Source: an uncultured Pseudomonas sp.
Lineage (GTDB): Bacteria > Pseudomonadota > Gammaproteobacteria > Pseudomonadales > Pseudomonadaceae
DNA length: 64,000 bases
Assembly (NCBI GenBank): GCA_966210885.1
Contig: CBIHLQ010000004.1
Coordinates: 13,620-77,619, forward strand
Direction of reading: 5' to 3'
Positions 1-64,000 of this stretch are shown here, piece after piece (position 1 is the stretch's first letter; the number at the start of each line of letters is the position of its first letter). Below the pieces are notes generated by a model. That model was not told where the DNA came from and searched no databases. It was given only the letters and a program-made list of their open reading frames with translations. Made by a program: the position numbers and the translations under genes.

Positions 1-14
1 TGGCGGAATCTCAC

Positions 15-1253
15 ATGGACCAGTCGAAGAAAACCCTTTGGCACTTTCCCTTGGCGCTGGCGGCGATGCTGGTTCTCAGCGCCTGCGGCAAAGCCCCGGA
101 AGCCACTGCGCAGATGCCGGTAGCTCAGGTCAGCGTCGCCGAAGTGATCGAACAACCGATCAACGAGTGGGACGAGTTCACCGGCCGCCTGGAAGCGCCC
201 GAGTCGGTGGATGTTCGCCCGCGGGTGTCCGGCTTTATCGACCGGGTGGCGTTCGACGAAGGCAGTTTGGTGAAGAAAGGCGATTTGCTGTTCCAGATCG
301 ATCCGCGGCCGTTCCAGGCCGAGGTCAAACGCCTCGAAGCCCAATTGCAACAAGCCCGCGCCAACCAAACCCGCGCCCAGGGCGAAGCCCGTCGCGGCGA
401 GCGTCTGCGCAAGAGCAACGCGATTTCCGCCGAGCTGGCCGATGCCCGCGCCAGCGCCGCCCAGGAAGCCCAGGCCGCGGTCGCAGGCACCCAGGCTGAA
501 CTGGACAACGCCCGCCTCAACCTGAGTTTCACCCGCGTCACCGCGCCCATCGACGGCCGGGTTAGCCGCGCTGAAGTCACCGCCGGCAATCTGGTGACCG
601 CCGGGCAAAGCCACCTCACTTCGCTGGTCAGCACCGACAAGGTCTACGCCTACTTCGATGCCGACGAGCGCGTGTTTCTCAAGTACGTCGAGCTGGCGCG
701 TCAGGCCGGCGGCCAGACTCGCGATGCCAGCCCGGTGTACCTCGGTTTGTCCAGCGAAGAAGGTCACCCGCACCTCGGCCAGCTGGATTTCCTCGACAAC
801 CAGGTCAACCCGCAGACCGGCACCATCCGCGGCCGCGCGGTATTCGATAACAGCGATGGCCGTTTCACCCCCGGCCTTTATGCCCGGCTCAAGCTGGTTG
901 GCAGCAGCCAGTACGCCGCCGCGCTGATCAAGGATGAGGCGGTCGGCACGGATCTCGGCAAGAAGTTCGTCCTGGTACTCGATAAGGACAACGCCGTGCA
1001 GTACCGCGCCATCGAACTGGGGCCGAAACTGGAAGGCCTGCGCATCGTGCGTAGCGGCCTCTCCAAGGGCGAGAAGATCGTGGTCAACGGTCTGCAGCGC
1101 GCCTTCCCTGGCTCCACGGTCGATCCGCAAAACGTGCCCATGGCCGACGAAGCCACCCTCGCCCAACTGGCCCGCCTGCGCCGATCCGTGGATGACCTTG
1201 ATGACCCACGGGTCGCCAAACACGACATCAACAATGGCAAGCCGCGCGGCTGA
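15..1253 (+). CDS. mexE: RND efflux membrane fusion protein (MexE-like lipoprotein)
   Basis: Lipobox LSAC, MFP motifs (GRLEAPESVDVRPRVSG, APIDGRV); first gene of an MFP-RND-OMF operon. Confidence 0.92.
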   Translation: MDQSKKTLWHFPLALAAMLVLSACGKAPEATAQMPVAQVSVAEVIEQPINEWDEFTGRLEAPESVDVRPRVSGFIDRVAFDEGSLVKKGDLLFQIDPRPFQAEVKRLEAQLQQARANQTRAQGEARRGERLRKSNAISAELADARASAAQEAQAAVAGTQAELDNARLNLSFTRVTAPIDGRVSRAEVTAGNLVTAGQSHLTSLVSTDKVYAYFDADERVFLKYVELARQAGGQTRDASPVYLGLSSEEGHPHLGQLDFLDNQVNPQTGTIRGRAVFDNSDGRFTPGLYARLKLVGSSQYAAALIKDEAVGTDLGKKFVLVLDKDNAVQYRAIELGPKLEGLRIVRSGLSKGEKIVVNGLQRAFPGSTVDPQNVPMADEATLAQLARLRRSVDDLDDPRVAKHDINNGKPRG

Positions 1254-1263
1254 TAAGACGCCT

Positions 1264-1313
1264 TGGTGCGCACGGCGCACCCTACCCGACCGTAGGGTGC
1301 GCTATGCGCACCA
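1264..1313. repeat. REP-type inverted repeat pair between mexE and mexF
   Basis: TGGTGCGCACGGCGCACCCTAC ... GTAGGGTGCGCTATGCGCACCA; GTAG-headed palindromes typical of Pseudomonas REPs. Confidence 0.8.
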
Positions 1314-1331
1314 GCGCTCAAGGATTCTCAA

Positions 1332-4300
1332 ATGAACTTCTCCCAATTCTTTATTCAGCGGCCGATTTTCGCCGCGGTGCTGTCGCTGATCATCCTGATC
1401 GGCGGCGCCATCTCGCTGTTCCAGTTACCGATCAGCGAATACCCGGAAGTGGTGCCGCCGACCGTGGTGGTGCGCGCCAACTTCCCCGGCGCCAACCCCA
1501 AGGTGATCGGCGAAACCGTTGCCTCGCCGCTGGAACAGGCGATCACCGGCGTCGAAGGCATGTTGTATATGTCCTCGCAAGGCACGGCCGACGGCAAGAT
1601 GACCCTGACCCTGACCTTCGCCCTGGGCACCGACCTGGACAAAGCCCAGGTGCAGGTGCAGAACCGCGTGACCCGCACCATGCCGACCCTGCCCACCGAG
1701 GTGCAGCGCCTCGGCGTGACCGTCGACAAGGCTTCGCCGGACCTGACCATGGTCGTGCACCTGACCTCGCCCGACGACCGCTACGACATGCTTTACCTGT
1801 CCAACTACGCCGCGCTCAACGTCAAGGACGAGCTGGCACGGCTGGAGGGCGTCGGCGATGTGCAGTTGTTCGGCCTCGGCAACTATTCGCTGCGCGTCTG
1901 GCTCGACCCGAACAAGGTGGCCTCGCGCAATCTGACCGCTGCGGACGTGGTCAACGCCATCCGCGAGCAGAATCGTCAGGTCGCCGCCGGCTCGCTCGGC
2001 GCGCCGCCTTCGGCCGGCGACAACAGCTTCCAGCTGTCGATCAACACCCAGGGCCGTCTGGTCAGCGAGGAAGAGTTCGAGAACATCATCGTCCGTGCCG
2101 GTGAGAATGGCGAAATCACCCGTCTGAAAGACATCGCGCGGATCGAGCTGGGCTCCAGCCAATACGCCCTGCGCTCGTTGCTCAACAACAAGCCGGCGGT
2201 AGCCATCCCGGTGTTCCAGCGTCCCGGCTCCAACGCCATCGCCATTTCCGACGCGGTGCGCGCACGCATGGCCGAGCTGAAGCAGAGTTTCCCCGAGGGC
2301 GTCGATTACGAGATCGTCTACGACCCGACCATCTTCGTCCGCGGTTCGATCGAGGCGGTGGTGCATACGCTGCTCGAAGCCATCATTCTGGTGGTGCTGG
2401 TGGTCGTGCTGTTCCTGCAAACCTGGCGCGCTTCGATCATTCCGCTGGCCGCGGTGCCGGTGTCGTTGATCGGCACCTTCGCGGTGATGCACGCCTTCGG
2501 CTTCTCGCTAAACGCGCTGTCGCTGTTCGGCCTGGTGCTGGCGATCGGCATCGTGGTGGACGACGCCATCGTCGTGGTGGAGAACGTCGAACGTAATATC
2601 GGCCTGGGCAAAACCCCGGTGGAAGCCACCAAGCAGGCGATGAAGGAAGTCACCGGCCCGATAGTCGCGACCGCCCTGGTGCTGTGTGCGGTGTTCGTGC
2701 CGACCGCGTTCATCTCTGGCCTGAGCGGACAGTTCTATCAACAGTTCGCGCTGACCATCGCGATTTCCACGGTGATCTCCGCGTTCAACTCGCTGACCCT
2801 GTCCCCGGCCCTGGCCGCGGTGTTGTTGCGCAGTCACGATGCGCCCAAGGACGCCTTCTCCAAACTGCTCGACAGGCTGTTCGGCGGCTGGCTGTTCGCC
2901 CCGTTCAACCGTCTGTTCGAGCGCGCCAGTCACGGCTATGTCGGCACCGTGAAGCGCGTGCTACGTGGCAGCTCGGTGGCCCTGCTGGTGTATGCCGGGC
3001 TGATGGGCCTGACCTATCTGGGTTTTGCGACTACGCCAACAGGGTTTGTACCCGGGCAGGATAAACAGTACCTGGTGGCCTTCGCCCAGTTGCCGGACGC
3101 CGCGACCCTCGATCGCACCGAGGCGGTGATGAAAGAAATGTCGGACATCGCCGGCAAGCACCCCGGTGTGGAAAACACCATCGCCTTCCCCGGTCTGTCG
3201 ATCAACGGCTTCACCAACAGCCCGAACAGCGGCATCGTCTTCGTCGCCCTCAAAGACTTCGATCAGCGTAAGGACGAAAGCATGTCCGCCGGGGCCATTG
3301 CCGCTGAGCTCAACGGCCAGTTCGGCTCTATTCAGGAAGCCTATCTGGCGATCTTCCCGCCACCACCGGTTCAGGGCCTGGGCACCATCGGCGGCTTCCG
3401 CCTGCAAGTGCAGGACCGTGGCAACCTCGGCTACGACGAGCTGTACCTGCAGACCCAAAACGTCATCGCCAAGGCGCGCCAGCTGCCGGAGCTGGACCCG
3501 ATGTCGGTGTTTACCAGCTATCAAGTGAATGTGCCGCAGATCGATGCTGCCATCGACCGCGAGAAGGCCAAGACCCACGGCGTGGCGATCAGCGACATCT
3601 TCGACACCATGCAGATCTACCTGGGCTCGCTGTACGCCAACGACTTCAACCGTTTTGGCCGCACCTACCAGGTCAATGTGCAGGCCGAGCAACAGTTCCG
3701 CCTGGAGCCGCAACAGATCGGCCAGCTCAAGGTGCGCAACAACCGTGGCGAAATGATCCCGCTGTCGACCTTCGTCAAGGTCAGCGACAGCGCCGGCCCG
3801 GATCGGGTGATGCATTACAACGGCTTCCTCACCGCCGAGATCAACGGCGCGGCAGCCCCTGGCTACAGCTCCGGTCAGGCCGAAGCGGCGATTGCCAAAC
3901 TGCTCAAAGAGGAGCTGCCCAACGGCATGAGCTTCGAGTGGACCGACCTGACCTACCAGCAGATCCTTGCCGGTAACAGCGCGATCTTCGTCTTCCCGCT
4001 CTGTGTGCTGCTGGCCTTCCTGGTGCTGGCCGCCCAGTACGAAAGCTGGAGCCTGCCGCTGGCGGTGATCCTGATCGTGCCGATGACCCTGCTGTCGGCC
4101 ATCACCGGGGTGATCCTGGCCGGTGGCGACAACAACATCTTCACCCAGATCGGCTTGATCGTACTGGTGGGGCTGGCGTGCAAGAACGCCATTCTGATCG
4201 TCGAGTTCGCCAAGGAGAAACAGGAAGAAGGCATGGACCGCGTCGCCGCGGTGCTGGAAGCCTGCCGCCTGCGTCTGCGGCCGATCCTGATGACCAGCTT

Positions 4301-4511
4301 CGCCTTCATCATGGGTGTGGTGCCGCTGGTGTTGTCCTCCGGCGCCGGCGCGGAAATGCGCCACGCCATGGGGGTCGCGGTGTTCAGCGGCATGCTCGGG
4401 GTGACCTTCTTCGGTCTGCTGCTGACCCCAGTGTTCTATGTACTGATCCGCGCTTTTGTGGAGAAACACGCTGCGAAAAAAGCCGCGCGTTTGCAGGAGG
4501 TGCAGGCATGA
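1332..4511 (+). CDS. mexF: RND efflux transporter (MexF-like), 1059 aa
   Basis: MNFSQFFIQRPIFA start, GIVVDDAIVVVENVER and CKNAILIVEFA proton-relay motifs, RLRPILMTS. Confidence 0.95.
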   Translation: MNFSQFFIQRPIFAAVLSLIILIGGAISLFQLPISEYPEVVPPTVVVRANFPGANPKVIGETVASPLEQAITGVEGMLYMSSQGTADGKMTLTLTFALGTDLDKAQVQVQNRVTRTMPTLPTEVQRLGVTVDKASPDLTMVVHLTSPDDRYDMLYLSNYAALNVKDELARLEGVGDVQLFGLGNYSLRVWLDPNKVASRNLTAADVVNAIREQNRQVAAGSLGAPPSAGDNSFQLSINTQGRLVSEEEFENIIVRAGENGEITRLKDIARIELGSSQYALRSLLNNKPAVAIPVFQRPGSNAIAISDAVRARMAELKQSFPEGVDYEIVYDPTIFVRGSIEAVVHTLLEAIILVVLVVVLFLQTWRASIIPLAAVPVSLIGTFAVMHAFGFSLNALSLFGLVLAIGIVVDDAIVVVENVERNIGLGKTPVEATKQAMKEVTGPIVATALVLCAVFVPTAFISGLSGQFYQQFALTIAISTVISAFNSLTLSPALAAVLLRSHDAPKDAFSKLLDRLFGGWLFAPFNRLFERASHGYVGTVKRVLRGSSVALLVYAGLMGLTYLGFATTPTGFVPGQDKQYLVAFAQLPDAATLDRTEAVMKEMSDIAGKHPGVENTIAFPGLSINGFTNSPNSGIVFVALKDFDQRKDESMSAGAIAAELNGQFGSIQEAYLAIFPPPPVQGLGTIGGFRLQVQDRGNLGYDELYLQTQNVIAKARQLPELDPMSVFTSYQVNVPQIDAAIDREKAKTHGVAISDIFDTMQIYLGSLYANDFNRFGRTYQVNVQAEQQFRLEPQQIGQLKVRNNRGEMIPLSTFVKVSDSAGPDRVMHYNGFLTAEINGAAAPGYSSGQAEAAIAKLLKEELPNGMSFEWTDLTYQQILAGNSAIFVFPLCVLLAFLVLAAQYESWSLPLAVILIVPMTLLSAITGVILAGGDNNIFTQIGLIVLVGLACKNAILIVEFAKEKQEEGMDRVAAVLEACRLRLRPILMTSFAFIMGVVPLVLSSGAGAEMRHAMGVAVFSGMLGVTFFGLLLTPVFYVLIRAFVEKHAAKKAARLQEVQA

Positions 4512-5896
4512 AAGCATTGGCTCCCGCACTCCTGACCCTTGCGCTGACCGCTTGCGCCGTTGGCCCCGACTATCAAATGCCGGCAACCGCGCCGGCGCAG
4601 TTGAGCAGCGCCGAAACCGACAGCTACGACCGCTCGCGTTTCGAGGCGCTCTGGTGGCAGCAGTTCGACGACCCGACCCTGAACCGCTTGGTCCAGCAGT
4701 CGCTCGACGGCAACCGCCAACTGCGCGAGGCCTTCGCCCGTCTGCGCGCCGCCCGGGCTATTCGCGACGACGTCGCCAATGATCGCCTGCCGACCGTCAC
4801 CAGCCGCGCCAGCGGCGAGTTCGGCAAGGCCCAGCAGCCACCCACCAGCGAGCAGCGCATCCGTCAGGAACGCTATGACCTGGGCTTGGACATGGCCTGG
4901 GAGCTGGACCTGTTCGGCCGCATCCAGCGCCAACTGGAGGCCAGCGACGCGCAGATCGAGGTCGCCGAAGCCGACTACTACCAACTGCAAGTCAGTCTGA
5001 TCGCCGAGCTGGTGGATGCCTACGGCAACCTGCGCGGCGCGCAATTGCGCGAGCGCATCGCCCTGCAGAACCTGGAAAACCAGCAGGAGTCGCGGGCCAT
5101 CACCGAGCAATTGCGCGAAGCAGGCGTCGGCAGCGAACTGGATGTGCTGCGCAGCGACGCCCGCCTGGCCGCCACCGAAGCCAGCCTGCCGCAATTGCAA
5201 GCGCAGCAGCAACGGGCCAAACACCGTATCGCCACCCTGCTCGGCCAGCGCCCGGACCAGCTCGACGTGGATTTGTCCGCCGAGCCATTGCCGGCCATCG
5301 CCAAGGCCCTGCCGATCGGCGACCCGGCCGAACTGCTGCGGCGCAGGCCGGACGTGCGCGCCGCCGAGCGCCAGTTGGCGGCGGCAACGGCGAATATCGG
5401 CGTGGCCACCGCGGATCTGTTCCCACGGGTCAGCCTCAGCGGTTTTCTCGGCTTCGCCGCCGGCCGCGGTTCGCAGCTCGGTTCCTCGGCAGCGCGCGCT
5501 TGGAGCCTGGGCCCGAGCATCACCTGGGCGGCGTTCGACCTGGGCAGCGTGCGCGCGCGTTTACGCGGCGCCGAAGCCGAGGCCGAAGGCGCATTGGCCA
5601 ACTATGAACAGGAGGTCCTGCTGGCCCTGGAAGAATCGGCCAACGCCTTCAGCGACTACGCGAAGAACCAGCAACGCCTGCTCGCCCTGCTGCGCCAATC
5701 CGAAGCCAGCCGCGCCGCCGCCGAGCAAGCCGCGGTGCGCTACCGCGAAGGCGAAGTGGACTTCCTGGTACTGCTCGACGCCGAGCGCGAACGCCTCGCC
5801 GCCGAAGACGCCCAGGCCGTCGCCGAGGTCGAGCTGTACCGCGGCATAGTCGCCATCTACAAGGCGCTCGGCGGCGGTTGGCAGCCCAGCGCCTAG
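4508..5896 (+). CDS. oprN: Outer membrane efflux factor (OprN-like)
   Basis: ATG at 4508 overlaps the mexF stop (ATGA); lipobox LTAC; WELDLFG and RRPDVRAAE OMF motifs. The ORF-track start at 4178 is an over-extension. Confidence 0.92.
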   Translation: MKALAPALLTLALTACAVGPDYQMPATAPAQLSSAETDSYDRSRFEALWWQQFDDPTLNRLVQQSLDGNRQLREAFARLRAARAIRDDVANDRLPTVTSRASGEFGKAQQPPTSEQRIRQERYDLGLDMAWELDLFGRIQRQLEASDAQIEVAEADYYQLQVSLIAELVDAYGNLRGAQLRERIALQNLENQQESRAITEQLREAGVGSELDVLRSDARLAATEASLPQLQAQQQRAKHRIATLLGQRPDQLDVDLSAEPLPAIAKALPIGDPAELLRRRPDVRAAERQLAAATANIGVATADLFPRVSLSGFLGFAAGRGSQLGSSAARAWSLGPSITWAAFDLGSVRARLRGAEAEAEGALANYEQEVLLALEESANAFSDYAKNQQRLLALLRQSEASRAAAEQAAVRYREGEVDFLVLLDAERERLAAEDAQAVAEVELYRGIVAIYKALGGGWQPSA

Positions 5897-5930
5897 CTCT
5901 CTCCTTGGTTGGCCCAGCCAGCCTTTTCCC

Positions 5931-5963
5931 AGCCACGGTAACGCTCGTTACCGTGGTTTTTTT
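5931..5963 (+). terminator. Rho-independent terminator of mexEF-oprN
   Basis: CCACGGTAAC-GCTC-GTTACCGTGG perfect 10 bp stem followed by 7 T. Confidence 0.9.
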
Positions 5964-6120
5964 CATGTCCCCATTACGTGTTGCATGGGCGACGGCTGGG
6001 TTAGCCGAAGATGTACCCCAGCGACCTCAAGCATCTCAGCCATGTTGAATTCCAATGCTGTTCGTGAGTGATGCTCAACCACTTCCCTCCGGATTCCATA
6101 CGGATCTACCAAAGCTATTC

Positions 6121-6197
6121 AGGGTGGATCGGGGCGCGTAGATGATACTTTTTTCATCCACCATCGCGGCCGGTGGATGAGCGTCATCCGCCCTACG
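6121..6197. repeat. Degenerate REP/REPIN doublet
   Basis: AGGGTGGAT...TTTTTCATCCACC...GGTGGATGAGCGTCATCCGCCCTAC; nested inverted repeats ending in CTAC, left GTAG head missing. Confidence 0.65.
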
Positions 6198-6279
6198 AGG
6201 TCAGGCCTTGCGGATATACATAGGATCTACAACGGCGGCCATACCACGTTCGCGTAGACATTGGTCGGAACGTATTCAG

Positions 6280-8946
6280 TCACTGCGCGATGTGCGAATC
6301 AGGTGCTATAACTTTTGCCTTATTCGGTACCACCAGCAGATCCATACCTGAGATAAAGGTGCCGTCGCCTGACACCGTTATCATCCGAGTCCCCGTATCG
6401 GTCAGCCCAAGGCGCTGTAGTTGCTCGGGTGAGACCCGTAGTAGGTAATCGCCGGCGACTACTCCGGGGATGATATAGAAGCCATCCCAGCTACTGGTTA
6501 TCTGGCCAACGATCTCCATCCGCTCGTCCAACAGCTCCAGTTGCATATCGCCGATGCCCCGCTTGTTCTCATGCTCGAACAGATAGACAGTGCCATCGAT
6601 TTCAGTGGTCATGCGCACTGGAAAATCCAGTTCGGCCACTCGACCAGGACGAGGCACCAGGCTATGGCCGGCGACCTCGGGTGCCCATTGCGGATCGCTC
6701 AGGGTGCTGGTATCCACGCCTATATCGACACGCTGCTTGATCGGCAGTTGCCTCATATGGGCGATGCCCTGCGCGTCTGTGCGGACTTGCCGCCTGCCAC
6801 CGTTAATGGTGAACCCTGCCCCCTCCAGCGGATCCTCGCCGGGATCCATCACCCCGTTATTGTTGTTGTCCAGAAACATGCGTACGGAGGCGGCACCGGT
6901 ATTTGCCATAGGCTGTGCATCGAGCAGCCAGTCGGCCTTGCGTGGATCTCGGCCCAGGGAGAGAAAGAACTGCATACCGACTGCGATATCGCCGCTGTCC
7001 AGGTAGCTGGCGTTGACCCCCAGGCCGAATCGCCCCAGGCTTTTGGTGAAGCCGGCGGTATAACGTGTTTCGGGCGACTGAAAGCTGTGCGCAATACCCA
7101 GGGTCAGCCGATAACCCTCCGCCAGGTACTTGTCCGCCGTTAGGGCCACGCTGGCGAGTTCCGCCTGGGGGGCCAGGTTGTAGCTCAGTTGGCCACGAAA
7201 ACTCATATCGCGTATGCGTTGGCTGAGCTGCAAATTGCCGAAAGCGAACTCGTCGCCATTGATGGAATGCCAGTTGAGGGTATTGCTCAGCGCCGTGCGA
7301 TAGGCATACCCGGAGATGCGGGTGCTGACATCGTTATCGATTCGGCCGGATTCGTGCTCATCGCGAGTCGCCTGAAAGGTGATCGGTATCCGTGAGCGAG
7401 CGCCCACCGGAATGGAGCCGCTCAACCGTAGCTCATCACGGCTCTTGATGGGATCGTTGTAGAAGAGGAAGTAGTCGCTTTTGAAGTCGTAGAGAAACAA
7501 ACGACTGGCATCTATCGAAACGCCGCCGAGACGAGTCTGCAAGCCGAGTTCCGTTAGCGAGCCACCCTCTTGATCTCTGATCAGATCGGTGTTCAGACTC
7601 AAAGATTGCCAGAAAGTCCTCAGCCCGATATTGGAATACTGATGTTCGACACCATCCACGGGCGCTCTGATCAAGCCACCTGTGGCAGAGAGCGTTCGGG
7701 ACAATCCCATATCGAACTGGGCGATTGAGCGCGTCAGACCATCCTCGTCGCGATGCTCGATCAGGTTGTACTGGAGTTCGCCCGGCAACACCATGGACTC
7801 GGCGAGGGAGTAGCTATATTGCTCGACCTGGGTTTGCCCCAGGGGACCATGGAAAACCAATTGAAAGTCGTTGCGGCCATAGCTCAGGGGCTGGTCCTCA
7901 AAGCGATAGCGGCCCTCGGCATTGGGTTGCTGGAAGCCCACCAGTGCGCCGTTGTAGAAGAGTTCCACATCCCACCCCGGCGGCAGGTCGCCCTCAAAAG
8001 TCTGGCGGTCGAACTGCGTGGGCCGGGTCAGTGGCCGATTGCTCAGGGTGATCCCCTCGCCGGCTCTGCCCTGGGTAATGTTATCCACGCTCGGAGTGGA
8101 AAGACTGCCGAATTGGAAGGATCGCGCCTGCAGGGGGCCCAGCAGGCCGCCATCCGGATCGTGCCGCCCAAAGGTCGCGCGTATTTCTTGTGACTCACCT
8201 GCTGTATCGCCATTGAGATAAAGGGTGGACTCCATGCCCAGCAGATCGCCCGTCAAGAGTGCGGTGTAACGGCTATCGGTATGGGTGCCGGTATCGTCGC
8301 GGCGGGCTTCCGTCGCGAATGTCTGATCGATGAAGGGGGTGCTCAACATCTGATAAGGCATGTCGTGACGTGGATAGCCGGGATCCTCGTAGGCGCCATG
8401 CCTCCCGGCCCGCTCACCGACGCGTGCGCGCCGCAAGCGGGCCTGTAACGGTAAAGGTTCGAGCGGATAGACCTGCAATGTCAGCCTCGGTCGGTCGACC
8501 TCCAGCTCTATCGGTAGCCAGCGCTCGATCAACGATACCGCGACGTACAGATCGTCTGGCTCCGCCTGCACCAGCGCGGGATCGAAGGCTTCCGTTTCAC
8601 CGGCCAGGGTAATGCGAGCCTCTTTCAGGTTCAGGCTGAATCCGCGGTCCTCGCTCAGGACGAAACCGCTGGCGGTACCCTGCCCGGGCTGGGTCTGCAC
8701 CGCGATCGTGAGCAGGCGCGCCAGCTCGCCCAGAGGCAACAAGGTGTGTTCACCCATGTCAAAGGCAGGAATGGCGTCGGACAGCACCGATTGATCCAGA
8801 CGCACCTCGAGCAGCAGGCTCGGCTCAGAAGACTCAAGCCCAGGTTCCTGGGCGGCCAGGATACCGGCATGGCCCAGCAGCCCCGGCAATAACGCCAGCC
8901 GGACGAACCTACCCACCGCCCTCTGACAGGCTGCTAAAAATTTCAT
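6280..8946 (-). CDS. Atypical fimbrial usher-like outer membrane protein with C-terminal SdrD-B/carboxypeptidase-regulatory-like domains, 888 aa
   Basis: Signal peptide; usher plug-like segment EGDLPPGWDVELFYNGALVG...YRFEDQPLSYGRNDFQLVFHGPLGQ; amphipathic beta-strand core; C-terminal FLDNNNNGVMDPGE motif; lies downstream of a chaperone and pilins. Confidence 0.8.
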   Translation of the reverse strand: MKFLAACQRAVGRFVRLALLPGLLGHAGILAAQEPGLESSEPSLLLEVRLDQSVLSDAIPAFDMGEHTLLPLGELARLLTIAVQTQPGQGTASGFVLSEDRGFSLNLKEARITLAGETEAFDPALVQAEPDDLYVAVSLIERWLPIELEVDRPRLTLQVYPLEPLPLQARLRRARVGERAGRHGAYEDPGYPRHDMPYQMLSTPFIDQTFATEARRDDTGTHTDSRYTALLTGDLLGMESTLYLNGDTAGESQEIRATFGRHDPDGGLLGPLQARSFQFGSLSTPSVDNITQGRAGEGITLSNRPLTRPTQFDRQTFEGDLPPGWDVELFYNGALVGFQQPNAEGRYRFEDQPLSYGRNDFQLVFHGPLGQTQVEQYSYSLAESMVLPGELQYNLIEHRDEDGLTRSIAQFDMGLSRTLSATGGLIRAPVDGVEHQYSNIGLRTFWQSLSLNTDLIRDQEGGSLTELGLQTRLGGVSIDASRLFLYDFKSDYFLFYNDPIKSRDELRLSGSIPVGARSRIPITFQATRDEHESGRIDNDVSTRISGYAYRTALSNTLNWHSINGDEFAFGNLQLSQRIRDMSFRGQLSYNLAPQAELASVALTADKYLAEGYRLTLGIAHSFQSPETRYTAGFTKSLGRFGLGVNASYLDSGDIAVGMQFFLSLGRDPRKADWLLDAQPMANTGAASVRMFLDNNNNGVMDPGEDPLEGAGFTINGGRRQVRTDAQGIAHMRQLPIKQRVDIGVDTSTLSDPQWAPEVAGHSLVPRPGRVAELDFPVRMTTEIDGTVYLFEHENKRGIGDMQLELLDERMEIVGQITSSWDGFYIIPGVVAGDYLLRVSPEQLQRLGLTDTGTRMITVSGDGTFISGMDLLVVPNKAKVIAPDSHIAQ

Positions 8947-8960
8947 GGCAGACGTGCTGA

Positions 8961-9878
8961 TCAGGGCAGCTGAAGAACCGCCTCGGCCAGCAGGTCGCCG
9001 CCGTCCTCCGCCTGTTCCCGGTAAGTGATCCGCAGCACCCCATTGGCCAATTGCAGGCCGCCTGGAGGATCGAGCCTCAGCTTGGCGCGCCGCAGCGGAT
9101 TAGGGGTATAGACGGCCACGCCATTGGCACGACCGATGATCTGTTCGGCGCCCCCCTTGGGGGTGAAACTGGCAGCCAGATCGCCGTAAACGGACTGATT
9201 GCCGCTGCGCTCCATCTGCAAGGCCAGCAGTGATTGCCCGCGAGGCAGGTGCTGAAGCTCGAGCTGGGTCAAGGCCACGTCGGCATCGGTATTGCCATGG
9301 CGAACAATGACTGGGATGGAGATGCCGAGCAACGTATTCAGGACGATCCCGATGCCTTTGTCATTGCGGGTTTCGATGCTGGATCTGCCTTTGGCTTCCG
9401 GCAACTGGGTAAACAGCAAGTGCGAACGGTATTCTCCTGCCGCAAGATCGCCGGGTTTGCGCACCATGATGCGGACAGTCTGCCCCGCCCCCGGAGCAAG
9501 CGTCACCTGTCTCGGGGAATAGCGCAGCATGCTGTCGGAAAACTGCTCGCCTGGCTGTGGGGTCTCGATGTCTGAAAAGGCTCCGGTTTCGTCCATGCGC
9601 CGATTAACCAGGCTGATTCGATAAGTCGCGCTTTGGCTACCATTGTTGATCAATTCAAGCTGGGCTGCCCGCTGGTTGCCCTTGAAGACTATGCGGGTTG
9701 GATAAAGCATCAGCTCCGCCAGCGCTTCGCTCATACAGAACAGCATGAGCACACCGCATACAACTGCAGTTAAACGCCGGGGAAACCGGCTCGTGGCCAA
9801 AGTCCAGGAACAGGATGATTGAATCATGGCTCCGGCTGTTCCGGTGCGGATAGCTCTAGTCGAAGTGGTAACGCTCAT
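8961..9878 (-). CDS. Periplasmic pilus chaperone (PapD-N/EcpB-like)
   Basis: LMLYPTRIVF, YSPRQVTLAPGAGQTVRI and GEYRSHL motifs; ATG at 9878 has an AAGGA RBS 8 nt upstream (alternative start 9827). Confidence 0.85.
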   Translation of the reverse strand: MSVTTSTRAIRTGTAGAMIQSSCSWTLATSRFPRRLTAVVCGVLMLFCMSEALAELMLYPTRIVFKGNQRAAQLELINNGSQSATYRISLVNRRMDETGAFSDIETPQPGEQFSDSMLRYSPRQVTLAPGAGQTVRIMVRKPGDLAAGEYRSHLLFTQLPEAKGRSSIETRNDKGIGIVLNTLLGISIPVIVRHGNTDADVALTQLELQHLPRGQSLLALQMERSGNQSVYGDLAASFTPKGGAEQIIGRANGVAVYTPNPLRRAKLRLDPPGGLQLANGVLRITYREQAEDGGDLLAEAVLQLP

Positions 9879-9994
9879 TTTCCAATTCCTTCTAATTCCA
9901 CTTGTTCCCTGCGATCTGCGCAGGAAATGTGGATCCTTATTGAGCGGCATCTTTTTGCCGTTTCGACGAGGGTCGCCTGTGAATCTCGCTTGGC

Positions 9995-10459
9995 TCAGTT
10001 GTAGTTGACGATAACCATGAAACTGCCCGAATACTGGCCGGCAGTCTGACCGCTGCCCACCTGGAGAGCGGCACCCACCGACAAGGTCTGGGAGCCGCCC
10101 GCACTCAATTGGCCGCCTGCTTCCGACGGCGTGCTGGTGAAATCGTTGATAATCATGTCGGCGCCCGGCCCAGTCAGCTTTACAAAGTCGTTGGCTGGCA
10201 ACTCTATGGTATAGGTGGCATTGGGGTCGCCGGTGACCGTGAACTTGGCGGCCTGGCCTGCACTCGAAGGGATCAGCATCACGTCCCCGCTGGCACTGCG
10301 CATATCGTTGGTATCGACCGCCACGGTACCACCAACGCCAGCTACGAAGCTGCCGAAGGCCAAGGACTGGGTATTCTGGATGGCGATTTCCGCGCGGACA
10401 CTGGGAGCCATGAGGACGGCCAGTAGACTAACCGCGGCGATCGGCAGGTAATGCTTCAT
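9995..10459 (-). CDS. DUF4402-like pilin subunit 3 (candidate tip/minor subunit)
   Basis: Signal peptide MKHYL...VRA, LAFGSF, VGAALQVGSGQTAGQYSGSFMVIVNYN; start has a GAGAGAG RBS. Confidence 0.85.
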   Translation of the reverse strand: MKHYLPIAAVSLLAVLMAPSVRAEIAIQNTQSLAFGSFVAGVGGTVAVDTNDMRSASGDVMLIPSSAGQAAKFTVTGDPNATYTIELPANDFVKLTGPGADMIINDFTSTPSEAGGQLSAGGSQTLSVGAALQVGSGQTAGQYSGSFMVIVNYN

Positions 10460-10506
10460 TGGCTCTCTCTCGGGTGGGTGATTCCAGAGTACTGCAGGGC
10501 CCGATA

Positions 10507-10935
10507 TCAATTGTAGGTTATGGTGATACTGATATCGCTTATGCCGGAGGGACTGTCGCCAGTAGCTTTCAGAATGATACCGCTTACCGGATCACCATCA
10601 AGCAGCCCTTCCTGATCCACCAGCCTGAGGCAATCGCCCCGACCAGCACAACCTGTATCTACTTTCTCCTGCAGTTGGGCAATGATTAAGCGAAAACGAT
10701 CTTCATCCGTTCCGGCCATGAATTCGCTGGGAAGACGAATTATCAGATCCCCCGTGAGGCCGCTGACAAACACGGCCGTACCTTGCGGCATAAGCGTTTC
10801 GTTGATTTTGACCGGAGCGACTATCCTGGCGCTAGCCATCGCCGCTGCCCGGTTTGCACAGGTACTGCCGCTGACCCCGGCCATGCTCGAGGCCAGCGCA
10901 AATACAAGGGCGAAGCTGCCGAAACCCAACCTCAT
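10507..10935 (-). CDS. Short divergent DUF4402-like pilin subunit 2
   Basis: Signal peptide, ASARIVAP segment homologous to TSATVVVP of pilin 1, C-terminal ISITITYN, two Cys. Confidence 0.65.
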   Translation of the reverse strand: MRLGFGSFALVFALASSMAGVSGSTCANRAAAMASARIVAPVKINETLMPQGTAVFVSGLTGDLIIRLPSEFMAGTDEDRFRLIIAQLQEKVDTGCAGRGDCLRLVDQEGLLDGDPVSGIILKATGDSPSGISDISITITYN

Positions 10936-10991
10936 AGTTCCGCCCCCTTTCCGCTGGGCCAGCGGCCTCCTTGCCCCGCACCGGAGAACTG

Positions 10992-11531
10992 TTAGTTATA
11001 GTTCACTTCTGCCGTGATGGTGCCAGAGTAAACTCCTGTTGTTTGAGCATTCCCCACAGTCAGAGTCCCACCGACATAGAGTGTCTGTGTACCACCGGTG
11101 AGCGTGCCGCTCGCCGGACTATTCTCTGTAGCGCCATCGAGGTCGTGGACGGTCGCAAGGGCCATAGTCGTGACGGTATCCGTATGAGTCAGATTGTCGT
11201 CCGTGACGCTGATGCTGAAGCTGGCGTCGGCTTGGCCGGTAACCGTGAACTGCGCAGCGGCAGCAGTGCCCCCCGTCAGTACAACATCGCCGGTCGGGCT
11301 AGCCGCACCGCCAGTAGTCAATACGACGGTGCCGCCCGTGCCCGCAGCGAATTCGCCGAAAGAAAGATCCTGGGCCTGTGCAATCGCGATGGGCACAACG
11401 ACCGTAGCGCTGGTAGTGGCGGTGTCGCTTACTGCAGCAGCAAAACTGTTGGAAGCGCCAAAAGCCCCCAACGCGGCGACCGAAGCCACCGCGGCAAGAC
11501 GGAAGTTCTTGCTAGAAAGAATAGATTTCAT
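10992..11531 (-). CDS. DUF4402-like major pilin candidate, 179 aa
   Basis: Signal peptide, Ala/Thr/Gly-rich, DLSFG motif, YVGGTLTVGNAQTTGVYSGTITAEVNYN end; first gene of the operon. Confidence 0.88.
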   Translation of the reverse strand: MKSILSSKNFRLAAVASVAALGAFGASNSFAAAVSDTATTSATVVVPIAIAQAQDLSFGEFAAGTGGTVVLTTGGAASPTGDVVLTGGTAAAAQFTVTGQADASFSISVTDDNLTHTDTVTTMALATVHDLDGATENSPASGTLTGGTQTLYVGGTLTVGNAQTTGVYSGTITAEVNYN

Positions 11532-11590
11532 AGGTAAATCCCCTTGTTAAGCCATGTCGCAGACGTGCTTGCCGTCAACAGCAGCTTGAA

Positions 11591-11653
11591 CTGAAACACC
11601 AATCACAGGGGATCCGAAAACGGGCCAATGAGGGGGCCGAAAACAGACCAATG
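11591..11653. repeat. Three imperfect direct repeats in the pilin 5' leader
   Basis: GAAACACCAATC / GAAAACGGGCCAATG / GAAAACAGACCAATG; the last two also share a GGGG(A/G)..CC prefix, about 23 nt period. Confidence 0.6.
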
Positions 11654-11697
11654 TAGCCTGAGCACCGAGAAAGCGGCTCGAAAAAACTACATTGAAT

Positions 11698-11786
11698 GTC
11701 GACGGTCCCGCTGTCATGAGGCTTTAGGGCCCTTTAGACCGGTGACTTTGCGTCTCCGCCTTTCGACGGGTTTGCCTTTATCGCAC
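11698..11786 (-). ncRNA. c-di-GMP-I (GEMM-I) riboswitch aptamer upstream of the pilin operon
   Basis: Minus strand reads GUGCGAUAAAGGCAAACCCGUCGAAAGGCGGAGACGCAAAGUCACCGGUCUAAAGGGCCCUAAAGCCUCAUGACAGCGGGACCGUCGAC. It has GGCAAAC, a P2 stem with GAAA tetraloop, GACGCAAAG, a UCUAA..AUGA tetraloop receptor and P1 GU(g)CGAU/GUCGAC. Confidence 0.9.
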
Positions 11787-11839
11787 CTTAAGGATAGTCA
11801 ACTCGGATGAATGCGCAATTTGGGCGTCGCTTGCAAAGC

Positions 11840-12137
11840 GTAGTCTAATTTCGCTAGACGCCTCTGCCGCTGGAAAAGCCACCGGAAGAGATGTCATGTA
11901 TGAGCCGTAAATGCAGAGTGTCCAACGCCAACTTCAAGCCGCAAGTCGTGCAGATGGTGAAGGAGAAAAGCCTGATTGTGCCTCGGAGTTGATAGGTGAG
12001 ACGGCGGTTCGCCGTTGGTTTCAGCAGTACAACGCCAAGCTACCCGGATAGTCCGGAATCAGTAAGCCGCGAACCTTCAAGCAACAACGAATCCGCTAGT
12101 TCGAAGCTGTCAGCTCAAGCAGTAAAACGACCTGTTA
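11840..12137 (+). pseudogene. Decayed IS3-family element end with transposase OrfA remnant
   Basis: From ATG 11900, across stops and frameshifts: MSRKCRVSNANFKPQVVQMVKEKSL..GETAVRRWFQQYNA..SGISKPRTFKQQRIR*FEA..QLKQ*NDLL, which matches the IS3 OrfA HTH plus leucine-zipper pattern; IR-like GTAGTCTAATTTCGCTAGACGCC at about 11840. Confidence 0.75.
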
Positions 12138-12462
12138 GGCTATTGGCGTCACTATCAGGGCAATTTGCTCGGCTGATCCGATTGCTCGTCGAGATCGCCG
12201 CCGAAGGAGTCATCGGCGCCCTCCGCCCCGTAGCGGCATAGGCCGGGTCGACATCATAGGCGCCACCCGGCACCTGCGCGCCCTTCTCAAACGCCTCGCG
12301 ATTGCGCTCGATCGCCTGTCTCACCGCCTGAGGGGCGTCCTTCGCCACCTTGCCTTTGGTTGCGTCGCCGTTCGTCTTGTCCTTCGCGGAATCGCCTTGC
12401 GGCGGATTGCCGGGAATCTGGCATTGCTCGCTGTTTTTCGGGGTATCGGGTTGCCGACTCAT
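12115..12462 (-). CDS. Hypothetical hydrophilic low-complexity protein, 115 aa
   Basis: GGAG RBS before ATG 12462; no recognisable domain; 3' end overlaps the IS remnant. Confidence 0.4.
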   Translation of the reverse strand: MSRQPDTPKNSEQCQIPGNPPQGDSAKDKTNGDATKGKVAKDAPQAVRQAIERNREAFEKGAQVPGGAYDVDPAYAATGRRAPMTPSAAISTSNRISRANCPDSDANSLTGRFTA

Positions 12463-12679
12463 GATTCGAACTCCAATCGATGTGCGCACCCGGTAGAGAA
12501 AAACGCAGGTAAAAGTGCGCATCCCGGGATCGGCGGTTATGCCTTTCAGCGTCGCCCGAACGGCTGCCGTAGATCGACTGGAACGCCCGTGCTTGAGCCG
12601 CTTCACCGCTTCCGTGAACTATCTCGAATGTCGGTGCTCACATGGGTTATGTGCACTCAGCAATGGTCTACGCCGCCCT

Positions 12680-13105
12680 ATGGACAGCCAAGAGAGCAGC
12701 CGGATAGCCGCTCCGCTGGCGCGCTGTCTCGGAGAGCATGCGGATGCCATGCAGATCGCCGATGCGATTGTTGTCGTGTGGAGTGAAATTGATAGCGCCC
12801 TGGCGCCGATTATCGGGCACGGGGGGGTGATTGCGCTGTGCAAGCGCAGCCTTTATCTCGCCGCCCAGCGACACGCCTGCCTGACTGACGCTTATGCAAG
12901 CATCCAGTCAGGGGGCGAGTTCACCGATTTTAAGCCAGTTATCGCGCAACAGACCGGCATCACTGTCTCCGTCGGCGATGAGGTTTTCCAACAGTTCAAT
13001 GGGTTGCTTGTGTCGTTGATCGGCAGCTCTCTCACCGAGCGATTGCTGCGCTCCGTGTGGGAAAACTCGTTGGCCGCGCCGCCCGCGCAGGAGCATTTGC
13101 CATGA
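12680..13105 (+). CDS. Small alpha-helical protein coupled to the KaiC-like ATPase, 141 aa
   Basis: MDSQESSRIAAPL start; stop overlaps the ATPase start (ATGA at 13102-13105). Confidence 0.7.
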   Translation: MDSQESSRIAAPLARCLGEHADAMQIADAIVVVWSEIDSALAPIIGHGGVIALCKRSLYLAAQRHACLTDAYASIQSGGEFTDFKPVIAQQTGITVSVGDEVFQQFNGLLVSLIGSSLTERLLRSVWENSLAAPPAQEHLP

Positions 13106-14562
13106 AAAAAGTAGCCATCAACTGTTTGTCTACTGGCATTGCGGGCCTGGATCGAGTCCTGGCCGGTGGGTTGCCGGAGCTTTCCTTCAATGTGATCGCC
13201 GGCGCCCCCGGCTGCGGTAAGACCACGCTGTCGCATCAACTCATGTTCGAAATGGTCAAGCACAATGCCCCAGCGCTGTATTTCACGGGATTGGGCGAGC
13301 CTCCGTTGAAAATGCTGCGTCACCAGCAGCAGTTCGATTTCTTCGACGACGAGAAGATCGGCCAGTCGATCCACTTTATCAACCTGACGGAGGATATCTT
13401 CGGCGGCGACCTCAAGTTGATGCTGCAGCGGATCGTCGACGAGGTACTAAGCCATCAACCCAAGCTGGTATTCGTCGACTCCTTCCGCGCTGCGGTGCAC
13501 TCCAACGAGGTGGAGCAACAGCCGAACAGCGATCTGCAGCAATTTATGCAGCAGCTCGGGCTATTGTTGACCAGTTGGCAGATCACCTCGTTCCTGATCG
13601 GCGAATACTTTTCCGAGGTCGGCAACAACCCAGTGTTCACGGTGGCCGATGGCTTGATCTGGCTACATAAGGACGTGCATCGCAACTCCTTGGTGCGCAA
13701 GTTGGAAGTCATGAAAATGCGCGGTCAGCCAGTCCTGCCGGGGCTACATACCTACCGACTCAGCTTGCATAAAGGCATCGAAGTATTCGCACCCTCCGAT
13801 AGCCTGGCGCTGCCTGAGTGCATCCGTCCCTCGGAGACTTCCCGCCTGGGGATGGGGGTGGAGCATCTGGACGAGATGCTCGGGGGCGGTTTGCCGAGTG
13901 GTTATGCGCTGTTGGTGGTAGGCCCTTCGGGGTCTGGCAAGTCGACTCTGGCCATGGCGTTCTTGGCCGAAGGCGTACGCAACGGCGAGACCGCGGTGAT
14001 TGCCAATTTCGATAAAAATCCCTATCTGTCGTGCAACCCAGCACTCGTCAATTTGTTGAACAGTGGACAGATCGGCGTGCTGTACAGCCTCGCCCCCGAT
14101 CTGTCGATCGATGAGATTGCGCTCAAGTTGGTCGACGAAATCCGCCGACTCAAGGCGACCCGCGTGGTGATCGATTCGCTATCGGGCCTCGAACTCTCCC
14201 TGGCCCCGACCTCCCGCGCGGACTTCCGCGAATCGCTGGCTCGCCTGACCAGGACCCTGTCCAACACCGGTGTCAGCGTGCTGTTGATCTCCGAACTCGA
14301 GGATAGCTATACCGAGTTGCGCTTAAGCCCTCACGACACCGCGTTCCTCGCCGACGCAATCATCATGCAGCGCTATATCGAAGTCGACAGCAGGCTGCTG
14401 CGGGTGATGGCGGTGGTCAAGGTTCGGGGCAGCAAGCACTCCAATCAACTGCGTCAATTCACTATCGACGACGAGGGTATTCACCTGGGCGAACCCTTGA
14501 TAAATCAGGAAGGGTTGCTGGGTGGCCAGCCAACGGCAAATACCGGTAACGATTCGGCCTGA
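13102..14562 (+). CDS. KaiC-like double-domain RecA-superfamily ATPase, 486 aa
   Basis: Two Walker A motifs (GAPGCGKT, GPSGSGKS), Walker B motifs (VFVDS, VVIDS), KMRG and KVRG arginine fingers; GGAG RBS. Confidence 0.92.
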   Translation: MKKVAINCLSTGIAGLDRVLAGGLPELSFNVIAGAPGCGKTTLSHQLMFEMVKHNAPALYFTGLGEPPLKMLRHQQQFDFFDDEKIGQSIHFINLTEDIFGGDLKLMLQRIVDEVLSHQPKLVFVDSFRAAVHSNEVEQQPNSDLQQFMQQLGLLLTSWQITSFLIGEYFSEVGNNPVFTVADGLIWLHKDVHRNSLVRKLEVMKMRGQPVLPGLHTYRLSLHKGIEVFAPSDSLALPECIRPSETSRLGMGVEHLDEMLGGGLPSGYALLVVGPSGSGKSTLAMAFLAEGVRNGETAVIANFDKNPYLSCNPALVNLLNSGQIGVLYSLAPDLSIDEIALKLVDEIRRLKATRVVIDSLSGLELSLAPTSRADFRESLARLTRTLSNTGVSVLLISELEDSYTELRLSPHDTAFLADAIIMQRYIEVDSRLLRVMAVVKVRGSKHSNQLRQFTIDDEGIHLGEPLINQEGLLGGQPTANTGNDSA

Positions 14563-14591
14563 CGGGCGAGCGCCCTGGGGAGGCTTGTACT

Positions 14592-16181
14592 TTGAACAAA
14601 AAACGGGGCCGCGGCCCGGATACGGCCAAAGCTCGACCTGAATCGACGCCCGATCAACCGATCGAGTCGGTGTCGCAAAAGAAGTTGGACGAACTGAAGA
14701 AGCGTCTGGACGATAGCCATCCGTCGCCACTGGTGGAAGCCAACGAGCAGTTGGTGTTCGCCATGTTGCGCACCCAGATCAAGGCCGAGCAAGCCGAGCG
14801 CAAACTCCAGGAGGCTTTGCGCCTGGTCGAGCTGGACGCATTGACGGGCCTGCCGAACCGCGTGCTGTTTTTCGACCGTTTCACCCGTGCGATCGCCAAT
14901 GCCAAGCGGCATAACCAGCGTTTGGCGCTGTTGTTCCTCGACCTCAACAACTTCAAGCAAATCAACGACACCCTCGGCCATAGCGTGGGCGACGAGGTGC
15001 TCAAGCATGCGGCAAGGTGCTTCGTCTCCTCGGTGCGCGAGGCCGATACCGTCAGTCGTCTGGGCGGCGATGAGTTTTTGATCCTGCTCACGGAAGTTAC
15101 CCAGCCCGCCGATGCGACCTTGATCGCCAGAAAAGTCACGGCGGCGCTCGGCACGCCGAACCGTATCGGCGAGCACCTGTTGCGCCTGACCACCAGCATC
15201 GGCATCAGCATCTATCCCGACGATGGCGATACGCCCGACGAACTCGTCGAGCGCGCCGATGCCGCCATGTACCGGGCCAAGCGGCACGGGCTGGGCGGCT
15301 TCGTGTTTCACGGCGAGGCCAACGACAGCGAGCCGCTCGACCCGCCCGTCAGCTCGCTCAAGCGTCTGGTTACCCACTATGAGTTGTTACAGGCCGAGCA
15401 TGATCGGCACAGCTGCGACTTGTTGGAAGCCAACGAACAGTTGGTCCTGGCCGCCCTGACCGCACAGGCCCTGCAAGCCGAGGCGGAACAGGCGGAGCGC
15501 CGGCAAAAGGACGCCCTGACTCTGCTCACGCATGAAGTGCGCACGGCCTTGACGCCGATCCGCATGGTCGCGGAATTGTTAAGTCGCCCTAGCCAGCACG
15601 TGCCACTGCGCTTGCAACAGGTTTTCGAACGCAAGGTAAGCCATCTGTACCGCGTGCTGGACGACCTGCTGCATATCTCGCGCGCTAGCGTCGCCAAGTT
15701 GAAGCTCGAGCGGCAAACGGTCGATTTGAACCATATCGTCGAATCGGTGGTGCAAACCTGGCGGCCGGAGATGGACAGTCGAACACAGCGTTTTGAACTG
15801 CGGATGCCGCAACAGGCACTGTTGTTGGAAGGCGACCCGATGAGGCTGGAACAGATTTTCGACAACCTGCTCGGCAACGCCTGCCAATACACCCCGGCGG
15901 GCGGACAGATCGCGCTGACCGCGAAGTGCGAAGGCGATACCGTCGTCATCACGATCAACGACAGTGGCGTCGGCATCGATACCGAACTGTTGCCGAACAT
16001 CTTCGAGCCGTTCGTGCAGACGCCCGGCGCCATCGACTTCGACAGCGGCGGTTTGGGCATCGGGCTCACGGTGGTGCGCGAACTGGTCCTGGCCCACGGC
16101 GGCGAGGTCGCCGCCAGCAGTGCTGGCCCCGGTCTCGGTAGCCAGTTCGTGGTCAAACTGCCTCTGCTCGGGCAATCTTAA
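14592..16181 (+). CDS. GGDEF diguanylate cyclase - HisKA - HATPase_c fusion protein, 529 aa
   Basis: DALTGLPNR, DLNNFKQINDTLGHSVGD, READ I-site plus RLGGDEF; THEVRT H-box, NLLGNA N-box, DSGVGI, IFEPF, GLGIGL. Start codon (TTG) uncertain. Confidence 0.88.
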   Translation: MNKKRGRGPDTAKARPESTPDQPIESVSQKKLDELKKRLDDSHPSPLVEANEQLVFAMLRTQIKAEQAERKLQEALRLVELDALTGLPNRVLFFDRFTRAIANAKRHNQRLALLFLDLNNFKQINDTLGHSVGDEVLKHAARCFVSSVREADTVSRLGGDEFLILLTEVTQPADATLIARKVTAALGTPNRIGEHLLRLTTSIGISIYPDDGDTPDELVERADAAMYRAKRHGLGGFVFHGEANDSEPLDPPVSSLKRLVTHYELLQAEHDRHSCDLLEANEQLVLAALTAQALQAEAEQAERRQKDALTLLTHEVRTALTPIRMVAELLSRPSQHVPLRLQQVFERKVSHLYRVLDDLLHISRASVAKLKLERQTVDLNHIVESVVQTWRPEMDSRTQRFELRMPQQALLLEGDPMRLEQIFDNLLGNACQYTPAGGQIALTAKCEGDTVVITINDSGVGIDTELLPNIFEPFVQTPGAIDFDSGGLGIGLTVVRELVLAHGGEVAASSAGPGLGSQFVVKLPLLGQS

Positions 16182-16233
16182 GCGGCGAAATGCATCGCGC
16201 CATGGCCGGCGCCCGAACTGAGAGTTTTCCCGT

Positions 16234-16755
16234 ATGCCAGCCCTACTCCGCGCGCTTGAAGGCGACATTACCCGGCTGCGGGTGCACGCTATCGTCAACG
16301 CGGCGAACAGCTCGCTGCTCGGCGGCGGTGGGGTCGATGGCGCGATCCACCGCGCCGCCGGCCCGCAATTGCTCGAAGAATGCCGGCGCCTTGGCGGTTG
16401 CAAAACCGGCGAGGCCAAGCTGACCCGCGGCTATCGGCTGCCTGCCGACTACGTCATCCATACGGTCGGGCCGGTTTGGCGGGGCGGCGATCACGGCGAA
16501 GCCTCCTTGCTGGCGTCCTGTTACCGGCGCTCGCTGGAGCTTGCCGCCGAGCACGGCATCCGCAGTCTGGCCTTCCCCTGTATAGCTACAGGTGTTTATG
16601 GCTACCCCAACGAACTGGCGGCGCAGGTCGCGGTAACCACGGTACAAGCCGCGCTGCAACAGCTTGTCAGCCTCGAGGAGCTGATCTTCTGCTGTTTTTC
16701 GGCCCATGATCTGCGGCTCTATCAGAGGCTTCTCCGAGAGATGCCGAGCCATTAA
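16234..16755 (+). CDS. ymdB: Macro domain O-acetyl-ADP-ribose deacetylase (YmdB-like)
   Basis: [51 protein letters not shown]. Confidence 0.93.
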
Positions 16756-16973
16756 GGAACTGGCGGAGAGCGCTACGCGAACCGAACCTACTCGCGCGCC
16801 AACTACGCGGCAAATTTGCCCACGTATCCGTTGTCGCCGAGCATCCACGCCGCAGCTATGGCAAGATTCGCCGCTGCCTATTCATGGTGCGCTTCGTGGC
16901 TCGACCCGCTGGGTAAACAGTCGCCGATGGAACGCATGCATTCGGCCTTATCCGGCCGCTCTCGGAGATTTAC

Positions 16974-17483
16974 ATGACTCGCCAGACCTCGCTTATACCC
17001 CTGCTGTCGCTGATCGCCATCGCCTGTTTCGCCATGCTCGGCGGCGCGCTGCTGTTGCAGCACCTGGCCGGCTGGGAACCCTGCACCCTGTGCATCCAAA
17101 TCCGCCTGTGGCTGCTGCTGGGTGGCGTAATCGCGCTGTTGATCATCGCGGCCGAGGCACTCGGGCAGCGCTGGATCACCCTGATCTTCTGGCCGTTGTT
17201 GATCGCCGCAGGAGGAATGGCGGTGTACGACAACACCCATCTGGTACTGATCGAAACCGGCATCCTGGAAAGCTTCAGCTGCTCGCCCTTCCCCTTTTAT
17301 GCGTTCTACCTGCCGCTGCACGAATACCTGCCCGAGGTGTTCATGAGCGCCGGCGTCTGCGGGCAGAACGACTACGCCATCCTCGGCGTGCCCTTCACTC
17401 GCTGGACCCTGTTGAGCGTGACCCTGCTGCTGGCCTTGATCCTGTTCGGGGCCTGGCGCGCCCTGTTCAAAGCGAAGCGATAG
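16974..17483 (+). CDS. dsbB: DsbB-family disulfide bond formation membrane protein
   Basis: EPCTLCIQIR CxxC motif, four hydrophobic segments, second Cys pair in the periplasmic loop. Confidence 0.8.
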   Translation: MTRQTSLIPLLSLIAIACFAMLGGALLLQHLAGWEPCTLCIQIRLWLLLGGVIALLIIAAEALGQRWITLIFWPLLIAAGGMAVYDNTHLVLIETGILESFSCSPFPFYAFYLPLHEYLPEVFMSAGVCGQNDYAILGVPFTRWTLLSVTLLLALILFGAWRALFKAKR

Positions 17484-17504
17484 ACGCTTAGCAGCGAGGC
17501 CGCC

Positions 17505-18782
17505 ATGCAGCGCATTTTGATCGTCGGTTATGTCTGGCCGGAACCGCGCTCGTCGGCCGCGGGCAGCCGCATGATCGAATTGATCGAGCTGTTTCGCGAC
17601 CAGGGCTGGCAGGTGACCTTCGCTTGCGCGGCGGCATTGTCCGCGCATCGTTTCGAGCTGGCCGAACTGGGCGTACCTGAAGTGGCGATCAGCCTCAATT
17701 GCGACAGCTTCGATGCGCTGGTCGCCGAGCTGCAGCCGGACATGGTGCTGTTCGACCGTTTCTTCACCGAGGAGCAATTCGCCTGGCGCGTCGAGCGCGT
17801 TTGCCCGCAGGCGTTGCGGGTTCTCGATACCAGCGACCTGCACAGCCTGCGCGAGGCCCGCCAGCAGCTGCTGAAACAGGCTCAGCAGGCCTGCGCCAAC
17901 GAGGCCGAGAGGTATCGGCTCGGCGCCGTGCAGGCCGGCCCCGAGCAGTTGTTCGCGGCGATGGCGGGCAGCGATATCGCCCAGCGCGAGATCGCCGCGA
18001 TCTACCGCAGCGATCTGACCCTGATGATCTCGGAATTCGAGATGCAGCTGCTGCAACGGCAATTCGGCGTACCCGCGGCATTGCTCCATCACTGCCCGTT
18101 GATGCTGATCCCCTCGAATACCGCCCAGCCGGATTTCGCCGCCCGCGAGCACTTCCTCAGCATCGGCAATTTCCGCCATGCGCCGAACTGGGATGCGGTG
18201 CTCTGGCTCAAACACGCGCTGTGGCCGTTGATCCGTCAACGCCTGCCGCAGGCACAGCTGCACGTCTATGGCGCTTATCCGCCGCCCAAGGCCACGGCGC
18301 TGCACAACCCCAAGCAAGGCTTTCTAGTGCTCGGCTGGGCCGAGGATGCGCACCAGGTGATGAGCCGTGCCCGGGTCTGCCTGGCGCCTTTGCGCTTCGG
18401 CGCTGGGATCAAGGGCAAACTGGCCGACGCCATGGCCTGCGGCACGCCGAGCGTGACCACCGCGATCGGCTGCGAAGGCATGCATGGCGAGCTGCCCTGG
18501 GCCGGCGCGGTGAGCGAAGAGCCACAAGGCCTCGCCGACGCAGCGGTGGCCTTGTACCAAACCCCGAGCCTATGGCACGCCGCGCAGCGTAACGGTGCTC
18601 GTATCCTCGCCGAACGTTTTGCCCGCATCCCCCTGGGCGCGGCGCTGATCGCGCGCCTGCTGGCGCTTCATGAGCAGCGCGAGGGCCTGCGCCAGGCCAA
18701 TTTCGTCGGCAGCATGCTGCGTCATCACTTGCACAAGAGCACGCAGTACATGTCGCAGTGGATCGCCGCGAAGAACCGCTGA
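17505..18782 (+). CDS. Glycosyltransferase family 4 (GT-B) protein
   Basis: WPEPRSSAAG, IGNFRHAPNWDA, APLRFGAGIKGKLADAMACGTPSVTT. Confidence 0.88.
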   Translation: MQRILIVGYVWPEPRSSAAGSRMIELIELFRDQGWQVTFACAAALSAHRFELAELGVPEVAISLNCDSFDALVAELQPDMVLFDRFFTEEQFAWRVERVCPQALRVLDTSDLHSLREARQQLLKQAQQACANEAERYRLGAVQAGPEQLFAAMAGSDIAQREIAAIYRSDLTLMISEFEMQLLQRQFGVPAALLHHCPLMLIPSNTAQPDFAAREHFLSIGNFRHAPNWDAVLWLKHALWPLIRQRLPQAQLHVYGAYPPPKATALHNPKQGFLVLGWAEDAHQVMSRARVCLAPLRFGAGIKGKLADAMACGTPSVTTAIGCEGMHGELPWAGAVSEEPQGLADAAVALYQTPSLWHAAQRNGARILAERFARIPLGAALIARLLALHEQREGLRQANFVGSMLRHHLHKSTQYMSQWIAAKNR

Positions 18783-18802
18783 GCCTTGCCTTTCCGCCCA
18801 CA

Positions 18803-18925
18803 GGCGGATTTCCGCTTACAACTTGCCGCCTGATGGCGGATTTCCGCCATCAATACCCCCTCGTTCGCGCCGAACCTCCGCACGCGCTGGCCCCAAGCCC
18901 GTTCCAGCGCTGGCATAGGCATTGC
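18803..18925 (+). promoter_or_regulatory. Sigma54 promoter with two upstream activator palindromes for dctP
   Basis: TGGCATAGGCATTGC (GG-N10-GC) at 18911-18925; GGCGGATTTCCGC at 18803 and 18835, 32 bp apart. Confidence 0.72.
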
Positions 18926-18960
18926 GTTGGATTAGCCGCACAACGGCTGCAGGGCCGTAA

Positions 18961-20001
<1,041 letters not shown>

Positions 20002-20108
20002 ACTCCAGCCAGCCAGTCAGCGGGGCTGATGCTATTCGGGCTCCGCGCCGCTGCGCTACCATCGGCCGCGCGCCTGCAACCGTAGGCGTCAACGTATAAG
20101 GACATCCC

Positions 20109-20567
20109 ATGAAGACACTGCTGCTTTGCATGCTGCTGTTAGGCGCGCCCTTGGCTCAGGCCGCGGACCGCTTGACCGAGGAAAACATCGGCGCCATGTA
20201 TGCGCAATTGATCGCCGCCGCTCAAGACAAAAACGTAGAGGGCGTGCTCGAGCATATGAGCGACGAGGTGCGCATCCGCATTCAGGCGCCCAGCGTCATG
20301 GGCGGCGATATGGAAATGGATAAACGCCAATACCGCGAACTACTGACCCAGGGCTGGGACGGCGTCGACGACTACCGCCTGGAAGTGGAGATCCAACAGA
20401 TCGACATCGCGGCTGACGGCCAAAGCGCCAGCGTTCGCGACCTGACCCGCGAAACCCTGAGTATCCAGGGGAGCGAGGTCGAAGCCAGCACCCTGGAAAC
20501 CGCAACGCTGCAACTGCTCGACGGCAAGGTTAAATTCAGCCGGATAGACGGCATTATCCAGCCCTAA
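20109..20567 (+). CDS. Secreted NTF2/SnoaL-like fold hypothetical protein
   Basis: Signal peptide ending AQA; helix then beta-meander pattern; AAGGA RBS. Confidence 0.65.
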   Translation: MKTLLLCMLLLGAPLAQAADRLTEENIGAMYAQLIAAAQDKNVEGVLEHMSDEVRIRIQAPSVMGGDMEMDKRQYRELLTQGWDGVDDYRLEVEIQQIDIAADGQSASVRDLTRETLSIQGSEVEASTLETATLQLLDGKVKFSRIDGIIQP

Positions 20568-20615
20568 GGAATTTGCGCGAGCTTGGCGATTGTGGCCACG
20601 CTCGCGCCGCCCTAA

Positions 20616-20798
20616 CAGGCCGTTGAAAAACGTAGGCGAGGCAGGCAAGACAAGGACTAGGCGTCCCCACAAAAACAGCCGAAAAAAGGACTGGGCCCGC
20701 ACGCGAGTTTACGTGCTGTAAATGAGCATTTTGAGACGCCGAGTCCCGGGCTGTTTTTAACGCAGTATTGCCAACGCAGGTAGTTTTTCAATGGCCTG
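20616..20798 (+). mobile_element. MITE copy 1 (183 bp), non-autonomous IS5/IS1182-like
   Basis: TIRs CAGGCCGTTGAAAAA / TTTTTCAATGGCCTG; CTAA direct repeats at 20612-20615 and 20799-20802; homologous to 33816-34015. Confidence 0.85.
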
Positions 20799-23700
20799 CT
20801 AAGCCCCTCCCAGCAGTTGCAGACGCATGCGCTGGTTTTCCTGGAGCAGCTGCCGTTGCTTGAAGGCCTCGCGCAGTTGGCCGCGCAAGTCGTCGGCATC
20901 CCAGGGTTTGGTGATAAAGCGGAAGATAACCCCTTCGTTGACCGCTTTGAGGATGCTGTTGACTTCGCTGGAGCCGCTCAAAACCATGCGGATCACCTCC
21001 GGATAGATAATTCGGATTTTGCGCAGGAACTCCACACCGCTGATATCGGCCAGGCGCAGGTCGGTCAGCACCACATCGACCGGATAGGTGGCGAGCAGGG
21101 TCAGCGCCTCGGTGCTGCTGCTGGCTGTCAGGGTCTGATAGCTCTCCAGGCGTAACTCGCGTTGCAGGGCCTTGAGAATGCCCGGCTCGTCGTCGATCAA
21201 CAGCAGATAGCGTTGCTGTTCCTCGGCGAGGATGGTCGGCAGCATCAAATCGGCGCTATTGCTGAGGAACTGCAGACAAGCCTGTGCCGGCAAGGGAGGC
21301 GAATAGTAGTAACCCTGCAATTCATCGCAACCCGCGGCGCGCAGGAAGCCGAGTTGCTGGGCGTTTTCCACCCCTTCGGCGATGACCTTGATGCCCAGGT
21401 TATGGCCGATGGAAATCATCGAACGAGCCAACGAGGCGCTGTCCGGGTCCAAGTGCACATCGGTGACGAAGCTGCGGTCGATCTTCAGCTCGCTGAACGG
21501 GAAACGCTTCAGATAACCCAGGGAGGAGTAGCCGGTGCCGAAGTCGTCTATCGAGAAGCGAATGCCCAGCGCGATCAAGGCGTGCATCTTCTGCAACACC
21601 TCATCGGCGTTGGTCATCAGCATGGTTTCGGTCACTTCCAGCTTGATCTGCGTCGCACTCACCTGATGCCGTTCGAGGGTGAGCTGCACCCTGTCGACGA
21701 ATTCCGGCGCCATAAAACTGATCGCCGAGAAGTTCACCGCAATACAGACCCCCGCCAACTCACTGCGCCAGGCCCTGAGCTGCTGGCACACCGCGTCGAA
21801 CACGTAGAAGTCGATGCCGACGATCTGTCCGGTTTCCTCGGCCAGCGGGATAAAGTCGTCGGGCATTCTCGTCTTGCCCTGACAGCACCAGCGCACCAGG
21901 GCTTCGAAGCCGCACAGACGGCCATTGATCAGGTCCAACTGCGGTTGATAGACCACGCGGTATTCGTTGTTCTGCAGCGCCTGCCGAATTTCCCGCTCCA
22001 GCAGCAGGCGCCGTTGCATCTGCTGGTTCATCTGCGGGGTGAACGCACAGACACGGTTACGCCCTTGGTGCTTGGCCTGGTACATCGCCGTGTCGGCGTT
22101 GCGCAGCAAGGTGCCGATGTCCTGACCGTCTTCGGGGAAGCAGCAGAAGCCCAGGCTGCAACTCACCACCACTTCCTGGCCTTCGAGCATCAGCGGCTCG
22201 GCGACGCTCTCCTTGAAGCACTCGAGACGTGCGATGCGTTTGCTCAGGGGGTCGTCGTCGGCCAGCAGGATGATGAACTCATCGCCGCCCAAGCGCGCCA
22301 CGGTATCGGTCTCGCGGGCGCAGGTCAGCAAGCGCTCGGCCACCTGCATCAGCAACTGGTCGCCGGCGTGGTGTCCGAGGCTGTCGTTGACCACTTTGAA
22401 CTGATCCAGGTCCATGAATGCCAGGGTGAACCCGCCGTGGTTGCGGCTGGCGAAGGCGATCGCACGAAGAATCCGGTCGTTCAACAGGTTGCGGTTGGGC
22501 AACCCGGTCAAGCTATCGTGGTTGGCCTGGTGTTCCAGCTCTTCCTGATAGCCCTTGGCCTCGGTAATGTCGTGCAGGATGCCGACGAAGTGGCTGATTT
22601 TGCCGCGGTCGTTGATCACCGGGGAAAGCCGCAGCTCGTTCCAGAACGCCGAGCCGTCCTTGCGGTAGTTGCGCAGGACGGCGCCACCCTCCTCCTGGGC
22701 CTGCAATGCGCGACGGATACTCTCCAGTTCGGGTTGTTCGTGGTCGTCTCCTTGCAGGAAACGGCAATTGCGCCCCAGCACTTCCTCGTTGCGATAACCG
22801 GTGATGCGCTCGAAGGCCGGGTTGACGTAGACGATGGGTTGATCGTCCTGCTGGTTATCGGTGATCACGATGGCATTCACGCTGGCCTCTATCGCCCGCG
22901 TGCGGATGCGCAGCTCCAGATCACGCCGGCGCTGCTCGCTGACATCCTGGATTACCGAGATGGCGCCCTGCAGCACGCCCTGTTCGTCAAAGAAGGGAAC
23001 CGCCGAGTTGAGGATGGTTTTGTGGGTGTCATCGAACGCCTGGATATCGATCACCTGATTGCGTCGCGGCTGGCCCTCCAGCACCGCCCGGGCCATCGGC
23101 CATTGCCCGGCTTGCAGCGCCTCGCCGTTATCGGCCCAGGTGCCGGAATAACGCGCGTACTCGTCCAACTCGACCGGTTGATTGCCGGCCCAGATCAGCG
23201 CGTTCTCCGGATTGCTGAGGATCAAACGGCCCTGCCGGTCGGCGACTGAGACGCCGACCGGCAGGTTGTCGAGAATCTTGCGCAGCAGGGCCTCGCTCTG
23301 CACCAGCGCCAGGGTGCGCTGTTCGACCAATTGCTCCAGGCTCTCGAACAGGCGCACCCGGCCCAGGGCGATGGCCAGTTGACGGCCGATCGAGGACAGC
23401 GCGTTGAGCGTGTCGTCCGGCCATGCCTGGGCCTGACTGTGCACCACGTTGAGCATGCCGATGATTTCGCCACCGAGCAGCAGCGGGATGCTCGCATGCG
23501 CGCCTTCGCCCATGTGGCTCAACGCCGGGCAGCCGGCGATATTGCACGGCACGTCCATGCCGTCGCTGAACCAGGCATGCCGGCACGGACAATCGTTGGA
23601 GCAGGCGCTGAGGCGCGTGAGGTTTTTGTTAGCTCCGCGTTCCCGCGCGCCCGCGACCCGCGCACCGACGCCGGACTCCTCGGTATCGGCGAGCAACAGC

Positions 23701-24371
23701 CAGGTGGCCACCGCATTGGGGAACTCGAGAATGCGCCCCAGGGCCATGTCGATCACGCGCTTCTCGCTGTTGACGTCGGTTAGGCCACTGGTGAAGTGAA
23801 ACAGGCTATTGAGCAACGAGTTGGTGCGCGTCAGCTCGTCGTGCTTGGCCTGCAGCTCGTGATTGAGGCGCACGCCCTGTTCGTAGGTGGAAATCAGCAG
23901 ATCGAGGATTTGCTGACGCCCTGCGGTGATGAAGTGGCGTTCGCCGTCGAGCATGACCTCCACGCCCATTTGCACCCGTTCATTGTCGCGAAACTCCAGA
24001 TTGACCAGGAAGTAACGGATGCGCGACATCAGGTACTTCTCGTCGTAGGGTTTGACGATGAAGTTGTCGGCGCCGCAGGCCAGACCATGGACCACGTCGC
24101 GCGCATCGGCCAGGCTGGTGACCAATATCACCGGAATGCCGGCGGTCTGGACGTTGGCCTTGAGTTGCCGGCAGAGTTCGTAGCCATCCATCTGCGGCAT
24201 GACGATATCGCTGATGATCACAGTCGGCCGGTTCTCGGCAACGCAGGCCAGCGCCTCGACCCCGTTGCGCGCCACCGTCACCTTGCAGCCGGCGGATTCG
24301 AGCAGGTATTGCAGCTCGGCCGCCTGGGTCGGGCTGTCCTCGGCTATGAGGATTTTCGCGTCGGTCAACAT
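20799..24371 (-). CDS. Chemosensory output regulator REC-(helical)-GAF-PAS-PAS-GGDEF-EAL-REC, 1190 aa
   Basis: REC ISDIVMP; GAF ASIPLLLGGEIIGMLNV; PAS YVNPAFERITGY..GRNCRFLQG; RETD plus RLGGDEF; FEALVRW and IDDFGTGYSSL; C-terminal REC LTDLRL..TKPWD. Confidence 0.92.
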   Translation of the reverse strand: MLTDAKILIAEDSPTQAAELQYLLESAGCKVTVARNGVEALACVAENRPTVIISDIVMPQMDGYELCRQLKANVQTAGIPVILVTSLADARDVVHGLACGADNFIVKPYDEKYLMSRIRYFLVNLEFRDNERVQMGVEVMLDGERHFITAGRQQILDLLISTYEQGVRLNHELQAKHDELTRTNSLLNSLFHFTSGLTDVNSEKRVIDMALGRILEFPNAVATWLLLADTEESGVGARVAGARERGANKNLTRLSACSNDCPCRHAWFSDGMDVPCNIAGCPALSHMGEGAHASIPLLLGGEIIGMLNVVHSQAQAWPDDTLNALSSIGRQLAIALGRVRLFESLEQLVEQRTLALVQSEALLRKILDNLPVGVSVADRQGRLILSNPENALIWAGNQPVELDEYARYSGTWADNGEALQAGQWPMARAVLEGQPRRNQVIDIQAFDDTHKTILNSAVPFFDEQGVLQGAISVIQDVSEQRRRDLELRIRTRAIEASVNAIVITDNQQDDQPIVYVNPAFERITGYRNEEVLGRNCRFLQGDDHEQPELESIRRALQAQEEGGAVLRNYRKDGSAFWNELRLSPVINDRGKISHFVGILHDITEAKGYQEELEHQANHDSLTGLPNRNLLNDRILRAIAFASRNHGGFTLAFMDLDQFKVVNDSLGHHAGDQLLMQVAERLLTCARETDTVARLGGDEFIILLADDDPLSKRIARLECFKESVAEPLMLEGQEVVVSCSLGFCCFPEDGQDIGTLLRNADTAMYQAKHQGRNRVCAFTPQMNQQMQRRLLLEREIRQALQNNEYRVVYQPQLDLINGRLCGFEALVRWCCQGKTRMPDDFIPLAEETGQIVGIDFYVFDAVCQQLRAWRSELAGVCIAVNFSAISFMAPEFVDRVQLTLERHQVSATQIKLEVTETMLMTNADEVLQKMHALIALGIRFSIDDFGTGYSSLGYLKRFPFSELKIDRSFVTDVHLDPDSASLARSMISIGHNLGIKVIAEGVENAQQLGFLRAAGCDELQGYYYSPPLPAQACLQFLSNSADLMLPTILAEEQQRYLLLIDDEPGILKALQRELRLESYQTLTASSSTEALTLLATYPVDVVLTDLRLADISGVEFLRKIRIIYPEVIRMVLSGSSEVNSILKAVNEGVIFRFITKPWDADDLRGQLREAFKQRQLLQENQRMRLQLLGGA

Positions 24372-25435
24372 GATTTCTCTCCTCCAGGCAGGTCGCTGGA
24401 TGAAGTACTACGTGATGCAAGCGTATTGAGCAGCGCAGCTATCGCCTCCGGGGCCAAAACCAGTTTGGCGGCTTGCAGGTTGATGGCTGCCAGCGGCATG
24501 GCATCGATCACCGCGCTGGCGGGTTCCTGGGCAATCGTCAGCGCACCCTGGCGGTTCAGTTCCGCCAACCCCTCGGCGCCGTCGTGGCCCATGCCGGATA
24601 GCTGGATGGCCATAGCCCGGCTACCCAGGCTTTGCGCCACACTGGTGAACAGATGATTGGCCGAGGGGCAGAACGGCGTGTTGTGGTTGCCCCGCTCCAG
24701 GCGTGCCCGCAGATCCGAGTCGATCCCCAGGTGATGCGCCTCCGGCGCCAAGTAGAGCGCACCCGGGCGAAGCTCCTGGCCGTTGCTGACGAGGTGCACC
24801 GGCATCGCCGAGAGGCTTGCCAGCCAGTCGCGAAAGCTGTCGAGAAAGCCCGCGGAAATATGCTGCGCCAGCAATAATGGCCAGGGTTGCGCCGGTGCCA
24901 GTTCGTGCAGCAGGGTTTTCAGCGCCGCCGGGCCGCCGGCCGAAGCGGCGATGGCGACCACCCGGGGCTGCGCCGGGTGCAGTTGATGCTTCGACGGAAG
25001 CGCGCTCGGCGTGCCGCTCTTCTGCGTATAAGGCCGCCGCACGATCTTCACCTGGGCGAGGTTGAGCAAGGTACGCAGCAATTCGTTTACCTGTTGCTCG
25101 AAATTCGCGCAGTGCGGCCCGGAGGGTTTCTCCAATACCGCCAAGGCGCCGACTTCCAGTGCCCGCATGGCGGACGAGGCATCGTTGGCGTTGCTGCTGG
25201 AGGTCAGTATCACCACCGGCAGCGCATAGCGTTCGAGGATCCGCGCAGTGGTTTCATAGCCGTTCATGCCGGGCATATGTACATCCATGGTGACGATGTC
25301 CGGGGTGTAAGTGGCCAGCACGCGCAAAGCCTGATCGCCATTTTCGGCTTCGCGCACCTGCAGCCCCGCGCTCTCCATGACGCTGCGCAACAACAGACGG
25401 AGGATGGGAGAGTCGTCGACGATCAGTACGCGCAT
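24365..25435 (-). CDS. cheB: CheB methylesterase response regulator (WspF-like)
   Basis: REC MDVHMP; catalytic ASAGGP, QHI and LSGMGHDGA motifs. Confidence 0.92.
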   Translation of the reverse strand: MRVLIVDDSPILRLLLRSVMESAGLQVREAENGDQALRVLATYTPDIVTMDVHMPGMNGYETTARILERYALPVVILTSSSNANDASSAMRALEVGALAVLEKPSGPHCANFEQQVNELLRTLLNLAQVKIVRRPYTQKSGTPSALPSKHQLHPAQPRVVAIAASAGGPAALKTLLHELAPAQPWPLLLAQHISAGFLDSFRDWLASLSAMPVHLVSNGQELRPGALYLAPEAHHLGIDSDLRARLERGNHNTPFCPSANHLFTSVAQSLGSRAMAIQLSGMGHDGAEGLAELNRQGALTIAQEPASAVIDAMPLAAINLQAAKLVLAPEAIAALLNTLASRSTSSSDLPGGEKSC

Positions 25436-25447
25436 GGTCCATTACCC

Positions 25448-27646
25448 CTAAATCAAGCGCCGAATGGCGTCCAGCAGGCTGTCTTGCTCGAAGCCGCTTT
25501 TCACCAGGTAGGCGTTGGCACCGACCTCTAGCCCGTGAGCCCGGTCTTCCGCCGAGTGCAGTGCCGTCACCAGCACCACCGGCAATTGCGCGAGTTCACG
25601 ATCGAGGCGAATTCGCGAGGTCAACGTAAAGCCATCCATCCGCGGCATTTCGACATCCGATACCAGCAGATCGAACTTGCTTTGCTTCAACGCATTCCAG
25701 GCCTCCAGGCCGTCGTTGGCGGTGCTGACGATGTAGCCGGCCTCTTCGAGAATGGCCTTGAGCAGGCCACGCGAAGTGAAGGAGTCTTCGGCGATCAACA
25801 GGCGCTGCTTAACTTTTGGACCCGTTTGCTCGGCGCTTCGTTCGAAGCTGCCCCCGCCGGTCGCTTGGGCGCTGCGGTACAGATCGCCGGGATGCAGGAT
25901 GGGCACCAACTGGCCGTCGCCGAGCAGCGTCGCGCCGAGCAGGTTGCGCACCCGCGGTAGCTGCTTGCCGAGGTTCTTCACGGTGATTTCCTGGTCTCCG
26001 AGCAGTTCGTCGACCAGAAGGAAAAAGCGTTCGCCGCGCACTTTGAGCAGCAGTAGGGTCAGATTTCCCGCGCCGCGGACCGGGGCGTCGAGACCGAGCA
26101 CATCGGACAGCGCCCACATCGGCAGCACCTGTTCCTGGAACACCAGGGTCGGGCGGTTTTCCTGGGTTTGCACCGCGCCGGCCGGCAGCCGCAGGCAGCG
26201 TTCCACCGCCAGCGCCGGCACCGCGAAGGTGCGCTCGGCAATCCGCACGATGACCGCGCGGAACGTCGACAGGTTGAGCGGCAAGTGCAAATGCACGCAG
26301 GTACCCTGCCCGGCCGTGGATTCGAGTTCGATGCGCCCGCCAATCCGCTCGACCGACTCTTGAACGATGGCCATGCCCAGGCCGCGCCCGGAGAGGTCGG
26401 TGATCAAGGGGCTGGTCGACAAGCCAGAGGCAAAAATCAGCTTGCTTGCTTCGGCATCGCTAAGATCGTCCGCCTGCTCGCTACCGAGCAGCCCGTTGGC
26501 CACGGCACGGGCCTTGAGCTGGGCGATATCGAGGCCTCGACCGTCGTCCTGCAAGCGCAATTCGAAACGATCCGCCGATTCTTGCAACAGCTCCAATTGC
26601 AGTGCGCCGACTTCGGATTTACCGCAGGCGACCCGCTGCTCCGGGGTCTCCAGGCCATGATCGACGGCATTGCGCAGCAGGTGGGTCAGCGGCGTACGGA
26701 GTTCATCGAGGATGCGCTTATCGACTTGCAGATCGTTGCCGCCGATCTGCAGCGTTACCCGTTTACCGGCCTGGCTGGCAAGGTCCTGCACCATCGCCGG
26801 CAGGCCGTCGGTCAAGCGACTGCCGGCGAGTAGCAGCACGCTTTGCAGTTCCTCGTCGAGGGCTTCGGAGAGTTGCGTCAAGCCTTGCGATAAGTGTTTG
26901 CCGGCCTTTTCCAGACGGATCGCCTCGAAGTGCAGGCGATCCAACTGCGCTTGGCTCCAGTCCAGATAATCGAGCAACGCCTTGAGCGCGTCCTGGCTGC
27001 TCGTCGGCAACGTCCGTGTGCTTTCGCGCAGCTGCTTCAAGGCGACCCCGGCAGCCAGACGATGGCCACGCTGCGGTTCGAAGGCCGCGCGATGCTCGGT
27101 GAGCTGTCGGGCCTGATCGTAGGCCTCGAGCTTGTGTTGCAGCAGGGTTTCGTTATGGAACAGCAAGGCGTCCAAACGCCGCGCCGAGACACGCAAGGTG
27201 CCGGAATCAATGGGCGCCGCAGGGGCGGACGACGGATTTTCGGGCAAGTTGACCGCTTCGCCGCGGGCCGTCGCCTCCAGGTCTTCGATCAAGCGCTGAC
27301 GCTGTTCGGCGTCGATCGTCTGGCCGGCCTGCATCTGCTGCAACGCATGCAGGGCGTGGCGGCATAATTCGACCCGTTCAGGGGTCAGCGCCAGGCTGCC
27401 TGCGCGAACCTCGCCGAGCAGGCTTTCCCAGGCATGGCACAAGCGCTCGATAGGTTGCAAGCCAACCGCCCGCGCAGCGCCCTTGAGGCTATGCACCTCG
27501 CGGAACAGCGACTCGATGGCCGCATCGCTGGCATGCGCTTCGCGCCAGTTGGCCAGGCTGTCCGCGAGTACGCCCAAGCGCTCCTCGGCTTCCGCCTTGA
27601 AGCTGGCTAACAGACGCTGTTGCAGCGCTTCGCGATCCAGACTCAT
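25448..27646 (-). CDS. cheA: CheA-REC hybrid kinase (WspE-like: Hpt-HATPase-CheW-REC)
   Basis: FREVHSLKGAAR Hpt, HLLRNAVDHG, DDGRG, SGRGLGMAIV, C-terminal REC SDVEMP. Confidence 0.94.
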   Translation of the reverse strand: MSLDREALQQRLLASFKAEAEERLGVLADSLANWREAHASDAAIESLFREVHSLKGAARAVGLQPIERLCHAWESLLGEVRAGSLALTPERVELCRHALHALQQMQAGQTIDAEQRQRLIEDLEATARGEAVNLPENPSSAPAAPIDSGTLRVSARRLDALLFHNETLLQHKLEAYDQARQLTEHRAAFEPQRGHRLAAGVALKQLRESTRTLPTSSQDALKALLDYLDWSQAQLDRLHFEAIRLEKAGKHLSQGLTQLSEALDEELQSVLLLAGSRLTDGLPAMVQDLASQAGKRVTLQIGGNDLQVDKRILDELRTPLTHLLRNAVDHGLETPEQRVACGKSEVGALQLELLQESADRFELRLQDDGRGLDIAQLKARAVANGLLGSEQADDLSDAEASKLIFASGLSTSPLITDLSGRGLGMAIVQESVERIGGRIELESTAGQGTCVHLHLPLNLSTFRAVIVRIAERTFAVPALAVERCLRLPAGAVQTQENRPTLVFQEQVLPMWALSDVLGLDAPVRGAGNLTLLLLKVRGERFFLLVDELLGDQEITVKNLGKQLPRVRNLLGATLLGDGQLVPILHPGDLYRSAQATGGGSFERSAEQTGPKVKQRLLIAEDSFTSRGLLKAILEEAGYIVSTANDGLEAWNALKQSKFDLLVSDVEMPRMDGFTLTSRIRLDRELAQLPVVLVTALHSAEDRAHGLEVGANAYLVKSGFEQDSLLDAIRRLI

Positions 27647-27653
27647 AAGGTAC

Positions 27654-29408
27654 TCACAGCTTGAAGCGGGCGGCCAACCCTTTTAGTTTGAGGCCGAGTT
27701 GATGCAGGTTGCGCGCCGCCAGGTCGACCTGGCGGGTGCCGCCGACGTTGTCCTGGCTGGCTTGGCGGATGTTTTCCATGGCACCGGCGATCTGATCCAT
27801 GCCGACCAGTTGCTGCTGGCTGGTGGCGGCGATCTGCAGCGCCATTTCGTTGGATTGCTCGATGTTGCCGCTGAGGCTGCGGATCGCTTCGCCGCTGCTC
27901 CGTGCTCGCTCGTAACCGGTTTCCACGGTTTTGCTGCCCTGCTCGGCCAGCAGCACCGCCTTGGTCATGGCTTTCTGGATATCGCCGAGAATTCCGCGGA
28001 CCTGCGCCGTGGCTTGCTTCGATTGCTCGGCCAGGGCTTTGACCTCCTGCGCCACCACCGAAAAACCCATGCCCGTTTCGCCGGCCTTGACCGCCTCGAT
28101 GGAAGCGTTGACCCCGAGCAGGTTGGATTGTTCGGCGAGGTCGCCGACCGAAGCGACGATCTCACCGATCGCCTGGCTCTGTTCGCCCAGGCGCATGATG
28201 CTTTCCGCCACGGCCTGCATCTGCTCGCGAATCTGCTGCATGCCGGCGAGCGCCTCTTCCACCGCTTGCCTGCCGCCGAGAGCGACCTGGCGAGTGCGCT
28301 CGGTGCTTTCGGCGACCTTTTGCGACTTGCTGCCGGCCAGCACTGCGGTTTGCTTGACCTCCTCAACGGTGGTGGCGATCTCGCTGATCGCCGTGGCGGT
28401 TTCCTGAGTGCTGGTGGCCACTTGGCTGGTGGCGGCGAGGATTTCCTCGCTGGAACTGGCCAGCACCGAGATACCTTCATTCATCTCCAGCACCAATTCG
28501 CGCAAGTTACGCACCATGGTGGCAAAAGCACTGCCCAATACATCGCGTTCGGAGACGGCCTGGATATCCACCTGCAATTGCCCCTGCGCCAGGCTTTCCG
28601 CCCTACCGGCCAGCTCCTGCAGGTACACACCCATGCGGGTAAAGGCTTGACTCAGGCGGCCGACCTCGTCTTGACGCGAACTGCTGGTCATTTCCATGGG
28701 GATGTCGCCGCCACTGATGCGTTCGGCCCAGCCGGTCAGACGGGTCAATGGCAGGGCGATATGCCGGCTCAACCACCAAGCGCAACCGCCACCGAGCAGT
28801 GCCAGCAACAGGCCCAATTGCAGTAGATGCTGGCGCTGGGTTGCGAGTATTTGACGCGACTCTTGCTGCCCTTGACGTACCCTGAGCGCGGTCAGCTCGG
28901 TCAGTTGTTCGCCGAGGGCCATCATGCTATCGACCCGCTCGTCCTGGATGCCGCTGAACAATCGTTTGGCCTCAGCCTTACGGCCGCTCTCGACCATCGG
29001 CAGCACCTGGGTGTCGCGGGTGTGTCTGTAAGTACTGAGCAACGCCTCCAGCTTATCGATCAGAGCAGCGACCTCAGTGTCGTCGTTCAGGATCTGGCGC
29101 AGGTGTGCGAGCAGTTTGGAATTGCGCTCGCTGCTCTGCTGAACCTGCACCTGATAGTCATCATGCCTGACCTCGTCGCTCTCCAGCAGCGCCTGCAAAG
29201 CGATACGCTGGCTGAGGATATTGATCAGCAGATCCTTGACGTCCACAACCCGTTCGTAGCGTCGGGTAAAGTCTTGCGCCTCGCTTTGCTGCAGCTGTAC
29301 GAAACGTTCCAGGCTGAACAACAGCATGGCGCCGAACCCAAGAATCAGCAGAGCGAATGCCAGCAGCAGTTTGCTGCCGATCCGCCAGTTGTTCATGATT
29401 GCCATCAT
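27654..29408 (-). CDS. Methyl-accepting chemotaxis protein B (periplasmic four-helix-bundle-like sensor, HAMP), 584 aa
   Basis: Two TM segments, HAMP DEVGRLSQAF, hairpin SNLLGVNASIEAVKAGETGMGFSVVAQEVKALAE. Confidence 0.93.
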   Translation of the reverse strand: MMAIMNNWRIGSKLLLAFALLILGFGAMLLFSLERFVQLQQSEAQDFTRRYERVVDVKDLLINILSQRIALQALLESDEVRHDDYQVQVQQSSERNSKLLAHLRQILNDDTEVAALIDKLEALLSTYRHTRDTQVLPMVESGRKAEAKRLFSGIQDERVDSMMALGEQLTELTALRVRQGQQESRQILATQRQHLLQLGLLLALLGGGCAWWLSRHIALPLTRLTGWAERISGGDIPMEMTSSSRQDEVGRLSQAFTRMGVYLQELAGRAESLAQGQLQVDIQAVSERDVLGSAFATMVRNLRELVLEMNEGISVLASSSEEILAATSQVATSTQETATAISEIATTVEEVKQTAVLAGSKSQKVAESTERTRQVALGGRQAVEEALAGMQQIREQMQAVAESIMRLGEQSQAIGEIVASVGDLAEQSNLLGVNASIEAVKAGETGMGFSVVAQEVKALAEQSKQATAQVRGILGDIQKAMTKAVLLAEQGSKTVETGYERARSSGEAIRSLSGNIEQSNEMALQIAATSQQQLVGMDQIAGAMENIRQASQDNVGGTRQVDLAARNLHQLGLKLKGLAARFKL

Positions 29409-29436
29409 TCAGCTTCACCCTCAGTAGGCATCTGAT

Positions 29437-31074
29437 TCAGAGTTTGAAACGGGCAGCCAGGCCCTTGAGCTTGAGGCCGAGTTGATGCAGATTGCGCGCC
29501 GCCAAGTCGACCTGGCGGGTACCGCCGACGTTGTCCTGGCTGGCTTGACGGATGTTCTCCATGGCGCTGGCGACCTGATCCATACCGACCAGTTGCTGTT
29601 GGCTGGTGGCGGCGATCTGCAGCGCCATTTCGCTGGATTGCTCGATGCTGTCGCTGAGGCTGCGGATCGCCTCGCCGCTGCTCCGTGCTCGTTCGTAGCC
29701 GGTCTCCACGGTTTTGCTGCCTTGCTCGGCCAGCAGCACCGCCTTGGTCATGGCTTTCTGGATATCGCCGAGAATCCCGCGGACCTGCGCAGTGGCCTGC
29801 TTCGATTGCTCGGCCAGGGCCTTGACCTCCTGCGCGACCACCGAGAAACCCTTGCCGATTTCACCGGCCTTGACCGCCTCGATCGAGGCGTTGACCCCGA
29901 GCAAGTTGGATTGCTCGGCCAGATCGCCGACCGAGGCGACTATCTCGCCGATGGCCTGGCTCTGCTCGCCCAGGCGCATGATGCTTTCCGCCACTGCTTG
30001 CATCTGTTCGCGGATTTGCTGCATACCGGCGAGCGCATCCTCGACCGCCTGCCTGCCGCCCAGGGCGACCTGACGAGTGCGCTCGGTACTCTCGGCGACG
30101 CCTTGGGATTTCGCCCCGGCCAATACCGCGGTCTGCTTGACCTCCTCCACCGTGGTGGCGATTTCGCTGATGGCGGTGGCGGTCTCCTGGGTGCTGGTGG
30201 CCACTTGACTGGTGGCGGCGAGGATTTCCTCGCTGGAACTGGCCAGCACCGAGATGCCTTCGTTCATGTCCTGCACCAGTTCGCGCAGGTAGGCACTCAT
30301 GTCGGCGAATGCTTGAGCCAGCCTGCCCACTTCGTCCTGACGGGAGCTGGCGATGACCTCGCGCGGAATCTCGCCGCGACCGATCTGCTCGGCCCAGCCG
30401 GTTAGGCGCGCCAGCGGCAGTGCGATATGCCGGCTGAGCAACCAGGCCAGGAGCGCACCGCCAACCACCAAAATCAGGCTCAGATTGAACATGCGCTCGC
30501 GCAAGGCGCCCAGCGCCTGGCGCGAGCGTTGCTGGGCTTCGGCGATGCGTTGCTCGGTCAGCGTGGTCAGTTGCAGGCCCAGTTCGTGAACCCGTTCCAA
30601 GCGCTCCATTTGCACCCCGGTGCTCAACTGCAGCGCCTCTTGCAATTGGTTGGCGCGGATCATTTGCAACTGGTCCGCGCGGGTTTCATGCACTGCGGCA
30701 CGCAGTGCAGTCAGTTGTTCGAGAAGATCGCTCGCCTTGGGGTCGTCCACCACGCTCGCACGCATACGTTGCATCAGACGATCGTTCTGCAGCTTGCTTT
30801 GGCGAATCTGCTCCTCATGCTTATCCAGACCATCGACGGCGCCGGCGCTGATCGCCAGCAACAGCTCGCTACGCTGGGCCTCGATATTGATGCGCAGTTC
30901 CTTGGCATCGGAAATCCATCCGTAGTGGCCTTGGAATTGCCGCTCCTCGCTTTCCTGCAGGCTGACGAAGCGTTCCAGGGTCATGAAGATCAGGCTGCCG
31001 AAGCCGATGATCAGCACGGCGAAGGCAATGATCAGCTTACTGCCGATGTCGAACCGTAGCGTTTTGCCCATCAT
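29437..31074 (-). CDS. Methyl-accepting chemotaxis protein A, 545 aa, paralog of MCP B
   Basis: Same architecture; signalling domain nearly identical to MCP B. Confidence 0.93.
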   Translation of the reverse strand: MMGKTLRFDIGSKLIIAFAVLIIGFGSLIFMTLERFVSLQESEERQFQGHYGWISDAKELRINIEAQRSELLLAISAGAVDGLDKHEEQIRQSKLQNDRLMQRMRASVVDDPKASDLLEQLTALRAAVHETRADQLQMIRANQLQEALQLSTGVQMERLERVHELGLQLTTLTEQRIAEAQQRSRQALGALRERMFNLSLILVVGGALLAWLLSRHIALPLARLTGWAEQIGRGEIPREVIASSRQDEVGRLAQAFADMSAYLRELVQDMNEGISVLASSSEEILAATSQVATSTQETATAISEIATTVEEVKQTAVLAGAKSQGVAESTERTRQVALGGRQAVEDALAGMQQIREQMQAVAESIMRLGEQSQAIGEIVASVGDLAEQSNLLGVNASIEAVKAGEIGKGFSVVAQEVKALAEQSKQATAQVRGILGDIQKAMTKAVLLAEQGSKTVETGYERARSSGEAIRSLSDSIEQSSEMALQIAATSQQQLVGMDQVASAMENIRQASQDNVGGTRQVDLAARNLHQLGLKLKGLAARFKL

Positions 31075-31102
31075 GCGGGTGAATCTCCTTGGCTTGAATG
31101 CA

Positions 31103-31708
31103 TTACTCGGCCATCACGGGTAAATCGGGGTCGCCCAGCAGGCGTGCGCCGTCGAGCACCGTGGCTTGCTCGGCAGTCACTCCGAGCAGGTAATTCGCAC
31201 GCACGCCGGTGAGGTTGGCAGGCGCCTTTTGCAGGGCGTCGCGGCGGATCTGCGCGATACCCAGCACACGATCGATCAACACGCCGAACTCCATCTCCGG
31301 GCTTTGCAGAATCAGCAGGAAATTGCGTTCCGACAGGCTGTCGACCGGCAATTCGAACAACACCCGTAAATCCAGCACCGAAACGATCCGGCCGCGCACA
31401 TTGACGATGCCCAGTACATAAGCCGGAGTATTCGGCAAGGGGGTGTACTGGCTCAGCGGCATCACCAGGGCTACGTATTCGCTGGCGATCGCGTACAGCT
31501 CGCCGCTGATCCCGAAACGCAGCACTTCGAACTCGTCTGGGGGCGCCTGATCCCCGATCTCGCGGGCCCATTCCAAGCTGCGCTCGCGCAAACGCGCGGT
31601 GCGCGCTTCGGGATCGATGGCGAAGCCATCGAGCAGGCGCTGCTCGAATTCAGCCAGACGCTCGTTCAGCTGCGCCCAGCGGGCCGGGTCGTTCACGGAT
31701 TCGGACAT
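31103..31708 (-). CDS. cheW: CheW adaptor (WspD-like)
   Basis: TPLPNTPAYVLGIVNVRGRIVSVLDL. Confidence 0.9.
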   Translation of the reverse strand: MSESVNDPARWAQLNERLAEFEQRLLDGFAIDPEARTARLRERSLEWAREIGDQAPPDEFEVLRFGISGELYAIASEYVALVMPLSQYTPLPNTPAYVLGIVNVRGRIVSVLDLRVLFELPVDSLSERNFLLILQSPEMEFGVLIDRVLGIAQIRRDALQKAPANLTGVRANYLLGVTAEQATVLDGARLLGDPDLPVMAE

Positions 31709-33231
31709 GCCTGTCGTTGCTCCTGTAACTGCTCACACAGGCACAGGAGCTGCGCGCAGCTGATGCCGTCGCCGTGTGGCACCGGGGTTTTCTGATCTTG
31801 GCTTTTGAGTAGTTGCCGGCACACCTGCAACGCTTTGTCGCTGGCTTGCCGGTGACCTTGTGCGAGCAGCAGGCGCGCCTGCAGGAAGTAAGCGAGGATG
31901 AACTCGGCATCCAGATAGAGGCATTTCTGCAATGCGAGCAGCGCCGCCTGTTGGTCGCCGTCATGCTGCGCTAGTTGTGCCAGCAACCAATAGGCTGTGG
32001 CCGAGGCCGGATCCAGCGTCAACGCGCGTTGCAGCCAATCCTGAGCCTCGTCGTAATGTTGTTGGTCGGCGCAACTGCGGGCAAGCAGCAGGCAAGCCTG
32101 GTGCTGCTGCGCATGGCTCAAGCCCGTGCAGGCCAGATAGACCAACAGCGCTTCGCGGGCAACGCCACATCGGCCCTGGCTGAATGCTTCTTGTGCCTGT
32201 TGCCAGACCTCTTCGGCCCGACCCTTCGGCGCGACGTCCTGCTCGGTACGGCTGGGCGTGGCGATAATCGGCGGTTCGGCCAGCGTGGTTTCGGGCACTG
32301 CCGCGGGTGCGCTGGGTGTCGGCCGTAGGGGCCAGGATGCACGCACCGCTTCAACGCTTTTTTTGAGGGGACGGCTTTGCCGGGCGCCGCCGTGCAACGC
32401 GTAATTACAGCCGGCCCAGCACCCACTGAGACCGGCCTGGGTGGCGATGCCGGCCTCGACGGCGCTGAGCAGCAATAGCCCTTCCGGGGCGAGACAGGCC
32501 AGCAGCCGGCGTAGCGCAGCGGCCGCTCGATTGGCGGAGAAATACATCAATACGTTGCGACACAGAATCAGGTCGGCGCCGAGCATCGGACAGGGCTGTG
32601 CGCCGTCGGCCAGGTTGTACTGGATAAAGCGGATGCGCCCACTCCAGGCCGGCCGCACCTGCCACAAGCGCCCCTGCGCCTGGAAATGTTTGCTACGGAA
32701 TTGGTTTTCGTTGCGGCGAAAGGCGTTGGCGCCATATAGCCCTTGCTCGGCCTGGGCGAGAAACGCCGTATTGAGGTCGCTGGCGACGATTTCCAGCTTC
32801 CAGCTGTCGCGCTCCGCGCCGAGCAACTGGTCAACGAGAAACAGCAGGCTGTAGGCTTCCTCGCCGGTGCAGCAGCCCGCACTCCATAACCGCAGGCTAC
32901 GCTGCCCCGCCTGCCTGCGGCGCGCCAGCAGCGGTCCCAGATGGCGGCTGGCGAGCCAGTCGAACGCCTCGGCATCGCGACGGAAGTAGGTCTCGCCGAC
33001 GGTGAACGCCGGTATCAGCGTCTGTAACAGGGCCCGGTCCCAGGTGGCGAAGGCCAGTTCGCGCAGCCAGGTGTCGAAATCGACCACCTCCTGCTCCACC
33101 GCCAGCAGGTGCAGACGACGCAATAGGTCGGCGCTACGGGGGCCGGAAAAGTCCATCCCCAAGTGCCGCAGTACTTTGTTATGGAGGGCAATCAGCAACT
33201 GCGGCGAACATGCGGGCTCAGTTCGCGGCAT
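31693..33231 (-). CDS. cheR: CheR methyltransferase with C-terminal TPRs (WspC-like)
   Basis: TVGETYFRRD, LWSAGCCTGEEAYSL, DLILCRNVLMYF, TPR-like helices; start 33231 or 33249. Confidence 0.92.
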   Translation of the reverse strand: MPRTEPACSPQLLIALHNKVLRHLGMDFSGPRSADLLRRLHLLAVEQEVVDFDTWLRELAFATWDRALLQTLIPAFTVGETYFRRDAEAFDWLASRHLGPLLARRRQAGQRSLRLWSAGCCTGEEAYSLLFLVDQLLGAERDSWKLEIVASDLNTAFLAQAEQGLYGANAFRRNENQFRSKHFQAQGRLWQVRPAWSGRIRFIQYNLADGAQPCPMLGADLILCRNVLMYFSANRAAAALRRLLACLAPEGLLLLSAVEAGIATQAGLSGCWAGCNYALHGGARQSRPLKKSVEAVRASWPLRPTPSAPAAVPETTLAEPPIIATPSRTEQDVAPKGRAEEVWQQAQEAFSQGRCGVAREALLVYLACTGLSHAQQHQACLLLARSCADQQHYDEAQDWLQRALTLDPASATAYWLLAQLAQHDGDQQAALLALQKCLYLDAEFILAYFLQARLLLAQGHRQASDKALQVCRQLLKSQDQKTPVPHGDGISCAQLLCLCEQLQEQRQACPNP

Positions 33232-33697
33232 CGGGCGGGCCCTCGCCATTCGCCAGCAGCTCGCTCAATCTGGCCTCGTCGGCCTCGCTCAGCAGTTGCT
33301 CGACATCCTGAATCAGCAGCAGGCCCTCGGCGCTGCGCACCACTCCGTGCAATAAATTGGAAGGCACCTGCGGATCCGGCGCCTGGGTGAAGTCCTCGGC
33401 GCCATAGCTGCTCACCGGCGCCACCCGCTCCACGGGCAGCAACAAGTCGCGTCGGCTGGTGCGCAGCCAGATAAAAGGTTGCCACAAGCCCAGCGCAGGC
33501 ATGGCCCAGCCGAAACGTCGCGCCAGGTCCACCACCGGCAGCAGCCGCCCACGCACGTTCACCAGGCCGCAAATCGTCTCGGGAGCACCCGGCAAGGGGG
33601 TGCTTTGCAAGGCCGGAAGCACACGCACGACCTGCTCTAGCGCCACCGCCAAGGGCTGTTCGGCCAACCAGAAAGGCAACACCTGGTATCTGTCCAT
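33218..33697 (-). CDS. cheW: CheW adaptor (WspB-like)
   Basis: TPLPGAPETICGLVNVRGRLLPVVDL. Confidence 0.88.
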   Translation of the reverse strand: MDRYQVLPFWLAEQPLAVALEQVVRVLPALQSTPLPGAPETICGLVNVRGRLLPVVDLARRFGWAMPALGLWQPFIWLRTSRRDLLLPVERVAPVSSYGAEDFTQAPDPQVPSNLLHGVVRSAEGLLLIQDVEQLLSEADEARLSELLANGEGPPDAAN

Positions 33698-33815
33698 AGA
33701 TGCGTCCCTGTCACCGCACGCTATTGCTCTCCTTGAACCCTAGCTCAGGGGTGGCCGACGTCCAGTGTCGCTCCGTTTAGCTCACGAAATATTTACCCGG
33801 GCTTCGACGGACTAA

Positions 33816-34015
33816 CAGGCCGTTGAAAAACGTAGGCGAGGCAGCCGAGACAAGGACTAGGCGTCCCCACAAAAACAGCCGAAAAAGCGGACTGGGCTCG
33901 CACGCGAGTTTACGTGCTGTAAATGAGCATTTTGATGGGGGCGCCTAGCCTGGGCTCGCACGCGAGGCCGTTTTTAACGCAGTATCGGCAACGCAGGTAG
34001 TTTTTCAACAGCCTG
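33816..34015 (+). mobile_element. MITE copy 2 (200 bp), same orientation as copy 1
   Basis: TIRs CAGGCCGTTGAAAAA / TTTTTCAACAGCCTG; CTAA direct repeats at 33812-33815 and 34016-34019. Confidence 0.85.
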
Positions 34016-35449
34016 CTAAGGCTTGGCAGGCATAGCCCCGGGCTGCCACCCGCCGCCCAATGCTGCGATCAGTTGCACGCTGGCGCTCAGGCGGTTGCCG
34101 AGCAGGCTCAGGGCGCTGCGTTCGTTGTTCAACGCGGTGGCCTGCACGTTGACCACACTGTTGTAGTCGACGGTGCCGGCGCGGTACTGATTTTCGATCA
34201 GGCGCAGGGATTCGCGGGCGGACTCCAAGGCCTCCTGCTGCACCGCGGCCTCGCGCTCGAATACCGCAAGCTGCACCAGGTAGTCCTCCACTTCGCGGAA
34301 GCTGTCCAGCACGGCCTGGCGGTATTGCGCCACGGTCTGGTCGTAACTGGCCTCGACCCGTTCCAGCTCGGCGCGGCGGGCGCCGCCGTCGAACAGGGTA
34401 AGCGCCAGCGCCGGGCCCAGGGACCAGAAACGGTTGGGCACGCTGATCAGGTCGGCGAAGCTGCTGTTGCGGTAGCCGCCGCTGGCCGAGAGCGCCAGGT
34501 CCGGATACCAGGCCGCTTCGGCCACGCCGATTTCGGCATTGGCGGCGGCCACCCGACGTTCGGCGGCGGCGATGTCCGGGCGGCGTTGCAGCAGTTGCGA
34601 AGGCAATGCCAGGGGAATCGCCGGCAACTGCGGCAGCTCTTCGCGCACGGCGATGCGCAACGAGCCCGGCGCGGCGCCGGTCAGCACGGCGATGGCGTGT
34701 TCCAACTGCGCGCGCTGCCATTCCAGGTCGATGGCCTGGGCCTGGGTGCTCTTCAGCTGGGTCTGCGCCTGGGCCACATCGGAGCGCGGCACTATGCCGG
34801 CGCGGTACTGGTTCTCGGTCAGTTGCAGCGCCCGCGCATAGGCCGCGACGGTGGCGTCGAGCAGGCGCTTCTGCTCGTCCAGCACCCGCAGTTGCAGGTA
34901 GTTCTGCGCCAGCTCGGATTGCAGACTCAGGCGCGCGGCGGCCAGGTCCGCGGCGCTGGCGGCGGCGCCGGCCTGGCTGGATTCAAGACCGCGGCGCAGC
35001 TTGCCCCAGAGGTCCAGCTCCCAGGCGGCGTTCAGGCCCAGCTCATAGCTGTTGCTCACCGAACTGGCGTTGCCCAGGCTGCTGTTGGAACCCGCGCCCT
35101 GGCCGGAACGCGTCGCCCCGCCGCTGGCGGACAGGCTCGGATAGAAGCTCGCCCGCGCACCGCGTACCAGGGCGCGAGCCTGGCGGTATTGCGCCTCGGC
35201 GGCGGCGAGGTTCTGGTTATCGACGTTGAGTTTGCCGATCAACCCGTTCAGCTCGGCGTCGCCATACAGCTCCCACCAGGCGCCACGGGCCAGGGCATCG
35301 GCCGGCTGCGCCTGGACCCAGCCTTCGGCATGGCGGTACTCGGCGGGAACCTCCAGGGCCGGGCGCTGGTAGTCCGGGCCGAGGGTGCAGGCGCCGAGGC
35401 CGAGCATGGCGATGGCGAGGTACAGCGGACGCAGGGTCGAGGCATTCAT
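34016..35449 (-). CDS. opmB: Outer membrane efflux factor (OpmB/NodT-like)
   Basis: Lipobox LGACT, WELDLWG, RRPDIAAAERR; last gene of the mux operon. Confidence 0.88.
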   Translation of the reverse strand: MNASTLRPLYLAIAMLGLGACTLGPDYQRPALEVPAEYRHAEGWVQAQPADALARGAWWELYGDAELNGLIGKLNVDNQNLAAAEAQYRQARALVRGARASFYPSLSASGGATRSGQGAGSNSSLGNASSVSNSYELGLNAAWELDLWGKLRRGLESSQAGAAASAADLAAARLSLQSELAQNYLQLRVLDEQKRLLDATVAAYARALQLTENQYRAGIVPRSDVAQAQTQLKSTQAQAIDLEWQRAQLEHAIAVLTGAAPGSLRIAVREELPQLPAIPLALPSQLLQRRPDIAAAERRVAAANAEIGVAEAAWYPDLALSASGGYRNSSFADLISVPNRFWSLGPALALTLFDGGARRAELERVEASYDQTVAQYRQAVLDSFREVEDYLVQLAVFEREAAVQQEALESARESLRLIENQYRAGTVDYNSVVNVQATALNNERSALSLLGNRLSASVQLIAALGGGWQPGAMPAKP

Positions 35450-38400
35450 AACGGAGTTTCCAAAGCAGCATCGCTACGCACGCCGCGCCAGCGGTTGACG
35501 CGGTGGCGCAGGCGATCGAAATACAGGTAAACCACCGGGGTGGTGTAGAGCGTCAGCAACTGGCTGAGCAGCAGCCCGCCGACGATGGCGATGCCCAGCG
35601 GCTGGCGCATTTCCGCGCCCTCGGCGCTGGACAGGATCAACGGCAATGCGCCGAGGATCGCCGCCAGGGTGGTCATGATGATCGGCCGGAAGCGCAGCAG
35701 GCAGGCGCGGCGGATCGACTCCTCGGGGCTCAGCCGCTCCTGACGCTCCAGTTGCAGCGCCAGGTCGATCATCAGGATGGCGTTCTTCTTCACCACGCCG
35801 ATCAGCAGGAATAGCCCGAGCAGCGAGATCAGGCTGAACTCGCCGCCGACCAGCAGAATCGCCAGCAGCGCGCCGACCCCGGCCGAAGGCAGCGTGGAGA
35901 GGATCGTCAGCGGGTGGATATAGCTCTCGTAAAGCACGCCGAGCACGATATACACCACCAGCAGCGCGGCGAAGATCATCAGCGGTTGGCCCTGGGCCGC
36001 CTGCTGGAAGGCGCCGCCGGTGCCGCCGAGCAGGCCCTGCACCTCGGTCGGCAGACCGACCCGCGCCACCGCCTGTTCGATGGCGGCGCTGGCCTGCTCC
36101 AGGGTCACGTCCGGCGCCAGGGAGAAGCCGATGCTCTCCGCGGCGAACTGGCCCTGGTGGTTGACCCGGTCCTCCTCCAGGCTGCGTTCCCAGCGGGCGA
36201 AAGTGGACAGCGGCACGCGGCTGCCATCGGCGGCTATCAGTTGCACCTGGTCCAGCACTTCCGGGCTTTGCGCGTAGCGCGGGTCGACTTCCATGACCAC
36301 GCTGTACTGGTTGAGGCTGTCGTAAATGGTCGCGATCTGGCGCTGGCTGAAGGCGTTGTTCAGCACCGAGGTGACCATCGCCATGTCCACGCCCAGGCGC
36401 TTGGCGGTGTCGCGGTCGATCACCAGGCTGATCTGCTGGGCGCCCTCGCCTTCGTTGGCGTCGATATCGGTCAACTCCGGCAAGGCCGCCAGGGCGTCGC
36501 GTACCTTGGGCAGCCAGACGCGCAGGTCTTCCAGGTCGCTGGCCAGCAGTACGTATTCGTTGTCCGAGCTGCGCCCCTGGCGGCCGCCGAATTGCAGGTC
36601 CTGGTCGGGCATCAGGAACATACGCCCGCCCGGCACCTTGGGCACGCTCTTGCGCAGGCGCTCGATCACCTCCTGGGCCGATACGCCGCGCTCGTCGATG
36701 GGCTTCAGGCGCACGATCATAAAGGCGTTGTTGATCCCGCCGTTGCCGCCGATAAAGCCGGCCACGCTTTCCACCGCTGGGTCGGCGAGCACGGCACGGC
36801 GGTAGATTTCCATCTTCGGCTGCATCACCTGGAACGACAGGCCGTCGTCGCCGCGGATAAAGCCGATCAACTGGCCGGTGTCCTGCTGCGGCATAAAGGT
36901 CTTCGGCACCGCGACGTACAGGTAAACGTTGAGGCCGATGGTCGCCAGCAGGCCGAACAGCATCAGCCGCGAATGCGCCAGTGCCCATTCCAGGCTGCGC
37001 CGGTAACCGTCCAGCACCCGCGTTTGCAGGCGTGCGCCGAAGCGCTGCAACGGCCCCGGCGCGCGCTTTTCCTCGGCCTTCAGCCAGCGCGCGCAGAGCA
37101 TCGGCGTCAGCGTCAGCGACACCAGCAAGGAAATGATGATCGCCACCGCCAGGGTGATGGAGAACTCGCGGAACAGCCGCTCGGCGATGCCGCCGACGAA
37201 CAGAATGGAAACGAACACCGCGACCAGTGACAGGTTCATCGAGAGCAAGGTGAAGCCCACCTCGCGCGAGCCTTTCAGCGCCGCCTGCATGGGCGTCTCG
37301 CCGTTCTCGATATGCCGGGAGATGTTTTCCAGCACCACGATGGCGTCGTCCACCACCAGGCCCGTGGCGATGATCAGCGCCATCAGCGACAGGTTGTTCA
37401 GGGAGAAATCCCACAGGTACATGACTGCGAAAGCGCCGACCAGCGACACCGGCACCGCCAATGCCGGAATCAGCGCCGCACGCCAGCGACCGAGGAACGC
37501 GTAGACCACCAGAATCACCAGGGCGACGGCAATCAGCAGCGTGCGTTCGGCCTCGTGCAGGGTGGCGCGGATCACCGGCGAGCGGTCCATCGCTACCTCC
37601 AGCTTGACGCTGGCCGGGATCACCTCGCGCAACGCCGGCAACTGCGCGCGGATATCGGCGATGGTTTCGATGATATTGGCCCCGGACTGGCGGTTGACCA
37701 CCAGCAGCACCGCTTCGTTGTCGTTGTAGAAACCGCTGTTGTAGCGGTCTTCGACGCCATCGACGACGCTGGCCACATCGCCCAGGCGCACGCTGGCGCC
37801 GTTCTCCTGGCGAACGATCAGCGGCGCATAGTCGGCGGCGCGCTCCAGTTGGTCGTTGGCCTGCACCTGCCAGTGCCGGGCGTCGTTCTCCACTGCACCT
37901 TTGGGTCGTTGGCCGGTGGCGTCGGCGATGGCCTGGCGCACCTCATCGAGAGCGATGTTGTACTGATCGAGCAGGCGCGGCTGCAGCGAAACGCGCACCG
38001 CCGGCAGCGAGCTGCCGCCGATCTGCACCTCGCCGACCCCGCTCACCTGGGACAGCTTCTGCGCCAGGATGGTCGAGGCGACGTCGTACAGCTGGCCCTT
38101 GTTCAGCACCTCGCTGGTCAGCGACAGCACCATGATCGGCGCCTGCGACGGGTTGACCTTGCGGTAGCTGGGCATCGTGCGCATGCCGCTGGGCAGCAGC
38201 TTGCGCGCGGCGTTGATCGCAGCCTGCACCTCACGGGCGGCGGCGTCGATATCGCGGTCGATGTCGAACAGCAGGATGATCCGCGTGCTGCCCTGGCTGC
38301 TGCGGCTGGTCATCTCGCTGATCCCGGCGATGGTGCCGAGGGAGCGTTCCAGCGGCGTCGCCACCGTCGCCGCCATCACCTGCGGGCTGGCGCCGGGCAG

Positions 38401-38550
38401 GCTGGCTTGCACGGTGATCGCCGGAAAATCCATCTTCGGCAGCGGCGCCACCGGCAACAGGCCGAAGCTGACGCCGCCGAGCAGCAGGATCGCCAAGCTC
38501 AGCAGCAGCGTGGCGACCGGGCGCAGGATAAAGGGCGCGGACAGGTTCAC
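35446..38550 (-). CDS. mdtC: RND transporter MdtC/MuxC
   Basis: GTG start [39 protein letters not shown]. Confidence 0.92.
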   Translation of the reverse strand: MNLSAPFILRPVATLLLSLAILLLGGVSFGLLPVAPLPKMDFPAITVQASLPGASPQVMAATVATPLERSLGTIAGISEMTSRSSQGSTRIILLFDIDRDIDAAAREVQAAINAARKLLPSGMRTMPSYRKVNPSQAPIMVLSLTSEVLNKGQLYDVASTILAQKLSQVSGVGEVQIGGSSLPAVRVSLQPRLLDQYNIALDEVRQAIADATGQRPKGAVENDARHWQVQANDQLERAADYAPLIVRQENGASVRLGDVASVVDGVEDRYNSGFYNDNEAVLLVVNRQSGANIIETIADIRAQLPALREVIPASVKLEVAMDRSPVIRATLHEAERTLLIAVALVILVVYAFLGRWRAALIPALAVPVSLVGAFAVMYLWDFSLNNLSLMALIIATGLVVDDAIVVLENISRHIENGETPMQAALKGSREVGFTLLSMNLSLVAVFVSILFVGGIAERLFREFSITLAVAIIISLLVSLTLTPMLCARWLKAEEKRAPGPLQRFGARLQTRVLDGYRRSLEWALAHSRLMLFGLLATIGLNVYLYVAVPKTFMPQQDTGQLIGFIRGDDGLSFQVMQPKMEIYRRAVLADPAVESVAGFIGGNGGINNAFMIVRLKPIDERGVSAQEVIERLRKSVPKVPGGRMFLMPDQDLQFGGRQGRSSDNEYVLLASDLEDLRVWLPKVRDALAALPELTDIDANEGEGAQQISLVIDRDTAKRLGVDMAMVTSVLNNAFSQRQIATIYDSLNQYSVVMEVDPRYAQSPEVLDQVQLIAADGSRVPLSTFARWERSLEEDRVNHQGQFAAESIGFSLAPDVTLEQASAAIEQAVARVGLPTEVQGLLGGTGGAFQQAAQGQPLMIFAALLVVYIVLGVLYESYIHPLTILSTLPSAGVGALLAILLVGGEFSLISLLGLFLLIGVVKKNAILMIDLALQLERQERLSPEESIRRACLLRFRPIIMTTLAAILGALPLILSSAEGAEMRQPLGIAIVGGLLLSQLLTLYTTPVVYLYFDRLRHRVNRWRGVRSDAALETPL

Positions 38551-38565
38551 GCCTCGGGCCCCGCT

Positions 38566-38632
38566 GTAGCCCGGATGCAATCCGGGGCAAGGTCTAACGG
38601 CCGATACCGCTCCCGGATTGCATCCGGGCTAC
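38566..38632. repeat. REP doublet between mdtB and mdtC
   Basis: GTAGCCCGGATGCAATCCGGG ... CCCGGATTGCATCCGGGCTAC perfect inverted pair. Confidence 0.9.
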
Positions 38633-38641
38633 GCAAAGCCC

Positions 38642-41600
38642 TCACACCGCCACCCCCGCGGCGCTGCGCCCACTGAAGCGCCGCGACAAGCGATCGAAAT
38701 ACAGATAGATCACCGGCGTGGTGAACAGCGTCAGCACCTGGCTGACCAGCAGGCCGCCAACCATCACCAGGCCCAGCGGCTGGCGCAGCTCGGCGCCGGA
38801 GCCGCTGGCGAGCATCAGCGGCACGGCGCCGAACAGCGCCGCCAGGGTGGTCATCAGGATCGGGCGGAAACGCAGCAATGCGGCTTGGTAGATCGCCGCC
38901 TCGGGCGCCATGCCCTGGTTGCGTTCGGCGTCGAGGGCGAAGTCGATCATCATGATCGCGTTCTTTTTGACGATGCCGATCAGCAGGATGATGCCGATGA
39001 TCGCGATCAGGCCCAGGTCATTGCCGGTCAGCAGCAACGCCAGCAGCGCGCCAACGCCGGCCGAAGGCAGCGTGGAGAGAATGGTGATCGGGTGGATAAA
39101 GCTCTCGTAGAGCACGCCGAGCACGATATACATGGTGACGATGGCGGCGAGGATCAGCAGCAGCGTGCTCGACAGCGAGGCGCGGAACGCCTCGGCGGCG
39201 CCCTGGAATTTGCTCTGAATGCCGCCCGGCAAGCCGATTTGCGCCTGCACCCGCTCGATCACTTCAACCGCCTCGCCCAGGGCGACGCCGGGCGCCAGGT
39301 TGAACGACAGCGTCGCCGCCGGGAACTGGCCGATATGGTTGATCAGCAGGCGCGTGGCGCGCTGCTCGATGCGCGCCAGCGACGACAACGGCACCTGGGA
39401 GCCATCGGCGGTGGCCACATGTACCTGGTGCAGCGCGTCCGGGCCAAGACGGTCGGCGGCCTGGGTTTCCAGCACCACGCGGTACTGGCTGGCCTGGGTG
39501 AAGATGGTCGAAATCTGCCGCTGGCCGAAGGCATCGTAGAGCGCGTTGTCGATGTCAGCGACGCTGACGCCGAGGCGCCCCGCCACGTCGCGGTCGATAT
39601 CGAGAAACACCTGCAAACCACGGTTCTGCAAGTCGCTGGCGACATCGGTGAGCTGCGGCTGCTGGCGCAGCGCCTCGACCAGTTTCGGCGTCCAGGCTTC
39701 CAGCAGCTCGGTGTCCGGCGATTCCAGGCTGAACTGGAACTGGGTACGACTGACCCGGTCCTCGATGGTCAGGTCCTGCACCGGTTGCAGGTACAGCTGG
39801 ATGCCGGGCAGCGCCGCCAGTTGCGGGCGCAGGCGCTCGATCACTGCACTGGCGGTGACCTCACGTTCGCCGTGGGGCTTGAGGTTGATCAGCAGACGGC
39901 CGCTGTTCAGCGTCGGGTTGTCGCCGTCGACGCCGATATAGGACGACAGGCTGGCCACCGCCGGATCCTTGAGGATCACCTCGGCGAGTTGCTGCTGGCG
40001 TTCGCTCATGGCGCGGAACGAGACCGTCTGCGGCGCCTCGGAGATGCCCTGGATCAGCCCGGTGTCCTGCACCGGGAAAAAGCCCTTGGGCACCGCCAGG
40101 TACAGCAGCACGGTGAGGCCGAGGGTGGCCACGGCGGCCAATAGAGTCAGCGCCTGATGCCGCAACACCCACTGCAAGCCCTGGCCGTAGCGTTCGATCA
40201 TGCCGTCGATAAAGGCGCCAGCCGCGCGGTAGAAACGGCCCTGCTCTTGCTCTTTTTCCGCTTTGAGCAGGCGCGCGCACATCATCGGCGTCAGCGTCAG
40301 CGAAATCACCAGGGAGATCAGGATCGCCACCGCCAGGGTAATGGCGAACTCGCGGAACAGCCGCCCGACCACATCGGCCATAAACAGCAGCGGGATCAGG
40401 ACCGCGATCAACGAGAAGGTCAGCGAGATCAGGGTGAAGCCGATCTGCTTGGCACCCTTGAGCGCGGCGTTCAGCGGCGTCTCGCCCTCCTCCAGGTGGC
40501 GGGCGATGTTCTCCAGCATGACGATGGCGTCGTCGACCACGAAACCGGTGGCGATGGTCAGGGCCATCAGCGTCAGGTTGTTGATCGAGAATCCGGCCAG
40601 GTACATCACGCCGAAAGTGCCGATCAGCGACAGCGGCACGACGATCGACGGGATCAGCGTGGCCGACAGCTTGCGCAGAAACAGGAAGGTCACCAGCACC
40701 ACCAGCGCCACCGCCAGCAACAGCTCGAACTGCACATCGTGCACCGCCGCGCGAATGGTCTGGGTGCGGTCGCTGAGTACAACCACGTCGACATTGGCCG
40801 GCAGGCCGGCGGTGATCTGCGGCAGCAATTGCTGGATGCGCTCGACCACCTCGATCACATTGGCGCCGGGCTGGCGCTGGATATTCAGCAGCACCGCCTG
40901 CTGGCGGTTGGCCCAGGCGGCCAGGCGCTCGTTCTCCGCGCCGTCGACGATCTGCGCCACGTCCTTCAAGCGCAGCGCGGCGCCGTTCTGGTAGCTGACG
41001 ATCAGCTCGCGGTATTCCTCGGCGGATTTGAGCTGGTCGTTGGCGTCGAGTTGCGACACCCGGGTCGGGCCGTCGAAGTTGCCTTTTGGCTGGTTGACGT
41101 TGGATTTGCCAATCAGCGTGCGCACGTCGGACAGGTTCAGCCCATAGGCGGCCAGGGCCTCGGGATTGACCCGGATGCGCACCGCCGGACGCTGGCCGCC
41201 GGCCAGGGTGACCAGACCGACGCCGCTGATCTGCGCGATCTTCTGCGCCATGCGCGTGTCGATCAGGTCGTGTACCTGCGGCAAAGGCAGGGTTTCCGAG
41301 GTGATCGCCAGGGTCAGCACCGGGGTGTCGGCCGGGTTGACCTTGTTGTACACCGGCGGCGCCGGCAGGTCGTTGGGCAGCAGATTAGTCGCGCCGTTGA
41401 TCGCCGCCTGCACTTCCTGCTCGGCGATATCCAACTCCACTTCCAGGTTGAAGCGCAGGGTGATCACCGAGGCGCCACCAGAGCTGGTCGAGGACATTTG
41501 CTTGAGCCCCGGCATCTGCCCCAACTGGCGCTCCAACGGCGCGGTCACCGCGCTGGTCATCACCTCGGGGCTGGCGCCGGGGTACAGCGTCAGCACGCGA

Positions 41601-41734
41601 ATAGTCGGGTAGTCCACCTCGGGCAAGGCCGATACCGGCAACAGGCGGTAGGCGATGATGCCGCTGAGGAATATCGCCAGCATGATCAGCGTGGTGGCGA
41701 CCGGTCGCAGGATAAAGGTGCGCGAGAGGTTCAT
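38642..41734 (-). CDS. mdtB: RND transporter MdtB/MuxB
   Basis: [40 protein letters not shown]. Confidence 0.94.
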
Positions 41735-42954
41735 GCGTCGCGCTTCGGCCGCTTGCCGGCTTCAGGTTTGGCGACTGCCGGCTGATCGCCGATAACCTCG
41801 ACCTTGGCGCCATCCTTGAGCCGGTCGGTGCCTTCCAGCACCAGGCGGTCGCCAACCGCGACGCCGCTTTCGATCAGGGTGTTCTCACCGTCGCTGGGGC
41901 CCGCCTGCACCGGCGTCACGGCGACCGTCGAATCATCCTTGAGCAGGTAAACGAAGGTGCCGCGGGAGCCGTATTGCAGCGCCGCCGAGGGAATCAGCGT
42001 GGCCTGCTCGCGGGTGCGCACGCGCAGGCGCACGTTGACGAACTGGTTGGGGAACAGGGTTTCCTCGGCATTCTCGAAACGCGCCTTGAGCTTGAGCGTG
42101 CCGGTGGTCAGGTCGATCTGGTTGTCCAGGCTTTGCAGGCTTCCCGCGGCCAGGCGCTGCTTCTCGCTGCGATCCCAGGCTTCCACCGTCAGCGCCTGCG
42201 GGTCCGCCTTGCGCGCCTGTTGCACTTGCGGCAGTTCGCCTTCCGGCAGGGTGAAGCTGACCGAGATCGGCTGGGTCTGGGTAATGGTCACCAGCGGCGT
42301 GGTATCGCCGGCGCTGATCAGGTTGCCGATGTCCACCTGGCGCAGACCGAGGCGACCATCGATGGGCGCGCGGATCTGGGTGAACTGCAGGTCGAGCTTG
42401 GCGTCGTTGACCGCCGCCTGGTTGGCCTTGACGGTGCCGCGGTACTGGTTGACCAACGCTTCCTGGGTGTCCAGGGTCTGCTTGGCGATGGAATCCTCGG
42501 CGTACAGGCCGCGATAGCGCTTGAGATCGATCTCGGCGTTCTGCAACTGCGCGCGGCTCTGCTGCAAGGCGCCCTCGGCCTGCTGCAAGGCAACTTCGTA
42601 GCGGCGCGGGTCGATCATCGCCAGCAGCTCGCCGGCCTTGACCCGTTGCCCCTCCTCGAACGACACCTTGACCAGCTCACCGTCGACGCGGCTGCGCACG
42701 TTCACCGTGTTGAACGCCGTCACGGTGCCGAGCGCCTTCAACTCGACGGCGAAATCGCCCTGCTCTGCCGGCGCCACCCGTACCGGCACCGGCCCGTTAT
42801 CGCCGAAACGACCGCGGCCGCCTTTCGGCTGCTCCGGCGGCTGCGGCCAGAGCCACCAGGCCAGCGCGATAGCGATAACCAACAGGACAAAACCGATCTG
42901 CCATTGGCGGTGCGGGCTTTGCGGTGAACGGGAGATGGCAGGAATTTCGGACAT
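41731..42954 (-). CDS. mdtA: RND membrane fusion protein MdtA/MuxA
   Basis: [37 protein letters not shown]; ATG 42954 has an AAGGAAG RBS. Confidence 0.9.
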
Positions 42955-43017
42955 GATGCGTATCGCTTCCTTGGGAAGCGTGAACGATAAGCAGTGGCGA
43001 CGACTAAGCAAAGCCTC

Positions 43018-43044
43018 TTTACCGGCTATTTACCTTCCACTTAC
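43018..43044 (-). promoter_or_regulatory. Candidate CpxR-type boxes upstream of mdtA/muxA
   Basis: Minus strand GTAAG-N6-GTAAA-N6-GTAAA, three repeats at 11 bp period. Confidence 0.55.
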
Positions 43045-43125
43045 GTTGCTAAGCCCCTGAGCTGGCGATAAAAACTTGCGACGACCGGGCGTTGCCTCGG
43101 AGTGTTGCCGGGTATTGCCGAGACA

Positions 43126-43280
43126 CGTAGGTTGGGTTAGCGGCAATAGGCATGGCCTTGGCCACGATGCGATCTAAGCTGCCGCGTAACCCAACAACGG
43201 TGTTCACCGCCATGGAGGGTTACGCCGCCCCTATATCGGCGGCCTATCCGAAACTTTGCTGGCGACTAACCCGCCCGGTT
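43126..43280. repeat. Degenerate REPIN of a further REP family
   Basis: GTAGGTTGGGTTAGCGGC...CCGCGTAACCCAAC...GGGTTACG...CTAACCC nested inverted segments. Confidence 0.55.
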
Positions 43281-43295
43281 CTATGGATCGCGCGC

Positions 43296-43323
43296 AAAAA
43301 AAACGGCCTACCGAAGTAGACCG
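43296..43323 (-). terminator. Rho-independent terminator of tpx
   Basis: Minus strand CGGTCTAC-TTCG-GTAGGCCG-T8 (cUUCGg loop). Confidence 0.88.
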
Positions 43324-43343
43324 TTGTTTGCTGCGTACCCGTG

Positions 43344-43844
43344 TTACTTGAGCACTGCCAGAGCCGCGTCGTAATTCGGCTCGCTGCCGATCTCGGCGAC
43401 CAGCTCGCTATGCAGCACCTTGTCGTTCTCGTCCAGCACCACCACGGCGCGGGCGGCGACGCCGGTCAGCGGTCCGCTTGCGATGGCAACGCCGTAGTCC
43501 TTGAGGAAGTCGGCACCACGCATGGTCGACAGGTTGGTCACGTTCTCCAGGCCTTCGGCACCACAGAAGCGCGCCTGGGCGAACGGCAGGTCGGCGGAAA
43601 TGCACAGCACCTGAGTGTTGGCCAGCTTGCTCGCCTCGGCGTTGAACTTGCGTACCGAAGTGGCGCAGGTCGGGGTATCGACGCTCGGGAAGATATTCAA
43701 CACCTTACGCTTGCCCGCCAGGCTGCTGAGGCTGACGTCGGCCAGGCCGGCGCCGACCAGGGTGAAAGCTGGCGCCTGCTGACCGGCTTGCGGCAACTGG
43801 CCAGCGACTTCGACCGGGGAACCTTTAAGGGTGACTTGTGCCAT
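43344..43844 (-). CDS. tpx: Thiol peroxidase (atypical 2-Cys peroxiredoxin)
   Basis: [36 protein letters not shown]. Confidence 0.97.
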
Positions 43845-43931
43845 GTGCTTAGATCCTTTCTACGGAATTGAATGCGGTGAACAAGTAAGGGCGCAGACTC
43901 GCCATTTGGCAAGCCCGCGCCGCCGGCCATA

Positions 43932-45320
43932 CTACCTGACCTGTGGGTCAGACTGCATGACGCGTCCGTAGGGCACATCGTTTTTCGCGAAATGATTGCG
44001 GGTCAGCTTGACCACGACCGGGCTGAGCAACAACAGCGACACCAGGTTGGGAATGGCCATCAAGCCGTTCAGGGTATCGGCTACCAGCCAGGCGAAATCG
44101 AGATGGGCAACGGCGCCGAACGGCACGGCCAGCACCCAGAGAATGCGGAACGGCAGAATCGCCTTGGTGCCGACCATGAATTCCCAGCACTTTTCGCCGA
44201 AGTAGCTCCAGCCGAGGATGGTGGTGAACGCGAAGACCACCAGGGCGATGGTCAGCACATAGCCGCCCACGCCTGGCATCGCTGCTTCGAACGCCGCCGC
44301 CGACAATGCCGCACCGCTAACGCCGCTGGTCCAGACGCCGGAGGTGATGATTGCCAAACCGGTCAGGCTGCAGATGACGATGGTGTCAATAAAGGTACCG
44401 AGCATGCCGATCATCCCCGACCGCACCGAGCTATTGGTGGTGCCCGCCGCTTGCGCGATACCGGCAGTGCCCAGGCCCGCCTCGTTGGAGAAAATCCCGC
44501 GGGCGACACCGAAGCGGATCGCCGCCATCACCGCCGCACCGGCGAAACCGCCGGTCGCGGCGATCGGGGTGAAGGCATAGGTGAAGATCATTTCGAAGGC
44601 CGCGGGAATCTGCGCCGCGTTGACCGCCAGCACTACGATGGCGGCGACTATGTAGGCCACGCACATGAACGGCACCAGGGTCGCGGCGACCTTGCCGATA
44701 CGCTTGATGCCGCCGAGAATGACCAGGCCGACGAAGACCATGGTGACCAGGCCGGTCACCCACAGCGGTACGTTGAAGGTGGTCTCGAGTGCCGCGGCCA
44801 TGCTGTTGACCTGCACCATGTTGCCGATACCGAAACCGGCCAGACCGCCGAAAATCGCGAAGGCGGTGCCGAGCCACAGCCACTTCTTACCCAGACCGTT
44901 CTTGATCGCATACATCGGCCCGCCGACATGCTCGCCGTTGTCGTCCTTCTCGCGGTAATGCACCGCCAGCACCACTTCGCAGTACTTGGTGGCCATACCC
45001 ACCAATGCGGTGCACCACATCCAGAACAGCGCGCCGGGGCCGCCGAGGAAAATCGCCGTGGCCACACCGGCGATATTGCCGGTACCCACGGTGGCCGCCA
45101 GGCAGGTCATCAGCGCCTGAAACGGGCTGATCTCGCCGCTTTCGGCATCGTCTTTCTTGCGTCCCTGCCACATCAAACTGAAGCCGGCGCCTATTTTGGC
45201 AAGCGGCATGAACTTCAAACGCAACATCAAGAACAAACCGGTGCCGAGGATCAGCACCAACATGGGCGGGCCCCAGACGAGGCCATTGAGACTGTTCACC
45301 AAGGTATTGAGGGTTTCCAT
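43932..45320 (-). CDS. Alanine/glycine:cation symporter (AGCS family)
   Basis: AATVGTGNIAGVA, GGPGALFWMW, ARGIFSNEAGLG. Confidence 0.95.
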   Translation of the reverse strand: METLNTLVNSLNGLVWGPPMLVLILGTGLFLMLRLKFMPLAKIGAGFSLMWQGRKKDDAESGEISPFQALMTCLAATVGTGNIAGVATAIFLGGPGALFWMWCTALVGMATKYCEVVLAVHYREKDDNGEHVGGPMYAIKNGLGKKWLWLGTAFAIFGGLAGFGIGNMVQVNSMAAALETTFNVPLWVTGLVTMVFVGLVILGGIKRIGKVAATLVPFMCVAYIVAAIVVLAVNAAQIPAAFEMIFTYAFTPIAATGGFAGAAVMAAIRFGVARGIFSNEAGLGTAGIAQAAGTTNSSVRSGMIGMLGTFIDTIVICSLTGLAIITSGVWTSGVSGAALSAAAFEAAMPGVGGYVLTIALVVFAFTTILGWSYFGEKCWEFMVGTKAILPFRILWVLAVPFGAVAHLDFAWLVADTLNGLMAIPNLVSLLLLSPVVVKLTRNHFAKNDVPYGRVMQSDPQVR

Positions 45321-45640
45321 GTGCCTTCCTTATTTTTGTAATGACGCGAGGTTAGATACCCATCGCTTGCTCCGACTGCCGGGTAGGCGAACTGCGTAAC
45401 CTGCACATCGGTATGCGCGGATCACTGCAGTGAGTCGGGCAAAACCCGAGCGCCGCATAAGGGCTACTCGGGTACTTAGGGGACGTCAGTATATGAAGAG
45501 TTTCACAGGGGAATTATTCGTTTAAACCGAAAAATCCAGGCGGATTACTTGAAAAAATTGCTTAAAACTAATTGAAATTTAATGCTTATTACAAAAATGC
45601 AGCATATTTGCCATGTAAGTGCGCATTAGTGCGGGTTTCG

Positions 45641-48600
45641 TCAGAAATCGCGGCGGTAAAACAGGTCCAGGGAACTGGCCAAGCCGCTGGCGGCCTCGAG
45701 ATAGAGCCGTTTGCTCAGTTCATAACGCAGTGCGATGGTGCTCGCCGGCTCGAATACCCCGACCCCATAGCGCAGACTCAGCCGCTCGGATAGCTCGCCG
45801 CTGGCCACCACACTGGTGGTCACGCCGCTGCCTTCGGTGTCCAGCTGGAAATTTTCGATGCCCAAGGCGCCGGCTACCGTACTGGTCAGGGGTTTGCTGC
45901 CGGCCAGCCCCATCGCCAGGGCCGCTTGCGCCAGGAGATTGCTGTCGCCGGCGCTTTGCCCCAGCGGGCGACCGAGCACCAGGTAGGACAAGGCTTGCTC
46001 CTGGCTCATCGCCGGTTCGGAAAACACCTCGGTTTTCGGTTGCTCGGCATTGCCGGTCAAGCGCAAACCCACGGTCACATCGTCGACCTTACGGATCGCT
46101 TCTATATCGAGGAACGGCTGATCGATCGGGCCGGCGAATAGCAAACGCGCCCGGCGGAAGCTCAAGCGCTGACCATAGGCACGAAAGCGTCCATTTTCCA
46201 GGCGCAATACGCCGCGGGCGTCGAGGTCATCGCCGATATGAATGCGCCCGGCCAGATCGGCGGTCAGGCCAAAACCGCTGAACATCAAACGATCCTCGCC
46301 GACGATGACCTCGATATCCATGGCGATCTCCAAGGGTTGCCGCTCGGCTTCCTCCTGCCCGACGATTTGCGCGTCCGGGGAGACCTTGACGGTCGACGGC
46401 GGCAGCTCGCGAATGACGATACTGCCGCGCTGGATCGCCACTTGACCGCTTATCGCCAGCTTCTGCTCGGCAAGCGTCACGCGCAGATCCGGCGCCACTT
46501 CGATATCGGCATAGGGCTCGATATTGACCGGCAAGCGGCTGCCCGTGACGCGCAACTCGCCGCGCAGCGCATCGCCCCAGGCCAACCCTCCCTCGAGCCG
46601 GCCCTGGCCGCTTTCGCCGCTGCGCCAACTGCCGTTGAGCTGCAGGCTTTCGCCGGCGATCCGTGCTTCGAGCTCGAGGTCGTCGACGCGGGTCGGCAAT
46701 TGGCTGCCGGCTATCTCGCCCTCGCTCAAGCGCACCAGACCGTCGATGCGCGGTGCGGTCAGGGTGCCGTCGAGGCTGCCCTCGCCGTTCAACTGTCCGC
46801 CCAGATGTTCGACCAGCGGCAGGAACGGCCGCGCCAGGGCCAGTTGCAAACCCTGCAAACGAAAGGTGCCGGACAGCGGTTTATCCGCCGGCCGCGGGTC
46901 GAGTTGCGCGCGTAACGCCAGGCTGCCGATTCTCGGCCCGTTCAGGTCGAGGGTGGCATCGACGCTTTGCGGTTGCAGTTGCGCCTTCAGGCTCAGCTCG
47001 TCGTAGGCAAAATCCAGCCATTGCTGCTGTTCGCGTATGCGCCAGGTGCCGCTGCCGGCATCCACGCGTATTTCGCCGCGGGGCCCGGCATCCGTCAGGT
47101 CGAGCTGCAACACGCCGTCCAGTTGACCTTGCCAGGCGAAATCCTCGGGAAACCAGGGGCTCAGGCTGTCGAGCGGAAAGTTCGCCAAGCGGTAGCGCAA
47201 TTGCGGCTCGGGCAGCAGGCGTTGGTCTTCGGCGCACAGGCTGGCCGCGCCCGAGCGCCAACAGTGCGCTCCCAGTTCGAGCTGGCCATCGGCTCGGCGC
47301 AGCATGGGCGCAGGCTCCTGCAACTGCCAGCGCTGGTCGGCCATTTGCAACTCGGCGCTGCTCAAGCGCCCGCGCCAGATCTGGTCTTGCAACTGGCCGT
47401 CGGCGGCCAGGCTGGCATCCAGGGCGGGACCGTCGAGGCTCAGACTCAGCTGCTGTCGTTGCAGATCGCCCTGCCCGTTCAGGGCCAATTGCCCGAAACG
47501 GGTTTCGCCGACGGCCAGCCCCCGGGCCAGCGCCTCGATCTGCGCGCGTTGCGCATCGCTCAGGCTGGCATCCAGTTGCAGGCTTTGCATCCTTGTGTCG
47601 GCGAAGGCCAAGCCCTGGCCTTGCAGCGTCAAGTGTCCCGCCGGGGCCTGAAGCGTGCCGCGCAGCCCGAGTTCGCCGCTCAAGCGGCCTTGCAGCCCCG
47701 GCCATAACTGGCCCAACTTGGGCATAGCCAGACGTAATTGGCCGCTCAGGCCCGCGGCGCGGGCAAGCTCGCCGTCGATACGATTGTCGCCCAGACGCAG
47801 CGCGAGCTCGTCCAGCGTCCATTGCTCGCCGGTGCCGGCAAGCTGCGCCTGCAACAGCGCCGGGTGACCGCGCAGGTCACCGGCGATATCCACTGTGGCG
47901 CTCAGCGATAGCTGCCCCTGGTGCAGCTGTCCCTGGCTGCTTATCGGGCCGCCCAGGGTGCCGGGCAATTGCGCGAGCCAATAGGCGGGGTTGAAATCGC
48001 TCAAGTCGATTTGCGCATCCCAACGGATACCCTCGGCGAAGCCCAGGCTCAGGCGCCCATCGGCTTGGCCCGGCCCCGCGCGCAATTTCAAATCGGGCAA
48101 ATACAGCTGTTGCAGGTCGCCGCTGAGCGGGCTGCTGAAGCTGAAGGCGCCGGCCGGGCCATCCAGTTCGGCGACGACATTGCCCAGGTAGTTGCCATCG
48201 TCGTAGCTCAGATCGGCGGTCAGGTGGCGCAGCTGCACCTGGGGTTCTTGCGCGAGCGGATACAAGCGGCGCCAGGGGAAATTCTCCCAGAGCAAATGGC
48301 TGTCGGCGCTGAACCCGTCGCGCCAATTCAACTCGCCGCTGAGCTGAACGTATTGCTCTTCGTCCGCGCTCAGCTTCAGCGCGTCGATGCGCGCGCCCTC
48401 GGCATCCGCCACGCCCAGCAAGGTCAGGGCCACCGCGCCGCCTTCGCCGGGCAGCTCGGCGTTACCGCTGAGCTGATAGCCGCTGGCCAGATCGCCCTGG
48501 GCATCCAGGCGCAAGTCGTTCAGGCGCAGGGTGTCGGGCAGTTCGGCGCTGGGTTTGAAGTCGTCCAGGCGCAGTTGGGCGCGAGCGGGAAGGTTCTCCA

Positions 48601-49309
48601 GCAGCGGTTGCACTTCGGCGACCAAGCGCCCGTCCAGATAGCCGCTGCTGTCCGCGGTCAACAGCACGCTTTGCCTGAGGTTGCCGCCGACCTGCACGAC
48701 AACTTGCCACGGCTGCGCTTGCGGTGCGGGCAGCTTCAAGGTGCCGGCGAGGTCCAGCGGCCAATTGCCCTGGGCTTGCAGGCTGCCATGCAGGTCGAGG
48801 CTCAGGTCTTCACGCTGCGCACGCAGGTTGTCGATCTGCAAGCCGCTGGCCGTCCACTGGGCGTCTAGTTGCAGGTTCTGCAATTGCTCGTCGCCATCGA
48901 TTTGCAGACTGCCGATACGCACCTGGTTCAGTTGCAGGGCCAACGGCAGGTCGATATCCGGCAGCATCGGCTTACTGTCACTAGCCGGTTCGCTCGGCGC
49001 CATGTCCACGGCGATGCGTTCGGCCTGCAGGCGCTCGACGCAGAGCGTCAGACGCCACAGGCAGGACGGCGACCAGTCGACTACGGGCTCCTCGAGCCTC
49101 ACCTGGCTTTCGCCTTGCTGCCAAAGCAGCAGATCCGCCCGCCAGTAGCCGCCCAGACGACCGTCGAACCGCTGCACCTGTAACCCCGGCACTTGCGCCA
49201 GCAGCCAACGGCTACCGCTCTGGCTGCCGAGCAGCACGGCAACGGCAACCGCCAGCACCAGGACCAGCGCCAGCAGGCCGAGCAAGGCAACTTTCAGCGC
49301 CCGCCTCAC
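45641..49309 (-). CDS. tamB: Translocation and assembly module TamB
   Basis: GTG at 49309 overlaps the tamA stop; N-terminal TM, beta-rich body, DUF490-like C-terminus (LSYLVLGRP, LDLFYRRDF). Confidence 0.9.
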   Translation of the reverse strand: MRRALKVALLGLLALVLVLAVAVAVLLGSQSGSRWLLAQVPGLQVQRFDGRLGGYWRADLLLWQQGESQVRLEEPVVDWSPSCLWRLTLCVERLQAERIAVDMAPSEPASDSKPMLPDIDLPLALQLNQVRIGSLQIDGDEQLQNLQLDAQWTASGLQIDNLRAQREDLSLDLHGSLQAQGNWPLDLAGTLKLPAPQAQPWQVVVQVGGNLRQSVLLTADSSGYLDGRLVAEVQPLLENLPARAQLRLDDFKPSAELPDTLRLNDLRLDAQGDLASGYQLSGNAELPGEGGAVALTLLGVADAEGARIDALKLSADEEQYVQLSGELNWRDGFSADSHLLWENFPWRRLYPLAQEPQVQLRHLTADLSYDDGNYLGNVVAELDGPAGAFSFSSPLSGDLQQLYLPDLKLRAGPGQADGRLSLGFAEGIRWDAQIDLSDFNPAYWLAQLPGTLGGPISSQGQLHQGQLSLSATVDIAGDLRGHPALLQAQLAGTGEQWTLDELALRLGDNRIDGELARAAGLSGQLRLAMPKLGQLWPGLQGRLSGELGLRGTLQAPAGHLTLQGQGLAFADTRMQSLQLDASLSDAQRAQIEALARGLAVGETRFGQLALNGQGDLQRQQLSLSLDGPALDASLAADGQLQDQIWRGRLSSAELQMADQRWQLQEPAPMLRRADGQLELGAHCWRSGAASLCAEDQRLLPEPQLRYRLANFPLDSLSPWFPEDFAWQGQLDGVLQLDLTDAGPRGEIRVDAGSGTWRIREQQQWLDFAYDELSLKAQLQPQSVDATLDLNGPRIGSLALRAQLDPRPADKPLSGTFRLQGLQLALARPFLPLVEHLGGQLNGEGSLDGTLTAPRIDGLVRLSEGEIAGSQLPTRVDDLELEARIAGESLQLNGSWRSGESGQGRLEGGLAWGDALRGELRVTGSRLPVNIEPYADIEVAPDLRVTLAEQKLAISGQVAIQRGSIVIRELPPSTVKVSPDAQIVGQEEAERQPLEIAMDIEVIVGEDRLMFSGFGLTADLAGRIHIGDDLDARGVLRLENGRFRAYGQRLSFRRARLLFAGPIDQPFLDIEAIRKVDDVTVGLRLTGNAEQPKTEVFSEPAMSQEQALSYLVLGRPLGQSAGDSNLLAQAALAMGLAGSKPLTSTVAGALGIENFQLDTEGSGVTTSVVASGELSERLSLRYGVGVFEPASTIALRYELSKRLYLEAASGLASSLDLFYRRDF

Positions 49310-51030
49310 AGCTCGGGGCCCATCGAGAAATGCAGGCGCACGCCGCCCTCGCCGTCCAGCGGGTGGGCCAGGTCCAGACGTAGCGGGCCGACCGGCGAAA
49401 CCCAGCGTACCCCAACGCCCACGGCACTTTTCACCGAGGGCGCACTCAGCGAGTTGAAGGCGTTGCCCTGATCGTAGAAGGTCGCCACGCGCCAGCGCTC
49501 GGCGAAGCTGTATTGGTATTCCACGCTGGCGGCGAACAGGTACTGCCCGCCGATCTTGTCGCCCTGGCCATTGTCCGGCGACAGGCTCTGGTAGTCGTAA
49601 CCCCGCACGCTTTGATCGCCACCGGCGAAGAAGCGCAACGATGGCGGCACGGCGTTGAAACCGTTGGATTCGGTGCCGCCGAACTGTACCCGACCGAGAA
49701 AGCGATGTCGGCGACCGAGGGTTGTCAGGCCCTTGAGCGATGCGTTGCCGTGGATCACGTCGGCATCGGACAACAGCCCCTCTTTGGCGACCGCCAGATC
49801 GAACTGCAGGCGATAACCCTGGTTCGGATCGATCGGGTTGTCGCTGCGCAAATAGGCATAGTTGACACCCGGCATCAGCAAGGTGCTCAGGCCGGTATCG
49901 TCGCCCAGCGCATACTCCTCGTGTTGCCACTTCAGCGAGAGGATGCGCAACCAACCGCTGTCCAGTTGGGAATGCCATTCCGGCCCGACTTTCAGCAGTT
50001 TGCTGCGACTATCGGTGTCGGCGATGTCTTCGGCTTGATAACCGCCAACGAAGCGCCATTTGTCGGTCAAGGGCGGATCGCCGGGGATGTCGTACCACAG
50101 CCCGATATTCTGCTGCGGCGCGGAAAGCTCCATCTCTGCGCCATAGCTGTGGCCCTGGGGGTTGGCCCAGTGACGGGTCCAACTGGCGCGACCACGGGGC
50201 CCGACATCCGTGGCGAACCCCAGGCCGAAGGCCACGCTGCGCGGTTCGCGGATCTGCAAATGAACGGCAACGGGAACGCGCTCGCCCTGCGCCGCGAGCG
50301 GATCGGCATCGACCCGCACCGATTCGAAATAACCGCTCGAGCGCAAAGCCTGATGCAGCTCGGCTATCGACTCGGCTTCGTAAGGGGCGTCCCGCTCGAA
50401 AGGCACCATGCGCTGGAGCAGGGATTCGTCGAGTGGCGTATCGCCGCTGAACGTCACCTCGCCCATGCGGTAACGGGGGCCGCTGAGATAGACCAACTCG
50501 ATATCGGCGACCCCGCCCAGGGGGTCGATGCGCAGCTGTTGGCTGGCGAAACGCCCGTCGAAAAAGCCGTAGCGCGAGGCCTGATTCTGGATATGCCGTT
50601 TGGCCGCCTCGTAACGGCCATGGTTGAGCACATCGCCCGGCTGCATGCGCATATCGGCGGGCAGGCGAAACGCGGGCAGTTGCTGCGCCGGCCCCTCGAT
50701 GCGCACCTCGACGTCGCGCAGGCGCACGGGTTCGCCGGGAATGATATCGAGGATCAGGCTCGGAGGGGTGGCGGCTACTTCGCTGCCGATCTGTGGCTGG
50801 TAATAACCCAACGCCTGCAAGGCTGTAGCGGCCCGGGCCTCGGCGGTGCGGCGAAAACGCTGCAGCTCCTCGACATCCTTATCGTCCAGGCTGCCGATAT
50901 AGCCTTCGACGTTTTCCTTGAGGGCCGCGTTGGCCGGCTGCACGCGCACCTGTAAACGCGCTTCCGCAACAACGGAGGCGCTGAACAATAAAAGCGCGAG
51001 AGCCGCGCACAGTGGGCTAAGCACAGTCAT
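49306..51030 (-). CDS. tamA: Translocation and assembly module TamA (Omp85 family)
   Basis: POTRA-like N-terminus, RFFAGGDQSVRGY, WVSPVGPLRLD, FSMGPEL. Confidence 0.95.
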   Translation of the reverse strand: MTVLSPLCAALALLLFSASVVAEARLQVRVQPANAALKENVEGYIGSLDDKDVEELQRFRRTAEARAATALQALGYYQPQIGSEVAATPPSLILDIIPGEPVRLRDVEVRIEGPAQQLPAFRLPADMRMQPGDVLNHGRYEAAKRHIQNQASRYGFFDGRFASQQLRIDPLGGVADIELVYLSGPRYRMGEVTFSGDTPLDESLLQRMVPFERDAPYEAESIAELHQALRSSGYFESVRVDADPLAAQGERVPVAVHLQIREPRSVAFGLGFATDVGPRGRASWTRHWANPQGHSYGAEMELSAPQQNIGLWYDIPGDPPLTDKWRFVGGYQAEDIADTDSRSKLLKVGPEWHSQLDSGWLRILSLKWQHEEYALGDDTGLSTLLMPGVNYAYLRSDNPIDPNQGYRLQFDLAVAKEGLLSDADVIHGNASLKGLTTLGRRHRFLGRVQFGGTESNGFNAVPPSLRFFAGGDQSVRGYDYQSLSPDNGQGDKIGGQYLFAASVEYQYSFAERWRVATFYDQGNAFNSLSAPSVKSAVGVGVRWVSPVGPLRLDLAHPLDGEGGVRLHFSMGPEL

Positions 51031-51117
51031 GCCCGGATGCTAACACGAGCCAAGTACCGTGCTAGAGCCAATGGCGCAGTAGCATACGATCCTTTATTAC
51101 AGTTTTTTACGCCTTAT

Positions 51118-51759
51118 TCAGGCGCTGGCTTTAAGCACCGGCTGGGGGTTGGGATGGAAGAACACGTGCTCGATGATCGGGCCAACCGCCACTTCGCCGA
51201 GCTCCTCGTAACCCTGACGCTTGTAGAAATCCAGGTAGCGCGCGTTGCCGGTATCGAGCACCACACCTTGCGAGCTGGCGTCGTCGGCGCACCAGTTATG
51301 CAGCGCTTCGAGCAGTTGCTCGCCGAAATGCTGGCCCTGGAATTCCGGGTGCACGCCCAGTAGCGGCAACAGGTGATAGGGACCGGGCGGCAGGCAGGCG
51401 AGCACCGCATCGTGGTATTCGAGGTAGCGCTTGGTGCAGCGGAAGCCGGTGGTCAACAGCATGCGCATGCGCCAGGCCCAACTTTCGGTGATATCCAGGC
51501 GGCGCTGCGGCGGTGCGATCAGCGCCATGCCGATCAAGCGATCGTCGACCAGTAAACCGATGGCCGGTAATTCCTCGCGAAAATGCTGTTGCACCAGCTC
51601 ACGCACGGTGGCGCGTACGCGTTGGTCATAGCCGGGGCGTTCGGCTTCGAACAAATAGGCGAAGGTGGGCTCGTGGCGGTAAGCGTGATACAGCAGCGAG
51701 CGCGCTTCACGGGCATACCCCCCGTCGAGCATACGAATTTCAGCGGTACGATGCGGCAT
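51118..51759 (-). CDS. GNAT family N-acetyltransferase
   Basis: LGVHPEFQGQHFGEQLL acetyl-CoA motif, FYKRQGY. Confidence 0.85.
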   Translation of the reverse strand: MPHRTAEIRMLDGGYAREARSLLYHAYRHEPTFAYLFEAERPGYDQRVRATVRELVQQHFREELPAIGLLVDDRLIGMALIAPPQRRLDITESWAWRMRMLLTTGFRCTKRYLEYHDAVLACLPPGPYHLLPLLGVHPEFQGQHFGEQLLEALHNWCADDASSQGVVLDTGNARYLDFYKRQGYEELGEVAVGPIIEHVFFHPNPQPVLKASA

Positions 51760-51914
51760 GGTCGTAACCTCGGCTTTTTCTATTTTCTTTGTATTTATAT
51801 CGGGCCTGAAGGCACCCTAGCACCGCATTCGCCCGCCCGCTAGAACTGGCCGTATGCCTCGCTGATCGGCTAGCATCGCAGCCTTATCGAATTAGGCCCC
51901 AGGACTTTCCGCCC

Positions 51915-52727
51915 ATGAAGATCGTCTCCTTCAATATCAACGGCCTGCGTGCGCGCCCTCACCAATTGGCGGCGCTGATCGAGAAACACCAGCCGGATGT
52001 GATCGGCCTGCAGGAAACCAAGGTGGCCGACGAGCAATTCCCCGAAGCGGAGATTCGCCAGCTCGGTTACCACGTGCACTACCACGGCCAGAAGGGCCAT
52101 TACGGCGTAGCCCTGCTTTCGCGCCAGGCGCCGCTGAGCGTGCACAAGGGCTTTCCCGACGATGGCGAGGAGTCGCAGCGGCGCTTTATCTACGGCACCT
52201 TCGCCGATGCCGACGGCAACCCCGTCACCGTGATGAATGGCTACTTCCCCCAAGGCGAAAGCCGCGACCACCCGATCAAGTTCCCCGCCAAACAACGCTT
52301 TTATGCGGACTTGCAGCGTTTGCTACAGGGCCAGTTCCAGCCCGCGCAGGCATTGGTGGTGATGGGCGATATCAATATCTCCCCGGAGGATTGCGATATC
52401 GGCATCGGTGAAGAGAACCGCAAGCGCTGGCTGCGCACCGGCAAGTGCAGTTTCCTGCCGGAAGAGCGCGAATGGCTGGCGACCCTGAAAGCCTGGGGCC
52501 TGGTCGACAGCTTCCGTCATCTCAACCCGGCGGTCGACGACCGTTTCAGCTGGTTCGACTACCGCAGCCGCGGTTTCGAGGACGAGCCGAAACGCGGCCT
52601 GCGCATCGACGTGATACTCGCGTCCCAGGCGTTGCAAGCGCGTATCAAGGATGCCGGTATCGACTACGAGCTGCGCGCCATGGAAAAGCCCTCCGATCAT
52701 GCGCCGATCTGGTTGGAACTGAGCTGA
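51915..52727 (+). CDS. xthA: Exodeoxyribonuclease III
   Basis: [34 protein letters not shown]. Confidence 0.97.
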
Positions 52728-52901
52728 TCCAAAGGCTAACCCTTAGCCCTCCCGAGGGCGTCTTTTAAGACGTCCTCGATGCGCCGCACCCCGCCTCGCC
52801 TCCCCCCGCTTTGCGCACGGCCAATGGCCGGCGCCCGCTGTCACATAACAGTCATCTTTTTGTCTTATCGTCGCCGCACTTTTCCTAGAAGGTGTTGCCG
52901 C

Positions 52902-54284
52902 ATGCCGCGTGCCCTGTCCATTTGCGATCGTAAAACCCTGAGCCGTACCCTCGCTTTCCTGGCATTGGGAATCGCTTGCCACAGTCTGTCCGGGATCGCC
53001 TCCGCCGCCCTGCCGATCCCTGCCGATAACAGCAGCGTCTTGCGTATTCAGGGCTCCAACACCATAGGCGCGAAGCTCGGCCCAGCCCTGATCGAAGGCT
53101 TGTTCGAAGAGCAAGGGCTGAGCGCCATTCGCATCGAAGCCGGCGCGGTCGAAAACGAGCAGAAGGTCACCGGCATGACCGCCGATGGTCGCAGCGTGAC
53201 TGTCGAAGTGGCGGCCCATGGTTCCGGCACCGGTTTCGTCGGGCTGAAGAACGGCAGCGCCGATCTGGCGGCATCCTCACGGCCGATCAAGGACAGCGAA
53301 GCCGGCGAGCTGGCGCATTTGGGCGATCTGAAAAGCCGTGAGGCCGAACAAGTCATCGCGCTCGATGGACTGGCGATCATCCTCCATCCGGGTAATCCGC
53401 TCGGCGCACTGCGCAGCGAACAGGTGGCGCAGATTTTCGCCGGGGAAATTAAAAACTGGGCCGAGCTCGGCGGTTTGCCGGGTGCGATCAATCTGTATGC
53501 CCGCGATGGCAACTCCGGCACCTACGACACCTTCAAGGAACTGGTGCTCAATGCCCATGGCAAAAGCCTGAGCGAAAGCGCCAAGCGTTTCGAATCGAGC
53601 GAGCAACTCTCCGATTCGGTCAGCCGGGACTCTCAGGGCATCGGTTTTATCGGTCTGCCCTATATCCGCCAGGCCAAAGCCCTGGCCATAGCCGTCGGCG
53701 AGTCGCAGCCAATGCTGCCGAGCGTGACCCTGATCGCCACCGAGGATTACCCGCTGTCGCGTCGTTTGTTCCTGTACAACCAACCGGACATGCAAAACCC
53801 CTGGGGCCAGGCGCTGGTGCGTTTCGCCCACAGCCCCCGCGGTCAGGCGATAGTCGATCAAAGCGGCTTTATCGCCCAGACCGTGCAAGCGGTCAGCGTC
53901 GCGGCCAGCCCCGCCATGCCCGCCGCCTACCAGACCCTGGCCCGCGAGGCGCAGCGCCTGTCGGTCAACTTCCGTTTCCAGGAAGGCAGCTCCAGCCTGG
54001 ACAACAAGGCCCTGCGAGACGTCGAGCGGGTTCTCCTGTACCTGAAGAAACAAGACAAGATGAAGCAGAAAGTCGTGCTCATGGGTTTTGGCGATAGCAA
54101 AGCCGACCCGGCACGCGCCAAATTGCTGTCCAAGTTACGGGCCATGGCGGTGCGTCGAGAGCTGGCCAGGCAAGGGGTGATTTTTCGCGAAGTCACTGGG
54201 CTTGGCGAAGAGCTGCCAGTAGCGGCGAACGATGCGGATGAGGGTCGGATCAAGAATCGCCGGGTGGAAGTCTGGGTTTACTAA
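52902..54284 (+). CDS. PstS-like periplasmic binding domain fused to an OmpA-like domain
   Basis: IQGSNTIG, AAHGSGTG, RDGNSGTYDTF; C-terminal GEELPVAAND..NRRVEVWV. Confidence 0.88.
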   Translation: MPRALSICDRKTLSRTLAFLALGIACHSLSGIASAALPIPADNSSVLRIQGSNTIGAKLGPALIEGLFEEQGLSAIRIEAGAVENEQKVTGMTADGRSVTVEVAAHGSGTGFVGLKNGSADLAASSRPIKDSEAGELAHLGDLKSREAEQVIALDGLAIILHPGNPLGALRSEQVAQIFAGEIKNWAELGGLPGAINLYARDGNSGTYDTFKELVLNAHGKSLSESAKRFESSEQLSDSVSRDSQGIGFIGLPYIRQAKALAIAVGESQPMLPSVTLIATEDYPLSRRLFLYNQPDMQNPWGQALVRFAHSPRGQAIVDQSGFIAQTVQAVSVAASPAMPAAYQTLAREAQRLSVNFRFQEGSSSLDNKALRDVERVLLYLKKQDKMKQKVVLMGFGDSKADPARAKLLSKLRAMAVRRELARQGVIFREVTGLGEELPVAANDADEGRIKNRRVEVWVY

Positions 54285-54414
54285 GCGTAAACACGCGCAG
54301 GATGGGGCTGCGCAGAAACCCCGGCGTTGATTGCTTTTATTGCTGCATCAGACAGTGATTAACCACGCCGACTGACTAAGCTAAAGAAACCCAACGTCCG
54401 CCCGAGGTTCCGCC

Positions 54415-55155
54415 ATGACCACGAGCACACCTTTACTGCTGGCTCTGCTGGTCGTGCAGAGCGTACAGGCCGAGGTGTTCCGGGTGTATGGCAGCCCTGA
54501 TGGTTTCCCCAAGTATTTTGAACAGGACGGCGAAGCCAAGGGCATTGTGGTGGACATCACCAAGCACTGTCTGGACGACATGCAGGTGCCCTACCAGATC
54601 AAACTGATGCCGTGGAAACGCGCCTATACCATGGCCGAACGCGGCGAAGGAGGCGTGATCGGCCTATCGATAAGCGATGAACGCCTGGCCCTGTTCGACT
54701 TTTCCGCGCCCATATTCACCGAACATGTCGTGCTGGTTGTGAAAAAGGGTCGCGAGTTTCCCTATTTGGCCATTACCGACCTGCAAGACAAGCTGATTGG
54801 CGCAACCATCGGCACCAGCTACGGCAACGCCTTCGATCAAGCCGTGGCCGATGGCACCCTGACCATTGTCGGTTTCAACGACACCCGCAGCGGCCTGGGC
54901 ATGCTTCAGCATGAGCGCATCGATGCCATTCTGATCGGCTCCAGCGTGGACATCCGCAAGCTCGCGCAAAGCTGGCCGGGCTTGCAGGGGGATGCCTTCA
55001 CCACCCTGCCCGTGCCCTTCAAGAGCGACGGCAAGCACATGGGCATTTCCAAGTCATTGAAAATGGGCTGGTTCCTTGAGCGATTCAATCAATGCCTGAA
55101 GAATGGCCACGCCTCGGGTCTTTTCGCCCCGATCATCTATCGGTACAGCAACTGA
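54415..55155 (+). CDS. Orphan family-3 solute-binding protein
   Basis: Signal peptide, PWKRAY, DLQDKLIGATIGTSYG. Confidence 0.8.
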   Translation: MTTSTPLLLALLVVQSVQAEVFRVYGSPDGFPKYFEQDGEAKGIVVDITKHCLDDMQVPYQIKLMPWKRAYTMAERGEGGVIGLSISDERLALFDFSAPIFTEHVVLVVKKGREFPYLAITDLQDKLIGATIGTSYGNAFDQAVADGTLTIVGFNDTRSGLGMLQHERIDAILIGSSVDIRKLAQSWPGLQGDAFTTLPVPFKSDGKHMGISKSLKMGWFLERFNQCLKNGHASGLFAPIIYRYSN

Positions 55156-55216
55156 GCGCACCGCAGCGGCCAATACACTTGCCAAGTACGCCCGCAGCAC
55201 CTATTGCTTAATAAGC

Positions 55217-55285
55217 GTGACGCCGGGCCCCTCTGGCGGTGAGCCCTCACCGTGATGTCGGAGTCACTGAGTTGATTCTCAACTT
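55217..55285 (+). ncRNA. Candidate structured leader RNA (possible terC RNA motif)
   Basis: GTGAC...GTCAC outer stem enclosing a CGGTGA-GCCC-TCACCG hairpin, then AGTTGA-TTC-TCAACT, just upstream of the TerC RBS. Confidence 0.5.
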
Positions 55286-55308
55286 AGGCAGACATTCGAG
55301 GTGGCTCA

Positions 55309-56292
55309 ATGGATAGCCTGGCAAATATTCTCAGTACCCCCCTGTTCGGCACCCCTGGCTGGTTCTGGCTGGCCTTTATCCTGATCATCCTCGGTTTGCT
55401 GGTGTTCGATCTCGGTGTGCTGCACCGCGATCAGCATGAAATCGAGATGCGCGAAAGTCTGTTGCTGTACAGCGGCTACTTCAGCGTAGGTCTGGGCTTT
55501 GGCGGCTGGATTTGGTGGCAACTCGGAGCCACTAAGGCGCTGGAGTTCTATACCGGCTTTCTGGTCGAACAGTCGCTGTCGATGGACAACGTGTTCGTCA
55601 TGGCGGTGATTCTCAACTTCTTCGCCATCCCCAGGCGCTATCAGCACCGCGTGCTGTTCTGGGGCATTCTCGGGGTGATCGTGCTGCGCGCGACTATGAT
55701 CGGCCTGGGCACGGCGCTGGTGCAGAACTTCGAATGGGTGCTTTATCTATTCGGCGCGTTCCTGCTGTTCACCGGGGTACGGATGCTCTCGGCCGAGCAA
55801 GAACAGCACCCCGACCTGAACCAGAATCGCCTGTTGCAGTTCCTACGTCAGCACTTGCGGGTGACCGAGGATATGCACGACGGGCACTTTCTGCTGCGTC
55901 AGCCGGATAGAAAATCGGGCAAGAACCTGCTGCATGCCACACCGCTGCTGCTGGCCCTGGTGCTGATCGAGTTGGCCGATTTGGTGTTCGCCGTGGACAG
56001 CGTGCCGGCGGTGCTGGCCATCTCCCAGGACCCTTTTATCGTCTACACCTCGAACATCTTCGCGATTCTCGGCCTGCGCGCGCTCTACTTCGCCCTGGCG
56101 GCGCTGATGCACCGCTTTATCTACCTCAAGTACGCGCTGGCATTGGTTCTGATGTTTATCGGCGGCAAGATATTTCTCCATGACATCATCAAGGTGCCCG
56201 CCCTGTTCTCGCTGTGCACAACCCTCGGCCTGCTCGCCGGCGGAGTGATACTGTCGCTGCTGAGAACCCGCGCGCACAAGCGCAAGGAGTGA
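55309..56292 (+). CDS. TerC/Alx family membrane protein
   Basis: EQSLSMDNVFV, DLVFAVDSVPAVLA, YTSNIFAILGLRALYF. Confidence 0.95.
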   Translation: MDSLANILSTPLFGTPGWFWLAFILIILGLLVFDLGVLHRDQHEIEMRESLLLYSGYFSVGLGFGGWIWWQLGATKALEFYTGFLVEQSLSMDNVFVMAVILNFFAIPRRYQHRVLFWGILGVIVLRATMIGLGTALVQNFEWVLYLFGAFLLFTGVRMLSAEQEQHPDLNQNRLLQFLRQHLRVTEDMHDGHFLLRQPDRKSGKNLLHATPLLLALVLIELADLVFAVDSVPAVLAISQDPFIVYTSNIFAILGLRALYFALAALMHRFIYLKYALALVLMFIGGKIFLHDIIKVPALFSLCTTLGLLAGGVILSLLRTRAHKRKE

Positions 56293-56296
56293 TTGT

Positions 56297-56473
56297 TTGA
56301 GTTCACCGAGCATCGTTATCGAGCCGCTGCTGCAGCGCGGCAAGCTGCATTGGCAAGTGCGCATGGGGCGACGTTGCCTGACCTTCCATCATGAACAGGC
56401 CGCTCGCGCCTTCGCCGCGCAACTGCATATGCGCCTGCTCTGGCTGCACGAGTTGAGCAACGGCGAGCGTTAA
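56297..56473 (+). CDS. Small 58-aa protein downstream of the TerC gene, missing from the ORF track
   Basis: AAGGAG RBS 7 nt before TTG; MSSPSIVIEPLLQRGKLHWQVRMGRRCLTFHHEQAARAFAAQLHMRLLWLHELSNGER; GC-rich codon usage like its neighbours. Confidence 0.6.
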   Translation: MSSPSIVIEPLLQRGKLHWQVRMGRRCLTFHHEQAARAFAAQLHMRLLWLHELSNGER

Positions 56474-56491
56474 TCGGTAGCCCTACATTGA

Positions 56492-56520
56492 CAGTCTGTT
56501 GAAAAACCACCTACCTGCCA
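56492..56520. mobile_element. Solo MITE end remnant
   Basis: CAGTCTGTTGAAAAACCACCT resembles the MITE terminus CAGGCTGTTGAAAAACTACCT. Confidence 0.45.
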
Positions 56521-56534
56521 GGCGCCGCAGATGC

Positions 56535-59500
56535 CTACGCAGGCGCGAGGTCACTTTTACAACTCGCGAGAAGCTCGCCCAAGGTACGTGGCAGCTCGAC
56601 GCCATAGCCCTGCACGTAATCGACTCCCAACTCGACCAGGCGCTCGCGAATGCTGGGCGTCTCGACGTATTCGGCGATGGTCTTGCGGCCCAGTACGTGG
56701 GCGATTTCGTTGATCGATTTGACCATGGCGAGATCACTGGGCGAGCGCTCGATTTCCTTGACGAAGCTGCCGTCGATCTTCACGTAATCCACCGGCAATT
56801 GTTTCAGGTACTCGTAAGAGGAGAAGCCGGTGCCGAAATCGTCTATCGAAAAAGTACAGCCAAAACGCTGCAGGTAACGCACCAGATCCGCGGTCTTGGT
56901 CAGATTGGCCACCGCGGCGGTTTCGGTCAGCTCGAAGCAGATTTTTTCCGGCGGCACCGCGTAGTCTTCGAACAACGTCTCGATGAACTCGAGCAGTTTG
57001 TCGTCGTTGAGGCTGCTGCCCGACAGGTTGATCGACAGGCCGCTGCATTGCGCCCATAACCACGGATATTGCGCCAACTCGGCGAACACCCGCTTGAGCA
57101 CCCAGCGGTCGACCTTGGTCATGCGGTTATAGCGCTCGGCGGCGCCAATGAAATCCAGCAGATTCAGCTCGTTTTGCATCACCAGCAGCACTTCGTAGTG
57201 CGGCAGTTGCTCGACAGCCGCACGCGCCGGAGCGATTTGCTGCACCCGCAGGCTGAGTTCGCCGCGTTCGACGATATCGTCCACACGCCCGGCGATGGCC
57301 ATCAGGCCGGTGCGCGCACCGTCGATCTCGTCGCTATAGATATGCACGCGATTGCGCCCTTCTTCCTTGGCGGTATTGCAGGCGGTTTGCAGGTCGCGGA
57401 ACAGGTTGATGACATCGTGTCGTTCGCTCGTCAGGACCAAGCCCACACTCATGGTCATGCCGTGCGAGTGGCCTTGCCATTCCAATGGGTGGGCCTCGAT
57501 CGCTGCGCGCAGCGTTTCGGCAAGCAGGCCTGCCGGGTACTCGTCGCTGTACGGCAGGACCACGGCGAAATCCACGCCGCCGATCCGCGCCAGACTCGCC
57601 GCCTCGGGGAGATGAGCCGCCAGCAACTTGGCGGTTTGCTTGAGGTAAGTATCGCCGGCCAGAGGGCCGAAAATGGAATTGAGCACGCTGAACTGATCGA
57701 TGTGGCCATAGATGAACGCATGGGATTCGCTGGCAGCCAGGGCCTGCGCCACTGCCGCCTCGAAACTGCGGCGGTTGAGCAGACCGGTGAGTTCGTCATG
57801 ACTGCGGACATGGGCGATGTCGCGGTACAGCTTGCCGACGATGTTCTGCAGGTGCTCCTGAATCACCCCTTGGGTCTCGGGTGCGGCGCTGCCGATCCAG
57901 CCGCTGGCGAGCTGCTCCATCAGGCCCTCGGCGGTAAAACTGCCGGCTTCGCAACCCTGGCGGTCGACCAAGACATAGTGATCGCAGGCAGGGTTGACCC
58001 AGATCAGCTGCAGGTGCTGGCCGCGCTGCGTCACCAACCAGTCGCCGACGCGCAGCTGTTGCACCCGCTCGCGCCAGCGTTGCTGGGCGGGATCGAGCAA
58101 AGGGGCGACCTCTTCCGCTGGCGGCTCGGGCAAGGCCAGCCACTCGACCGGCTCTTCGCCGAGCAGTTGTTGCTGCAACTGTTTCAGGGTGGTGCTGTGC
58201 CGGTACTGCCCGGGCAGGAAGCTCTCCATACGTTTGCGCAACAACTCCAGGACCGGCACGACCTCGTAGGCGCGTTCTACCGGGTTGATCTCGCCGACCT
58301 CACCATTCGGCTCGCTTTGCAACCAAGCGTTGAGTTGGCGAATCACCGCCAGATCGTCGAGCCATTCGGAACTCTCCTCGCCCTGCCGAATCAGCTCGTG
58401 CACCAGCAATTCGCGCCACCCCACGTCCAGCCAATCGAGCAATACTCTCGGCGTGTGGCTGCCGAACAGCTTGGCCAGTTCGCGGCCGACCTGTTCACGC
58501 GCGCGTTCCAGGGCATCGCGGCCGCGGCTGTACTGGCGTACACGATCGGCATTGTTGCTGTAGGCGCGTTGTTGCACGGCGAGCAATTGCTCGAGTTCTT
58601 CATTACAACGGGTGAACACCTGGTTATCGCCGCGGTAGTCGTTGACGATGCCGTCGATCAACAGCTGGACGCGGCTTTCCATGACGTGGTTGGGCGGCTC
58701 GGAAAAATCGCACAGACGTATCAACTTATCCAAGGTGGCACGCACCGGGTGGGTGCTATCGGCAAAAGCTGCGGGTTCGAGCATCGCAGCCCGGACCACG
58801 GGCAGCATCAGGCGTTGCAATGCCGGTTTTATGGCCGTGGCGATCGCCGGTTCTTGTTCGATCTGCTGAAAGAGTTCGGCGACCACCCCGGCATCGTCGC
58901 GTTGGCGAGGCGACAGGACGGCGCCTTCGGCGCCCAATTGCTGCAAGAAACTTTGCACTGACCATCCCTGCGCAGGCGGCAAGCGGCTCTGCAAAGTGGC
59001 GAGAGCCGTTTCCAGCGCGGCGGCGTCCAGCGGCTTCCCTGGAGGTTCCTGCGACACCGATTGCGCTTGTGTGGCCCCGACGCCGAAAGCCCGCAGCTGT
59101 TGAATCGCCCGGTAAGGCGCATCCGGCGCCGCATGCCTGGCGCTTTCGCGGCGCCGTCCGCTCGCCGGATGTTCGAGCGGATCGAACCGCGGCTCGACCT
59201 GGAATTGGGCGAAAAGCCCATCCAACTGCTGGAAATAGGTTTGTAATGTGCGGCCCAATGCTTGCGCGACCACGTGGTAGAAGAGGTCGCGTACGCTCGG
59301 CGGTTGTTCGCGCAAATGCAGCCGTGCCTGCAAGGTACGCACCATGAACTCGAGCGACAACGGACTTTCGCGATCCCTGGCGGCCGCGCCCGTCACGGCA
59401 TTCAAGCGGGCGCAACTGCGCCATTCCATGACGCCCAAGGTTTCGCGTAATTGACGTACCAAGCGGCGCGCCTCGAGCATCTCCTCCACTTCGGCATCAT

Positions 59501-59795
59501 CTACGAGTTGCCACTCGGTGGCATTCGCCGGAGCCGTTGCCAAAGGCGTGATGCCGACAGGCAGTAAATCGAGAATAGCTTCCACGCTCTGCGCGACGAC
59601 GCTTTCGCGCAGAGCGCCGCATACACGCAAAAAATCTTCGCAACCCTGGGCTTCGATATTGTTCCGAGCGGCCAAGCGGTGCTCTTTCAGGGCATGAATC
59701 GCAGCATCGATCAGGGCATCCAAGCAAGGAGTCAAGTGCGTACTCACCGCCTGAGCCAAGCCATCCATTACTGCAGTGCGTTGCGGCATCTGCAT
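56535..59795 (-). CDS. DUF1631-like helical domain plus degenerate GGDEF plus EAL protein
   Basis: N-terminal HPVRATLDKL and LDVGWRELL DUF1631-like motifs; HDELTGLLNR...RIGGVDF; YEVLLVM, FELTET, IDDFGTG, IAEYVE, QGY; GGGGAG RBS before ATG 59795. Confidence 0.85.
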   Translation of the reverse strand: MQMPQRTAVMDGLAQAVSTHLTPCLDALIDAAIHALKEHRLAARNNIEAQGCEDFLRVCGALRESVVAQSVEAILDLLPVGITPLATAPANATEWQLVDDAEVEEMLEARRLVRQLRETLGVMEWRSCARLNAVTGAAARDRESPLSLEFMVRTLQARLHLREQPPSVRDLFYHVVAQALGRTLQTYFQQLDGLFAQFQVEPRFDPLEHPASGRRRESARHAAPDAPYRAIQQLRAFGVGATQAQSVSQEPPGKPLDAAALETALATLQSRLPPAQGWSVQSFLQQLGAEGAVLSPRQRDDAGVVAELFQQIEQEPAIATAIKPALQRLMLPVVRAAMLEPAAFADSTHPVRATLDKLIRLCDFSEPPNHVMESRVQLLIDGIVNDYRGDNQVFTRCNEELEQLLAVQQRAYSNNADRVRQYSRGRDALERAREQVGRELAKLFGSHTPRVLLDWLDVGWRELLVHELIRQGEESSEWLDDLAVIRQLNAWLQSEPNGEVGEINPVERAYEVVPVLELLRKRMESFLPGQYRHSTTLKQLQQQLLGEEPVEWLALPEPPAEEVAPLLDPAQQRWRERVQQLRVGDWLVTQRGQHLQLIWVNPACDHYVLVDRQGCEAGSFTAEGLMEQLASGWIGSAAPETQGVIQEHLQNIVGKLYRDIAHVRSHDELTGLLNRRSFEAAVAQALAASESHAFIYGHIDQFSVLNSIFGPLAGDTYLKQTAKLLAAHLPEAASLARIGGVDFAVVLPYSDEYPAGLLAETLRAAIEAHPLEWQGHSHGMTMSVGLVLTSERHDVINLFRDLQTACNTAKEEGRNRVHIYSDEIDGARTGLMAIAGRVDDIVERGELSLRVQQIAPARAAVEQLPHYEVLLVMQNELNLLDFIGAAERYNRMTKVDRWVLKRVFAELAQYPWLWAQCSGLSINLSGSSLNDDKLLEFIETLFEDYAVPPEKICFELTETAAVANLTKTADLVRYLQRFGCTFSIDDFGTGFSSYEYLKQLPVDYVKIDGSFVKEIERSPSDLAMVKSINEIAHVLGRKTIAEYVETPSIRERLVELGVDYVQGYGVELPRTLGELLASCKSDLAPA

Positions 59796-59940
59796 AGCTC
59801 CCCCTTGCATCCTGGTACAGAGCGAATCGCTGCAATACCACTATAGACATCGGCGTCGCATCCTGCGGGTGGGGTGGCAATTCGCCGCTCACCGGCAAGA
59901 ATTGCTGCTATGGGGACGTGCGCAAGGCGAGCGGCGCAAA

Positions 59941-59970
59941 CCACAAGGCCCGCAAATGCGGGCCTTGTGG
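59941..59970 (-). terminator. Terminator hairpin downstream of the acyl-CoA dehydrogenase gene
   Basis: CCACAAGGCCCGC-AAAT-GCGGGCCTTGTGG perfect 13 bp stem, short T tract on the minus strand. Confidence 0.75.
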
Positions 59971-59985
59971 ATATTACCGATTGGA

Positions 59986-61215
59986 TCAGCGACTGGCTTT
60001 TATCATGTCCTTGGACATGTACTTACCGATCTCGAACTTGCCGATAGCCATGCGGTGTACTTCGTCCGGGCCGTCGGCCAGACGCAGGGTGCGCTGCATG
60101 GCGTACCAGTAAGCCAGCGGGAAATCGTTGGAAACCCCGGCGCCTCCGTGGATCTGGATCGCGCGGTCGATCACCTTGAGCGCGACGTTCGGCGCCACCA
60201 CCTTGATCTGGGCGATTTCGCTGGCCGCGATCTTGTTGCCCACGGTATCCATCATATAAGCGGCGTTGAGCGTCAAGAGACGGGCCATGTTGATCTCCAT
60301 GCGCGAGTCGGCGATGTGATCGATATTGCCGCCCAGCCGCGCCAAGGGTTTGCCGAATGCGGTGCGGCTGACGGCGCGCTCGCACATCAACTTCAACGCG
60401 CGCTCGGCCATGCCGATCGAACGCATGCAGTGGTGAATCCGCCCCGGGCCGAGGCGACCCTGGGCGATCTCGAAACCGCGACCTTCGCCCAGCAGCACGT
60501 TCTCGTAAGGTACCCGGACGTTTTCGAACAGCACTTCGGCGTGGCCATGGGGCGCGTCGTCGTAGCCGAACACCGGCAGCGGACGAATCACTTTCACGCC
60601 CGGCGCATCCATCGGCACCAGAATCATCGAGTGCTGCTGATGGCGCGGCGCGTCGGGGTTGGTCAGGCCCATGAAGATCATGATCTTGCAGCGCGGATCG
60701 CAGGCGCCGGAGGTCCACCACTTGCGGCCGTTGATCACCCACTCGTCGCCCTCGCGGCGGGCATTGGCTTCCATATTGGTGGCGTCGCTCGATGCCACGC
60801 CCGGCTCGGTCATGGCGAAGGCCGAGCGGATCTCGCCGCTGAGCAGTGGTTTGAGCCATTGTTCTTTCTGCGCTTCGTTGGCGTAACGCACCAACACTTC
60901 CATATTGCCGGTATCGGGTGCGGCGCAGTTGAACGGCTCGGCACCAATCAACGAGCTGCCCATGATTTCCGCCAAGGGCGCGTATTCGGTGTTGGTCAGG
61001 CCGGCACCCAGTTCCGAGTCCGGCAAAAACAGGTTCCACAGGCCTTCGGCCTTGGCCTTGATTTTCAGTTCTTCCATGATCGCCGTCGGCTGCCAGCGGT
61101 CGCCCTCGTTGACCTGCTGCTCGAATACCGCCTCGGCGGGATAGACGTGGGTCTCCATAAACGCGGTGACGCGCTCACGCAGGTCCTGGACTTTAGGGGA
61201 GTAGGCGAAATCCAT
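59986..61215 (-). CDS. Acyl-CoA dehydrogenase
   Basis: [56 protein letters not shown]. Confidence 0.96.
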
Positions 61216-61372
61216 GATGGGCTACCTTCTGGCGGGTGTCTGGTGGTGTTTTCAATGTGATGACGATGCTAGATCAGGGTTCTGGATTTATCTAACCTAT
61301 TTTCGTCGTGTATAAACATTCATCACCGATATATGATTCACTAATGCGGACAACCCTCGGAGCGCGCTTGGC

Positions 61373-62305
61373 ATGAATCTCAACAAGGTCGACCTGAACC
61401 TCTTCATCGTTTTCGACGCCATCTACACCGAAGCCAATCTGACCCGCGCCGGACAGATTGTCGGTATCACCCAGCCGGCGGTTTCCAACGCCCTCGCCCG
61501 TCTGCGCGAAACCTTCAACGACCCCCTGTTCGTGCGCACCGCACAAGGTATGGTGCCGACGCCGATGGCGCAGAACATCATCGGCCCGGTGCGCAACGCC
61601 CTGCAGCAATTGCGCATCTCGGTGCAGGAAAGCCGCACCTTCACCCCCGCCCAGGCGAATAAAACCTACCGCATCAGCATGACCGACCTGACCGAGGCCG
61701 TGGTCCTGCCGCCGTTGTTCCAGCGTCTGCGCCGCCTGGCGCCGAACGTGACGATCGAGAGCATGCTCTCGCGGCGCCGCGACACCACCAAGGAACTGGC
61801 CGCCGGGCGTCTGGATTTCGCCGTCGACGCGCCGCTCAACACCGACCCCCAGGTGCGTCACGTCAAGCTGATGGAAGACCGTTACGTCTGCGCCATGCGC
61901 AAAGGCCATCCGTTGTCCAAGGACAAGATCAGCCTGGACGAATACCTGTCCCTGACCCATATCCATATTTCCAGCCGCCGCAGCGGCCTGGGTTATATCG
62001 ACCTGTCGCTCGGCAAGATGGGCTTGCAACGCCGCGTGGCATTGCGCTCGCAGCACTACCTGATGGCATCCACGGTGATGCTCAATACCGACCTGGCGAT
62101 GACCGTGCCGGAACGCTTCGCCCGGCGTAACGAGCTGCATTACGTGCAATTGCCGGTGAATGACGTGCCGGCCCTGGAAACCCACCTGTACTGGCATGAA
62201 AGCACCGACCAGGACCCGGCGAACCGCTGGATGCGCGAGCAGATCATCGAAATCTGCCAGCACGTCACAGCGCAGGAAAAGAAGATCGAAAAGGCGTCGG
62301 AATGA
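61373..62305 (+). CDS. LysR family transcriptional regulator, divergent from the acyl-CoA dehydrogenase gene
   Basis: DLNLFIVFDAIY..NLTRAG..ITQPAVSNALARLR HTH. Confidence 0.96.
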   Translation: MNLNKVDLNLFIVFDAIYTEANLTRAGQIVGITQPAVSNALARLRETFNDPLFVRTAQGMVPTPMAQNIIGPVRNALQQLRISVQESRTFTPAQANKTYRISMTDLTEAVVLPPLFQRLRRLAPNVTIESMLSRRRDTTKELAAGRLDFAVDAPLNTDPQVRHVKLMEDRYVCAMRKGHPLSKDKISLDEYLSLTHIHISSRRSGLGYIDLSLGKMGLQRRVALRSQHYLMASTVMLNTDLAMTVPERFARRNELHYVQLPVNDVPALETHLYWHESTDQDPANRWMREQIIEICQHVTAQEKKIEKASE

Positions 62306-62406
62306 GGGCACCGAGCCAGCCGCTCGGGGGGACGAAATAGGCTGGGCAAACCGGCGCGCGGAGCTTATCTTGCTCCTATGAGGAGCTGCTTGTTGGGTCG
62401 TGCCGG

Positions 62407-63156
62407 ATGCGCCATTTGCTACTGCTTTGCCTTTTACTCTGCGGCGCGGCTCAGGCCCAGGAACTGCTGATTGTCGGCAACAACTATTCGGTACCGAAAA
62501 TCTATGCCGAAGCCGATGAACCCCGAGGTATGTTGGTCGACATACTTCGGTATGCCGATGCCGCCATGCCCGCACATAGCTTTACCCTGCACCTCTACCC
62601 CTGGGCTCGCGCCTACTGGATGGCAGAGGACGCCCAGGCCGGCATCGTCGGCCTGAGCTGGACGGCCGAACGCCAGCAGATTTTCGACTACTCCGAACCG
62701 CTGTTCTATGACGAAGTGCTGATCGTGGTGCGTAACGGCGAGGCGTTCGACTTCAAGGATATCGACGACCTCAAGGGGCGTCGTGTGGGGATCGGGGCCG
62801 GCGGCAGTTTCGGCGAGGAGTTCGAGCAGGCCCGTCGGCTTGGCCTGTTTCAGGTCGACGAGGATAACGGCCCGGTTTCGCGACTGAACAAATTGCTGGC
62901 CGGCCGCATCGACGTGGCCTTGATCAACCCGGGCCTGGTTGGTCTACAGCGGGCCATCGCCCAGGACCAGAAATTGCTGGCCCACGCCGGCGATATCCAG
63001 GCACTGCCCCGGCCACTCAAGCGCGACGCCAATTACCTCGGTTTCCATAAGCGGCTGGCCATGGGCGAATTTCTCAAGGCGTTCAACGAAGTGATTCGCC
63101 GCGGGTACGAGAATGGCGACATCCCGCGCCTGTTGGAGCGCTACCAGCAACCCTAG
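62407..63156 (+). CDS. Orphan family-3 solute-binding protein
   Basis: Signal peptide ending AQA, YPWARAY, DLKGRRVG. Confidence 0.8.
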   Translation: MRHLLLLCLLLCGAAQAQELLIVGNNYSVPKIYAEADEPRGMLVDILRYADAAMPAHSFTLHLYPWARAYWMAEDAQAGIVGLSWTAERQQIFDYSEPLFYDEVLIVVRNGEAFDFKDIDDLKGRRVGIGAGGSFGEEFEQARRLGLFQVDEDNGPVSRLNKLLAGRIDVALINPGLVGLQRAIAQDQKLLAHAGDIQALPRPLKRDANYLGFHKRLAMGEFLKAFNEVIRRGYENGDIPRLLERYQQP

Positions 63157-63161
63157 CGGCG

Positions 63162-64000
63162 CTACGCGCTCTCGCGCAGCACCAGTTCGAAACCGACATC
63201 GATGCAATGCTGCGCCGGTTGCTCGCCACGCATCAGGGTCAACAACATTTCCCCCGCCAACTGGCCGATGCGCCCGCGAGTGGTGCGTACCGTGGTCAGG
63301 GCCGGCTGCAACCAGGCCGCCGCCGGCAGGTCGTTGAAACCGGCGATCGCCAGCCGTTGCGGCACCACGAGGCCGAGCTGGCGGGCGCGGAACAGCGCAC
63401 CCATCGCCAGGTCGTCGTTGTTGAAGAACACCGCGTCGATTTGCGGATGCTGCGCCAGCAGGCGATCCAGCAGATTGGCGCCCAGACCGATCGAGGACAG
63501 CTCCGGGGTCAGCAATTCCAGGTTCGGGTCGTAACGCCCATGGCTGCGCATGGTCTGTCGATAGCCTTCGGCACGCTGCAAGGTGCGCGGGTCGAGTTGC
63601 GCGGCGGCAAAGGCGATATGCCGGTAACCGCGTTCGATCAGCGCTCGGGTCATGACGGCGCCGGCCTCGAATTGAGAAAAACCGACGCAGTAATCGTCCT
63701 CGGCGTCGCTCAACTCCATCATGGTGACCACTGGGCCACGGCAACCGCCGAGGATTTCCCGCGCCGTGTCGCTGCGCTCGAAGCCGGTCACCAGCAAGCC
63801 CGCGGGCTGGTGCGCGAGGTATGAGCGCAGCAGACGTTCGTCTTCTTCCGGGCGGTAGTGGCTGACGCCGATCATCATCTCGAAGCCGGCCGGCATCAGC
63901 ACCCGCTGGATGGCCTCGACGGTGTCGACGAACACCGAGTTGGACAGCGATGGAATAATCACCGCCACCAGGTTGGATTTCGAACTGGCCAAGGCCCGTG
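63162..64000 (-). CDS. gntR: LacI-family gluconate regulator GntR (5' end beyond the window)
   Basis: RALASSKSNLVAVIIPSLSNSVF, FFNNDDLAMGAL, IAGFNDL, PALTTVRT; the HTH lies outside the window. Confidence 0.85.
   Translation of the reverse strand, partial: RALASSKSNLVAVIIPSLSNSVFVDTVEAIQRVLMPAGFEMMIGVSHYRPEEDERLLRSYLAHQPAGLLVTGFERSDTAREILGGCRGPVVTMMELSDAEDDYCVGFSQFEAGAVMTRALIERGYRHIAFAAAQLDPRTLQRAEGYRQTMRSHGRYDPNLELLTPELSSIGLGANLLDRLLAQHPQIDAVFFNNDDLAMGALFRARQLGLVVPQRLAIAGFNDLPAAAWLQPALTTVRTTRGRIGQLAGEMLLTLMRGEQPAQHCIDVGFELVLRESA

Follow-up and report, generated by a model that had tools for sequence, protein, structure and literature searches.

A riboswitch-led pilus cassette and a KaiC-like ATPase/GGDEF-kinase cassette, separately conserved, lie side by side in one Pseudomonas species

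When genes for a c-di-GMP producer lie next to a c-di-GMP-sensing RNA, do the two form a circuit of their own? The question is raised by a 64,000-nucleotide stretch of an uncultured Pseudomonas sp. (assembly GCA_966210885.1, contig CBIHLQ010000004.1), hereafter the window, in which a riboswitch-led pilus operon and a triad of genes for a small protein, a KaiC-like ATPase and a GGDEF-kinase diverge from a common interval (Table 1). An earlier note had read this arrangement as a candidate self-contained local signalling module, with the proviso that the halves might be independent acquisitions. All of the elements that it listed were recovered where it had placed them, and the two halves were compared with related loci.

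Table 1. Features of the locus, in window coordinates
Feature	Coordinates	Strand	Basis
Segment absent from sister and related lineages (pilus cassette, riboswitch and IS3 remnant inside)	5964-12154		blastn
Usher-like outer-membrane protein, 888 aa, uncharacterised family	6280-8946	-	AlphaFold model and Foldseek
Mobile riboswitch and pilus cassette, core	6296-11917	-	L011 match
Periplasmic chaperone-like protein	8961-9950	-	PapD_N, E 1.4e-5
DUF4402 pilin-like subunit	9995-10510	-	PF14352, E 6.8e-29
Secreted 142-aa protein, no family (minor subunit?)	10507-10935	-	No Pfam/NCBIfam match
DUF4402 pilin-like subunit, first gene of the operon	10992-11531	-	PF14352, E 3.7e-26
Leader/expression platform, 166 nt	11532-11697	-	Sequence and MFE fold
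c-di-GMP-I riboswitch aptamer	11698-11786	-	RF01051, 73.1 bits
IS3-family OrfA remnant, frameshifted and truncated	11896-12051	+	IS3 transposase similarity
Resident 115-aa ORF	12115-12462	-	Homologous to 81-aa gene preceding the triad in relatives
All-alpha 141-aa protein, first triad gene	12680-13105	+	Homology, AF2
KaiC-like double RecA-domain ATPase, 'group II' type	13102-14562	+	PF06745 twice
Cytoplasmic GGDEF-HisKA-HATPase_c fusion	14592-16181	+	Pfam and motifs

The riboswitch and the pilus operon

The aptamer covers all 87 positions (1-87) of the Rfam covariance model, far above the gathering score of 35, and is the only c-di-GMP-I riboswitch match in the whole genome. In an alignment of 16 orthologous leaders, compensatory double changes were found in 12 of the 21 predicted aptamer pairs, spread over all helices (P1, P2 and P3 in the labels of the earlier note). 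The leader that follows contains a hairpin and then a U-rich tract; its GGAUCCCC is complementary to the Shine-Dalgarno sequence AGGGGAUU, and leaders at other loci repeat the same anti-SD/SD motifs. Control is probably exerted through Shine-Dalgarno sequestration in this leader, and the switch is probably ON at high c-di-GMP. Since the aptamer lies directly 5′ of the first pilin gene at 22 other loci, the riboswitch and the pilus operon are a conserved unit that travels together, and the cassette spans Halomonas, Marinobacter, Pseudomonas and some Burkholderiales.

Riboswitches of the same aptamer family (c-di-GMP-I or GEMM-I) precede adhesion and pilus genes elsewhere, as with Vc1 and Vc2 of Vibrio cholerae, whereas pilA1 of Clostridioides difficile is preceded by a c-di-GMP-II riboswitch. 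The present case resembles the known c-di-GMP-I riboswitches in that the aptamer forms part of the 5′ leader of an operon for a surface appendage; it differs in that aptamer and operon travel as a cassette across genera, and in that the target is an uncharacterised DUF4402/usher-like operon rather than type IV pili or a chitin-binding protein. In the literature searched, no paper linked a c-di-GMP riboswitch to chaperone-usher pili.

The usher named in the earlier note is a candidate usher. No usher model of Pfam or NCBIfam matched the 888-aa protein, and its 897 homologues are nearly all annotated as hypothetical or given the name of an accessory domain (SPOR, carboxypeptidase-regulatory-like, AMIN), with no usher annotation among them. 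In Foldseek searches of the PDB with the AF2 model (mean pLDDT only 55, 65-87 in the barrel part, about 24 long beta strands), the top 17 matches were FimD/PapC, with E-values of about 1e-17 to 4e-11 and TM-scores of only 0.3-0.47; the modelled protein is described here as usher-like, a putative distant relative of FimD/PapC. Of the three pilins proposed, two are DUF4402 proteins, the one at 9995-10510 with a likely start at 10459 that gives 154 aa and matches the gene call in a second genome (L093); the third is the 142-aa protein, for which profile searches of Pfam and NCBIfam gave no family and which has a homologue in only 7 of the pilus loci. The chaperone gene, whose product narrowly exceeds the PapD_N cut-off (25.5 versus 23 bits), is kept in 83 loci. 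The operon shares with FimC/FimD and PapD/PapC a PapD_N-like chaperone, a predicted large beta-barrel outer-membrane protein and small secreted subunits encoded upstream. It departs from them in that the usher-like protein matches no usher family by sequence and has a model of low confidence, in subunits of the DUF4402 rather than the fimbrial PF00419 family, in the CarboxypepD_reg/SdrD_B-like C-terminal domain of the usher-like protein, and in the N-terminal SPOR, AMIN, LysM or TPR domains that many of its homologues carry.

The KaiC-like ATPase and its partners

Homology with the sister lineage (L002) and a frame check corrected the starts: the small protein (141 aa) begins at 12680 and the KaiC-like protein (486 aa) at 13102, so that the two genes overlap by ATGA. 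All 118 homologues of the small protein are annotated as hypothetical; its AF2 model (pLDDT 76) gave no fold match in the PDB, and its gene always lies 5′ of the KaiC-like gene in the triad loci examined. Together with the kinase gene these form a conserved, tightly spaced cassette: at metagenomic triad loci the KaiC-like gene was adjacent in 41 of 43 cases and the GGDEF-kinase gene came next in 24 of 30. A kinase-only version (342 aa), without the GGDEF domain, is found in three species of the same genus.

The KaiC-like protein matches PF06745 twice (E 3.7e-63) and has the Walker A motifs GAPGCGKT and GPSGSGKS. It scored below the cut-off of the NCBIfam KaiC equivalogs (204 versus 408), and alignment to solved KaiC placed A and F at positions S431/T432 and altered catalytic EE pairs, GE in CI and DK in CII. 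The GGDEF-kinase matches PF00990 (E 1e-49), PF00512 (27.9 bits versus 26.9) and PF02518 (E 4.8e-26). As the earlier note had stated, its GGDEF motif and I-site are intact: RLGGDEF, with READ five residues upstream, both lie within READTVSRLGGDEF. The H-box, LTHEVRTAL, retains the phospho-acceptor histidine, and more than 120 full-length homologues share at least 53% identity. At none of the loci examined was a REC-domain gene for a cognate response regulator found in or adjoining the triad.

By its features, as opposed to tree placement, the KaiC-like protein matches the published description of group II Pseudomonas KaiC (Terrettaz et al., bioRxiv 10.1101/2022.01.26.477890): it is double-domain and non-phosphorylatable at S431/T432, its closest relatives are in Xanthomonadales, its sole signalling neighbour is a kinase, and another KaiC homologue is encoded elsewhere in the same genome. 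Two traits set the present module apart from that account, in which neither is mentioned: the N-terminal GGDEF domain of the kinase and the translationally coupled 141-aa helical protein upstream. The same study reported binding of KaiC to kinases in Pseudomonas groups I and III by two-hybrid assay and co-immunoprecipitation, no experiments on group II itself, and no KaiB among 1255 Pseudomonas genomes. Since the cassette is conserved and Pseudomonas KaiC proteins are known from that work to bind neighbouring kinases, it is plausible that the KaiC-like ATPase gates the sensor-less GGDEF-kinase. Cyanobacterial KaiABC-SasA/CikA likewise pairs a KaiC-family hexameric ATPase with a histidine kinase as presumed output. 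Unlike that system, however, a search of this locus gave no gene for KaiA or KaiB, the KaiC phosphosites are missing and the EE pairs changed, the kinase is without a KaiB-like or pseudo-receiver domain, and the predicted fold of the small partner matches no solved structure.

Distribution of the two halves and the junction between them

Across 85 usher loci from many genera, neither the small protein nor the KaiC-like gene was found within 10 kb of the pilus operon, and no full-length orthologue of the GGDEF-kinase was present. Conversely, no pilus genes or riboswitch were found at 80 metagenomic triad loci (596 kb) or in five further triad lineages. The sole exception is L093, a contig that shares 96.8% nucleotide identity over 17.6 kb and hence belongs to the same species. 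Such a lack of co-occurrence elsewhere is the computational part of what the earlier note had named as refuting its reading; on this comparative ground the local-circuit reading fails, while its components stand, riboswitch-pilus unit and triad each being conserved. A dedicated, co-inherited module of c-di-GMP producer and sensor is not supported, co-occurrence having been found in no independent lineage, and neither is a private link between triad and riboswitch.

Each half was, in turn, found alone, in agreement with the proviso of independent acquisition. In the sister lineage L002 (88-92% nucleotide identity) and in two more distant relatives, L091/92 and L094/95, the triad occupies the same chromosomal site and the pilus cassette is missing. 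The segment 5964-12154 is absent from them, and nucleotide identity over the shared triad and flanks is 75-92%, with both flanks seen for L002 and L091 and the right flank only for L094 owing to contig extent. In blastn, the alignments of L002 and L091 cover window positions 1-5963 and resume at about 12155/12565, with a gap between. An uncultured Pseudomonas MAG, L011, has the opposite arrangement: its riboswitch-pilus cassette is 91.9% identical over exactly 6296-11917, has unrelated flanks (an S-type pyocin, a DDE transposase and a REC-PAS-GGDEF-EAL protein) and lies in a context without the triad.

The IS3 scar described between the halves was confirmed by a spliced 51-aa peptide matching the N-terminal HTH region of OrfA of IS3-family transposases (44-50% identity, E 4e-7, coverage 100%); Pfam alone was negative, and a search for inverted or flanking repeats at the ends of the remnant and of the insertion found none. 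The resident 115-aa ORF is kept beside the triad in relatives without the pilus genes, and window positions 12155-12343 are 82% identical to L091 7610-7799 and 77% to L094 305-505. The interval holds both this remnant and this ORF; it is no bidirectional promoter region shared by the two operons. The AT-richness of the pilus half is real and modest: GC is 0.581 in the inserted segment and 0.619 for the genome as a whole, where 6-kb windows have an sd of 0.032 and 11% of them reach a value this low; GC3 is 0.58-0.72 in the pilus genes, as compared with 0.78-0.86 for flanking genes. Values for the triad fall in between (GC 0.600, GC3 0.71-0.79).

Adjacency, c-di-GMP supply and the reading of the locus

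We consider it probable that two independent, separately conserved cassettes became adjacent through one insertion event within a single Pseudomonas species. The inserted one (about 6296-11917, minus strand) would be a horizontally moving riboswitch with an atypical chaperone-usher operon that encodes two or three DUF4402 subunits together with a PapD-like chaperone and an usher of distant resemblance to FimD/PapC. It would have inserted at a variable position, between the efflux-pump OEP gene on one side and the triad on the other, leaving the IS3 remnant. The triad (12680-16181, plus strand) would be resident at this site and represent a variant, with an added GGDEF domain, of the published group II KaiC-like/histidine-kinase module, in which the 141-aa helical protein and the phosphosite-less KaiC-like ATPase most likely bind and modulate the sensor-less GGDEF-kinase; the predicted outputs of the latter are c-di-GMP and a phosphoryl signal to a response regulator. 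Counted against this two-cassette reading are that two genomes of the species both keep the arrangement, that functional coupling can be neither shown nor dismissed from gene adjacency, that the insertion has no flanking repeats, and that pilus cassettes may tend weakly to lie near c-di-GMP genes (below).

It is very improbable, in our view, that the locus works as a self-contained attachment timer, with the KaiC-like ATPase timing or gating the cyclase beside it and the c-di-GMP from this cyclase being sensed preferentially by the adjacent riboswitch on nascent pilin mRNA. The intact GGDEF motif and I-site, the distance of only 2.8 kb between the cyclase and the sole c-di-GMP-I riboswitch of the genome, and the persistence of the arrangement in L093 would all suit such a timer. 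The absence of joint occurrence at the 85 and 80 loci, the triad-only sister lineage, the pilus-only L011, and the IS3 remnant and resident gene between the two promoters speak against it; two separate travelling cassettes joined by one insertion leave no comparative evidence for a dedicated circuit. Proximity could also arise by chance: with 62 GGDEF domains (61 besides this one) and one riboswitch in the genome, a GGDEF domain is expected within 3 kb on either side of the riboswitch with a chance of about 6.5%, and about 10% of other cassette loci have one within 2.5 kb.

A looser coupling, in which cassettes have no specific partner and are preferentially retained beside c-di-GMP turnover genes as a replaceable local input (the GGDEF-kinase here, a REC-PAS-GGDEF-EAL or GGDEF-GerE protein elsewhere), also appears unlikely. 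Pilus cassettes may nevertheless show a weak tendency to lie near such genes, given that 8 independent loci of 83 have a GGDEF domain (GGDEF/EAL gene) within 2.5 kb, versus about 4-6 expected. REC-PAS-GGDEF-EAL genes adjoin the cassette in Marinobacter, Pseudomonas (L011), Rhodoferax and Marinimicrobium, a GGDEF-GerE gene lies upstream in L010 and L034, and in L091 the same hotspot holds yet another GGDEF gene (7TMR-DISM). The enrichment is nonetheless at most 1.5-2 fold and non-significant against plausible background densities, the neighbouring proteins are only 35-42% identical, as expected of paralogues sharing a common architecture, and at 66 of 84 loci the 10 kb around the cassette are free of GGDEF domains. 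The regions flanking these 84 pilus loci hold 1.5 GGDEF domains per 100 kb, versus 1.1 per 100 kb genome-wide here.

Under the two-cassette reading, the aptamer would sense any c-di-GMP made by the host cell, to which 62 GGDEF-domain proteins would contribute here, and the neighbouring cyclase would be at most one among many sources of the c-di-GMP sensed by the riboswitch. The riboswitch-pilus unit, with its predicted c-di-GMP binding, is most likely a mobile cassette that reads the overall c-di-GMP pool of its host.

Genomic distribution of the pilus cassette and the KaiC-like triad

The pilus cassette, comprising a c-di-GMP-I riboswitch and a DUF4402/chaperone/usher-like operon, and the divergent triad, comprising a 141-aa protein, a KaiC-like ATPase and a GGDEF-kinase fusion, are best explained as neighbours through one event in a single species, in which a mobile riboswitch and pilus cassette was inserted next to a KaiC-like/GGDEF-kinase module already resident there. 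On the pilus side, a one-genome-per-species scan yielded 404 relatives of the usher-like protein, from which 80 loci with 10-kb flanks were kept, and five further loci from assemblies brought the total to 85. Neither the 141-aa protein nor the KaiC-like ATPase occurred in any of these loci within the 10-kb flanks, and no full-length GGDEF-kinase orthologue was present (0/85). In 22 of the 85 loci (Halomonas, Marinobacter, Pseudomonas, Marinimicrobium, Novilysobacter, Glaciimonas and some Burkholderiales), a riboswitch immediately precedes the first pilin gene. Six riboswitch-negative loci were confirmed as negative by Rfam, and in three of these the cassette adjoins a tRNA or tmRNA gene. On the triad side, a metagenome scan with an alignment of the small protein gave 185 relatives, of which 80 loci (596 kb) were kept. 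The KaiC gene adjoined the small-protein gene in 41 of the 43 loci with room for it, and a gene for GGDEF plus kinase came next in 24/30, with pilus genes and credible riboswitches absent from all 80. The earlier note had put the two halves forward as a candidate self-contained circuit running from the KaiC-like ATPase through the GGDEF-kinase and the c-di-GMP riboswitch to the pilus. Its observed parts are real and its component-level inferences sound, whereas the circuit-level interpretation is unsupported and, with co-occurrence at 0/85 and 0/80, fails the computational part of the note's own test.

Relatives with one half only were also compared. L091, a sister lineage, is 89-92% identical to the window at the nucleotide level in the flanks and 88% in the triad; in the related contigs L002 and L094, the flanks are 84-88% and the triads 75% identical (window 12565-16173 against L002 7973-11596). 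On both sides, L091 and L002 share the window's neighbourhood (LysR, RND pump, the efflux-pump gene OEP, triad, DsbB, glycosyltransferase, DctP and a Wsp-like cluster), except that the glycosyltransferase is missing in L091; L094 shows the right-hand neighbourhood only, because its contig begins just upstream of the triad. Window positions 5964-12154 are absent from all three. The gap between OEP and the triad (window 5964-12679; L091 7324-9965; L002 7290-8000) is a variable hotspot, since the pilus cassette that fills it here is replaced by a 7TMR-DISMED2/7TMR-DISM-GGDEF gene in L091 and L092 and by a gene for a 175-aa membrane protein in L002. Conversely, L011, from another uncultured Pseudomonas, is 91.9% identical to the window over 6296-11917 only, from the usher through the riboswitch to ~130 nt past it. 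L011 lacks the triad, and its context is unrelated, being made up of an S-type pyocin, a DDE transposase and a REC-PAS-GGDEF-EAL gene. The only other contig sharing the arrangement of the window, L093, is 96.8% identical over 17.6 kb and represents the same species and the same insertion event.

The identities of triad and flanks in L002 and L094 suggest that the triad either evolves faster than its neighbourhood or was exchanged by recombination. The gene that follows the triad encodes a Macro domain (16234-16755; PF01661, E 1e-49). It is shared with L093 and absent from L002, L091 and L094, and therefore marks a second small indel at the locus. Genes for tmRNA or tRNA, where genomic islands typically integrate, adjoin the cassettes in Marinobacter sp. 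ELB17 (L014 14161-14523), a Comamonadaceae MAG (L031 5516-5709) and a Polaromonas MAG (L035 6613-6805).

The proximity of a diguanylate cyclase was weighed against its background frequency. The genome encodes 62 GGDEF domains, or 1.1 per 100 kb, which gives any chosen point a ~6.5% chance of having one within ±3 kb. The flanks of the 84 other pilus loci contain 1.5 GGDEF domains per 100 kb, and a GGDEF domain lies within 2.5 kb of the cassette at eight independent loci, so that enrichment is at most weak. The proteins that recur beside the cassette are of the REC-PAS-GGDEF-EAL or GGDEF-GerE type and do not include the KaiC-linked fusion. We consider it very improbable that a chance insertion, 0.9 kb upstream of a KaiC-gated sensor-less cyclase, created a new link in this species, maintained by selection, from an ATPase timer through c-di-GMP to pilus translation. 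The comparative evidence, drawn from sequence, argues against a private cyclase-riboswitch line. The REC-PAS-GGDEF-EAL proteins encoded less than 2.5 kb from the cassette (L007 4350-7091, L011 12960-15524, L013, L029 and L033) come from Marinobacter, Pseudomonas, Marinimicrobium and Rhodoferax and are 35-42% identical to one another, and GGDEF-GerE proteins (55% identical) adjoin it in L010 and L034; these may be recurrent partners or just paralogues at chance frequency.

Features of the locus and of one distant RNA motif in the window
Feature	Position	Strand	Details
Usher-like protein	6280-8946	minus	888 aa
PapD_N chaperone	8961-9950	minus	
DUF4402 protein	9995-10510	minus	
142-aa protein	10507-10935	minus	no family
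DUF4402 protein	10992-11531	minus	
c-di-GMP-I aptamer	11698-11786	minus	full-length; Rfam, 73.1 bits (gathering score 35)
IS3-family OrfA remnant	11896-12051		truncated, frameshifted; tblastn against plasmids
115-aa ORF	12115-12462	minus	homologous to an 81-aa gene
141-aa protein	12680-13105	plus	
KaiC-family ATPase	13102-14562	plus	two RecA-like domains
GGDEF-HisKA-HATPase_c protein	14592-16181	plus	529 aa, cytoplasmic
terC RNA motif	55215-55270		RF03067, 58 bits

Insertion borders and riboswitch leader

More than a simple shared promoter region separates the two halves. The interval contains the IS3 remnant and the 115-aa ORF, whose 81-aa homologue lies ahead of the triad in the relatives that have no pilus operon. 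The suspected IS3 scar was borne out by its spliced peptide, which is 44-50% identical over its whole length to annotated IS3 transposases in plasmids; Pfam scans of the remnant peptides were negative, and no related IS copy was found in the same genome. No flanking repeats, direct or inverted, were found where the insertion begins and ends. The AT-richness of the pilus half, previously judged by eye, is real, though modest, with a GC content of 0.581 in the inserted segment versus 0.619 in the genome and a GC3 of 0.58-0.72 versus 0.78-0.86 in the flanks. Both values are intermediate in the triad.

The aptamer proposed ahead of the pilus operon was confirmed by Rfam, is the sole copy in the 5.66-Mb genome and is separated from the operon by 166 nt. 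Its helices show compensatory changes in 12 pairs among 16 orthologous leaders. In most leaders, a GGAUCCCC-like element is conserved ~75 nt ahead of the start codon and is complementary to the Shine-Dalgarno (SD) region AGGGGAUU; anti-SD and SD show matching changes in some leaders (in L021, GAUCUCC pairs with GGAGAUU), and the two are paired in the MFE fold of the window leader. This conserved complementarity and the MFE pairing suggest that control is translational, via SD sequestration, and from the biology the operon would be expected to be ON at high c-di-GMP. Modelling of 21 leaders, with and without the aptamer insulated, gave no consistent accessibility shift for ligand-dependent SD opening or closing, and RNAalifold recovered the aptamer and not the expression platform.

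A ~22-nt unit of the leader, CAUUGG(U/C)C(U/C)GUUUUCGG(C/A)(C/U)CCCCU, is tandemly duplicated in the window (11532-11697, minus strand) and L011 (7245-7410) only, yielding two anti-SD-like CCCCU elements; the duplication is absent from Halomonas and Marinobacter leaders. The best family for the aptamer of Halomonas sp. LBP4 (L006 7195-7283) is c-di-GMP-I-GGC (RF03167, 69 bits) rather than RF01051, and ligand specificity may differ among orthologous cassettes.

The usher-like protein and the KaiC-GGDEF-kinase module

No usher model in Pfam or NCBIfam matched the 888-aa protein. Its AlphaFold model, built with 12 homologues as input (mean pLDDT 55; 65-87 in the barrel), contains ~24 long beta strands. 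FimD or PapC accounted for all of the top 17 matches in the PDB (E 1e-17 to 4e-11), with other barrels appearing only from E ~1e-7. Given these structural matches, the predicted operon is fairly described as an atypical chaperone-usher system, at the fold level only. Many homologues of the protein have an extra SPOR, AMIN, LysM or TPR domain, associated with peptidoglycan binding or protein contacts and unusual for ushers. Literature searches on DUF4402, and on c-di-GMP riboswitches joined with chaperone-usher systems, returned nothing relevant.

Within the triad, the KaiC-like start overlaps the stop of the 141-aa gene in ATGA. The GGDEF-kinase has the claimed intact RLGGDEF motif and the H-box histidine, and its RxxD I-site (READ) lies five residues before the GGDEF motif. 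Its family includes >120 full-length homologues at ≥53% identity from Pseudomonas, Lysobacter, Luteimonas, Pseudoxanthomonas, Rhodocyclales and Caldimonas, always preceded by the 141-aa protein and KaiC-like genes in the contexts examined; a class-level search of 400 genomes found nothing and was uninformative, with three candidates scored per genome. Three species of the same genus carry a kinase-only version, in which the small protein and a KaiC-like protein of 63-64% identity are joined by a 342-aa kinase that shares 49-51% identity with the fusion's kinase half. The GGDEF domain was thus added at the N-terminus of a KaiC-associated kinase. The fusion contains two copies of a helix motif, L(V/L)EANEQLV...L..Q...AE.AER, one before the GGDEF domain (residues ~47-75) and one before HisKA (~277-305), which may be a duplicated signalling helix controlling both outputs.

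Alignment to solved KaiC structures placed A/F at S431/T432 and, in place of the EE pairs of clock KaiC, GE (domain I) and DK (domain II). The published group II of Pseudomonas KaiC-like proteins likewise lacks phosphorylatable residues at S431/T432, has Xanthomonadales relatives, has a kinase as its sole association and usually shares the genome with another KaiC homologue (Terrettaz et al., bioRxiv 10.1101/2022.01.26.477890). The window's protein resembles this group in its absent phosphosites, its kinase neighbour and a second double-domain KaiC gene in the same genome (contig C14). Unlike group II as published, its kinase bears a GGDEF domain, which that paper nowhere mentions; literature searches pairing KaiC-like proteins with diguanylate cyclases also found nothing relevant. 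Physical interaction between KaiC and kinase has been demonstrated for groups I and III (bioRxiv 10.1101/2022.01.26.477890). Given the conserved, translationally coupled synteny and these published interactions, it is reasonable to infer that the ATPase and the 141-aa protein modulate the sensor-less GGDEF-kinase. All 118 homologues of the 141-aa protein are hypothetical. Its model is an all-helical bundle (pLDDT 76), and KaiA-like or KaiB-like folds are unsupported, because a fold search against solved structures gave no match (best E 1.3).

Implications for c-di-GMP signalling

A real circuit of this kind would be a rare genomically encoded private line from one cyclase to one riboswitch, bearing on the long-standing question of specificity among dozens of c-di-GMP enzymes; a new link in this species, if true, would be a natural example of a mobile riboswitch cassette captured by a particular second-messenger source. 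The comparative result spares a knock-out campaign on the wrong hypothesis. The riboswitch and the uncharacterised DUF4402/usher-like operon form a self-contained, horizontally moving cassette that can exploit the c-di-GMP pool of any host. A variant of the group II KaiC-like module, with GGDEF on the kinase and a conserved, undescribed 141-aa partner, is widespread and ties KaiC-type ATPases to second-messenger synthesis.

Follow-up and report, generated by a model that had tools for sequence, protein, structure and literature searches.

The archaic (sigma) chaperone-usher systems, such as Csu of Acinetobacter baumannii and CupE of Pseudomonas aeruginosa, are widespread in environmental bacteria, as is the module reported here. 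Their operons follow the scheme csuA/B-A-B-C-D (small pilins, chaperone, usher), with the gene for a two-domain tip adhesin after the usher gene; the pilins, with a conserved Cys pair, belong to the SCPU family (PF05229/COG5430) and the ushers to PF00577. In the classical Fim/Pap systems, the usher (FimD, PapC) has the layout published for PapC: a beta-barrel of 24 strands whose plug is inserted between strands 6 and 7, flanked by one N-terminal and two C-terminal domains. Classical pilins carry a tyrosine at the penultimate position and a glycine 14 residues from the end. The Caf1/FGL systems (Caf1M, Caf1A, Caf1) have a single subunit and, like the locus reported here, lack a two-domain adhesin.

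We analysed a window of 64,000 nt from an uncultured Pseudomonas sp. The minus strand of 6280-11531 encodes three small secreted proteins, followed by a chaperone and an outer-membrane protein of 888 aa (Table 1), an arrangement resembling that of Csu and CupE. The original prediction had read this region as pilin-pilin-pilin-chaperone-usher, and five minus-strand ORFs were indeed recovered in this order. All three subunits carry signal peptides, judged by eye from a basic n-region, a hydrophobic core and an A-x-A-like site, and all end in YN, as had been claimed. A two-domain adhesin gene, present after the usher gene in the sigma systems and already reported as missing here, was not found in the window flanks. 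Next after the usher gene comes an efflux gene in convergent orientation, and in 80 related loci examined no gene is conserved beside the module, the region downstream of the usher included. We consider it likely that the locus is a chaperone-usher fibre system, complete and acquired horizontally, whose deep lineage escapes current usher models. The five-gene cassette would then most likely use the chaperone-usher route to build a fibre on the cell surface.

Table 1. Features of the chaperone-usher module and its upstream region (positions counted from the first nucleotide of the window)
Feature	Position	Strand	Description
Subunit 1	10992-11531	-	179 aa; ends ...VNYN
Subunit 2	10507-10935	-	142 aa; ends ...TITYN
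Subunit 3	9995-10459	-	154 aa counted from MKHYL; ends ...VNYN
Chaperone (PapD-like by sequence)	8961-9827	-	288-aa precursor, ~251 aa mature
Usher-like outer-membrane assembly platform (predicted)	6280-8946	-	888 aa
Usher N-terminal periplasmic domain (predicted)	8464-8820	-	aa 43-161
Usher plug domain (predicted)	7792-8019	-	aa 310-385, between barrel strands 6 and 7
Two usher C-terminal periplasmic beta-sandwich domains (predicted)	6322-6894	-	aa 685-780 and 781-875
c-di-GMP-I (GEMM-I) riboswitch aptamer	11698-11786	-	upstream of subunit 1; Rfam RF01051
166-nt leader (expression platform)	11532-11697	-	between aptamer and subunit 1
5.6-kb mobile unit	6296-11917	-	riboswitch, leader and five genes; blastn

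The subunits had all been described as DUF4402-like. In the Pfam search this held for subunit 1 (92.7 bits, E 4e-26) and subunit 3 (101.6 bits, E 7e-29), both far above the cut-off of 25.2, but not for subunit 2, which matched no Pfam model at all. The SCPU and Fimbrial models gave no match to any module protein (SCPU searched at E <= 0.1), and the relation to the SCPU pilins of the sigma systems is confined to weak profile homology (DUF4402 profile, hhalign E 1e-5 to 1e-4). Whereas two Cys were found in 15 of 15 Cup-E-like pilins of relatives, subunits 1 and 3 contain none, in line with the original prediction; subunit 2 has three. From the classical systems the module differs in having neither a subunit disulfide nor a lectin-domain adhesin. 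The AlphaFold (AF2) model of subunit 1 (pLDDT 87.3) found Caf1 as its top Foldseek match, along with CsuA/B, the PapG pilin domain, CfaB and FimF/G. Its best 50 PDB matches are almost all chaperone-usher pilins, though weak (best E 1e-3, TM 0.45-0.59); the model resembles such pilins and not a generic closed Ig domain. The subunit C-termini share with classical pilins the penultimate Tyr and the Gly 14 residues from the end.

Subunit types can be told apart by their N-termini. Subunit 1 has a conserved N-terminal extension (..ATxTVxxP..), in which the segment ..SATVVVP-IAIA.. presumably resembles the N-terminal donor-strand region of Caf1. The distance from signal cleavage to the FG motif is 24 residues in 53 of 60 orthologues of subunit 1 and only 10-14 residues in all 57 of subunit 3, for which homology to subunit 1 begins at the first core strand (hhalign E 3e-37). 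Across 57-60 loci the extension occurs in the subunit-1 and subunit-2 types and is missing from the subunit-3 types, a pattern that is indirect evidence for the putative donor-strand complementation and exchange. Subunit 2 has the N-terminal motif of subunit 1 and a ..TxxYN end; it aligns with the subunit-1 profile over its N-terminal part only (hhalign 86%, E 5e-6), and S-A-T-V-I-A-P as well as a terminal YN/FN are common to all of its 11 positional homologues. It is missing from many loci, most of those in Massilia included, and many loci encode two subunits only. Assigning roles solely by presence or absence of the 12-15-residue extension, we regard subunit 1 as the probable major polymerising subunit and subunit 2 as a small, fast-evolving minor subunit. 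No related locus has the extension in its subunit 3, an absence that suggests a tip subunit without a donor strand and makes subunit 3 a candidate for this position.

The same machinery could also yield a product other than a discrete pilus, namely a thin, flexible or amorphous polymer making up a layer like a capsule or coat. Layers of this kind are known from the Caf1 (F1) polymer of FGL systems and from Myxococcus with its spore coat protein U system. The top rank of Caf1 among the structural matches of subunit 1, the absence of a two-domain adhesin, the many two-subunit loci and the weak homology to SCPU (spore coat protein U) pilins would all agree with such a layer. A conserved subunit type without extension is, however, the signature expected of an ordered fibre with a defined tip, and Caf1-type systems have a single subunit, in contrast to the two or three types found here. 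We consider a coat-like product unlikely.

The chaperone gene starts at the ATG at 9827, which is preceded by GGAG; the longest ORF begins at 9950. Judged by its sequence, the product is a periplasmic PapD-like chaperone, as originally proposed. PapD_N (PF00345) scored 25.5-26 bits versus a cut-off of 23 and was matched in 57 of 60 orthologues. PapD_C was matched in 0 of 60 family members, whose C-terminal half of ~110 aa is conserved. In alignments, a PTR(I/V)xF motif falls on the A1 strand of FimC, PapD and CupB2; PapD_N and the T-R motif of this strand are shared with the classical systems. Sequence similarity to solved chaperones is marginal (E 0.06-0.55). For sigma-type chaperones hhalign gave E 5e-5 over 178 columns, and the G1 motif, S-I-P-V-I-V here, corresponds in the alignment to S-V-P-L-F-A in the Cup-E-like chaperones. 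Unlike the FGL chaperones with their conserved disulfide, the mature protein is free of Cys, as had been noted in the original prediction, because its three Cys all precede the cleavage site between ALA and ELM.

Upstream of the first structural gene lies a c-di-GMP-I riboswitch aptamer, a feature just outside the region covered by the original prediction and absent from it. RF01051 was matched over the full model (1-87) with 73.1 bits against a gathering score of 35 (E 2e-13). The aptamer is co-oriented with subunit 1 and ends 166 nt before its ATG, a position directly before the first structural gene that is likewise seen for c-di-GMP-I riboswitches of other surface-appendage and adhesion genes. 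Unlike those elsewhere, this element rides in a mobile cassette and is the sole one in an otherwise riboswitch-free genus sample: the host genome has a single RF01051 copy, that at the operon, and a c-di-GMP-I riboswitch was found in 0 of 15 same-genus species. In 21 related loci, too, the same riboswitch sits upstream of the first pilin gene. Within the leader, pairing is possible between a C-rich segment, GGAUCCCCU (11607-11615), and the Shine-Dalgarno region, AGGGGAUUU (11536-11544), and is present in the MFE fold. A helix is seen at the matching position (-75 to -93 nt) in ~11 related leaders, where compensatory changes occur (UGAUCUCC:GGAGAUUG, for example). Whereas classical Fim/Pap operons have phase-variable or regulator-driven promoters, expression of this operon would thus be tied to c-di-GMP by a putative class I riboswitch, be it an ON or an OFF switch. 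Given a riboswitch and a leader able to sequester the ribosome-binding site, production of the fibre probably belongs to the sessile, biofilm state. In the literature searched we found no paper linking a c-di-GMP riboswitch to a chaperone-usher operon.

The cassette moves between bacteria as a whole, riboswitch included. Another uncultured Pseudomonas genome (L007) shares exactly the mobile unit of Table 1 at 92% identity in blastn and neither of its flanks, and the reading frames of that copy are kept. GC content is 56-60% in the cassette versus 63-69% in the left flank. The usher-like gene was found in 0 of 24 same-genus species. A PF00577 search of the whole host genome gave no match, while 14 of 18 same-genus species have PF00577 ushers. 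Horizontal acquisition, together with the failure of a simple scan to find a clear sigma-70 promoter for the operon, could also mean that the cassette is a silent passenger in its present host, unexpressed or non-functional there, whatever its role elsewhere. This seems improbable to us: none of the five reading frames, the aptamer or the Shine-Dalgarno sites is disrupted, the frames were likewise preserved in the diverged L007 copy, and enzymes that make c-di-GMP are encoded by the host, one of them at a distance of 3 kb from the cassette. The order pilin-(pilin)-pilin-chaperone-usher is found in ~76 of 80 loci, kept in Gamma- and Betaproteobacteria, Desulfuromonadaceae and others as well as on a Polaromonas plasmid, and the usher family comprises 2,748 clusters at 50% identity (E <= 1e-30).

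For the 888-aa protein, the AlphaFold model (pLDDT 81.8) is predicted to have the architecture of an usher, with barrel, plug and periplasmic N- and C-terminal domains. In the DSSP string, 6 barrel strands precede and 18 follow an insert of six strands, i.e. a 24-strand barrel with a plug. When the model was compared with the PDB by Foldseek, ranks 1-18 were all FimD and PapC (E 4e-27 to 3.5e-13), aligned over the whole length (up to 933 columns) at ~12-15% identity. The barrel with a plug that the original prediction called for is thus predicted, and the plug-like motif noted there is real, residues 326-390 pairing with the plug of classical ushers in profile-profile alignment. The plug aligns with that of sigma ushers as well; nowhere else is the family so conserved, and the motifs WDVELYYN and NEFRLVFHGPLGQ lie in it. 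The N-terminal domain, located before the barrel, is beta-rich (pLDDT 78-93). The C-terminal domains are of the transthyretin/CarboxypepD_reg/SdrD-B type in the model, their Pfam matches being sub-threshold in the window protein and in 43 of 43 homologues.

HMM searches for the families named in the original prediction thus recovered DUF4402 (subunits 1 and 3) and PapD_N (chaperone) but left the large protein without an Usher match. Usher (PF00577), PapC_N and PapC_C had no match at E <= 0.1 in the 888-aa protein and matched 0 of 43 family members, which sets it apart from the sigma ushers and places it outside PF00577 also in comparison with Caf1/FGL systems. Usher, chaperone and subunits are all strongly diverged, to the point that the usher-like protein is missed by standard annotation, and the NCBI name reads only "carboxypeptidase-like regulatory domain-containing". 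It is highly improbable that the protein is some other outer-membrane barrel (LptD-like or porin-like, with carboxypeptidase-regulatory-like domains), that the DUF4402 proteins are periplasmic or secreted and unrelated to fibres, and that the likeness reflects fold convergence, as the missing Pfam usher match, the NCBI name and the appearance of LptD and Occ porins further down the Foldseek list (E 1e-7 to 1e-5) might suggest, since FimD and PapC lead all other barrels by ~20 orders of magnitude in whole-length alignments, the plug aligns with usher plugs at the profile level, and the gene adjoins a PapD_N chaperone and pilin-fold proteins in nearly all loci.

Within the ushers, the family stands far off. 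It aligned with classical ushers from the plug onward into the downstream barrel (hhalign 93.5%, E 2e-7, 403 columns) and not significantly with sigma ushers (E 0.047), while sigma and classical ushers matched each other with E 6e-41; its profile distance to either group is thus much larger than that between the two. The overall usher architecture is shared with the classical systems; Pfam matches to Fimbrial, Usher, PapC_N/C or PapD_C are absent from the module. The proposal of a clade distinct from Cup and Csu is well supported by these profile distances, the Cys-less pilins and the lack of Usher, SCPU and Fimbrial matches, and our verdict is that the module represents a deep, undescribed branch of chaperone-usher systems.

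According to our model, all five proteins would be exported by Sec. In the periplasm, the PapD-like chaperone would capture the DUF4402 subunits, holding their C-terminal strand (...V-x-Y-N) and filling their open Ig-like fold. The 888-aa protein would act as the outer-membrane usher, with an N-terminal docking domain, a plug-closed 24-strand barrel and two C-terminal domains. Subunit 3, proposed to be a strand acceptor only as it lacks the extension, would be the first to enter and would sit at the distal tip as a cap. Subunit 1, having both extension and acceptor fold, would polymerise into the shaft by donor-strand exchange, and subunit 2, extension-bearing and optional across loci, may serve as adaptor or terminator. 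No part of this scheme would need disulfide bonds.

We lean slightly towards a wider reading, taken as a whole, in which such modules form a fourth major chaperone-usher lineage beside the classical, alternative and archaic ones. It would combine PF00577-invisible ushers, Cys-less DUF4402 pilins and a single-domain tip subunit without donor strand in place of the two-domain adhesin; many of its ushers would be tethered to peptidoglycan via SPOR, LysM or AMIN, and a large branch would be turned on directly by c-di-GMP via a riboswitch in the same mobile cassette. If so, it would amount to a plug-and-play adhesion organelle under second-messenger control. In usher homologues, SPOR, LysM or TPR domains follow the last C-terminal domain, or an AMIN domain is found at the N-terminus, which fits a location of both usher ends in the periplasm. 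Given their length, the full-length Foldseek alignments to FimD and PapC can take in the N-terminal domain. In the C-terminal region, F691, D693 and G698 are invariant and N695, D701 and E704 nearly so, forming a loop that resembles a calcium site.

The cassette comprises five closely spaced genes, all on the minus strand between positions 6280 and 11531, and a riboswitch leader. For the chaperone-like gene, the listed start was preferred over the longest open reading frame on the basis of the orthologue alignment and a GGAG box. The small proteins had been described as secreted subunits ending in YN, which was borne out: signal peptides are present (as judged by eye) and the C-termini read VNYN, TITYN and VNYN in subunits 1, 2 and 3. 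Cysteine is absent from subunits 1 and 3, as stated in the original prediction, and the mature chaperone is likewise cysteine-free, as all three of its cysteines fall within the signal peptide. The assignment of the pilins to DUF4402 (Pfam) stood for subunit 1 (E 4e-26) and subunit 3 (E 7e-29), but not for subunit 2, which has no Pfam match. An NCBIfam search of the operon proteins added no useful names.

Features of the cassette and its surroundings (window positions; aa, residues of the usher-like protein)
Feature	Position	Strand	Remarks
AcrB-family RND efflux pump	1332-4511		
Outer-membrane efflux protein	4508-5896		
Hairpin terminator	5931-5958		strong
Usher-like gene	6280-8946	-	888 aa
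N-terminal domain	aa 43-161		beta-rich, then a helix (AlphaFold secondary structure)
Barrel strands, first set	aa 205-302		six long strands (AlphaFold secondary structure)
Insert/plug	aa 314-380		six strands (AlphaFold secondary structure)
Barrel strands, second set	aa 391-664		eighteen long strands (AlphaFold secondary structure)
Two C-terminal beta-sandwich domains	aa 685-780, 781-875		AlphaFold secondary structure
Chaperone-like gene	8961-9827	-	ATG at 9827
Subunit 3	9995-10459	-	154 aa counted from MKHYL
Subunit 2	10507-10935	-	142 aa
Subunit 1	10992-11531	-	179 aa
Shine-Dalgarno region	11536-11544		
C-rich leader segment	11607-11615		
c-di-GMP-I aptamer	11698-11786	-	full-length; 73.1 bits vs gathering score 35
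ORF	12115-12606	-	no Pfam match
ORF	12515-13105	+	no Pfam match
KaiC-like double-domain ATPase	13057-14562		
Hybrid GGDEF diguanylate cyclase / HisKA-HATPase kinase	14592-16181		

From its sequence alone, the large protein would have escaped identification, since a PDB search with the single sequence gave no match and a profile search matched solely the SdrD B-domain, against the C-terminal domains. Its Pfam matches (CarboxypepD_reg and SdrD_B) are all sub-threshold, and the Usher, PapC_N and PapC_C models detect no member among 43 of its family, even with the threshold relaxed to E 0.1. An AlphaFold model built from 43 homologues (mean pLDDT 81.8) predicts a beta-barrel with a plug, in line with the plug-like motif noticed originally. 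It has 24 barrel strands, with the plug between strands 6 and 7, an arrangement published for PapC and FimD. When this model was compared with the PDB by Foldseek, FimD and PapC occupied ranks 1-18 (E 4e-27 to 3.5e-13; 12-15% identity, up to 933 columns), with LptD and porins ranking lower (E 1e-7 or worse). As modelled, the large protein has the structure of an usher but falls outside the usher sequence family. The plug is the most conserved part of the usher-like family, with the motifs WDVELYYN and NEFRLVFHGPLGQ.

The first C-terminal domain contains a family-wide loop, F-L-D-x-N-x-N-G-x-x-D-x-x-E, at and near aa 691-701 (window 6844-6876). F691, D693 and G698 are invariant and N695, D701 and E704 nearly so; the loop resembles the calcium site of SdrD B-type domains. 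Some homologous ushers (P0013, P0111, P0107, P0055/P0087) carry extra domains, namely SPOR, LysM or TPR beyond the final C-terminal domain, or an N-terminal AMIN; the protein of the window has none of these. Such periplasmic domains fit both usher ends being periplasmic, and suggest a tethering of these homologues to peptidoglycan. To our knowledge, no usher with a peptidoglycan-binding domain has been described.

Distances from known ushers were assessed by local profile-profile comparison, with reference usher sequences taken from genomes of the same genus. The usher-like family aligned with classical ushers at 93.5% probability (E 2e-7, 403 columns, beginning exactly at the plug) and with Cup-E-like sigma ushers at E 0.047. 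Sigma versus classical ushers, our yardstick, gave E 6e-41; the two known groups are therefore much closer to each other than either is to this family. The usher sequence family is the basis on which chaperone-usher pili are classified, counted and sought. The current scheme distinguishes six clades in three groups, and the usher-like family lies outside the sequence definition underlying it (PMC13734109). We agree with the original prediction: this is a chaperone-usher-type system of DUF4402 subunits that clearly belongs to neither the Cup nor the Csu family, and it likely works like a chaperone-usher pathway.

Two published systems were rejected as matches. That of PMC13734109 is of the sigma type with COG5430 pilins rather than of the usher-like/DUF4402 family. 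The CryoSeek TLP-1 fibrils, donor-strand-exchange fibrils of unknown origin (PMC11494351), are absent from the top 50 Foldseek matches of subunit 1. DUF4402, PF14352 and IPR025514 are not mentioned in the searchable literature, and a literature search for new or divergent ushers returned nothing relevant.

The chaperone scores 25.5 bits on PapD_N (Pfam cut-off 23); 57 of 60 orthologues also match PapD_N, and PapD_C is matched by none of the 60. In alignments with FimC, PapD and CupB2, the start of the mature protein, E-L-M-L-Y-P-T-R-I-V-F, pairs with their first strand, which places an invariant arginine at mature position 8. A profile search of the PDB found only FimC, and marginally so (E 0.06). 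Similarity to the Cup-E-like chaperones is modest (hhalign, E 5e-5); here, the G1-like segment G-I-S-I-P-V-I-V-R aligns with R-Y-S-V-P-L-F-A.

For subunit 1 (model pLDDT 87.3), nearly all of the best 50 PDB matches found by Foldseek are chaperone-usher pilins: Caf1, CsuA/B, the pilin domains of PapG and CsuE, CfaB, FimF/G, DraD, SafA and PapA. These matches are weak (best E 1e-3, TM 0.45-0.59), as is the homology between DUF4402 profiles and SCPU pilins (E 1e-5 to 1e-4). The subunits have a penultimate tyrosine and a glycine at -14, a pattern also known from classical pilins. Cysteine is lacking in 60/60 first pilins, 55/57 last pilins, 58/60 chaperones and 39/43 ushers, while Cup-E-like pilins carry two cysteines (15/15 examined).

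Alignments from 57-60 loci revealed that first and last pilins differ sharply at the N-terminus. First pilins possess a conserved extension (..A-T-x-T-V-x-x-P..) ahead of the first core strand, and in 53 of the 60 sequences signal cleavage and the FG motif are 24 residues apart; last pilins begin at the first core strand, and the same distance is 10-14 residues. Subunit 2 is a member of a rapidly evolving family, present between the two DUF4402 genes in some loci only, and shows the same extension motif (S-A-T-V-I-A-P) and a ..T-V-x-Y-N end. By analogy with characterised systems, the distal tip would be the only possible place for a subunit without a donor strand, here subunit 3. Donor-strand exchange, this tip role and the morphology and function of the product are points that we infer. 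With two or three subunits and no need for disulfides, the system could serve as a minimal model for studying donor-strand exchange, and its naturally donor-strand-less subunit as a clean test of assembly initiation.

Beyond the region considered originally, a c-di-GMP-I aptamer lies 166 nt upstream of the subunit 1 start codon. Of 9 diverse loci scanned with Rfam, 7 carry this element ahead of the first pilin; a second model, built from the Rfam matches and run over 80 loci, found it in that position in 21, including every Pseudomonas, Marinobacter and Halomonas locus for which sufficient sequence lies upstream. It is missing from most Massilia and Polaromonas loci. The source genome contains exactly one c-di-GMP-I aptamer and another genome of the same order likewise has only one, a short way upstream of its usher-like operon; none was found in 15 species of the genus. 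Within the leader, the C-rich segment is predicted to pair with the Shine-Dalgarno region, and about 11 related leaders have a helix at the equivalent position, with compensatory changes, which points to control of translation initiation. Judged from sequence, the riboswitch would link c-di-GMP to a chaperone-usher organelle directly at the RNA level, a route that can be tested and that we did not find described in the searchable literature. This link and the natural strand-less subunit are the most directly testable features. In L072, a related locus, two more c-di-GMP-I-like aptamers in divergent orientation (14812-14900, minus; 15300-15388, plus) are located some 5 kb downstream from the usher gene, unlinked to the pilin genes.

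About 76 of the 80 loci, spread over Pseudomonas, Marinobacter, Halomonas, Massilia, Polaromonas, Desulfuromonadaceae and others, keep the order pilin-(pilin)-pilin-chaperone-usher. This order also occurs on a Polaromonas plasmid, where NCBI names the products 'DUF4402 domain-containing', 'hypothetical', 'molecular chaperone' and 'carboxypeptidase-like regulatory domain-containing'. No conserved partner gene (adhesin, regulator) adjoins the module across the 80 loci. Searching 1.8 billion cluster representatives (50% identity clusters) with a profile yielded 2,748 usher-like proteins at E <= 1e-30. As the usher family misses these ~2,750 clusters, adhesin surveys of environmental Proteobacteria undercount such systems. 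Genomes like the source genome appear usher-free although they are not: it has no PF00577 usher genome-wide, which makes the DUF4402 system its only chaperone-usher-type machinery, while among 18 species sampled from the genus, 14 have between one and eleven PF00577 ushers.

None of 24 other species of the genus has the usher-like gene, and the operon has a GC content of 56-60%, lower than the 63-69% of the left flank. Exactly 6296-11917 is common to another uncultured Pseudomonas genome (L007; 92% identity), with neither flank shared, so that the mobile unit consists of riboswitch, leader and five genes. No direct repeats flank its borders. Related loci adjoin tRNA genes and, in L007, a C4 antisense RNA of the P1/P7-phage type (L007, 1362-1448; L008, 10368-10440; L032, 3613-3805; L025, 2541-2627); such neighbours fit insertion in genomic islands or prophage-like regions.

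The operon promoter was not located, a promoter/terminator scan being uninformative for the operon. Between riboswitch and KaiC-like gene (11787-13056), there are only ORFs without a Pfam match. The KaiC-like/GGDEF pair lies 1.3 kb from the riboswitch, and the GGDEF gene could be a local source of c-di-GMP. A circuit from KaiC via the diguanylate cyclase to the riboswitch was rejected: the riboswitch is real, but both genes lie outside the shared cassette and are not conserved beside the operon. On the other side (1332-5958), two efflux genes converge with the usher gene and end at a strong hairpin terminator.

Follow-up and report, generated by a model that had tools for sequence, protein, structure and literature searches.

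GEMM-type riboswitches are typically found in a surface-fibre context, and pilus genes are among the classic associates of GEMM-I. The prototype of the c-di-GMP-I (GEMM-I) family, RF01051, is Vc2 of Vibrio cholerae, which lies upstream of tfoY and is reported to be an OFF switch (bioRxiv 10.1101/617340). In the Vc2 structure, G83 is bulged in P3 and pairs with C44, C92 lies in J3/1, G14 pairs with C93 at the P1 apex, and A95 bulges out (PMC3764141). Two relatives of the family serve for comparison here: the GEMM-Ib 3',3'-cGAMP riboswitches of Geobacter, which have the same fold and differ by a single ligand-contact substitution (A20, with C92 kept), and the c-di-GMP-I-GGC variant (RF03167), which belongs to the same clan and whose model consensus reads GACGCGAA, with G47.

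A class I c-di-GMP aptamer and its operon

We analysed a stretch of 64,000 nucleotides from an uncultured Pseudomonas sp., hereafter called the window. A cmscan search of the whole 64-kb window against Rfam 15 gave two matches above threshold, one of which was to RF01051 at 11786..11698 on the minus strand (73.1 bits, E 1.9e-12); the match was untruncated and covered model positions 1–87 of 87. The original prediction, made from the letters alone, had placed a full GEMM-I aptamer on the minus strand, and the covariance-model search bore this out with a significant score above the gathering score of 35 bits. The 73.1 bits were obtained over the full model and at exactly the predicted coordinates, and chance is excluded as an explanation. 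The window also holds a terC RNA motif (RF03067; 58.1 bits, threshold 39.9) at 55215-55270 on the plus strand. According to a scan of the whole assembly, GEMM-I occurs once in the 5.66-Mb genome.

The junction and P2 of the aptamer read AAAG-GC-AAAC and CCCGUC-GAAA-GGCGGA, the basal position of P2 being a C-A mismatch, and the sequence further carries GACGCAAAG and a P3 receptor of the form UCUAA...AUGA. The GNRA tetraloop (GAAA) and the P3 tetraloop receptor, both of which the c-di-GMP-I class requires, are thus found together, and the loop, receptor, GCAAAC, GACGCAAAG and mismatch had all been read correctly in advance. The interhelical pair is kept (C44 at 11752, G83 at 11711), as are the ligand contacts G20 (11776) and A47 (11749) in the Rfam alignment, and C93 corresponds to 11701. 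In addition, the pairs of P2 and P3 covary among related aptamers. We conclude that the RNA is a genuine class I c-di-GMP riboswitch aptamer, that is, a known kind of RNA. It would be a functional c-di-GMP riboswitch, for which ligand binding is predicted.

With Vc2 the window RNA has in common the three-helix aptamer, the GAAA tetraloop with its receptor, the bases G20 and A47, and the pairs C44-G83 and G14-C93 (the P1 apex); it is also predicted to belong, as Vc2 does, to the 5' leader of a gammaproteobacterial surface or motility gene. It differs in having U at position 92 and two mismatches, C-A at the P2 base and A-C at the P3 end, in an expression platform of ~166 nt built for predicted sequestration of the Shine–Dalgarno sequence (SD), and in the genes downstream, which encode DUF4402 pilins and not a regulator. 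Membership in the GGC variant was rejected: the window did not reach the RF03167 threshold, and the defining G47 is absent, A47 being present in its place (GACGCAAA). Three related aptamers (L030, L064 and L096) score slightly better on RF03167 than on RF01051, and we regard these scores as cross-matches because the hallmark G47 is again replaced by A47.

Five genes follow the aptamer on the same strand. The ATG of the first begins at 11531, leaving a gap of 166 nt, practically the ~167 nt given in the original prediction. This gene (10992..11531) encodes pilin 1, a 179-aa DUF4402 protein with a signal peptide (PF14352, E 3.7e-26), for which 249 homologues were found. It is followed by a 142-aa secreted protein taken from the open reading frame list (10507..10935), which gave no Pfam or NCBIfam match and whose homologues occupy the equivalent place in the operons of 7 related loci, and by a second DUF4402 subunit with a signal peptide (9995..10510; PF14352, E 6.8e-29). 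The fourth gene (8961..9950) encodes a PapD-like periplasmic chaperone, a component of chaperone-usher systems (PapD_N, 25.5 bits against a cut-off of 23, E 1.4e-5), and its product is 66-89% identical to the chaperones of related loci. The last gene (6280..8946) encodes an 888-aa protein that is called an outer-membrane usher-like protein by its size and operon position only; no Pfam match to Usher domains was obtained even at E up to 10, nor any NCBIfam or PDB sequence match, and the protein gave only sub-threshold Ig-like matches at its C-terminus.

A promoter-like site (11791..11818, minus strand), made up of a -35 hexamer TTGCGC (11818-11813), a 16-nt spacer and a -10 hexamer TATCCT (11796-11791), ends 4 nt upstream of the aptamer. 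It scored 7 of 12 consensus matches in a custom scan, and no promoter was called by a consensus tool at a stricter threshold. A -10-like hexamer ends 4-12 nt before the aptamer in about half of the related loci, the best related promoter being TTGACA-16-TATACT (L024). Because the window hexamers end so close to 11786 and -10-like hexamers recur in relatives, the RNA probably begins at the P1 strand of the aptamer, with transcription predicted to start at ~11786-11783, at the 5' edge of the aptamer. Direct control at the RNA level is then the natural reading, given the position of the promoter-like site and an operon on the same strand. Six Halomonas/Vreelandella loci (L019, L021-L023, L028 and L064) carry instead of an obvious sigma-70 promoter adjoining the aptamer a conserved block ~70 nt upstream of it, CUCACYGAARGRUGAUA...CGACAG...UGUCGGAA.

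The U at position 92 and the expected ligand

Vc2 numbering was anchored on G83 (the G of the unpaired AG), C93 and A95, the conserved CC being C92 and C93. Under this anchoring, taken from the Vc2 structure (PMC3764141), the Rfam consensus tail gCCgaa aligns to GUCGAC of the window, so that position 92 is U (11702). The original prediction had listed G20, A47 and C92 as present; the first two hold, and the third does not. The Watson–Crick pair that C92 forms with the second guanine of the ligand is thus not found in the window aptamer. We still count the RNA as a c-di-GMP-I member, because the rest of the model is fully matched and Vc2 with C92U retains reduced binding; by its sequence it is a natural C92U variant of the family. 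U92 is also found in L016, an uncultured Pseudomonas MAG with 94% pilin identity, and in Marinobacter sp. X15-166B (L025), all others in the module set having C92 (21 of 24). We conclude that U92 in the Marinobacter strain arose separately.

C92U in Vc2 is reported to cut strongly the in vivo response, and cyclase overexpression partly rescues it, because the affinity of the single mutant exceeds that of the double mutant (bioRxiv 10.1101/617340). In the G20A/C92U double mutant, binding shifts towards c-di-AMP (PMC7288161). In the window aptamer, U92 most likely lowers the affinity for c-di-GMP: it would probably form a G-U wobble with the second guanine of the ligand, so that a higher c-di-GMP concentration would be needed.

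As for the identity of the ligand, the genome encodes 44 GGDEF domains, all 44 of which carry the canonical Asp where cGAMP-making Hypr enzymes have Ser, and neither a SMODS cyclase in the genome nor a Hypr-type GGDEF among these 44 domains was found. Since G20 is retained and both kinds of enzyme are missing, c-di-GMP stays the expected ligand, which fits the original statement that G20 selects c-di-GMP over cGAMP; on the same grounds, cGAMP was considered and judged unlikely. Unlike the GEMM-Ib riboswitches of Geobacter, the window RNA keeps G20, is changed at position 92 and has no evident cGAMP synthase in its genome.

The close relative L016 allowed the conservation of the RNA to be assessed. 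Between the two loci, the aptamer differs at 1 of 89 nt and the promoter region at 4 of 114 positions, compared with 12.8% of pilin third codon positions, and both the sole aptamer change and the changes in HP1, the hairpin that follows the aptamer, keep pairing as G-U. As the aptamer is more conserved than neutral sites and its pairs are preserved, the RNA appears to be maintained by selection, U92 and the C-A mismatch included, and we conclude that the aptamer is under purifying selection.

These data bear on an alternative in which the aptamer is impaired or re-tuned, being either a relic with constitutive expression or repression, or a sensor that prefers, for example, 3',3'-cGAMP, with its G recognised by G20 and its A by U92. 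The U at the C92 position combined with the P2 mismatch points in this direction, as do the sharply lowered in vivo function reported for C92U Vc2 (bioRxiv 10.1101/617340) and the shift of the double mutant towards c-di-AMP (PMC7288161). The window score is low, at 73 bits against 69-85 for 18 module-clade aptamers, and a duplicated element in the leader (see below) could make the leader insensitive to ligand. However, the aptamer beats neutral sites in conservation and shares U92 and the mismatch with L016, U92 occurs independently in Marinobacter X15-166B with all else intact, and the C-A mismatch is also found in M. denitrificans. Furthermore, C92U Vc2 still responds under cyclase overexpression, according to the same preprint, and the enzymes that would make cGAMP are missing from a genome with 44 canonical GGDEF domains. 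We consider an impaired or re-tuned aptamer very unlikely.

Leader architecture and two possible pairings of a C-rich element

The leader between the aptamer and pilin 1 (all coordinates on the minus strand) opens with HP1, a two-tier hairpin directly after the aptamer (11648..11695) with an outer stem CAAUGUAG/CUACAUUG and an inner stem GAGC.CG/CGG.GCUC; its local fold has an energy of -23.8 kcal/mol (z = -3.0). Hairpins at this position in relatives have the same shape and unrelated stem sequences, the inner stems being GAGCCG/CGGUGCUC in the window, GGGUACGG/CCGUACUC in P. tumuqii, GGAUGCGG/CCGUAUCC in Marinobacter and GGCACGA/UCGUGCU in one metagenome locus. Further downstream lies a C-rich switching (anti-SD) element, GUUUUCGGAUCCCCUGUGAUUGGU (11598..11621), with its core CGGAUCCCCUGUG at 11616-11604, a site also given as CGGAUCCCCUG. 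It is preceded by an extra copy, GUUUUCGGCCCCCUCAUUGGCCC (11622..11644), that stems from a lineage-specific tandem duplication: the direct repeat 11609-11630/11632-11653 has a 23-nt spacing and 82% identity and is seen only in the window and L016. A second hairpin, HP3 (11546..11591), separates the switching element from the SD and is enclosed by the anti-SD:SD helix; the SD AGGGGAUU (11544-11537) and the pilin 1 ATG (11531-11529), together 11529..11544, were read from the sequence. The same plan, consisting of HP1, an element GUU..CGG-(A/U)UCC(C/U)C..-GGU, HP3, a G-rich SD and the ATG, is shared by 22 leaders from at least six genera. An element of the type GUU..CGG..YCCC..GGU is present in 22/22 related leaders, and HP3-position hairpins, whose inner stems differ, occur in 21/22 relatives with z down to -5.3.

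A hairpin directly after the aptamer raises the possibility of mainly transcriptional control, in which HP1 with a U-rich tract, or Rho acting on the untranslated leader, would stop transcription in a ligand-dependent manner. HP1 is indeed followed by GGUCUGUUUUCGG in the window and by UGUUUUGUUUUCGG in Marinobacter, and Rho-dependent polarity often accompanies translational repression in Gammaproteobacteria. However, no U-tract is found in P. tumuqii and Halomonas (GUGUUAUCGG and GUGUUAACGG), the tract of the window lies 4 nt off the stem, and a consensus terminator scan called no intrinsic terminator in the leader on the minus strand. Moreover, HP1 and the aptamer do not overlap in such a way that HP1 formation would depend on ligand. 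Transcriptional control as the main mechanism is, in our judgement, highly improbable, whereas control of translation, in whichever direction, is likely.

Complementarity between the switching element and the SD is observed across the related leaders: the element is the best partner of the SD region within the leader in 18 of 23 cases. In the window, the duplex of CGGAUCCCCUGUG with the SD AACAAGGGGAUUUA amounts to -14.6 kcal/mol, and the SD has an unpaired probability of 0.14-0.16 in folding ensembles. Matched changes on the two sides are seen in L024 (CAGGAG with CUCCUG) and in Kineobactrum (ACCGGA with UCCGGU). When elements were swapped among leaders, own SD-element pairs were only marginally better than swapped ones (-11.35 compared with -10.62 kcal/mol, permutation p = 0.06).

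The same element is also complementary to the aptamer. It keeps 6-7 bp with GGGACCG, the 3' strand of aptamer P3, in 22/22 leaders, and its stretch CGGAUCCCC is the part that faces both the SD and GGGACCG. The flanking sequences GACAU and GUGUU lengthen the helix between aptamer strand and element, with HP1 as its cap. Kineobactrum represents a co-varying lineage, with GGGAUUGCC as the aptamer strand and GGAAAUCC as the element. In two Burkholderiales leaders of unrelated sequence (L031 and L055), a stretch able to pair with the SD shares bases with the sequence that best partners the aptamer 3' strand; these cases are less clean, in that a second stretch of L031 pairs with the SD about equally and the aptamer duplex of L055 is weak. 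The aptamer-strand/element duplex was no stronger than in shuffled leaders (z about 0), and permutation across sequences gave p = 0.20, as the aptamer strand hardly varies. This second helix is suggested by a complementarity that persists across the leaders, by the one lineage that co-varies and by the two Burkholderiales leaders, which are partly analogous.

Folding calculations placed the closed-aptamer fold and the fold with the alternative helix forced within about 4 kcal/mol of each other. On going to the alternative fold, the SD became more exposed in 12 of 19 leaders and less so in 2; in ensemble calculations, the SD was mostly paired in both states, with a mean unpaired probability of 0.29 vs 0.25. 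The global minimum-energy fold of the window leader (-88 kcal/mol) matches neither model state. A pairing between the HP1 loop and the SD, obtained with RNAalifold on a MAFFT alignment, was rejected, as the region is poorly aligned and the loop is not complementary in Marinobacter.

We propose that the GEMM-I riboswitch, whose predicted place is at the 5' end of the mRNA or close to it, would control translation initiation of pilin 1 by means of these two pairings. In one state, the C-rich element would pair with the SD (AGGGGAU), enclose HP3 and hide the ribosome-binding site; in the other, it would pair with GGGACCG, and GACAU with GUGUU, giving a long HP1-capped stem with the SD free. Binding of c-di-GMP would lock GGGACCG in the aptamer, the element would fall on the SD and expression of the operon would go down. 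With a single element pairing both the SD and the aptamer strand, ligand binding is expected to lower translation, and we lean slightly towards an OFF switch. In the window lineage, the duplicated element could keep the SD covered in both states.

c-di-GMP generally favours adhesins and pili, and its repressing a pilus contradicts the usual expectation that it promotes adhesion. The same parts may work with the opposite sign, c-di-GMP turning translation ON by way of an unrecognised fourth element or a tertiary contact, which is the direction anticipated for an adhesive organelle. ON-type GEMM-I switches do exist, for example Vc1 before gbpA (PMC4744006), and in most leaders the predicted default is a sequestered SD, as is usual for an ON switch at rest. 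In addition, the tail of the aptamer can pair with strands of HP3 (CCGUCGACA with UGUUGACGG in the window; -22.7 kcal/mol in L016), and through this pairing the formation of P1 might be linked to the opening of the anti-SD:SD/HP3 stem. This tail-HP3 pairing, however, is not conserved in Halomonas, whereas the SD-covering element itself partners the aptamer strand in 22/22 leaders, a logic that gives OFF. The overlapping dual complementarity in the two independent Burkholderiales leaders, though less clean, argues in the same direction. We regard an ON switch as unlikely and retain the OFF switch as the working model.

Distribution and origin of the riboswitch-DUF4402 module

An alignment of pilin homologues was searched against one genome per species, which yielded 80 loci. 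Among the 40 of these scanned with Rfam, 17 have GEMM-I directly upstream of a DUF4402 pilin, in Pseudomonas (2), Cellvibrio, Halomonas (7), Marinobacter (4), Vreelandella, a Burkholderiales MAG and Massilia glaciei; it was also found upstream in 8/8 further loci with the closest pilins, from metagenomes and Kineobactrum salinum. A survey of GEMM elements before DUF4402 genes, suggested in the original prediction, thus finds the pairing repeatedly, and not confined to this genome. The modules of Halomonas, Marinobacter, Vreelandella, Cellvibrio, Kineobactrum and P. tumuqii resemble that of the window in gene order, aptamer subtype and leader plan (HP1, a CGGAUCC element, HP3 and SD), with chaperones that are 66-74% identical. 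They differ in that most have C92, that the 23-nt duplication is limited to the window and L016, and that the upstream neighbours are others.

Within the genus, GEMM-I was detected in 11 of 401 species genomes, and before DUF4402 only in the window genome and in P. tumuqii LAMW06; in the family, 32 of 401 genomes carry it, and these belong to 5 of 21 genera. From these counts, sensing of c-di-GMP by RNA is uncommon, not exceptional, in Pseudomonadaceae, and absent from model strains. The original view of a pilus under direct control of an RNA sensor, unusual for the family, accordingly keeps its core, namely a real GEMM-I in the predicted leader of a same-strand operon with DUF4402 and PapD-like genes, and is narrowed in that 'unusual' here means uncommon. 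By its occurrence, the riboswitch-DUF4402 pairing is a widespread conserved gammaproteobacterial module that is rare in pseudomonads, and not an invention of this one.

Other GEMM-I contexts came to light in the same survey. In one genus of the family with genomes of 6-7.6 Mb (L107-L126), all 19 matched genomes have a single GEMM-I of 74-80 bits, ~100-125 nt upstream of the gene for an uncharacterised 207-aa protein (MNQPYQ.QYTYGFARMALRDQVVFKSIVGLL...) that gave no Pfam match; in at least one locus (L124), a P-loop gene comes next. In the genus of the window, L003 and L005 have GEMM-I before a gene for a 160-aa secreted Oxidored_molyb-like (molybdopterin-oxidoreductase-like) protein and a sensor gene, and L004 and L006-L015 have a shorter aptamer type without the GAAA loop, before a secreted protein of >470 aa and in up to three copies per genome.

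GC content is 0.55-0.60 over window positions 5900-15000, which cover the pilus operon and a KaiC-like gene, the flanks having 0.62-0.69. In 24/24 relatives of the same genus the usher-like gene is missing, whereas another family of the same order has a 46% homologue. Similarity between the window and L016 ends at about 11900, with unrelated sequence beyond. Given the low GC, the absence of the usher-like gene elsewhere in the genus and this abrupt end, acquisition of the whole module by horizontal transfer is the simplest reading: riboswitch and operon would travel as one module, which was probably acquired horizontally by this Pseudomonas lineage. A plasmid origin was rejected, a megablast of the operon against PLSDB giving no match.

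A 196-aa open reading frame, a KaiC-like ATPase and a GGDEF-histidine-kinase fusion (window 12515-16181) adjoin the riboswitch divergently. This set accompanies the module in none of the 80 related loci, the closest included, and a dedicated circuit of KaiC-like protein, GGDEF-kinase and riboswitch was rejected on this ground. A divergent GGDEF gene upstream of the module was seen only in L020, L039 and L055. Between the riboswitch promoter and the divergent genes lies a 163-aa open reading frame (12115-12606, minus strand) that matched no family and that L016 does not preserve; it probably does not represent a gene.

Taken as a whole, an explanation by a translational OFF riboswitch before a five-gene DUF4402 operon, with a U92 wobble and horizontal acquisition of the module, seems to us moderately probable. 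Counting against it are the weakened response reported for Vc2 with C92U (bioRxiv 10.1101/617340) and the additional C-A mismatch in P2 of the window aptamer. A bolder version would extend it to the DUF4402 fibres in general, as a widespread gammaproteobacterial regulon repressed by c-di-GMP through a translational OFF riboswitch, in which the G20/A47/U92 form of this Pseudomonas lineage and one Marinobacter would be a selected sensor of low affinity or altered specificity and the duplicated element here would re-set the threshold. We think this distinctly unlikely; if true, DUF4402 fibres would be organelles of the low-c-di-GMP (motile or exploratory) state and not biofilm adhesins.

In the literature searched, no paper found mentions DUF4402, no link between spore-coat-U-like pilins and c-di-GMP riboswitches was found, and a search for Halomonas together with c-di-GMP-I riboswitches returned nothing on a riboswitch-DUF4402 module; no description was found there of the tight GEMM-I/DUF4402 module or of its conserved translational platform. 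What is known of the riboswitch class itself is unchanged by the finding. Its linkage to GEMM-I would give the uncharacterised DUF4402 family a first regulatory context, and the leader would represent a compact platform for translational control whose host organisms have high-GC genomes. How ligand affinity is tuned in vivo could be studied with the natural C92U variants. For the pseudomonads, our analysis suggests that some of them would read c-di-GMP directly by RNA, apparently by importing a ready-made riboswitch-operon module.

Follow-up and report, generated by a model that had tools for sequence, protein, structure and literature searches.

KaiC homologues outside the cyanobacterial clock

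The KaiC homologues of Pseudomonas have been divided into three groups (Terrettaz, Cabete, Geiser, Valentini and Gonzalez; bioRxiv 10.1101/2022.01.26.477890; Environ Microbiol 2023). Within this genus, members of groups I and III bind the histidine kinases that neighbour them (bioRxiv 10.1101/2022.01.26.477890). Group II is only listed there, without experimental study; it is described as having no phosphorylatable residues at the positions of S431 and T432, two threonines nearby, its nearest relatives in Xanthomonadales and only a histidine kinase as neighbour, and alternative phosphorylation is raised as a possibility (bioRxiv 10.1101/2022.01.26.477890). Homologues with degenerate phosphosites have also been assembled in a 'black group', which includes an 'AF' type, and among the neighbours of such homologues are GGDEF/EAL proteins and histidine kinases as well as hypothetical proteins (De Luca et al., 2011, PMC3164672).

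KaiC relatives are frequent in bacteria that do not photosynthesise, which raises the question of how they operate when KaiA and KaiB are missing. Here we analyse a KaiC-like gene and its neighbours in a window of 64,000 nucleotides, the whole stretch of DNA under study, from an uncultured Pseudomonas sp.; all positions given below are those of the window. With a probability of roughly 0.55, the locus encodes a phosphosite-independent KaiC-like switch that works with a small partner protein and controls a sensor-less cyclase/kinase. The original prediction, made from this DNA alone, had pointed to a non-circadian ATPase switch with a small protein as candidate input or modulator.

A translationally coupled cassette

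Three open reading frames lie close together on the plus strand, with 141 codons (12680-13105), 486 codons (13102-14562) and 529 codons (14592-16181). The first encodes a small, all-helical partner protein of 141 aa, the second a double-domain KaiC-family ATPase of 486 aa of the Pseudomonas 'group II' type, and the third a sensor-less GGDEF-HisKA-HATPase_c fusion of 529 aa, recognised by Pfam, which is the likely output. The stop codon TGA of the small gene (13103-13105) overlaps the start codon ATG of the KaiC-like gene (13102-13104) in the sequence ATGA. This overlap is found in 61 of 75 related loci, the remainder having mostly gaps of 1-3 nt; the original observation of a coupled 141-aa helical protein holds. 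The Shine-Dalgarno sequence AGGAG of the KaiC-like gene (13089-13093, plus strand) lies inside the 3' end of the small gene's coding sequence, in its final codons, 8 nt before the ATG at 13102. It coincides with CAGGA, which codes for the conserved A-Q-D tail of the small protein and keeps an equal distance to the KaiC start in most related loci.

Upstream of the small gene lies a conserved non-coding leader (12578-12679, plus strand), whose nucleotides are 81-88% identical to those of the closest relatives. It contains a palindrome, CACAT-N5-ATGTG (12639-12653), both stem halves of which are retained in the relative L122 with a different loop. The start of the small gene at 12680 is backed by the N-termini of homologues; starts further upstream (GTG at 12515 or ATG at 12539) were rejected because relatives carry frame-breaking indels there.

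A scan with an alignment of 15 small-protein sequences, using one genome per species, yielded 80 loci. They occur among gammaproteobacteria in Pseudomonas, Rhodanobacter, Dyella, Lysobacter, Luteimonas and Marinobacterium, and among betaproteobacteria in Rhizobacter, Rubrivivax, Rhodoferax, Caballeronia, Methylibium and others. The order small gene, KaiC-like gene, GGDEF/histidine kinase gene is kept in nearly all of the 80 loci with enough sequence, and the KaiC-like copies of these loci are 59-65% identical to the studied one, with 59-66% over the cassette copies of other genomes in general. Of 301 species genomes in the genus, 55 encode the small protein and 54 this KaiC type, counted at 58-66% identity and E ≤ 1e-60; they are the same genomes and the coordinates are adjacent, so the proposed partners do co-occur, side by side. 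As many as three or four copies occur in some genomes of the genus. Since about one in six species of this well-studied genus carries it, genetics in laboratory strains is practical.

ORF clustering revealed no further conserved neighbour in the cassette loci, response regulators included; the clustering was naive, with antisense artefacts in GC-rich DNA, and was used only for this absence. The three closest relatives, all metagenome contigs, have the same downstream genes, dsbB, a glycosyltransferase gene and dctP. A neighbouring c-di-GMP-I riboswitch is genuine (73 bits). A conserved circuit of the cassette with this riboswitch and the neighbouring pilus operon was considered and rejected, the closest relatives having efflux or 7TMR-DISM genes there.

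Neither KaiB (PF07689) nor KaiA (PF07688) has a match in the whole 5.66-Mb genome, which is 99.98% complete, and both models are positive in a Synechococcus control; the absence of kaiA and kaiB first seen near the locus thus extends to the entire genome. The second KaiC of the studied strain is of the 'SG' type, group III-like and not of group I.

A KaiC-like ATPase without the clock phosphosites

The 486-aa protein matches the Pfam KaiC family PF06745 twice (E 3.1e-63), corresponding to two tandem KaiC/RecA-like domains, and phmmer aligns it to the KaiC chains of the PDB at E 7.7e-48. The best Foldseek matches of its AlphaFold2 (AF2) model (pLDDT 77) are only KaiC (E 5e-38, TM 0.65-0.69). 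Against the NCBIfam equivalogs of circadian KaiC, NF006799 and TIGR02655, it scores 204.1 bits (cut-off 408) and 127.7 bits (cut-off 546.25). Far below these cut-offs (204 against 408 bits), lacking a phosphoacceptor at either clock site and encoded in a genome that has neither KaiA nor KaiB, the protein is a non-circadian relative of KaiC, as had been supposed.

Residues were mapped in two ways, by phmmer with the single protein and by hmmsearch with a profile of 36 family members, both against the PDB KaiC chains, and the two alignments are concordant on the KaiC positions. The Walker A motifs of CI (GAPGCGKT, residues 34-41, 13201-13224, plus strand) and CII (GPSGSGKS, residues 274-281, 13921-13944, plus strand) are present, with G, K and T of the former invariant in 68 family members and the latter invariant in the family. 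The same invariance among the 68 holds in both domains for the Walker B aspartates (D126 and D358) and for the K-x-R arginine fingers (K205/R207 and K440/R442). The pseudo-phosphosite segment S409-P-H-D-T413-A414-F415-L-A417 (14326-14352, plus strand) places A414-F415 (14341-14346) on S431/T432 of KaiC. Ala-Phe is found in 68 of 68 family members, and neither alignment restores a Ser or Thr at these positions. The original prediction was therefore right on Ala-Phe and on the retention of the P-loops and arginine fingers.

The catalytic glutamate pairs require a more differentiated view. In CI, G65-E66 (13294-13299, plus strand) align to E77-E78 of KaiC, a register that could be off by one, since the CI loop behind the strand has one residue more than its CII counterpart; the AF2 model gives GLGEP as the CI loop that leads from strand 58-62 into the following helix, and FDKN as the CII loop. 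The CI loop is (V)LGEPP across the 68 members, none of which departs from its G or E, and the reading of this pair as GE stands. The canonical first Glu of the CI pair is thus lost invariantly in the family. In CII, D304-K305 (GAT AAA, 14011-14016, plus strand) align to E318-E319, and D304 also falls on the catalytic Glu of RecA from the same genome in a profile comparison. Among the 68 family members the CII pair is E-Q in 64, with Glu first in 67. The family invariantly retains one carboxylate per domain. The CII pair had been called absent: neither residue is indeed Glu in the studied strain, but the site is not empty, since an Asp is present.

A phospho-timer could act on other acceptors, on S409 at the T426 position and/or on T413, with a slow phosphorylation cycle in place of the nucleotide state carrying the signal. 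In KaiC, T426 becomes a possible phosphorylation site once the phosphosites are mutated. S409 is invariant among the 68 family members, T413, on I430 of KaiC, is present in 60 of the 68, and position 417, on T434, is a Thr in the family; the family also keeps Glu at the E318 position of the kinase base. Such a possibility has been raised for group II (Terrettaz et al., bioRxiv 10.1101/2022.01.26.477890). Against it, only one of the two nearby threonines is left in the studied strain (the other is A417), the base Glu is replaced there by Asp, and all members have a bulky Phe where KaiC has T432. This timer is considered unlikely.

The small helical partner

The small protein has no match in Pfam or NCBIfam. 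A word-indexed search found 118 homologues, all unnamed or 'hypothetical', and a profile search gave 3530 cluster representatives at E ≤ 1e-3, of which 460 are at E ≤ 1e-30. Among the matches listed, the homologues are nearly all stand-alone proteins of ~140 aa. The N-terminal extensions of longer homologues are unconserved and have no Pfam match; they are therefore regarded as mis-called starts and not as a fused domain. AF2 with 93 sequences predicts an all-helical protein of seven helices (pLDDT 82, pTM 0.77), including a 40-residue helix at residues 23-62. The best-conserved motifs are R-S-L-Y-L (56-60) and S-L-T-E-R-L-L-R-S-V-W (117-127), and there is no recognisable ligand-binding or catalytic motif.

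A KaiA-, KaiB- or SasA-like fold was considered and rejected: Foldseek finds no fold match for the model in the PDB (best E 0.74, TM < 0.35), and the profile of the protein meets only noise among PDB sequences. At the detection level of the tools used, the small protein resembles neither KaiA nor KaiB, nor the N-domain of SasA. Five weak matches to the FCD domain (best E 0.001) were obtained with Pfam on 31 family members; they are regarded as compositional, because no His/Asp metal site is conserved in the family and structural support is lacking. Neither the small partner nor the GGDEF fusion was found described in the literature, and the small protein represents a family not yet described.

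The downstream cyclase-kinase

The 529-aa protein contains GGDEF (E 1e-49), HATPase_c (5e-26) and HisKA (2e-6) domains by Pfam, and its translation shows the GGDEF motif, an RxxD I-site and the His of the H-box. This gene was absent from the original prediction, though it is part of the conserved cassette. No sensor domain is found by Pfam in the output proteins of the cassette loci. A conserved helix, marked by an ANEQLV-like motif, stands before each catalytic domain, and which catalytic domains follow can vary from locus to locus, so that they are interchangeable. A GGDEF and/or histidine kinase gene lies directly 3' of the KaiC-like gene in 60 of 63 judgeable loci, with GGDEF plus histidine kinase in 48, GGDEF only in 10 and histidine kinase only in 2; one locus has another gene and two have no KaiC. 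In the latter two, L050 and L074, which come from metagenome-assembled genomes, the small gene is followed by GGDEF.

These loci bear on the role of the small protein. Instead of regulating the ATPase, it might be a bridge or scaffold that docks coiled-coil output enzymes on the KaiC-like ring, or a factor for ring assembly. The stoichiometric coupling of the small protein to KaiC would suit such a role, as would the long 40-residue helix, which in the model is of a kind that may pack against coiled coils, and the two loci in which the small gene stands beside GGDEF in the absence of KaiC. However, the small protein stays with KaiC for every output, whether GGDEF plus histidine kinase, GGDEF only or histidine kinase only, and both loci without KaiC are metagenome bins; we consider this bridge or assembly role improbable.

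Changes in the studied lineage

Twenty-nine other copies were sampled from the genus. The CII pair lies in FE(Q/P)(R/H)P in 28 of them, L113 being unreadable there, and all 29 have SPYGTAF(L/M)TDA in the phosphosite segment. The three closest relatives read NFEQNP, NFEHNP and SFEQNP at the CII pair. By these sequence comparisons, D304-K305 is private to the studied strain, and 'CII cannot hydrolyse' is therefore no family trait. The proposal that domain II is a hydrolysis-dead domain is accordingly not supported for the family, which has Glu at the E318 position in 67 of 68 members, in 28 of 29 genus copies and in the three closest relatives. By analogy, nucleotide binding by CII without hydrolysis at most fits the studied strain.

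The RecA mutant E96D hydrolyses slowly. D304 falls on the catalytic Glu of RecA, and the strain therefore naturally carries a change of the E96D type, the same replacement of Glu by Asp. RecA is a different protein, and by analogy alone the private change at the CII catalytic position probably slows hydrolysis by CII. With this natural variant, catalysis by CII could be probed directly.

Other changes are not private. H411, D412 and A417 are common to the studied strain and its nearest relative, and A417 occurs in the subclade with L122 and L124. The studied copy has eight deviations at nearly invariant family positions, and so has L124, compared with four or fewer in most members. The dN/dS values against the relative L124 are 0.27 for the small gene, 0.33 for the KaiC-like gene and 0.15 for the cyclase-kinase gene, and KaiC values in other family pairs of similar divergence are 0.07-0.20. 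The studied lineage is faster-evolving, yet purifying selection acts on all three genes. That the studied copy is losing its function under relaxed selection, with D304, K305, G63 and A417 having no designed role, would agree with the eight deviations (four or fewer in most members), the raised dN/dS of KaiC (0.33 against 0.07-0.20) and the private D304-K305, but is very improbable, since all three reading frames are intact, the ATGA overlap and Shine-Dalgarno sequence are retained, dN/dS is well under 1, and half of the deviations are common to L124 and therefore maintained in a lineage.

A proposed mechanism

The preferred reading, a phosphosite-independent switch, builds on the observed gene set with its coupling and co-occurrence, on the residue states and folds, and on purifying selection. 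The published binding of group I and III homologues to histidine kinases beside them speaks for it as well; the lack of a conserved response regulator in the neighbourhood and the two loci without KaiC count against it. The three genes would form one operon for a self-contained signalling device. The KaiC-like protein would be a two-ring ATPase of the RecA type that is independent of the Ser/Thr phosphorylation cycle of the clock, and its nucleotide or ATPase state would be the signal; the ring would bind ATP and probably hydrolyse it slowly. Coupling through ATGA would supply the 141-aa protein in a fixed proportion to the ATPase. The small protein would then contact the ring as its dedicated partner and take the regulatory place of KaiA and KaiB, either as input or as modulator. 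The state of the pair of KaiC and small protein might be read by the coiled-coil N-terminus of the GGDEF-histidine kinase, by a contact presumably running in this direction, and this reading would set c-di-GMP synthesis and a His-Asp phosphorelay.

Only tentatively can it be suggested that the small protein represents a new class of KaiC regulator, unrelated to KaiA and KaiB in sequence and fold, which controls nucleotide exchange or the ATPase state in a KaiC ring that no longer uses phosphorylation. If this is true, the cassette would serve as a timer or energy gauge built on KaiC without phosphorylation, with c-di-GMP and a phosphorelay under its control, and the pairing of the small protein with KaiC would be ancient and widespread, with its 3530 cluster representatives. 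To the question of how KaiC relatives work without KaiA and KaiB, the cassette offers a defined, testable answer: an obligate partner of an undescribed family, a ring ATPase without usable clock phosphosites, and an output that is easily measured, as c-di-GMP and as histidine kinase activity.

Comparison with known KaiC systems

Archaeal KaiC-like ATPases are said to have been proposed as signalling hubs by Makarova, Galperin and Koonin in 2017. They are likewise described as standing beside small proteins and signalling enzymes and as having no clock function, but they belong to other lineages and have other partners. The homologues with degenerate phosphosites are described as having a heterogeneous context, and that survey defines for them no conserved cassette, partner family or coupling (De Luca et al., 2011, PMC3164672).

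The studied protein is only 22-28% identical to cyanobacterial KaiC. It has the same double-domain fold (Foldseek E 5e-38), and the P-loop and arginine finger of each domain are kept. Cyanobacterial KaiC has EE pairs and S/T sites, whereas the studied protein has one carboxylate per domain and Ala-Phe; the former comes with KaiA and KaiB, and the studied genome has neither. A histidine kinase is the likely reader in both systems. SasA, the output kinase of the clock, has a KaiB-like N-terminal domain, in place of which the cassette output has a coiled-coil N-terminus, with a diguanylate cyclase added.

The closest described system is group II of Terrettaz et al. (bioRxiv 10.1101/2022.01.26.477890). 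The studied family matches all four descriptors of this group, the assignment being made by described features. KaiB is absent from the genus, and the same holds for the studied genome. The two threonines of group II are seen in the family as G-T-A-F-L-T-D, and the studied strain has T413 but A417 instead of the second Thr. In agreement with relatives in Xanthomonadales, cassette loci occur in Rhodanobacter, Dyella, Lysobacter and Luteimonas, and also in Burkholderiales; a literature search on KaiC together with the Xanthomonadales genera found nothing relevant. As with the histidine kinase neighbour of group II, only the GGDEF/histidine kinase gene is conserved downstream in the cassette. GGDEF, c-di-GMP and the small upstream partner are unmentioned in the preprint (bioRxiv 10.1101/2022.01.26.477890). 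c-di-GMP is a biofilm signal. The group II relatives of KaiC gain in this cassette a testable partner and a testable output.

Gene content and surroundings of the cassette

The output gene of the cassette (window 14592-16181, and loci L008, L012, L020, L031, L035, L036 and L063 in other genomes) is modular in its domain make-up. It encodes GGDEF and histidine kinase (HK) domains together in the majority of loci, and elsewhere GGDEF only or HK only. An ANEQLV-like helix precedes every catalytic domain of the output proteins, and in the HK-only proteins both such helices lie side by side. In two metagenome bins, assigned to Methylibium (L050, 6001-6703) and Rhizobacter (L074, 434-1653), no KaiC-like gene is present and GGDEF sequence comes immediately after the small-protein gene, which reflects either deletion or an assembly artefact.

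The flanks of the cassette also vary. In the window, a Macro-domain gene (PF01661, E 1e-49; 16234-16755, plus strand) is placed between the GGDEF-HK gene and dsbB, and it is absent from the corresponding place in the closest relatives, the metagenome contigs L120-L124. Three genomes of the same genus (G067, G128 and G201) carry 3 or 4 copies of the small-protein gene at separate chromosomal sites, with at most three KaiC-like genes adjoining them. These multiple copies at separate sites, together with the variable flanks, suggest that the cassette moves or duplicates.

A pilin/chaperone/usher operon divergent from the cassette is headed by a riboswitch of the c-di-GMP-I type (RF01051, 73 bits, E 2e-13; window 11698-11786, minus strand), about 900 nt from the diguanylate-cyclase-encoding cassette. 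This adjacency is not conserved, because the closest relatives instead hold RND efflux or 7TMR-DISM GGDEF genes upstream of the cassette. Comparison with the same relatives delimits a conserved leader of about 100 nt (window 12578-12679, plus strand) 5' of the small-protein gene, with 81-88% identity. It contains a palindrome, CACAT-N5-ATGTG (12639-12653), whose half-sites are retained in one relative with an altered spacer, and which could serve as an operator or form a hairpin in the leader. The ATG of the small-protein gene at 12680 has no evident Shine-Dalgarno sequence 5' of it.

Comparison with other KaiC proteins

In a phmmer alignment, the CI stretch around residues 93-100 of the KaiC-like protein (window 13378-13400) is shorter by about 6 residues than the matching segment of cyanobacterial KaiC, which forms the KaiB-binding B-loop. 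This shortening fits the absence of KaiB. The source genome also encodes a second double-domain KaiC paralogue of 480 aa, which has Ser-Gly at the positions of the cyanobacterial phosphosites S431/T432. It is flanked by a PAS histidine kinase (468 aa) on one side and a single-domain receiver (121 aa) on the other (locus L089, contig 14, 6310-9647, minus strand), and this gene layout is that given for group III of the Pseudomonas KaiC homologues (Terrettaz et al., bioRxiv 10.1101/2022.01.26.477890).
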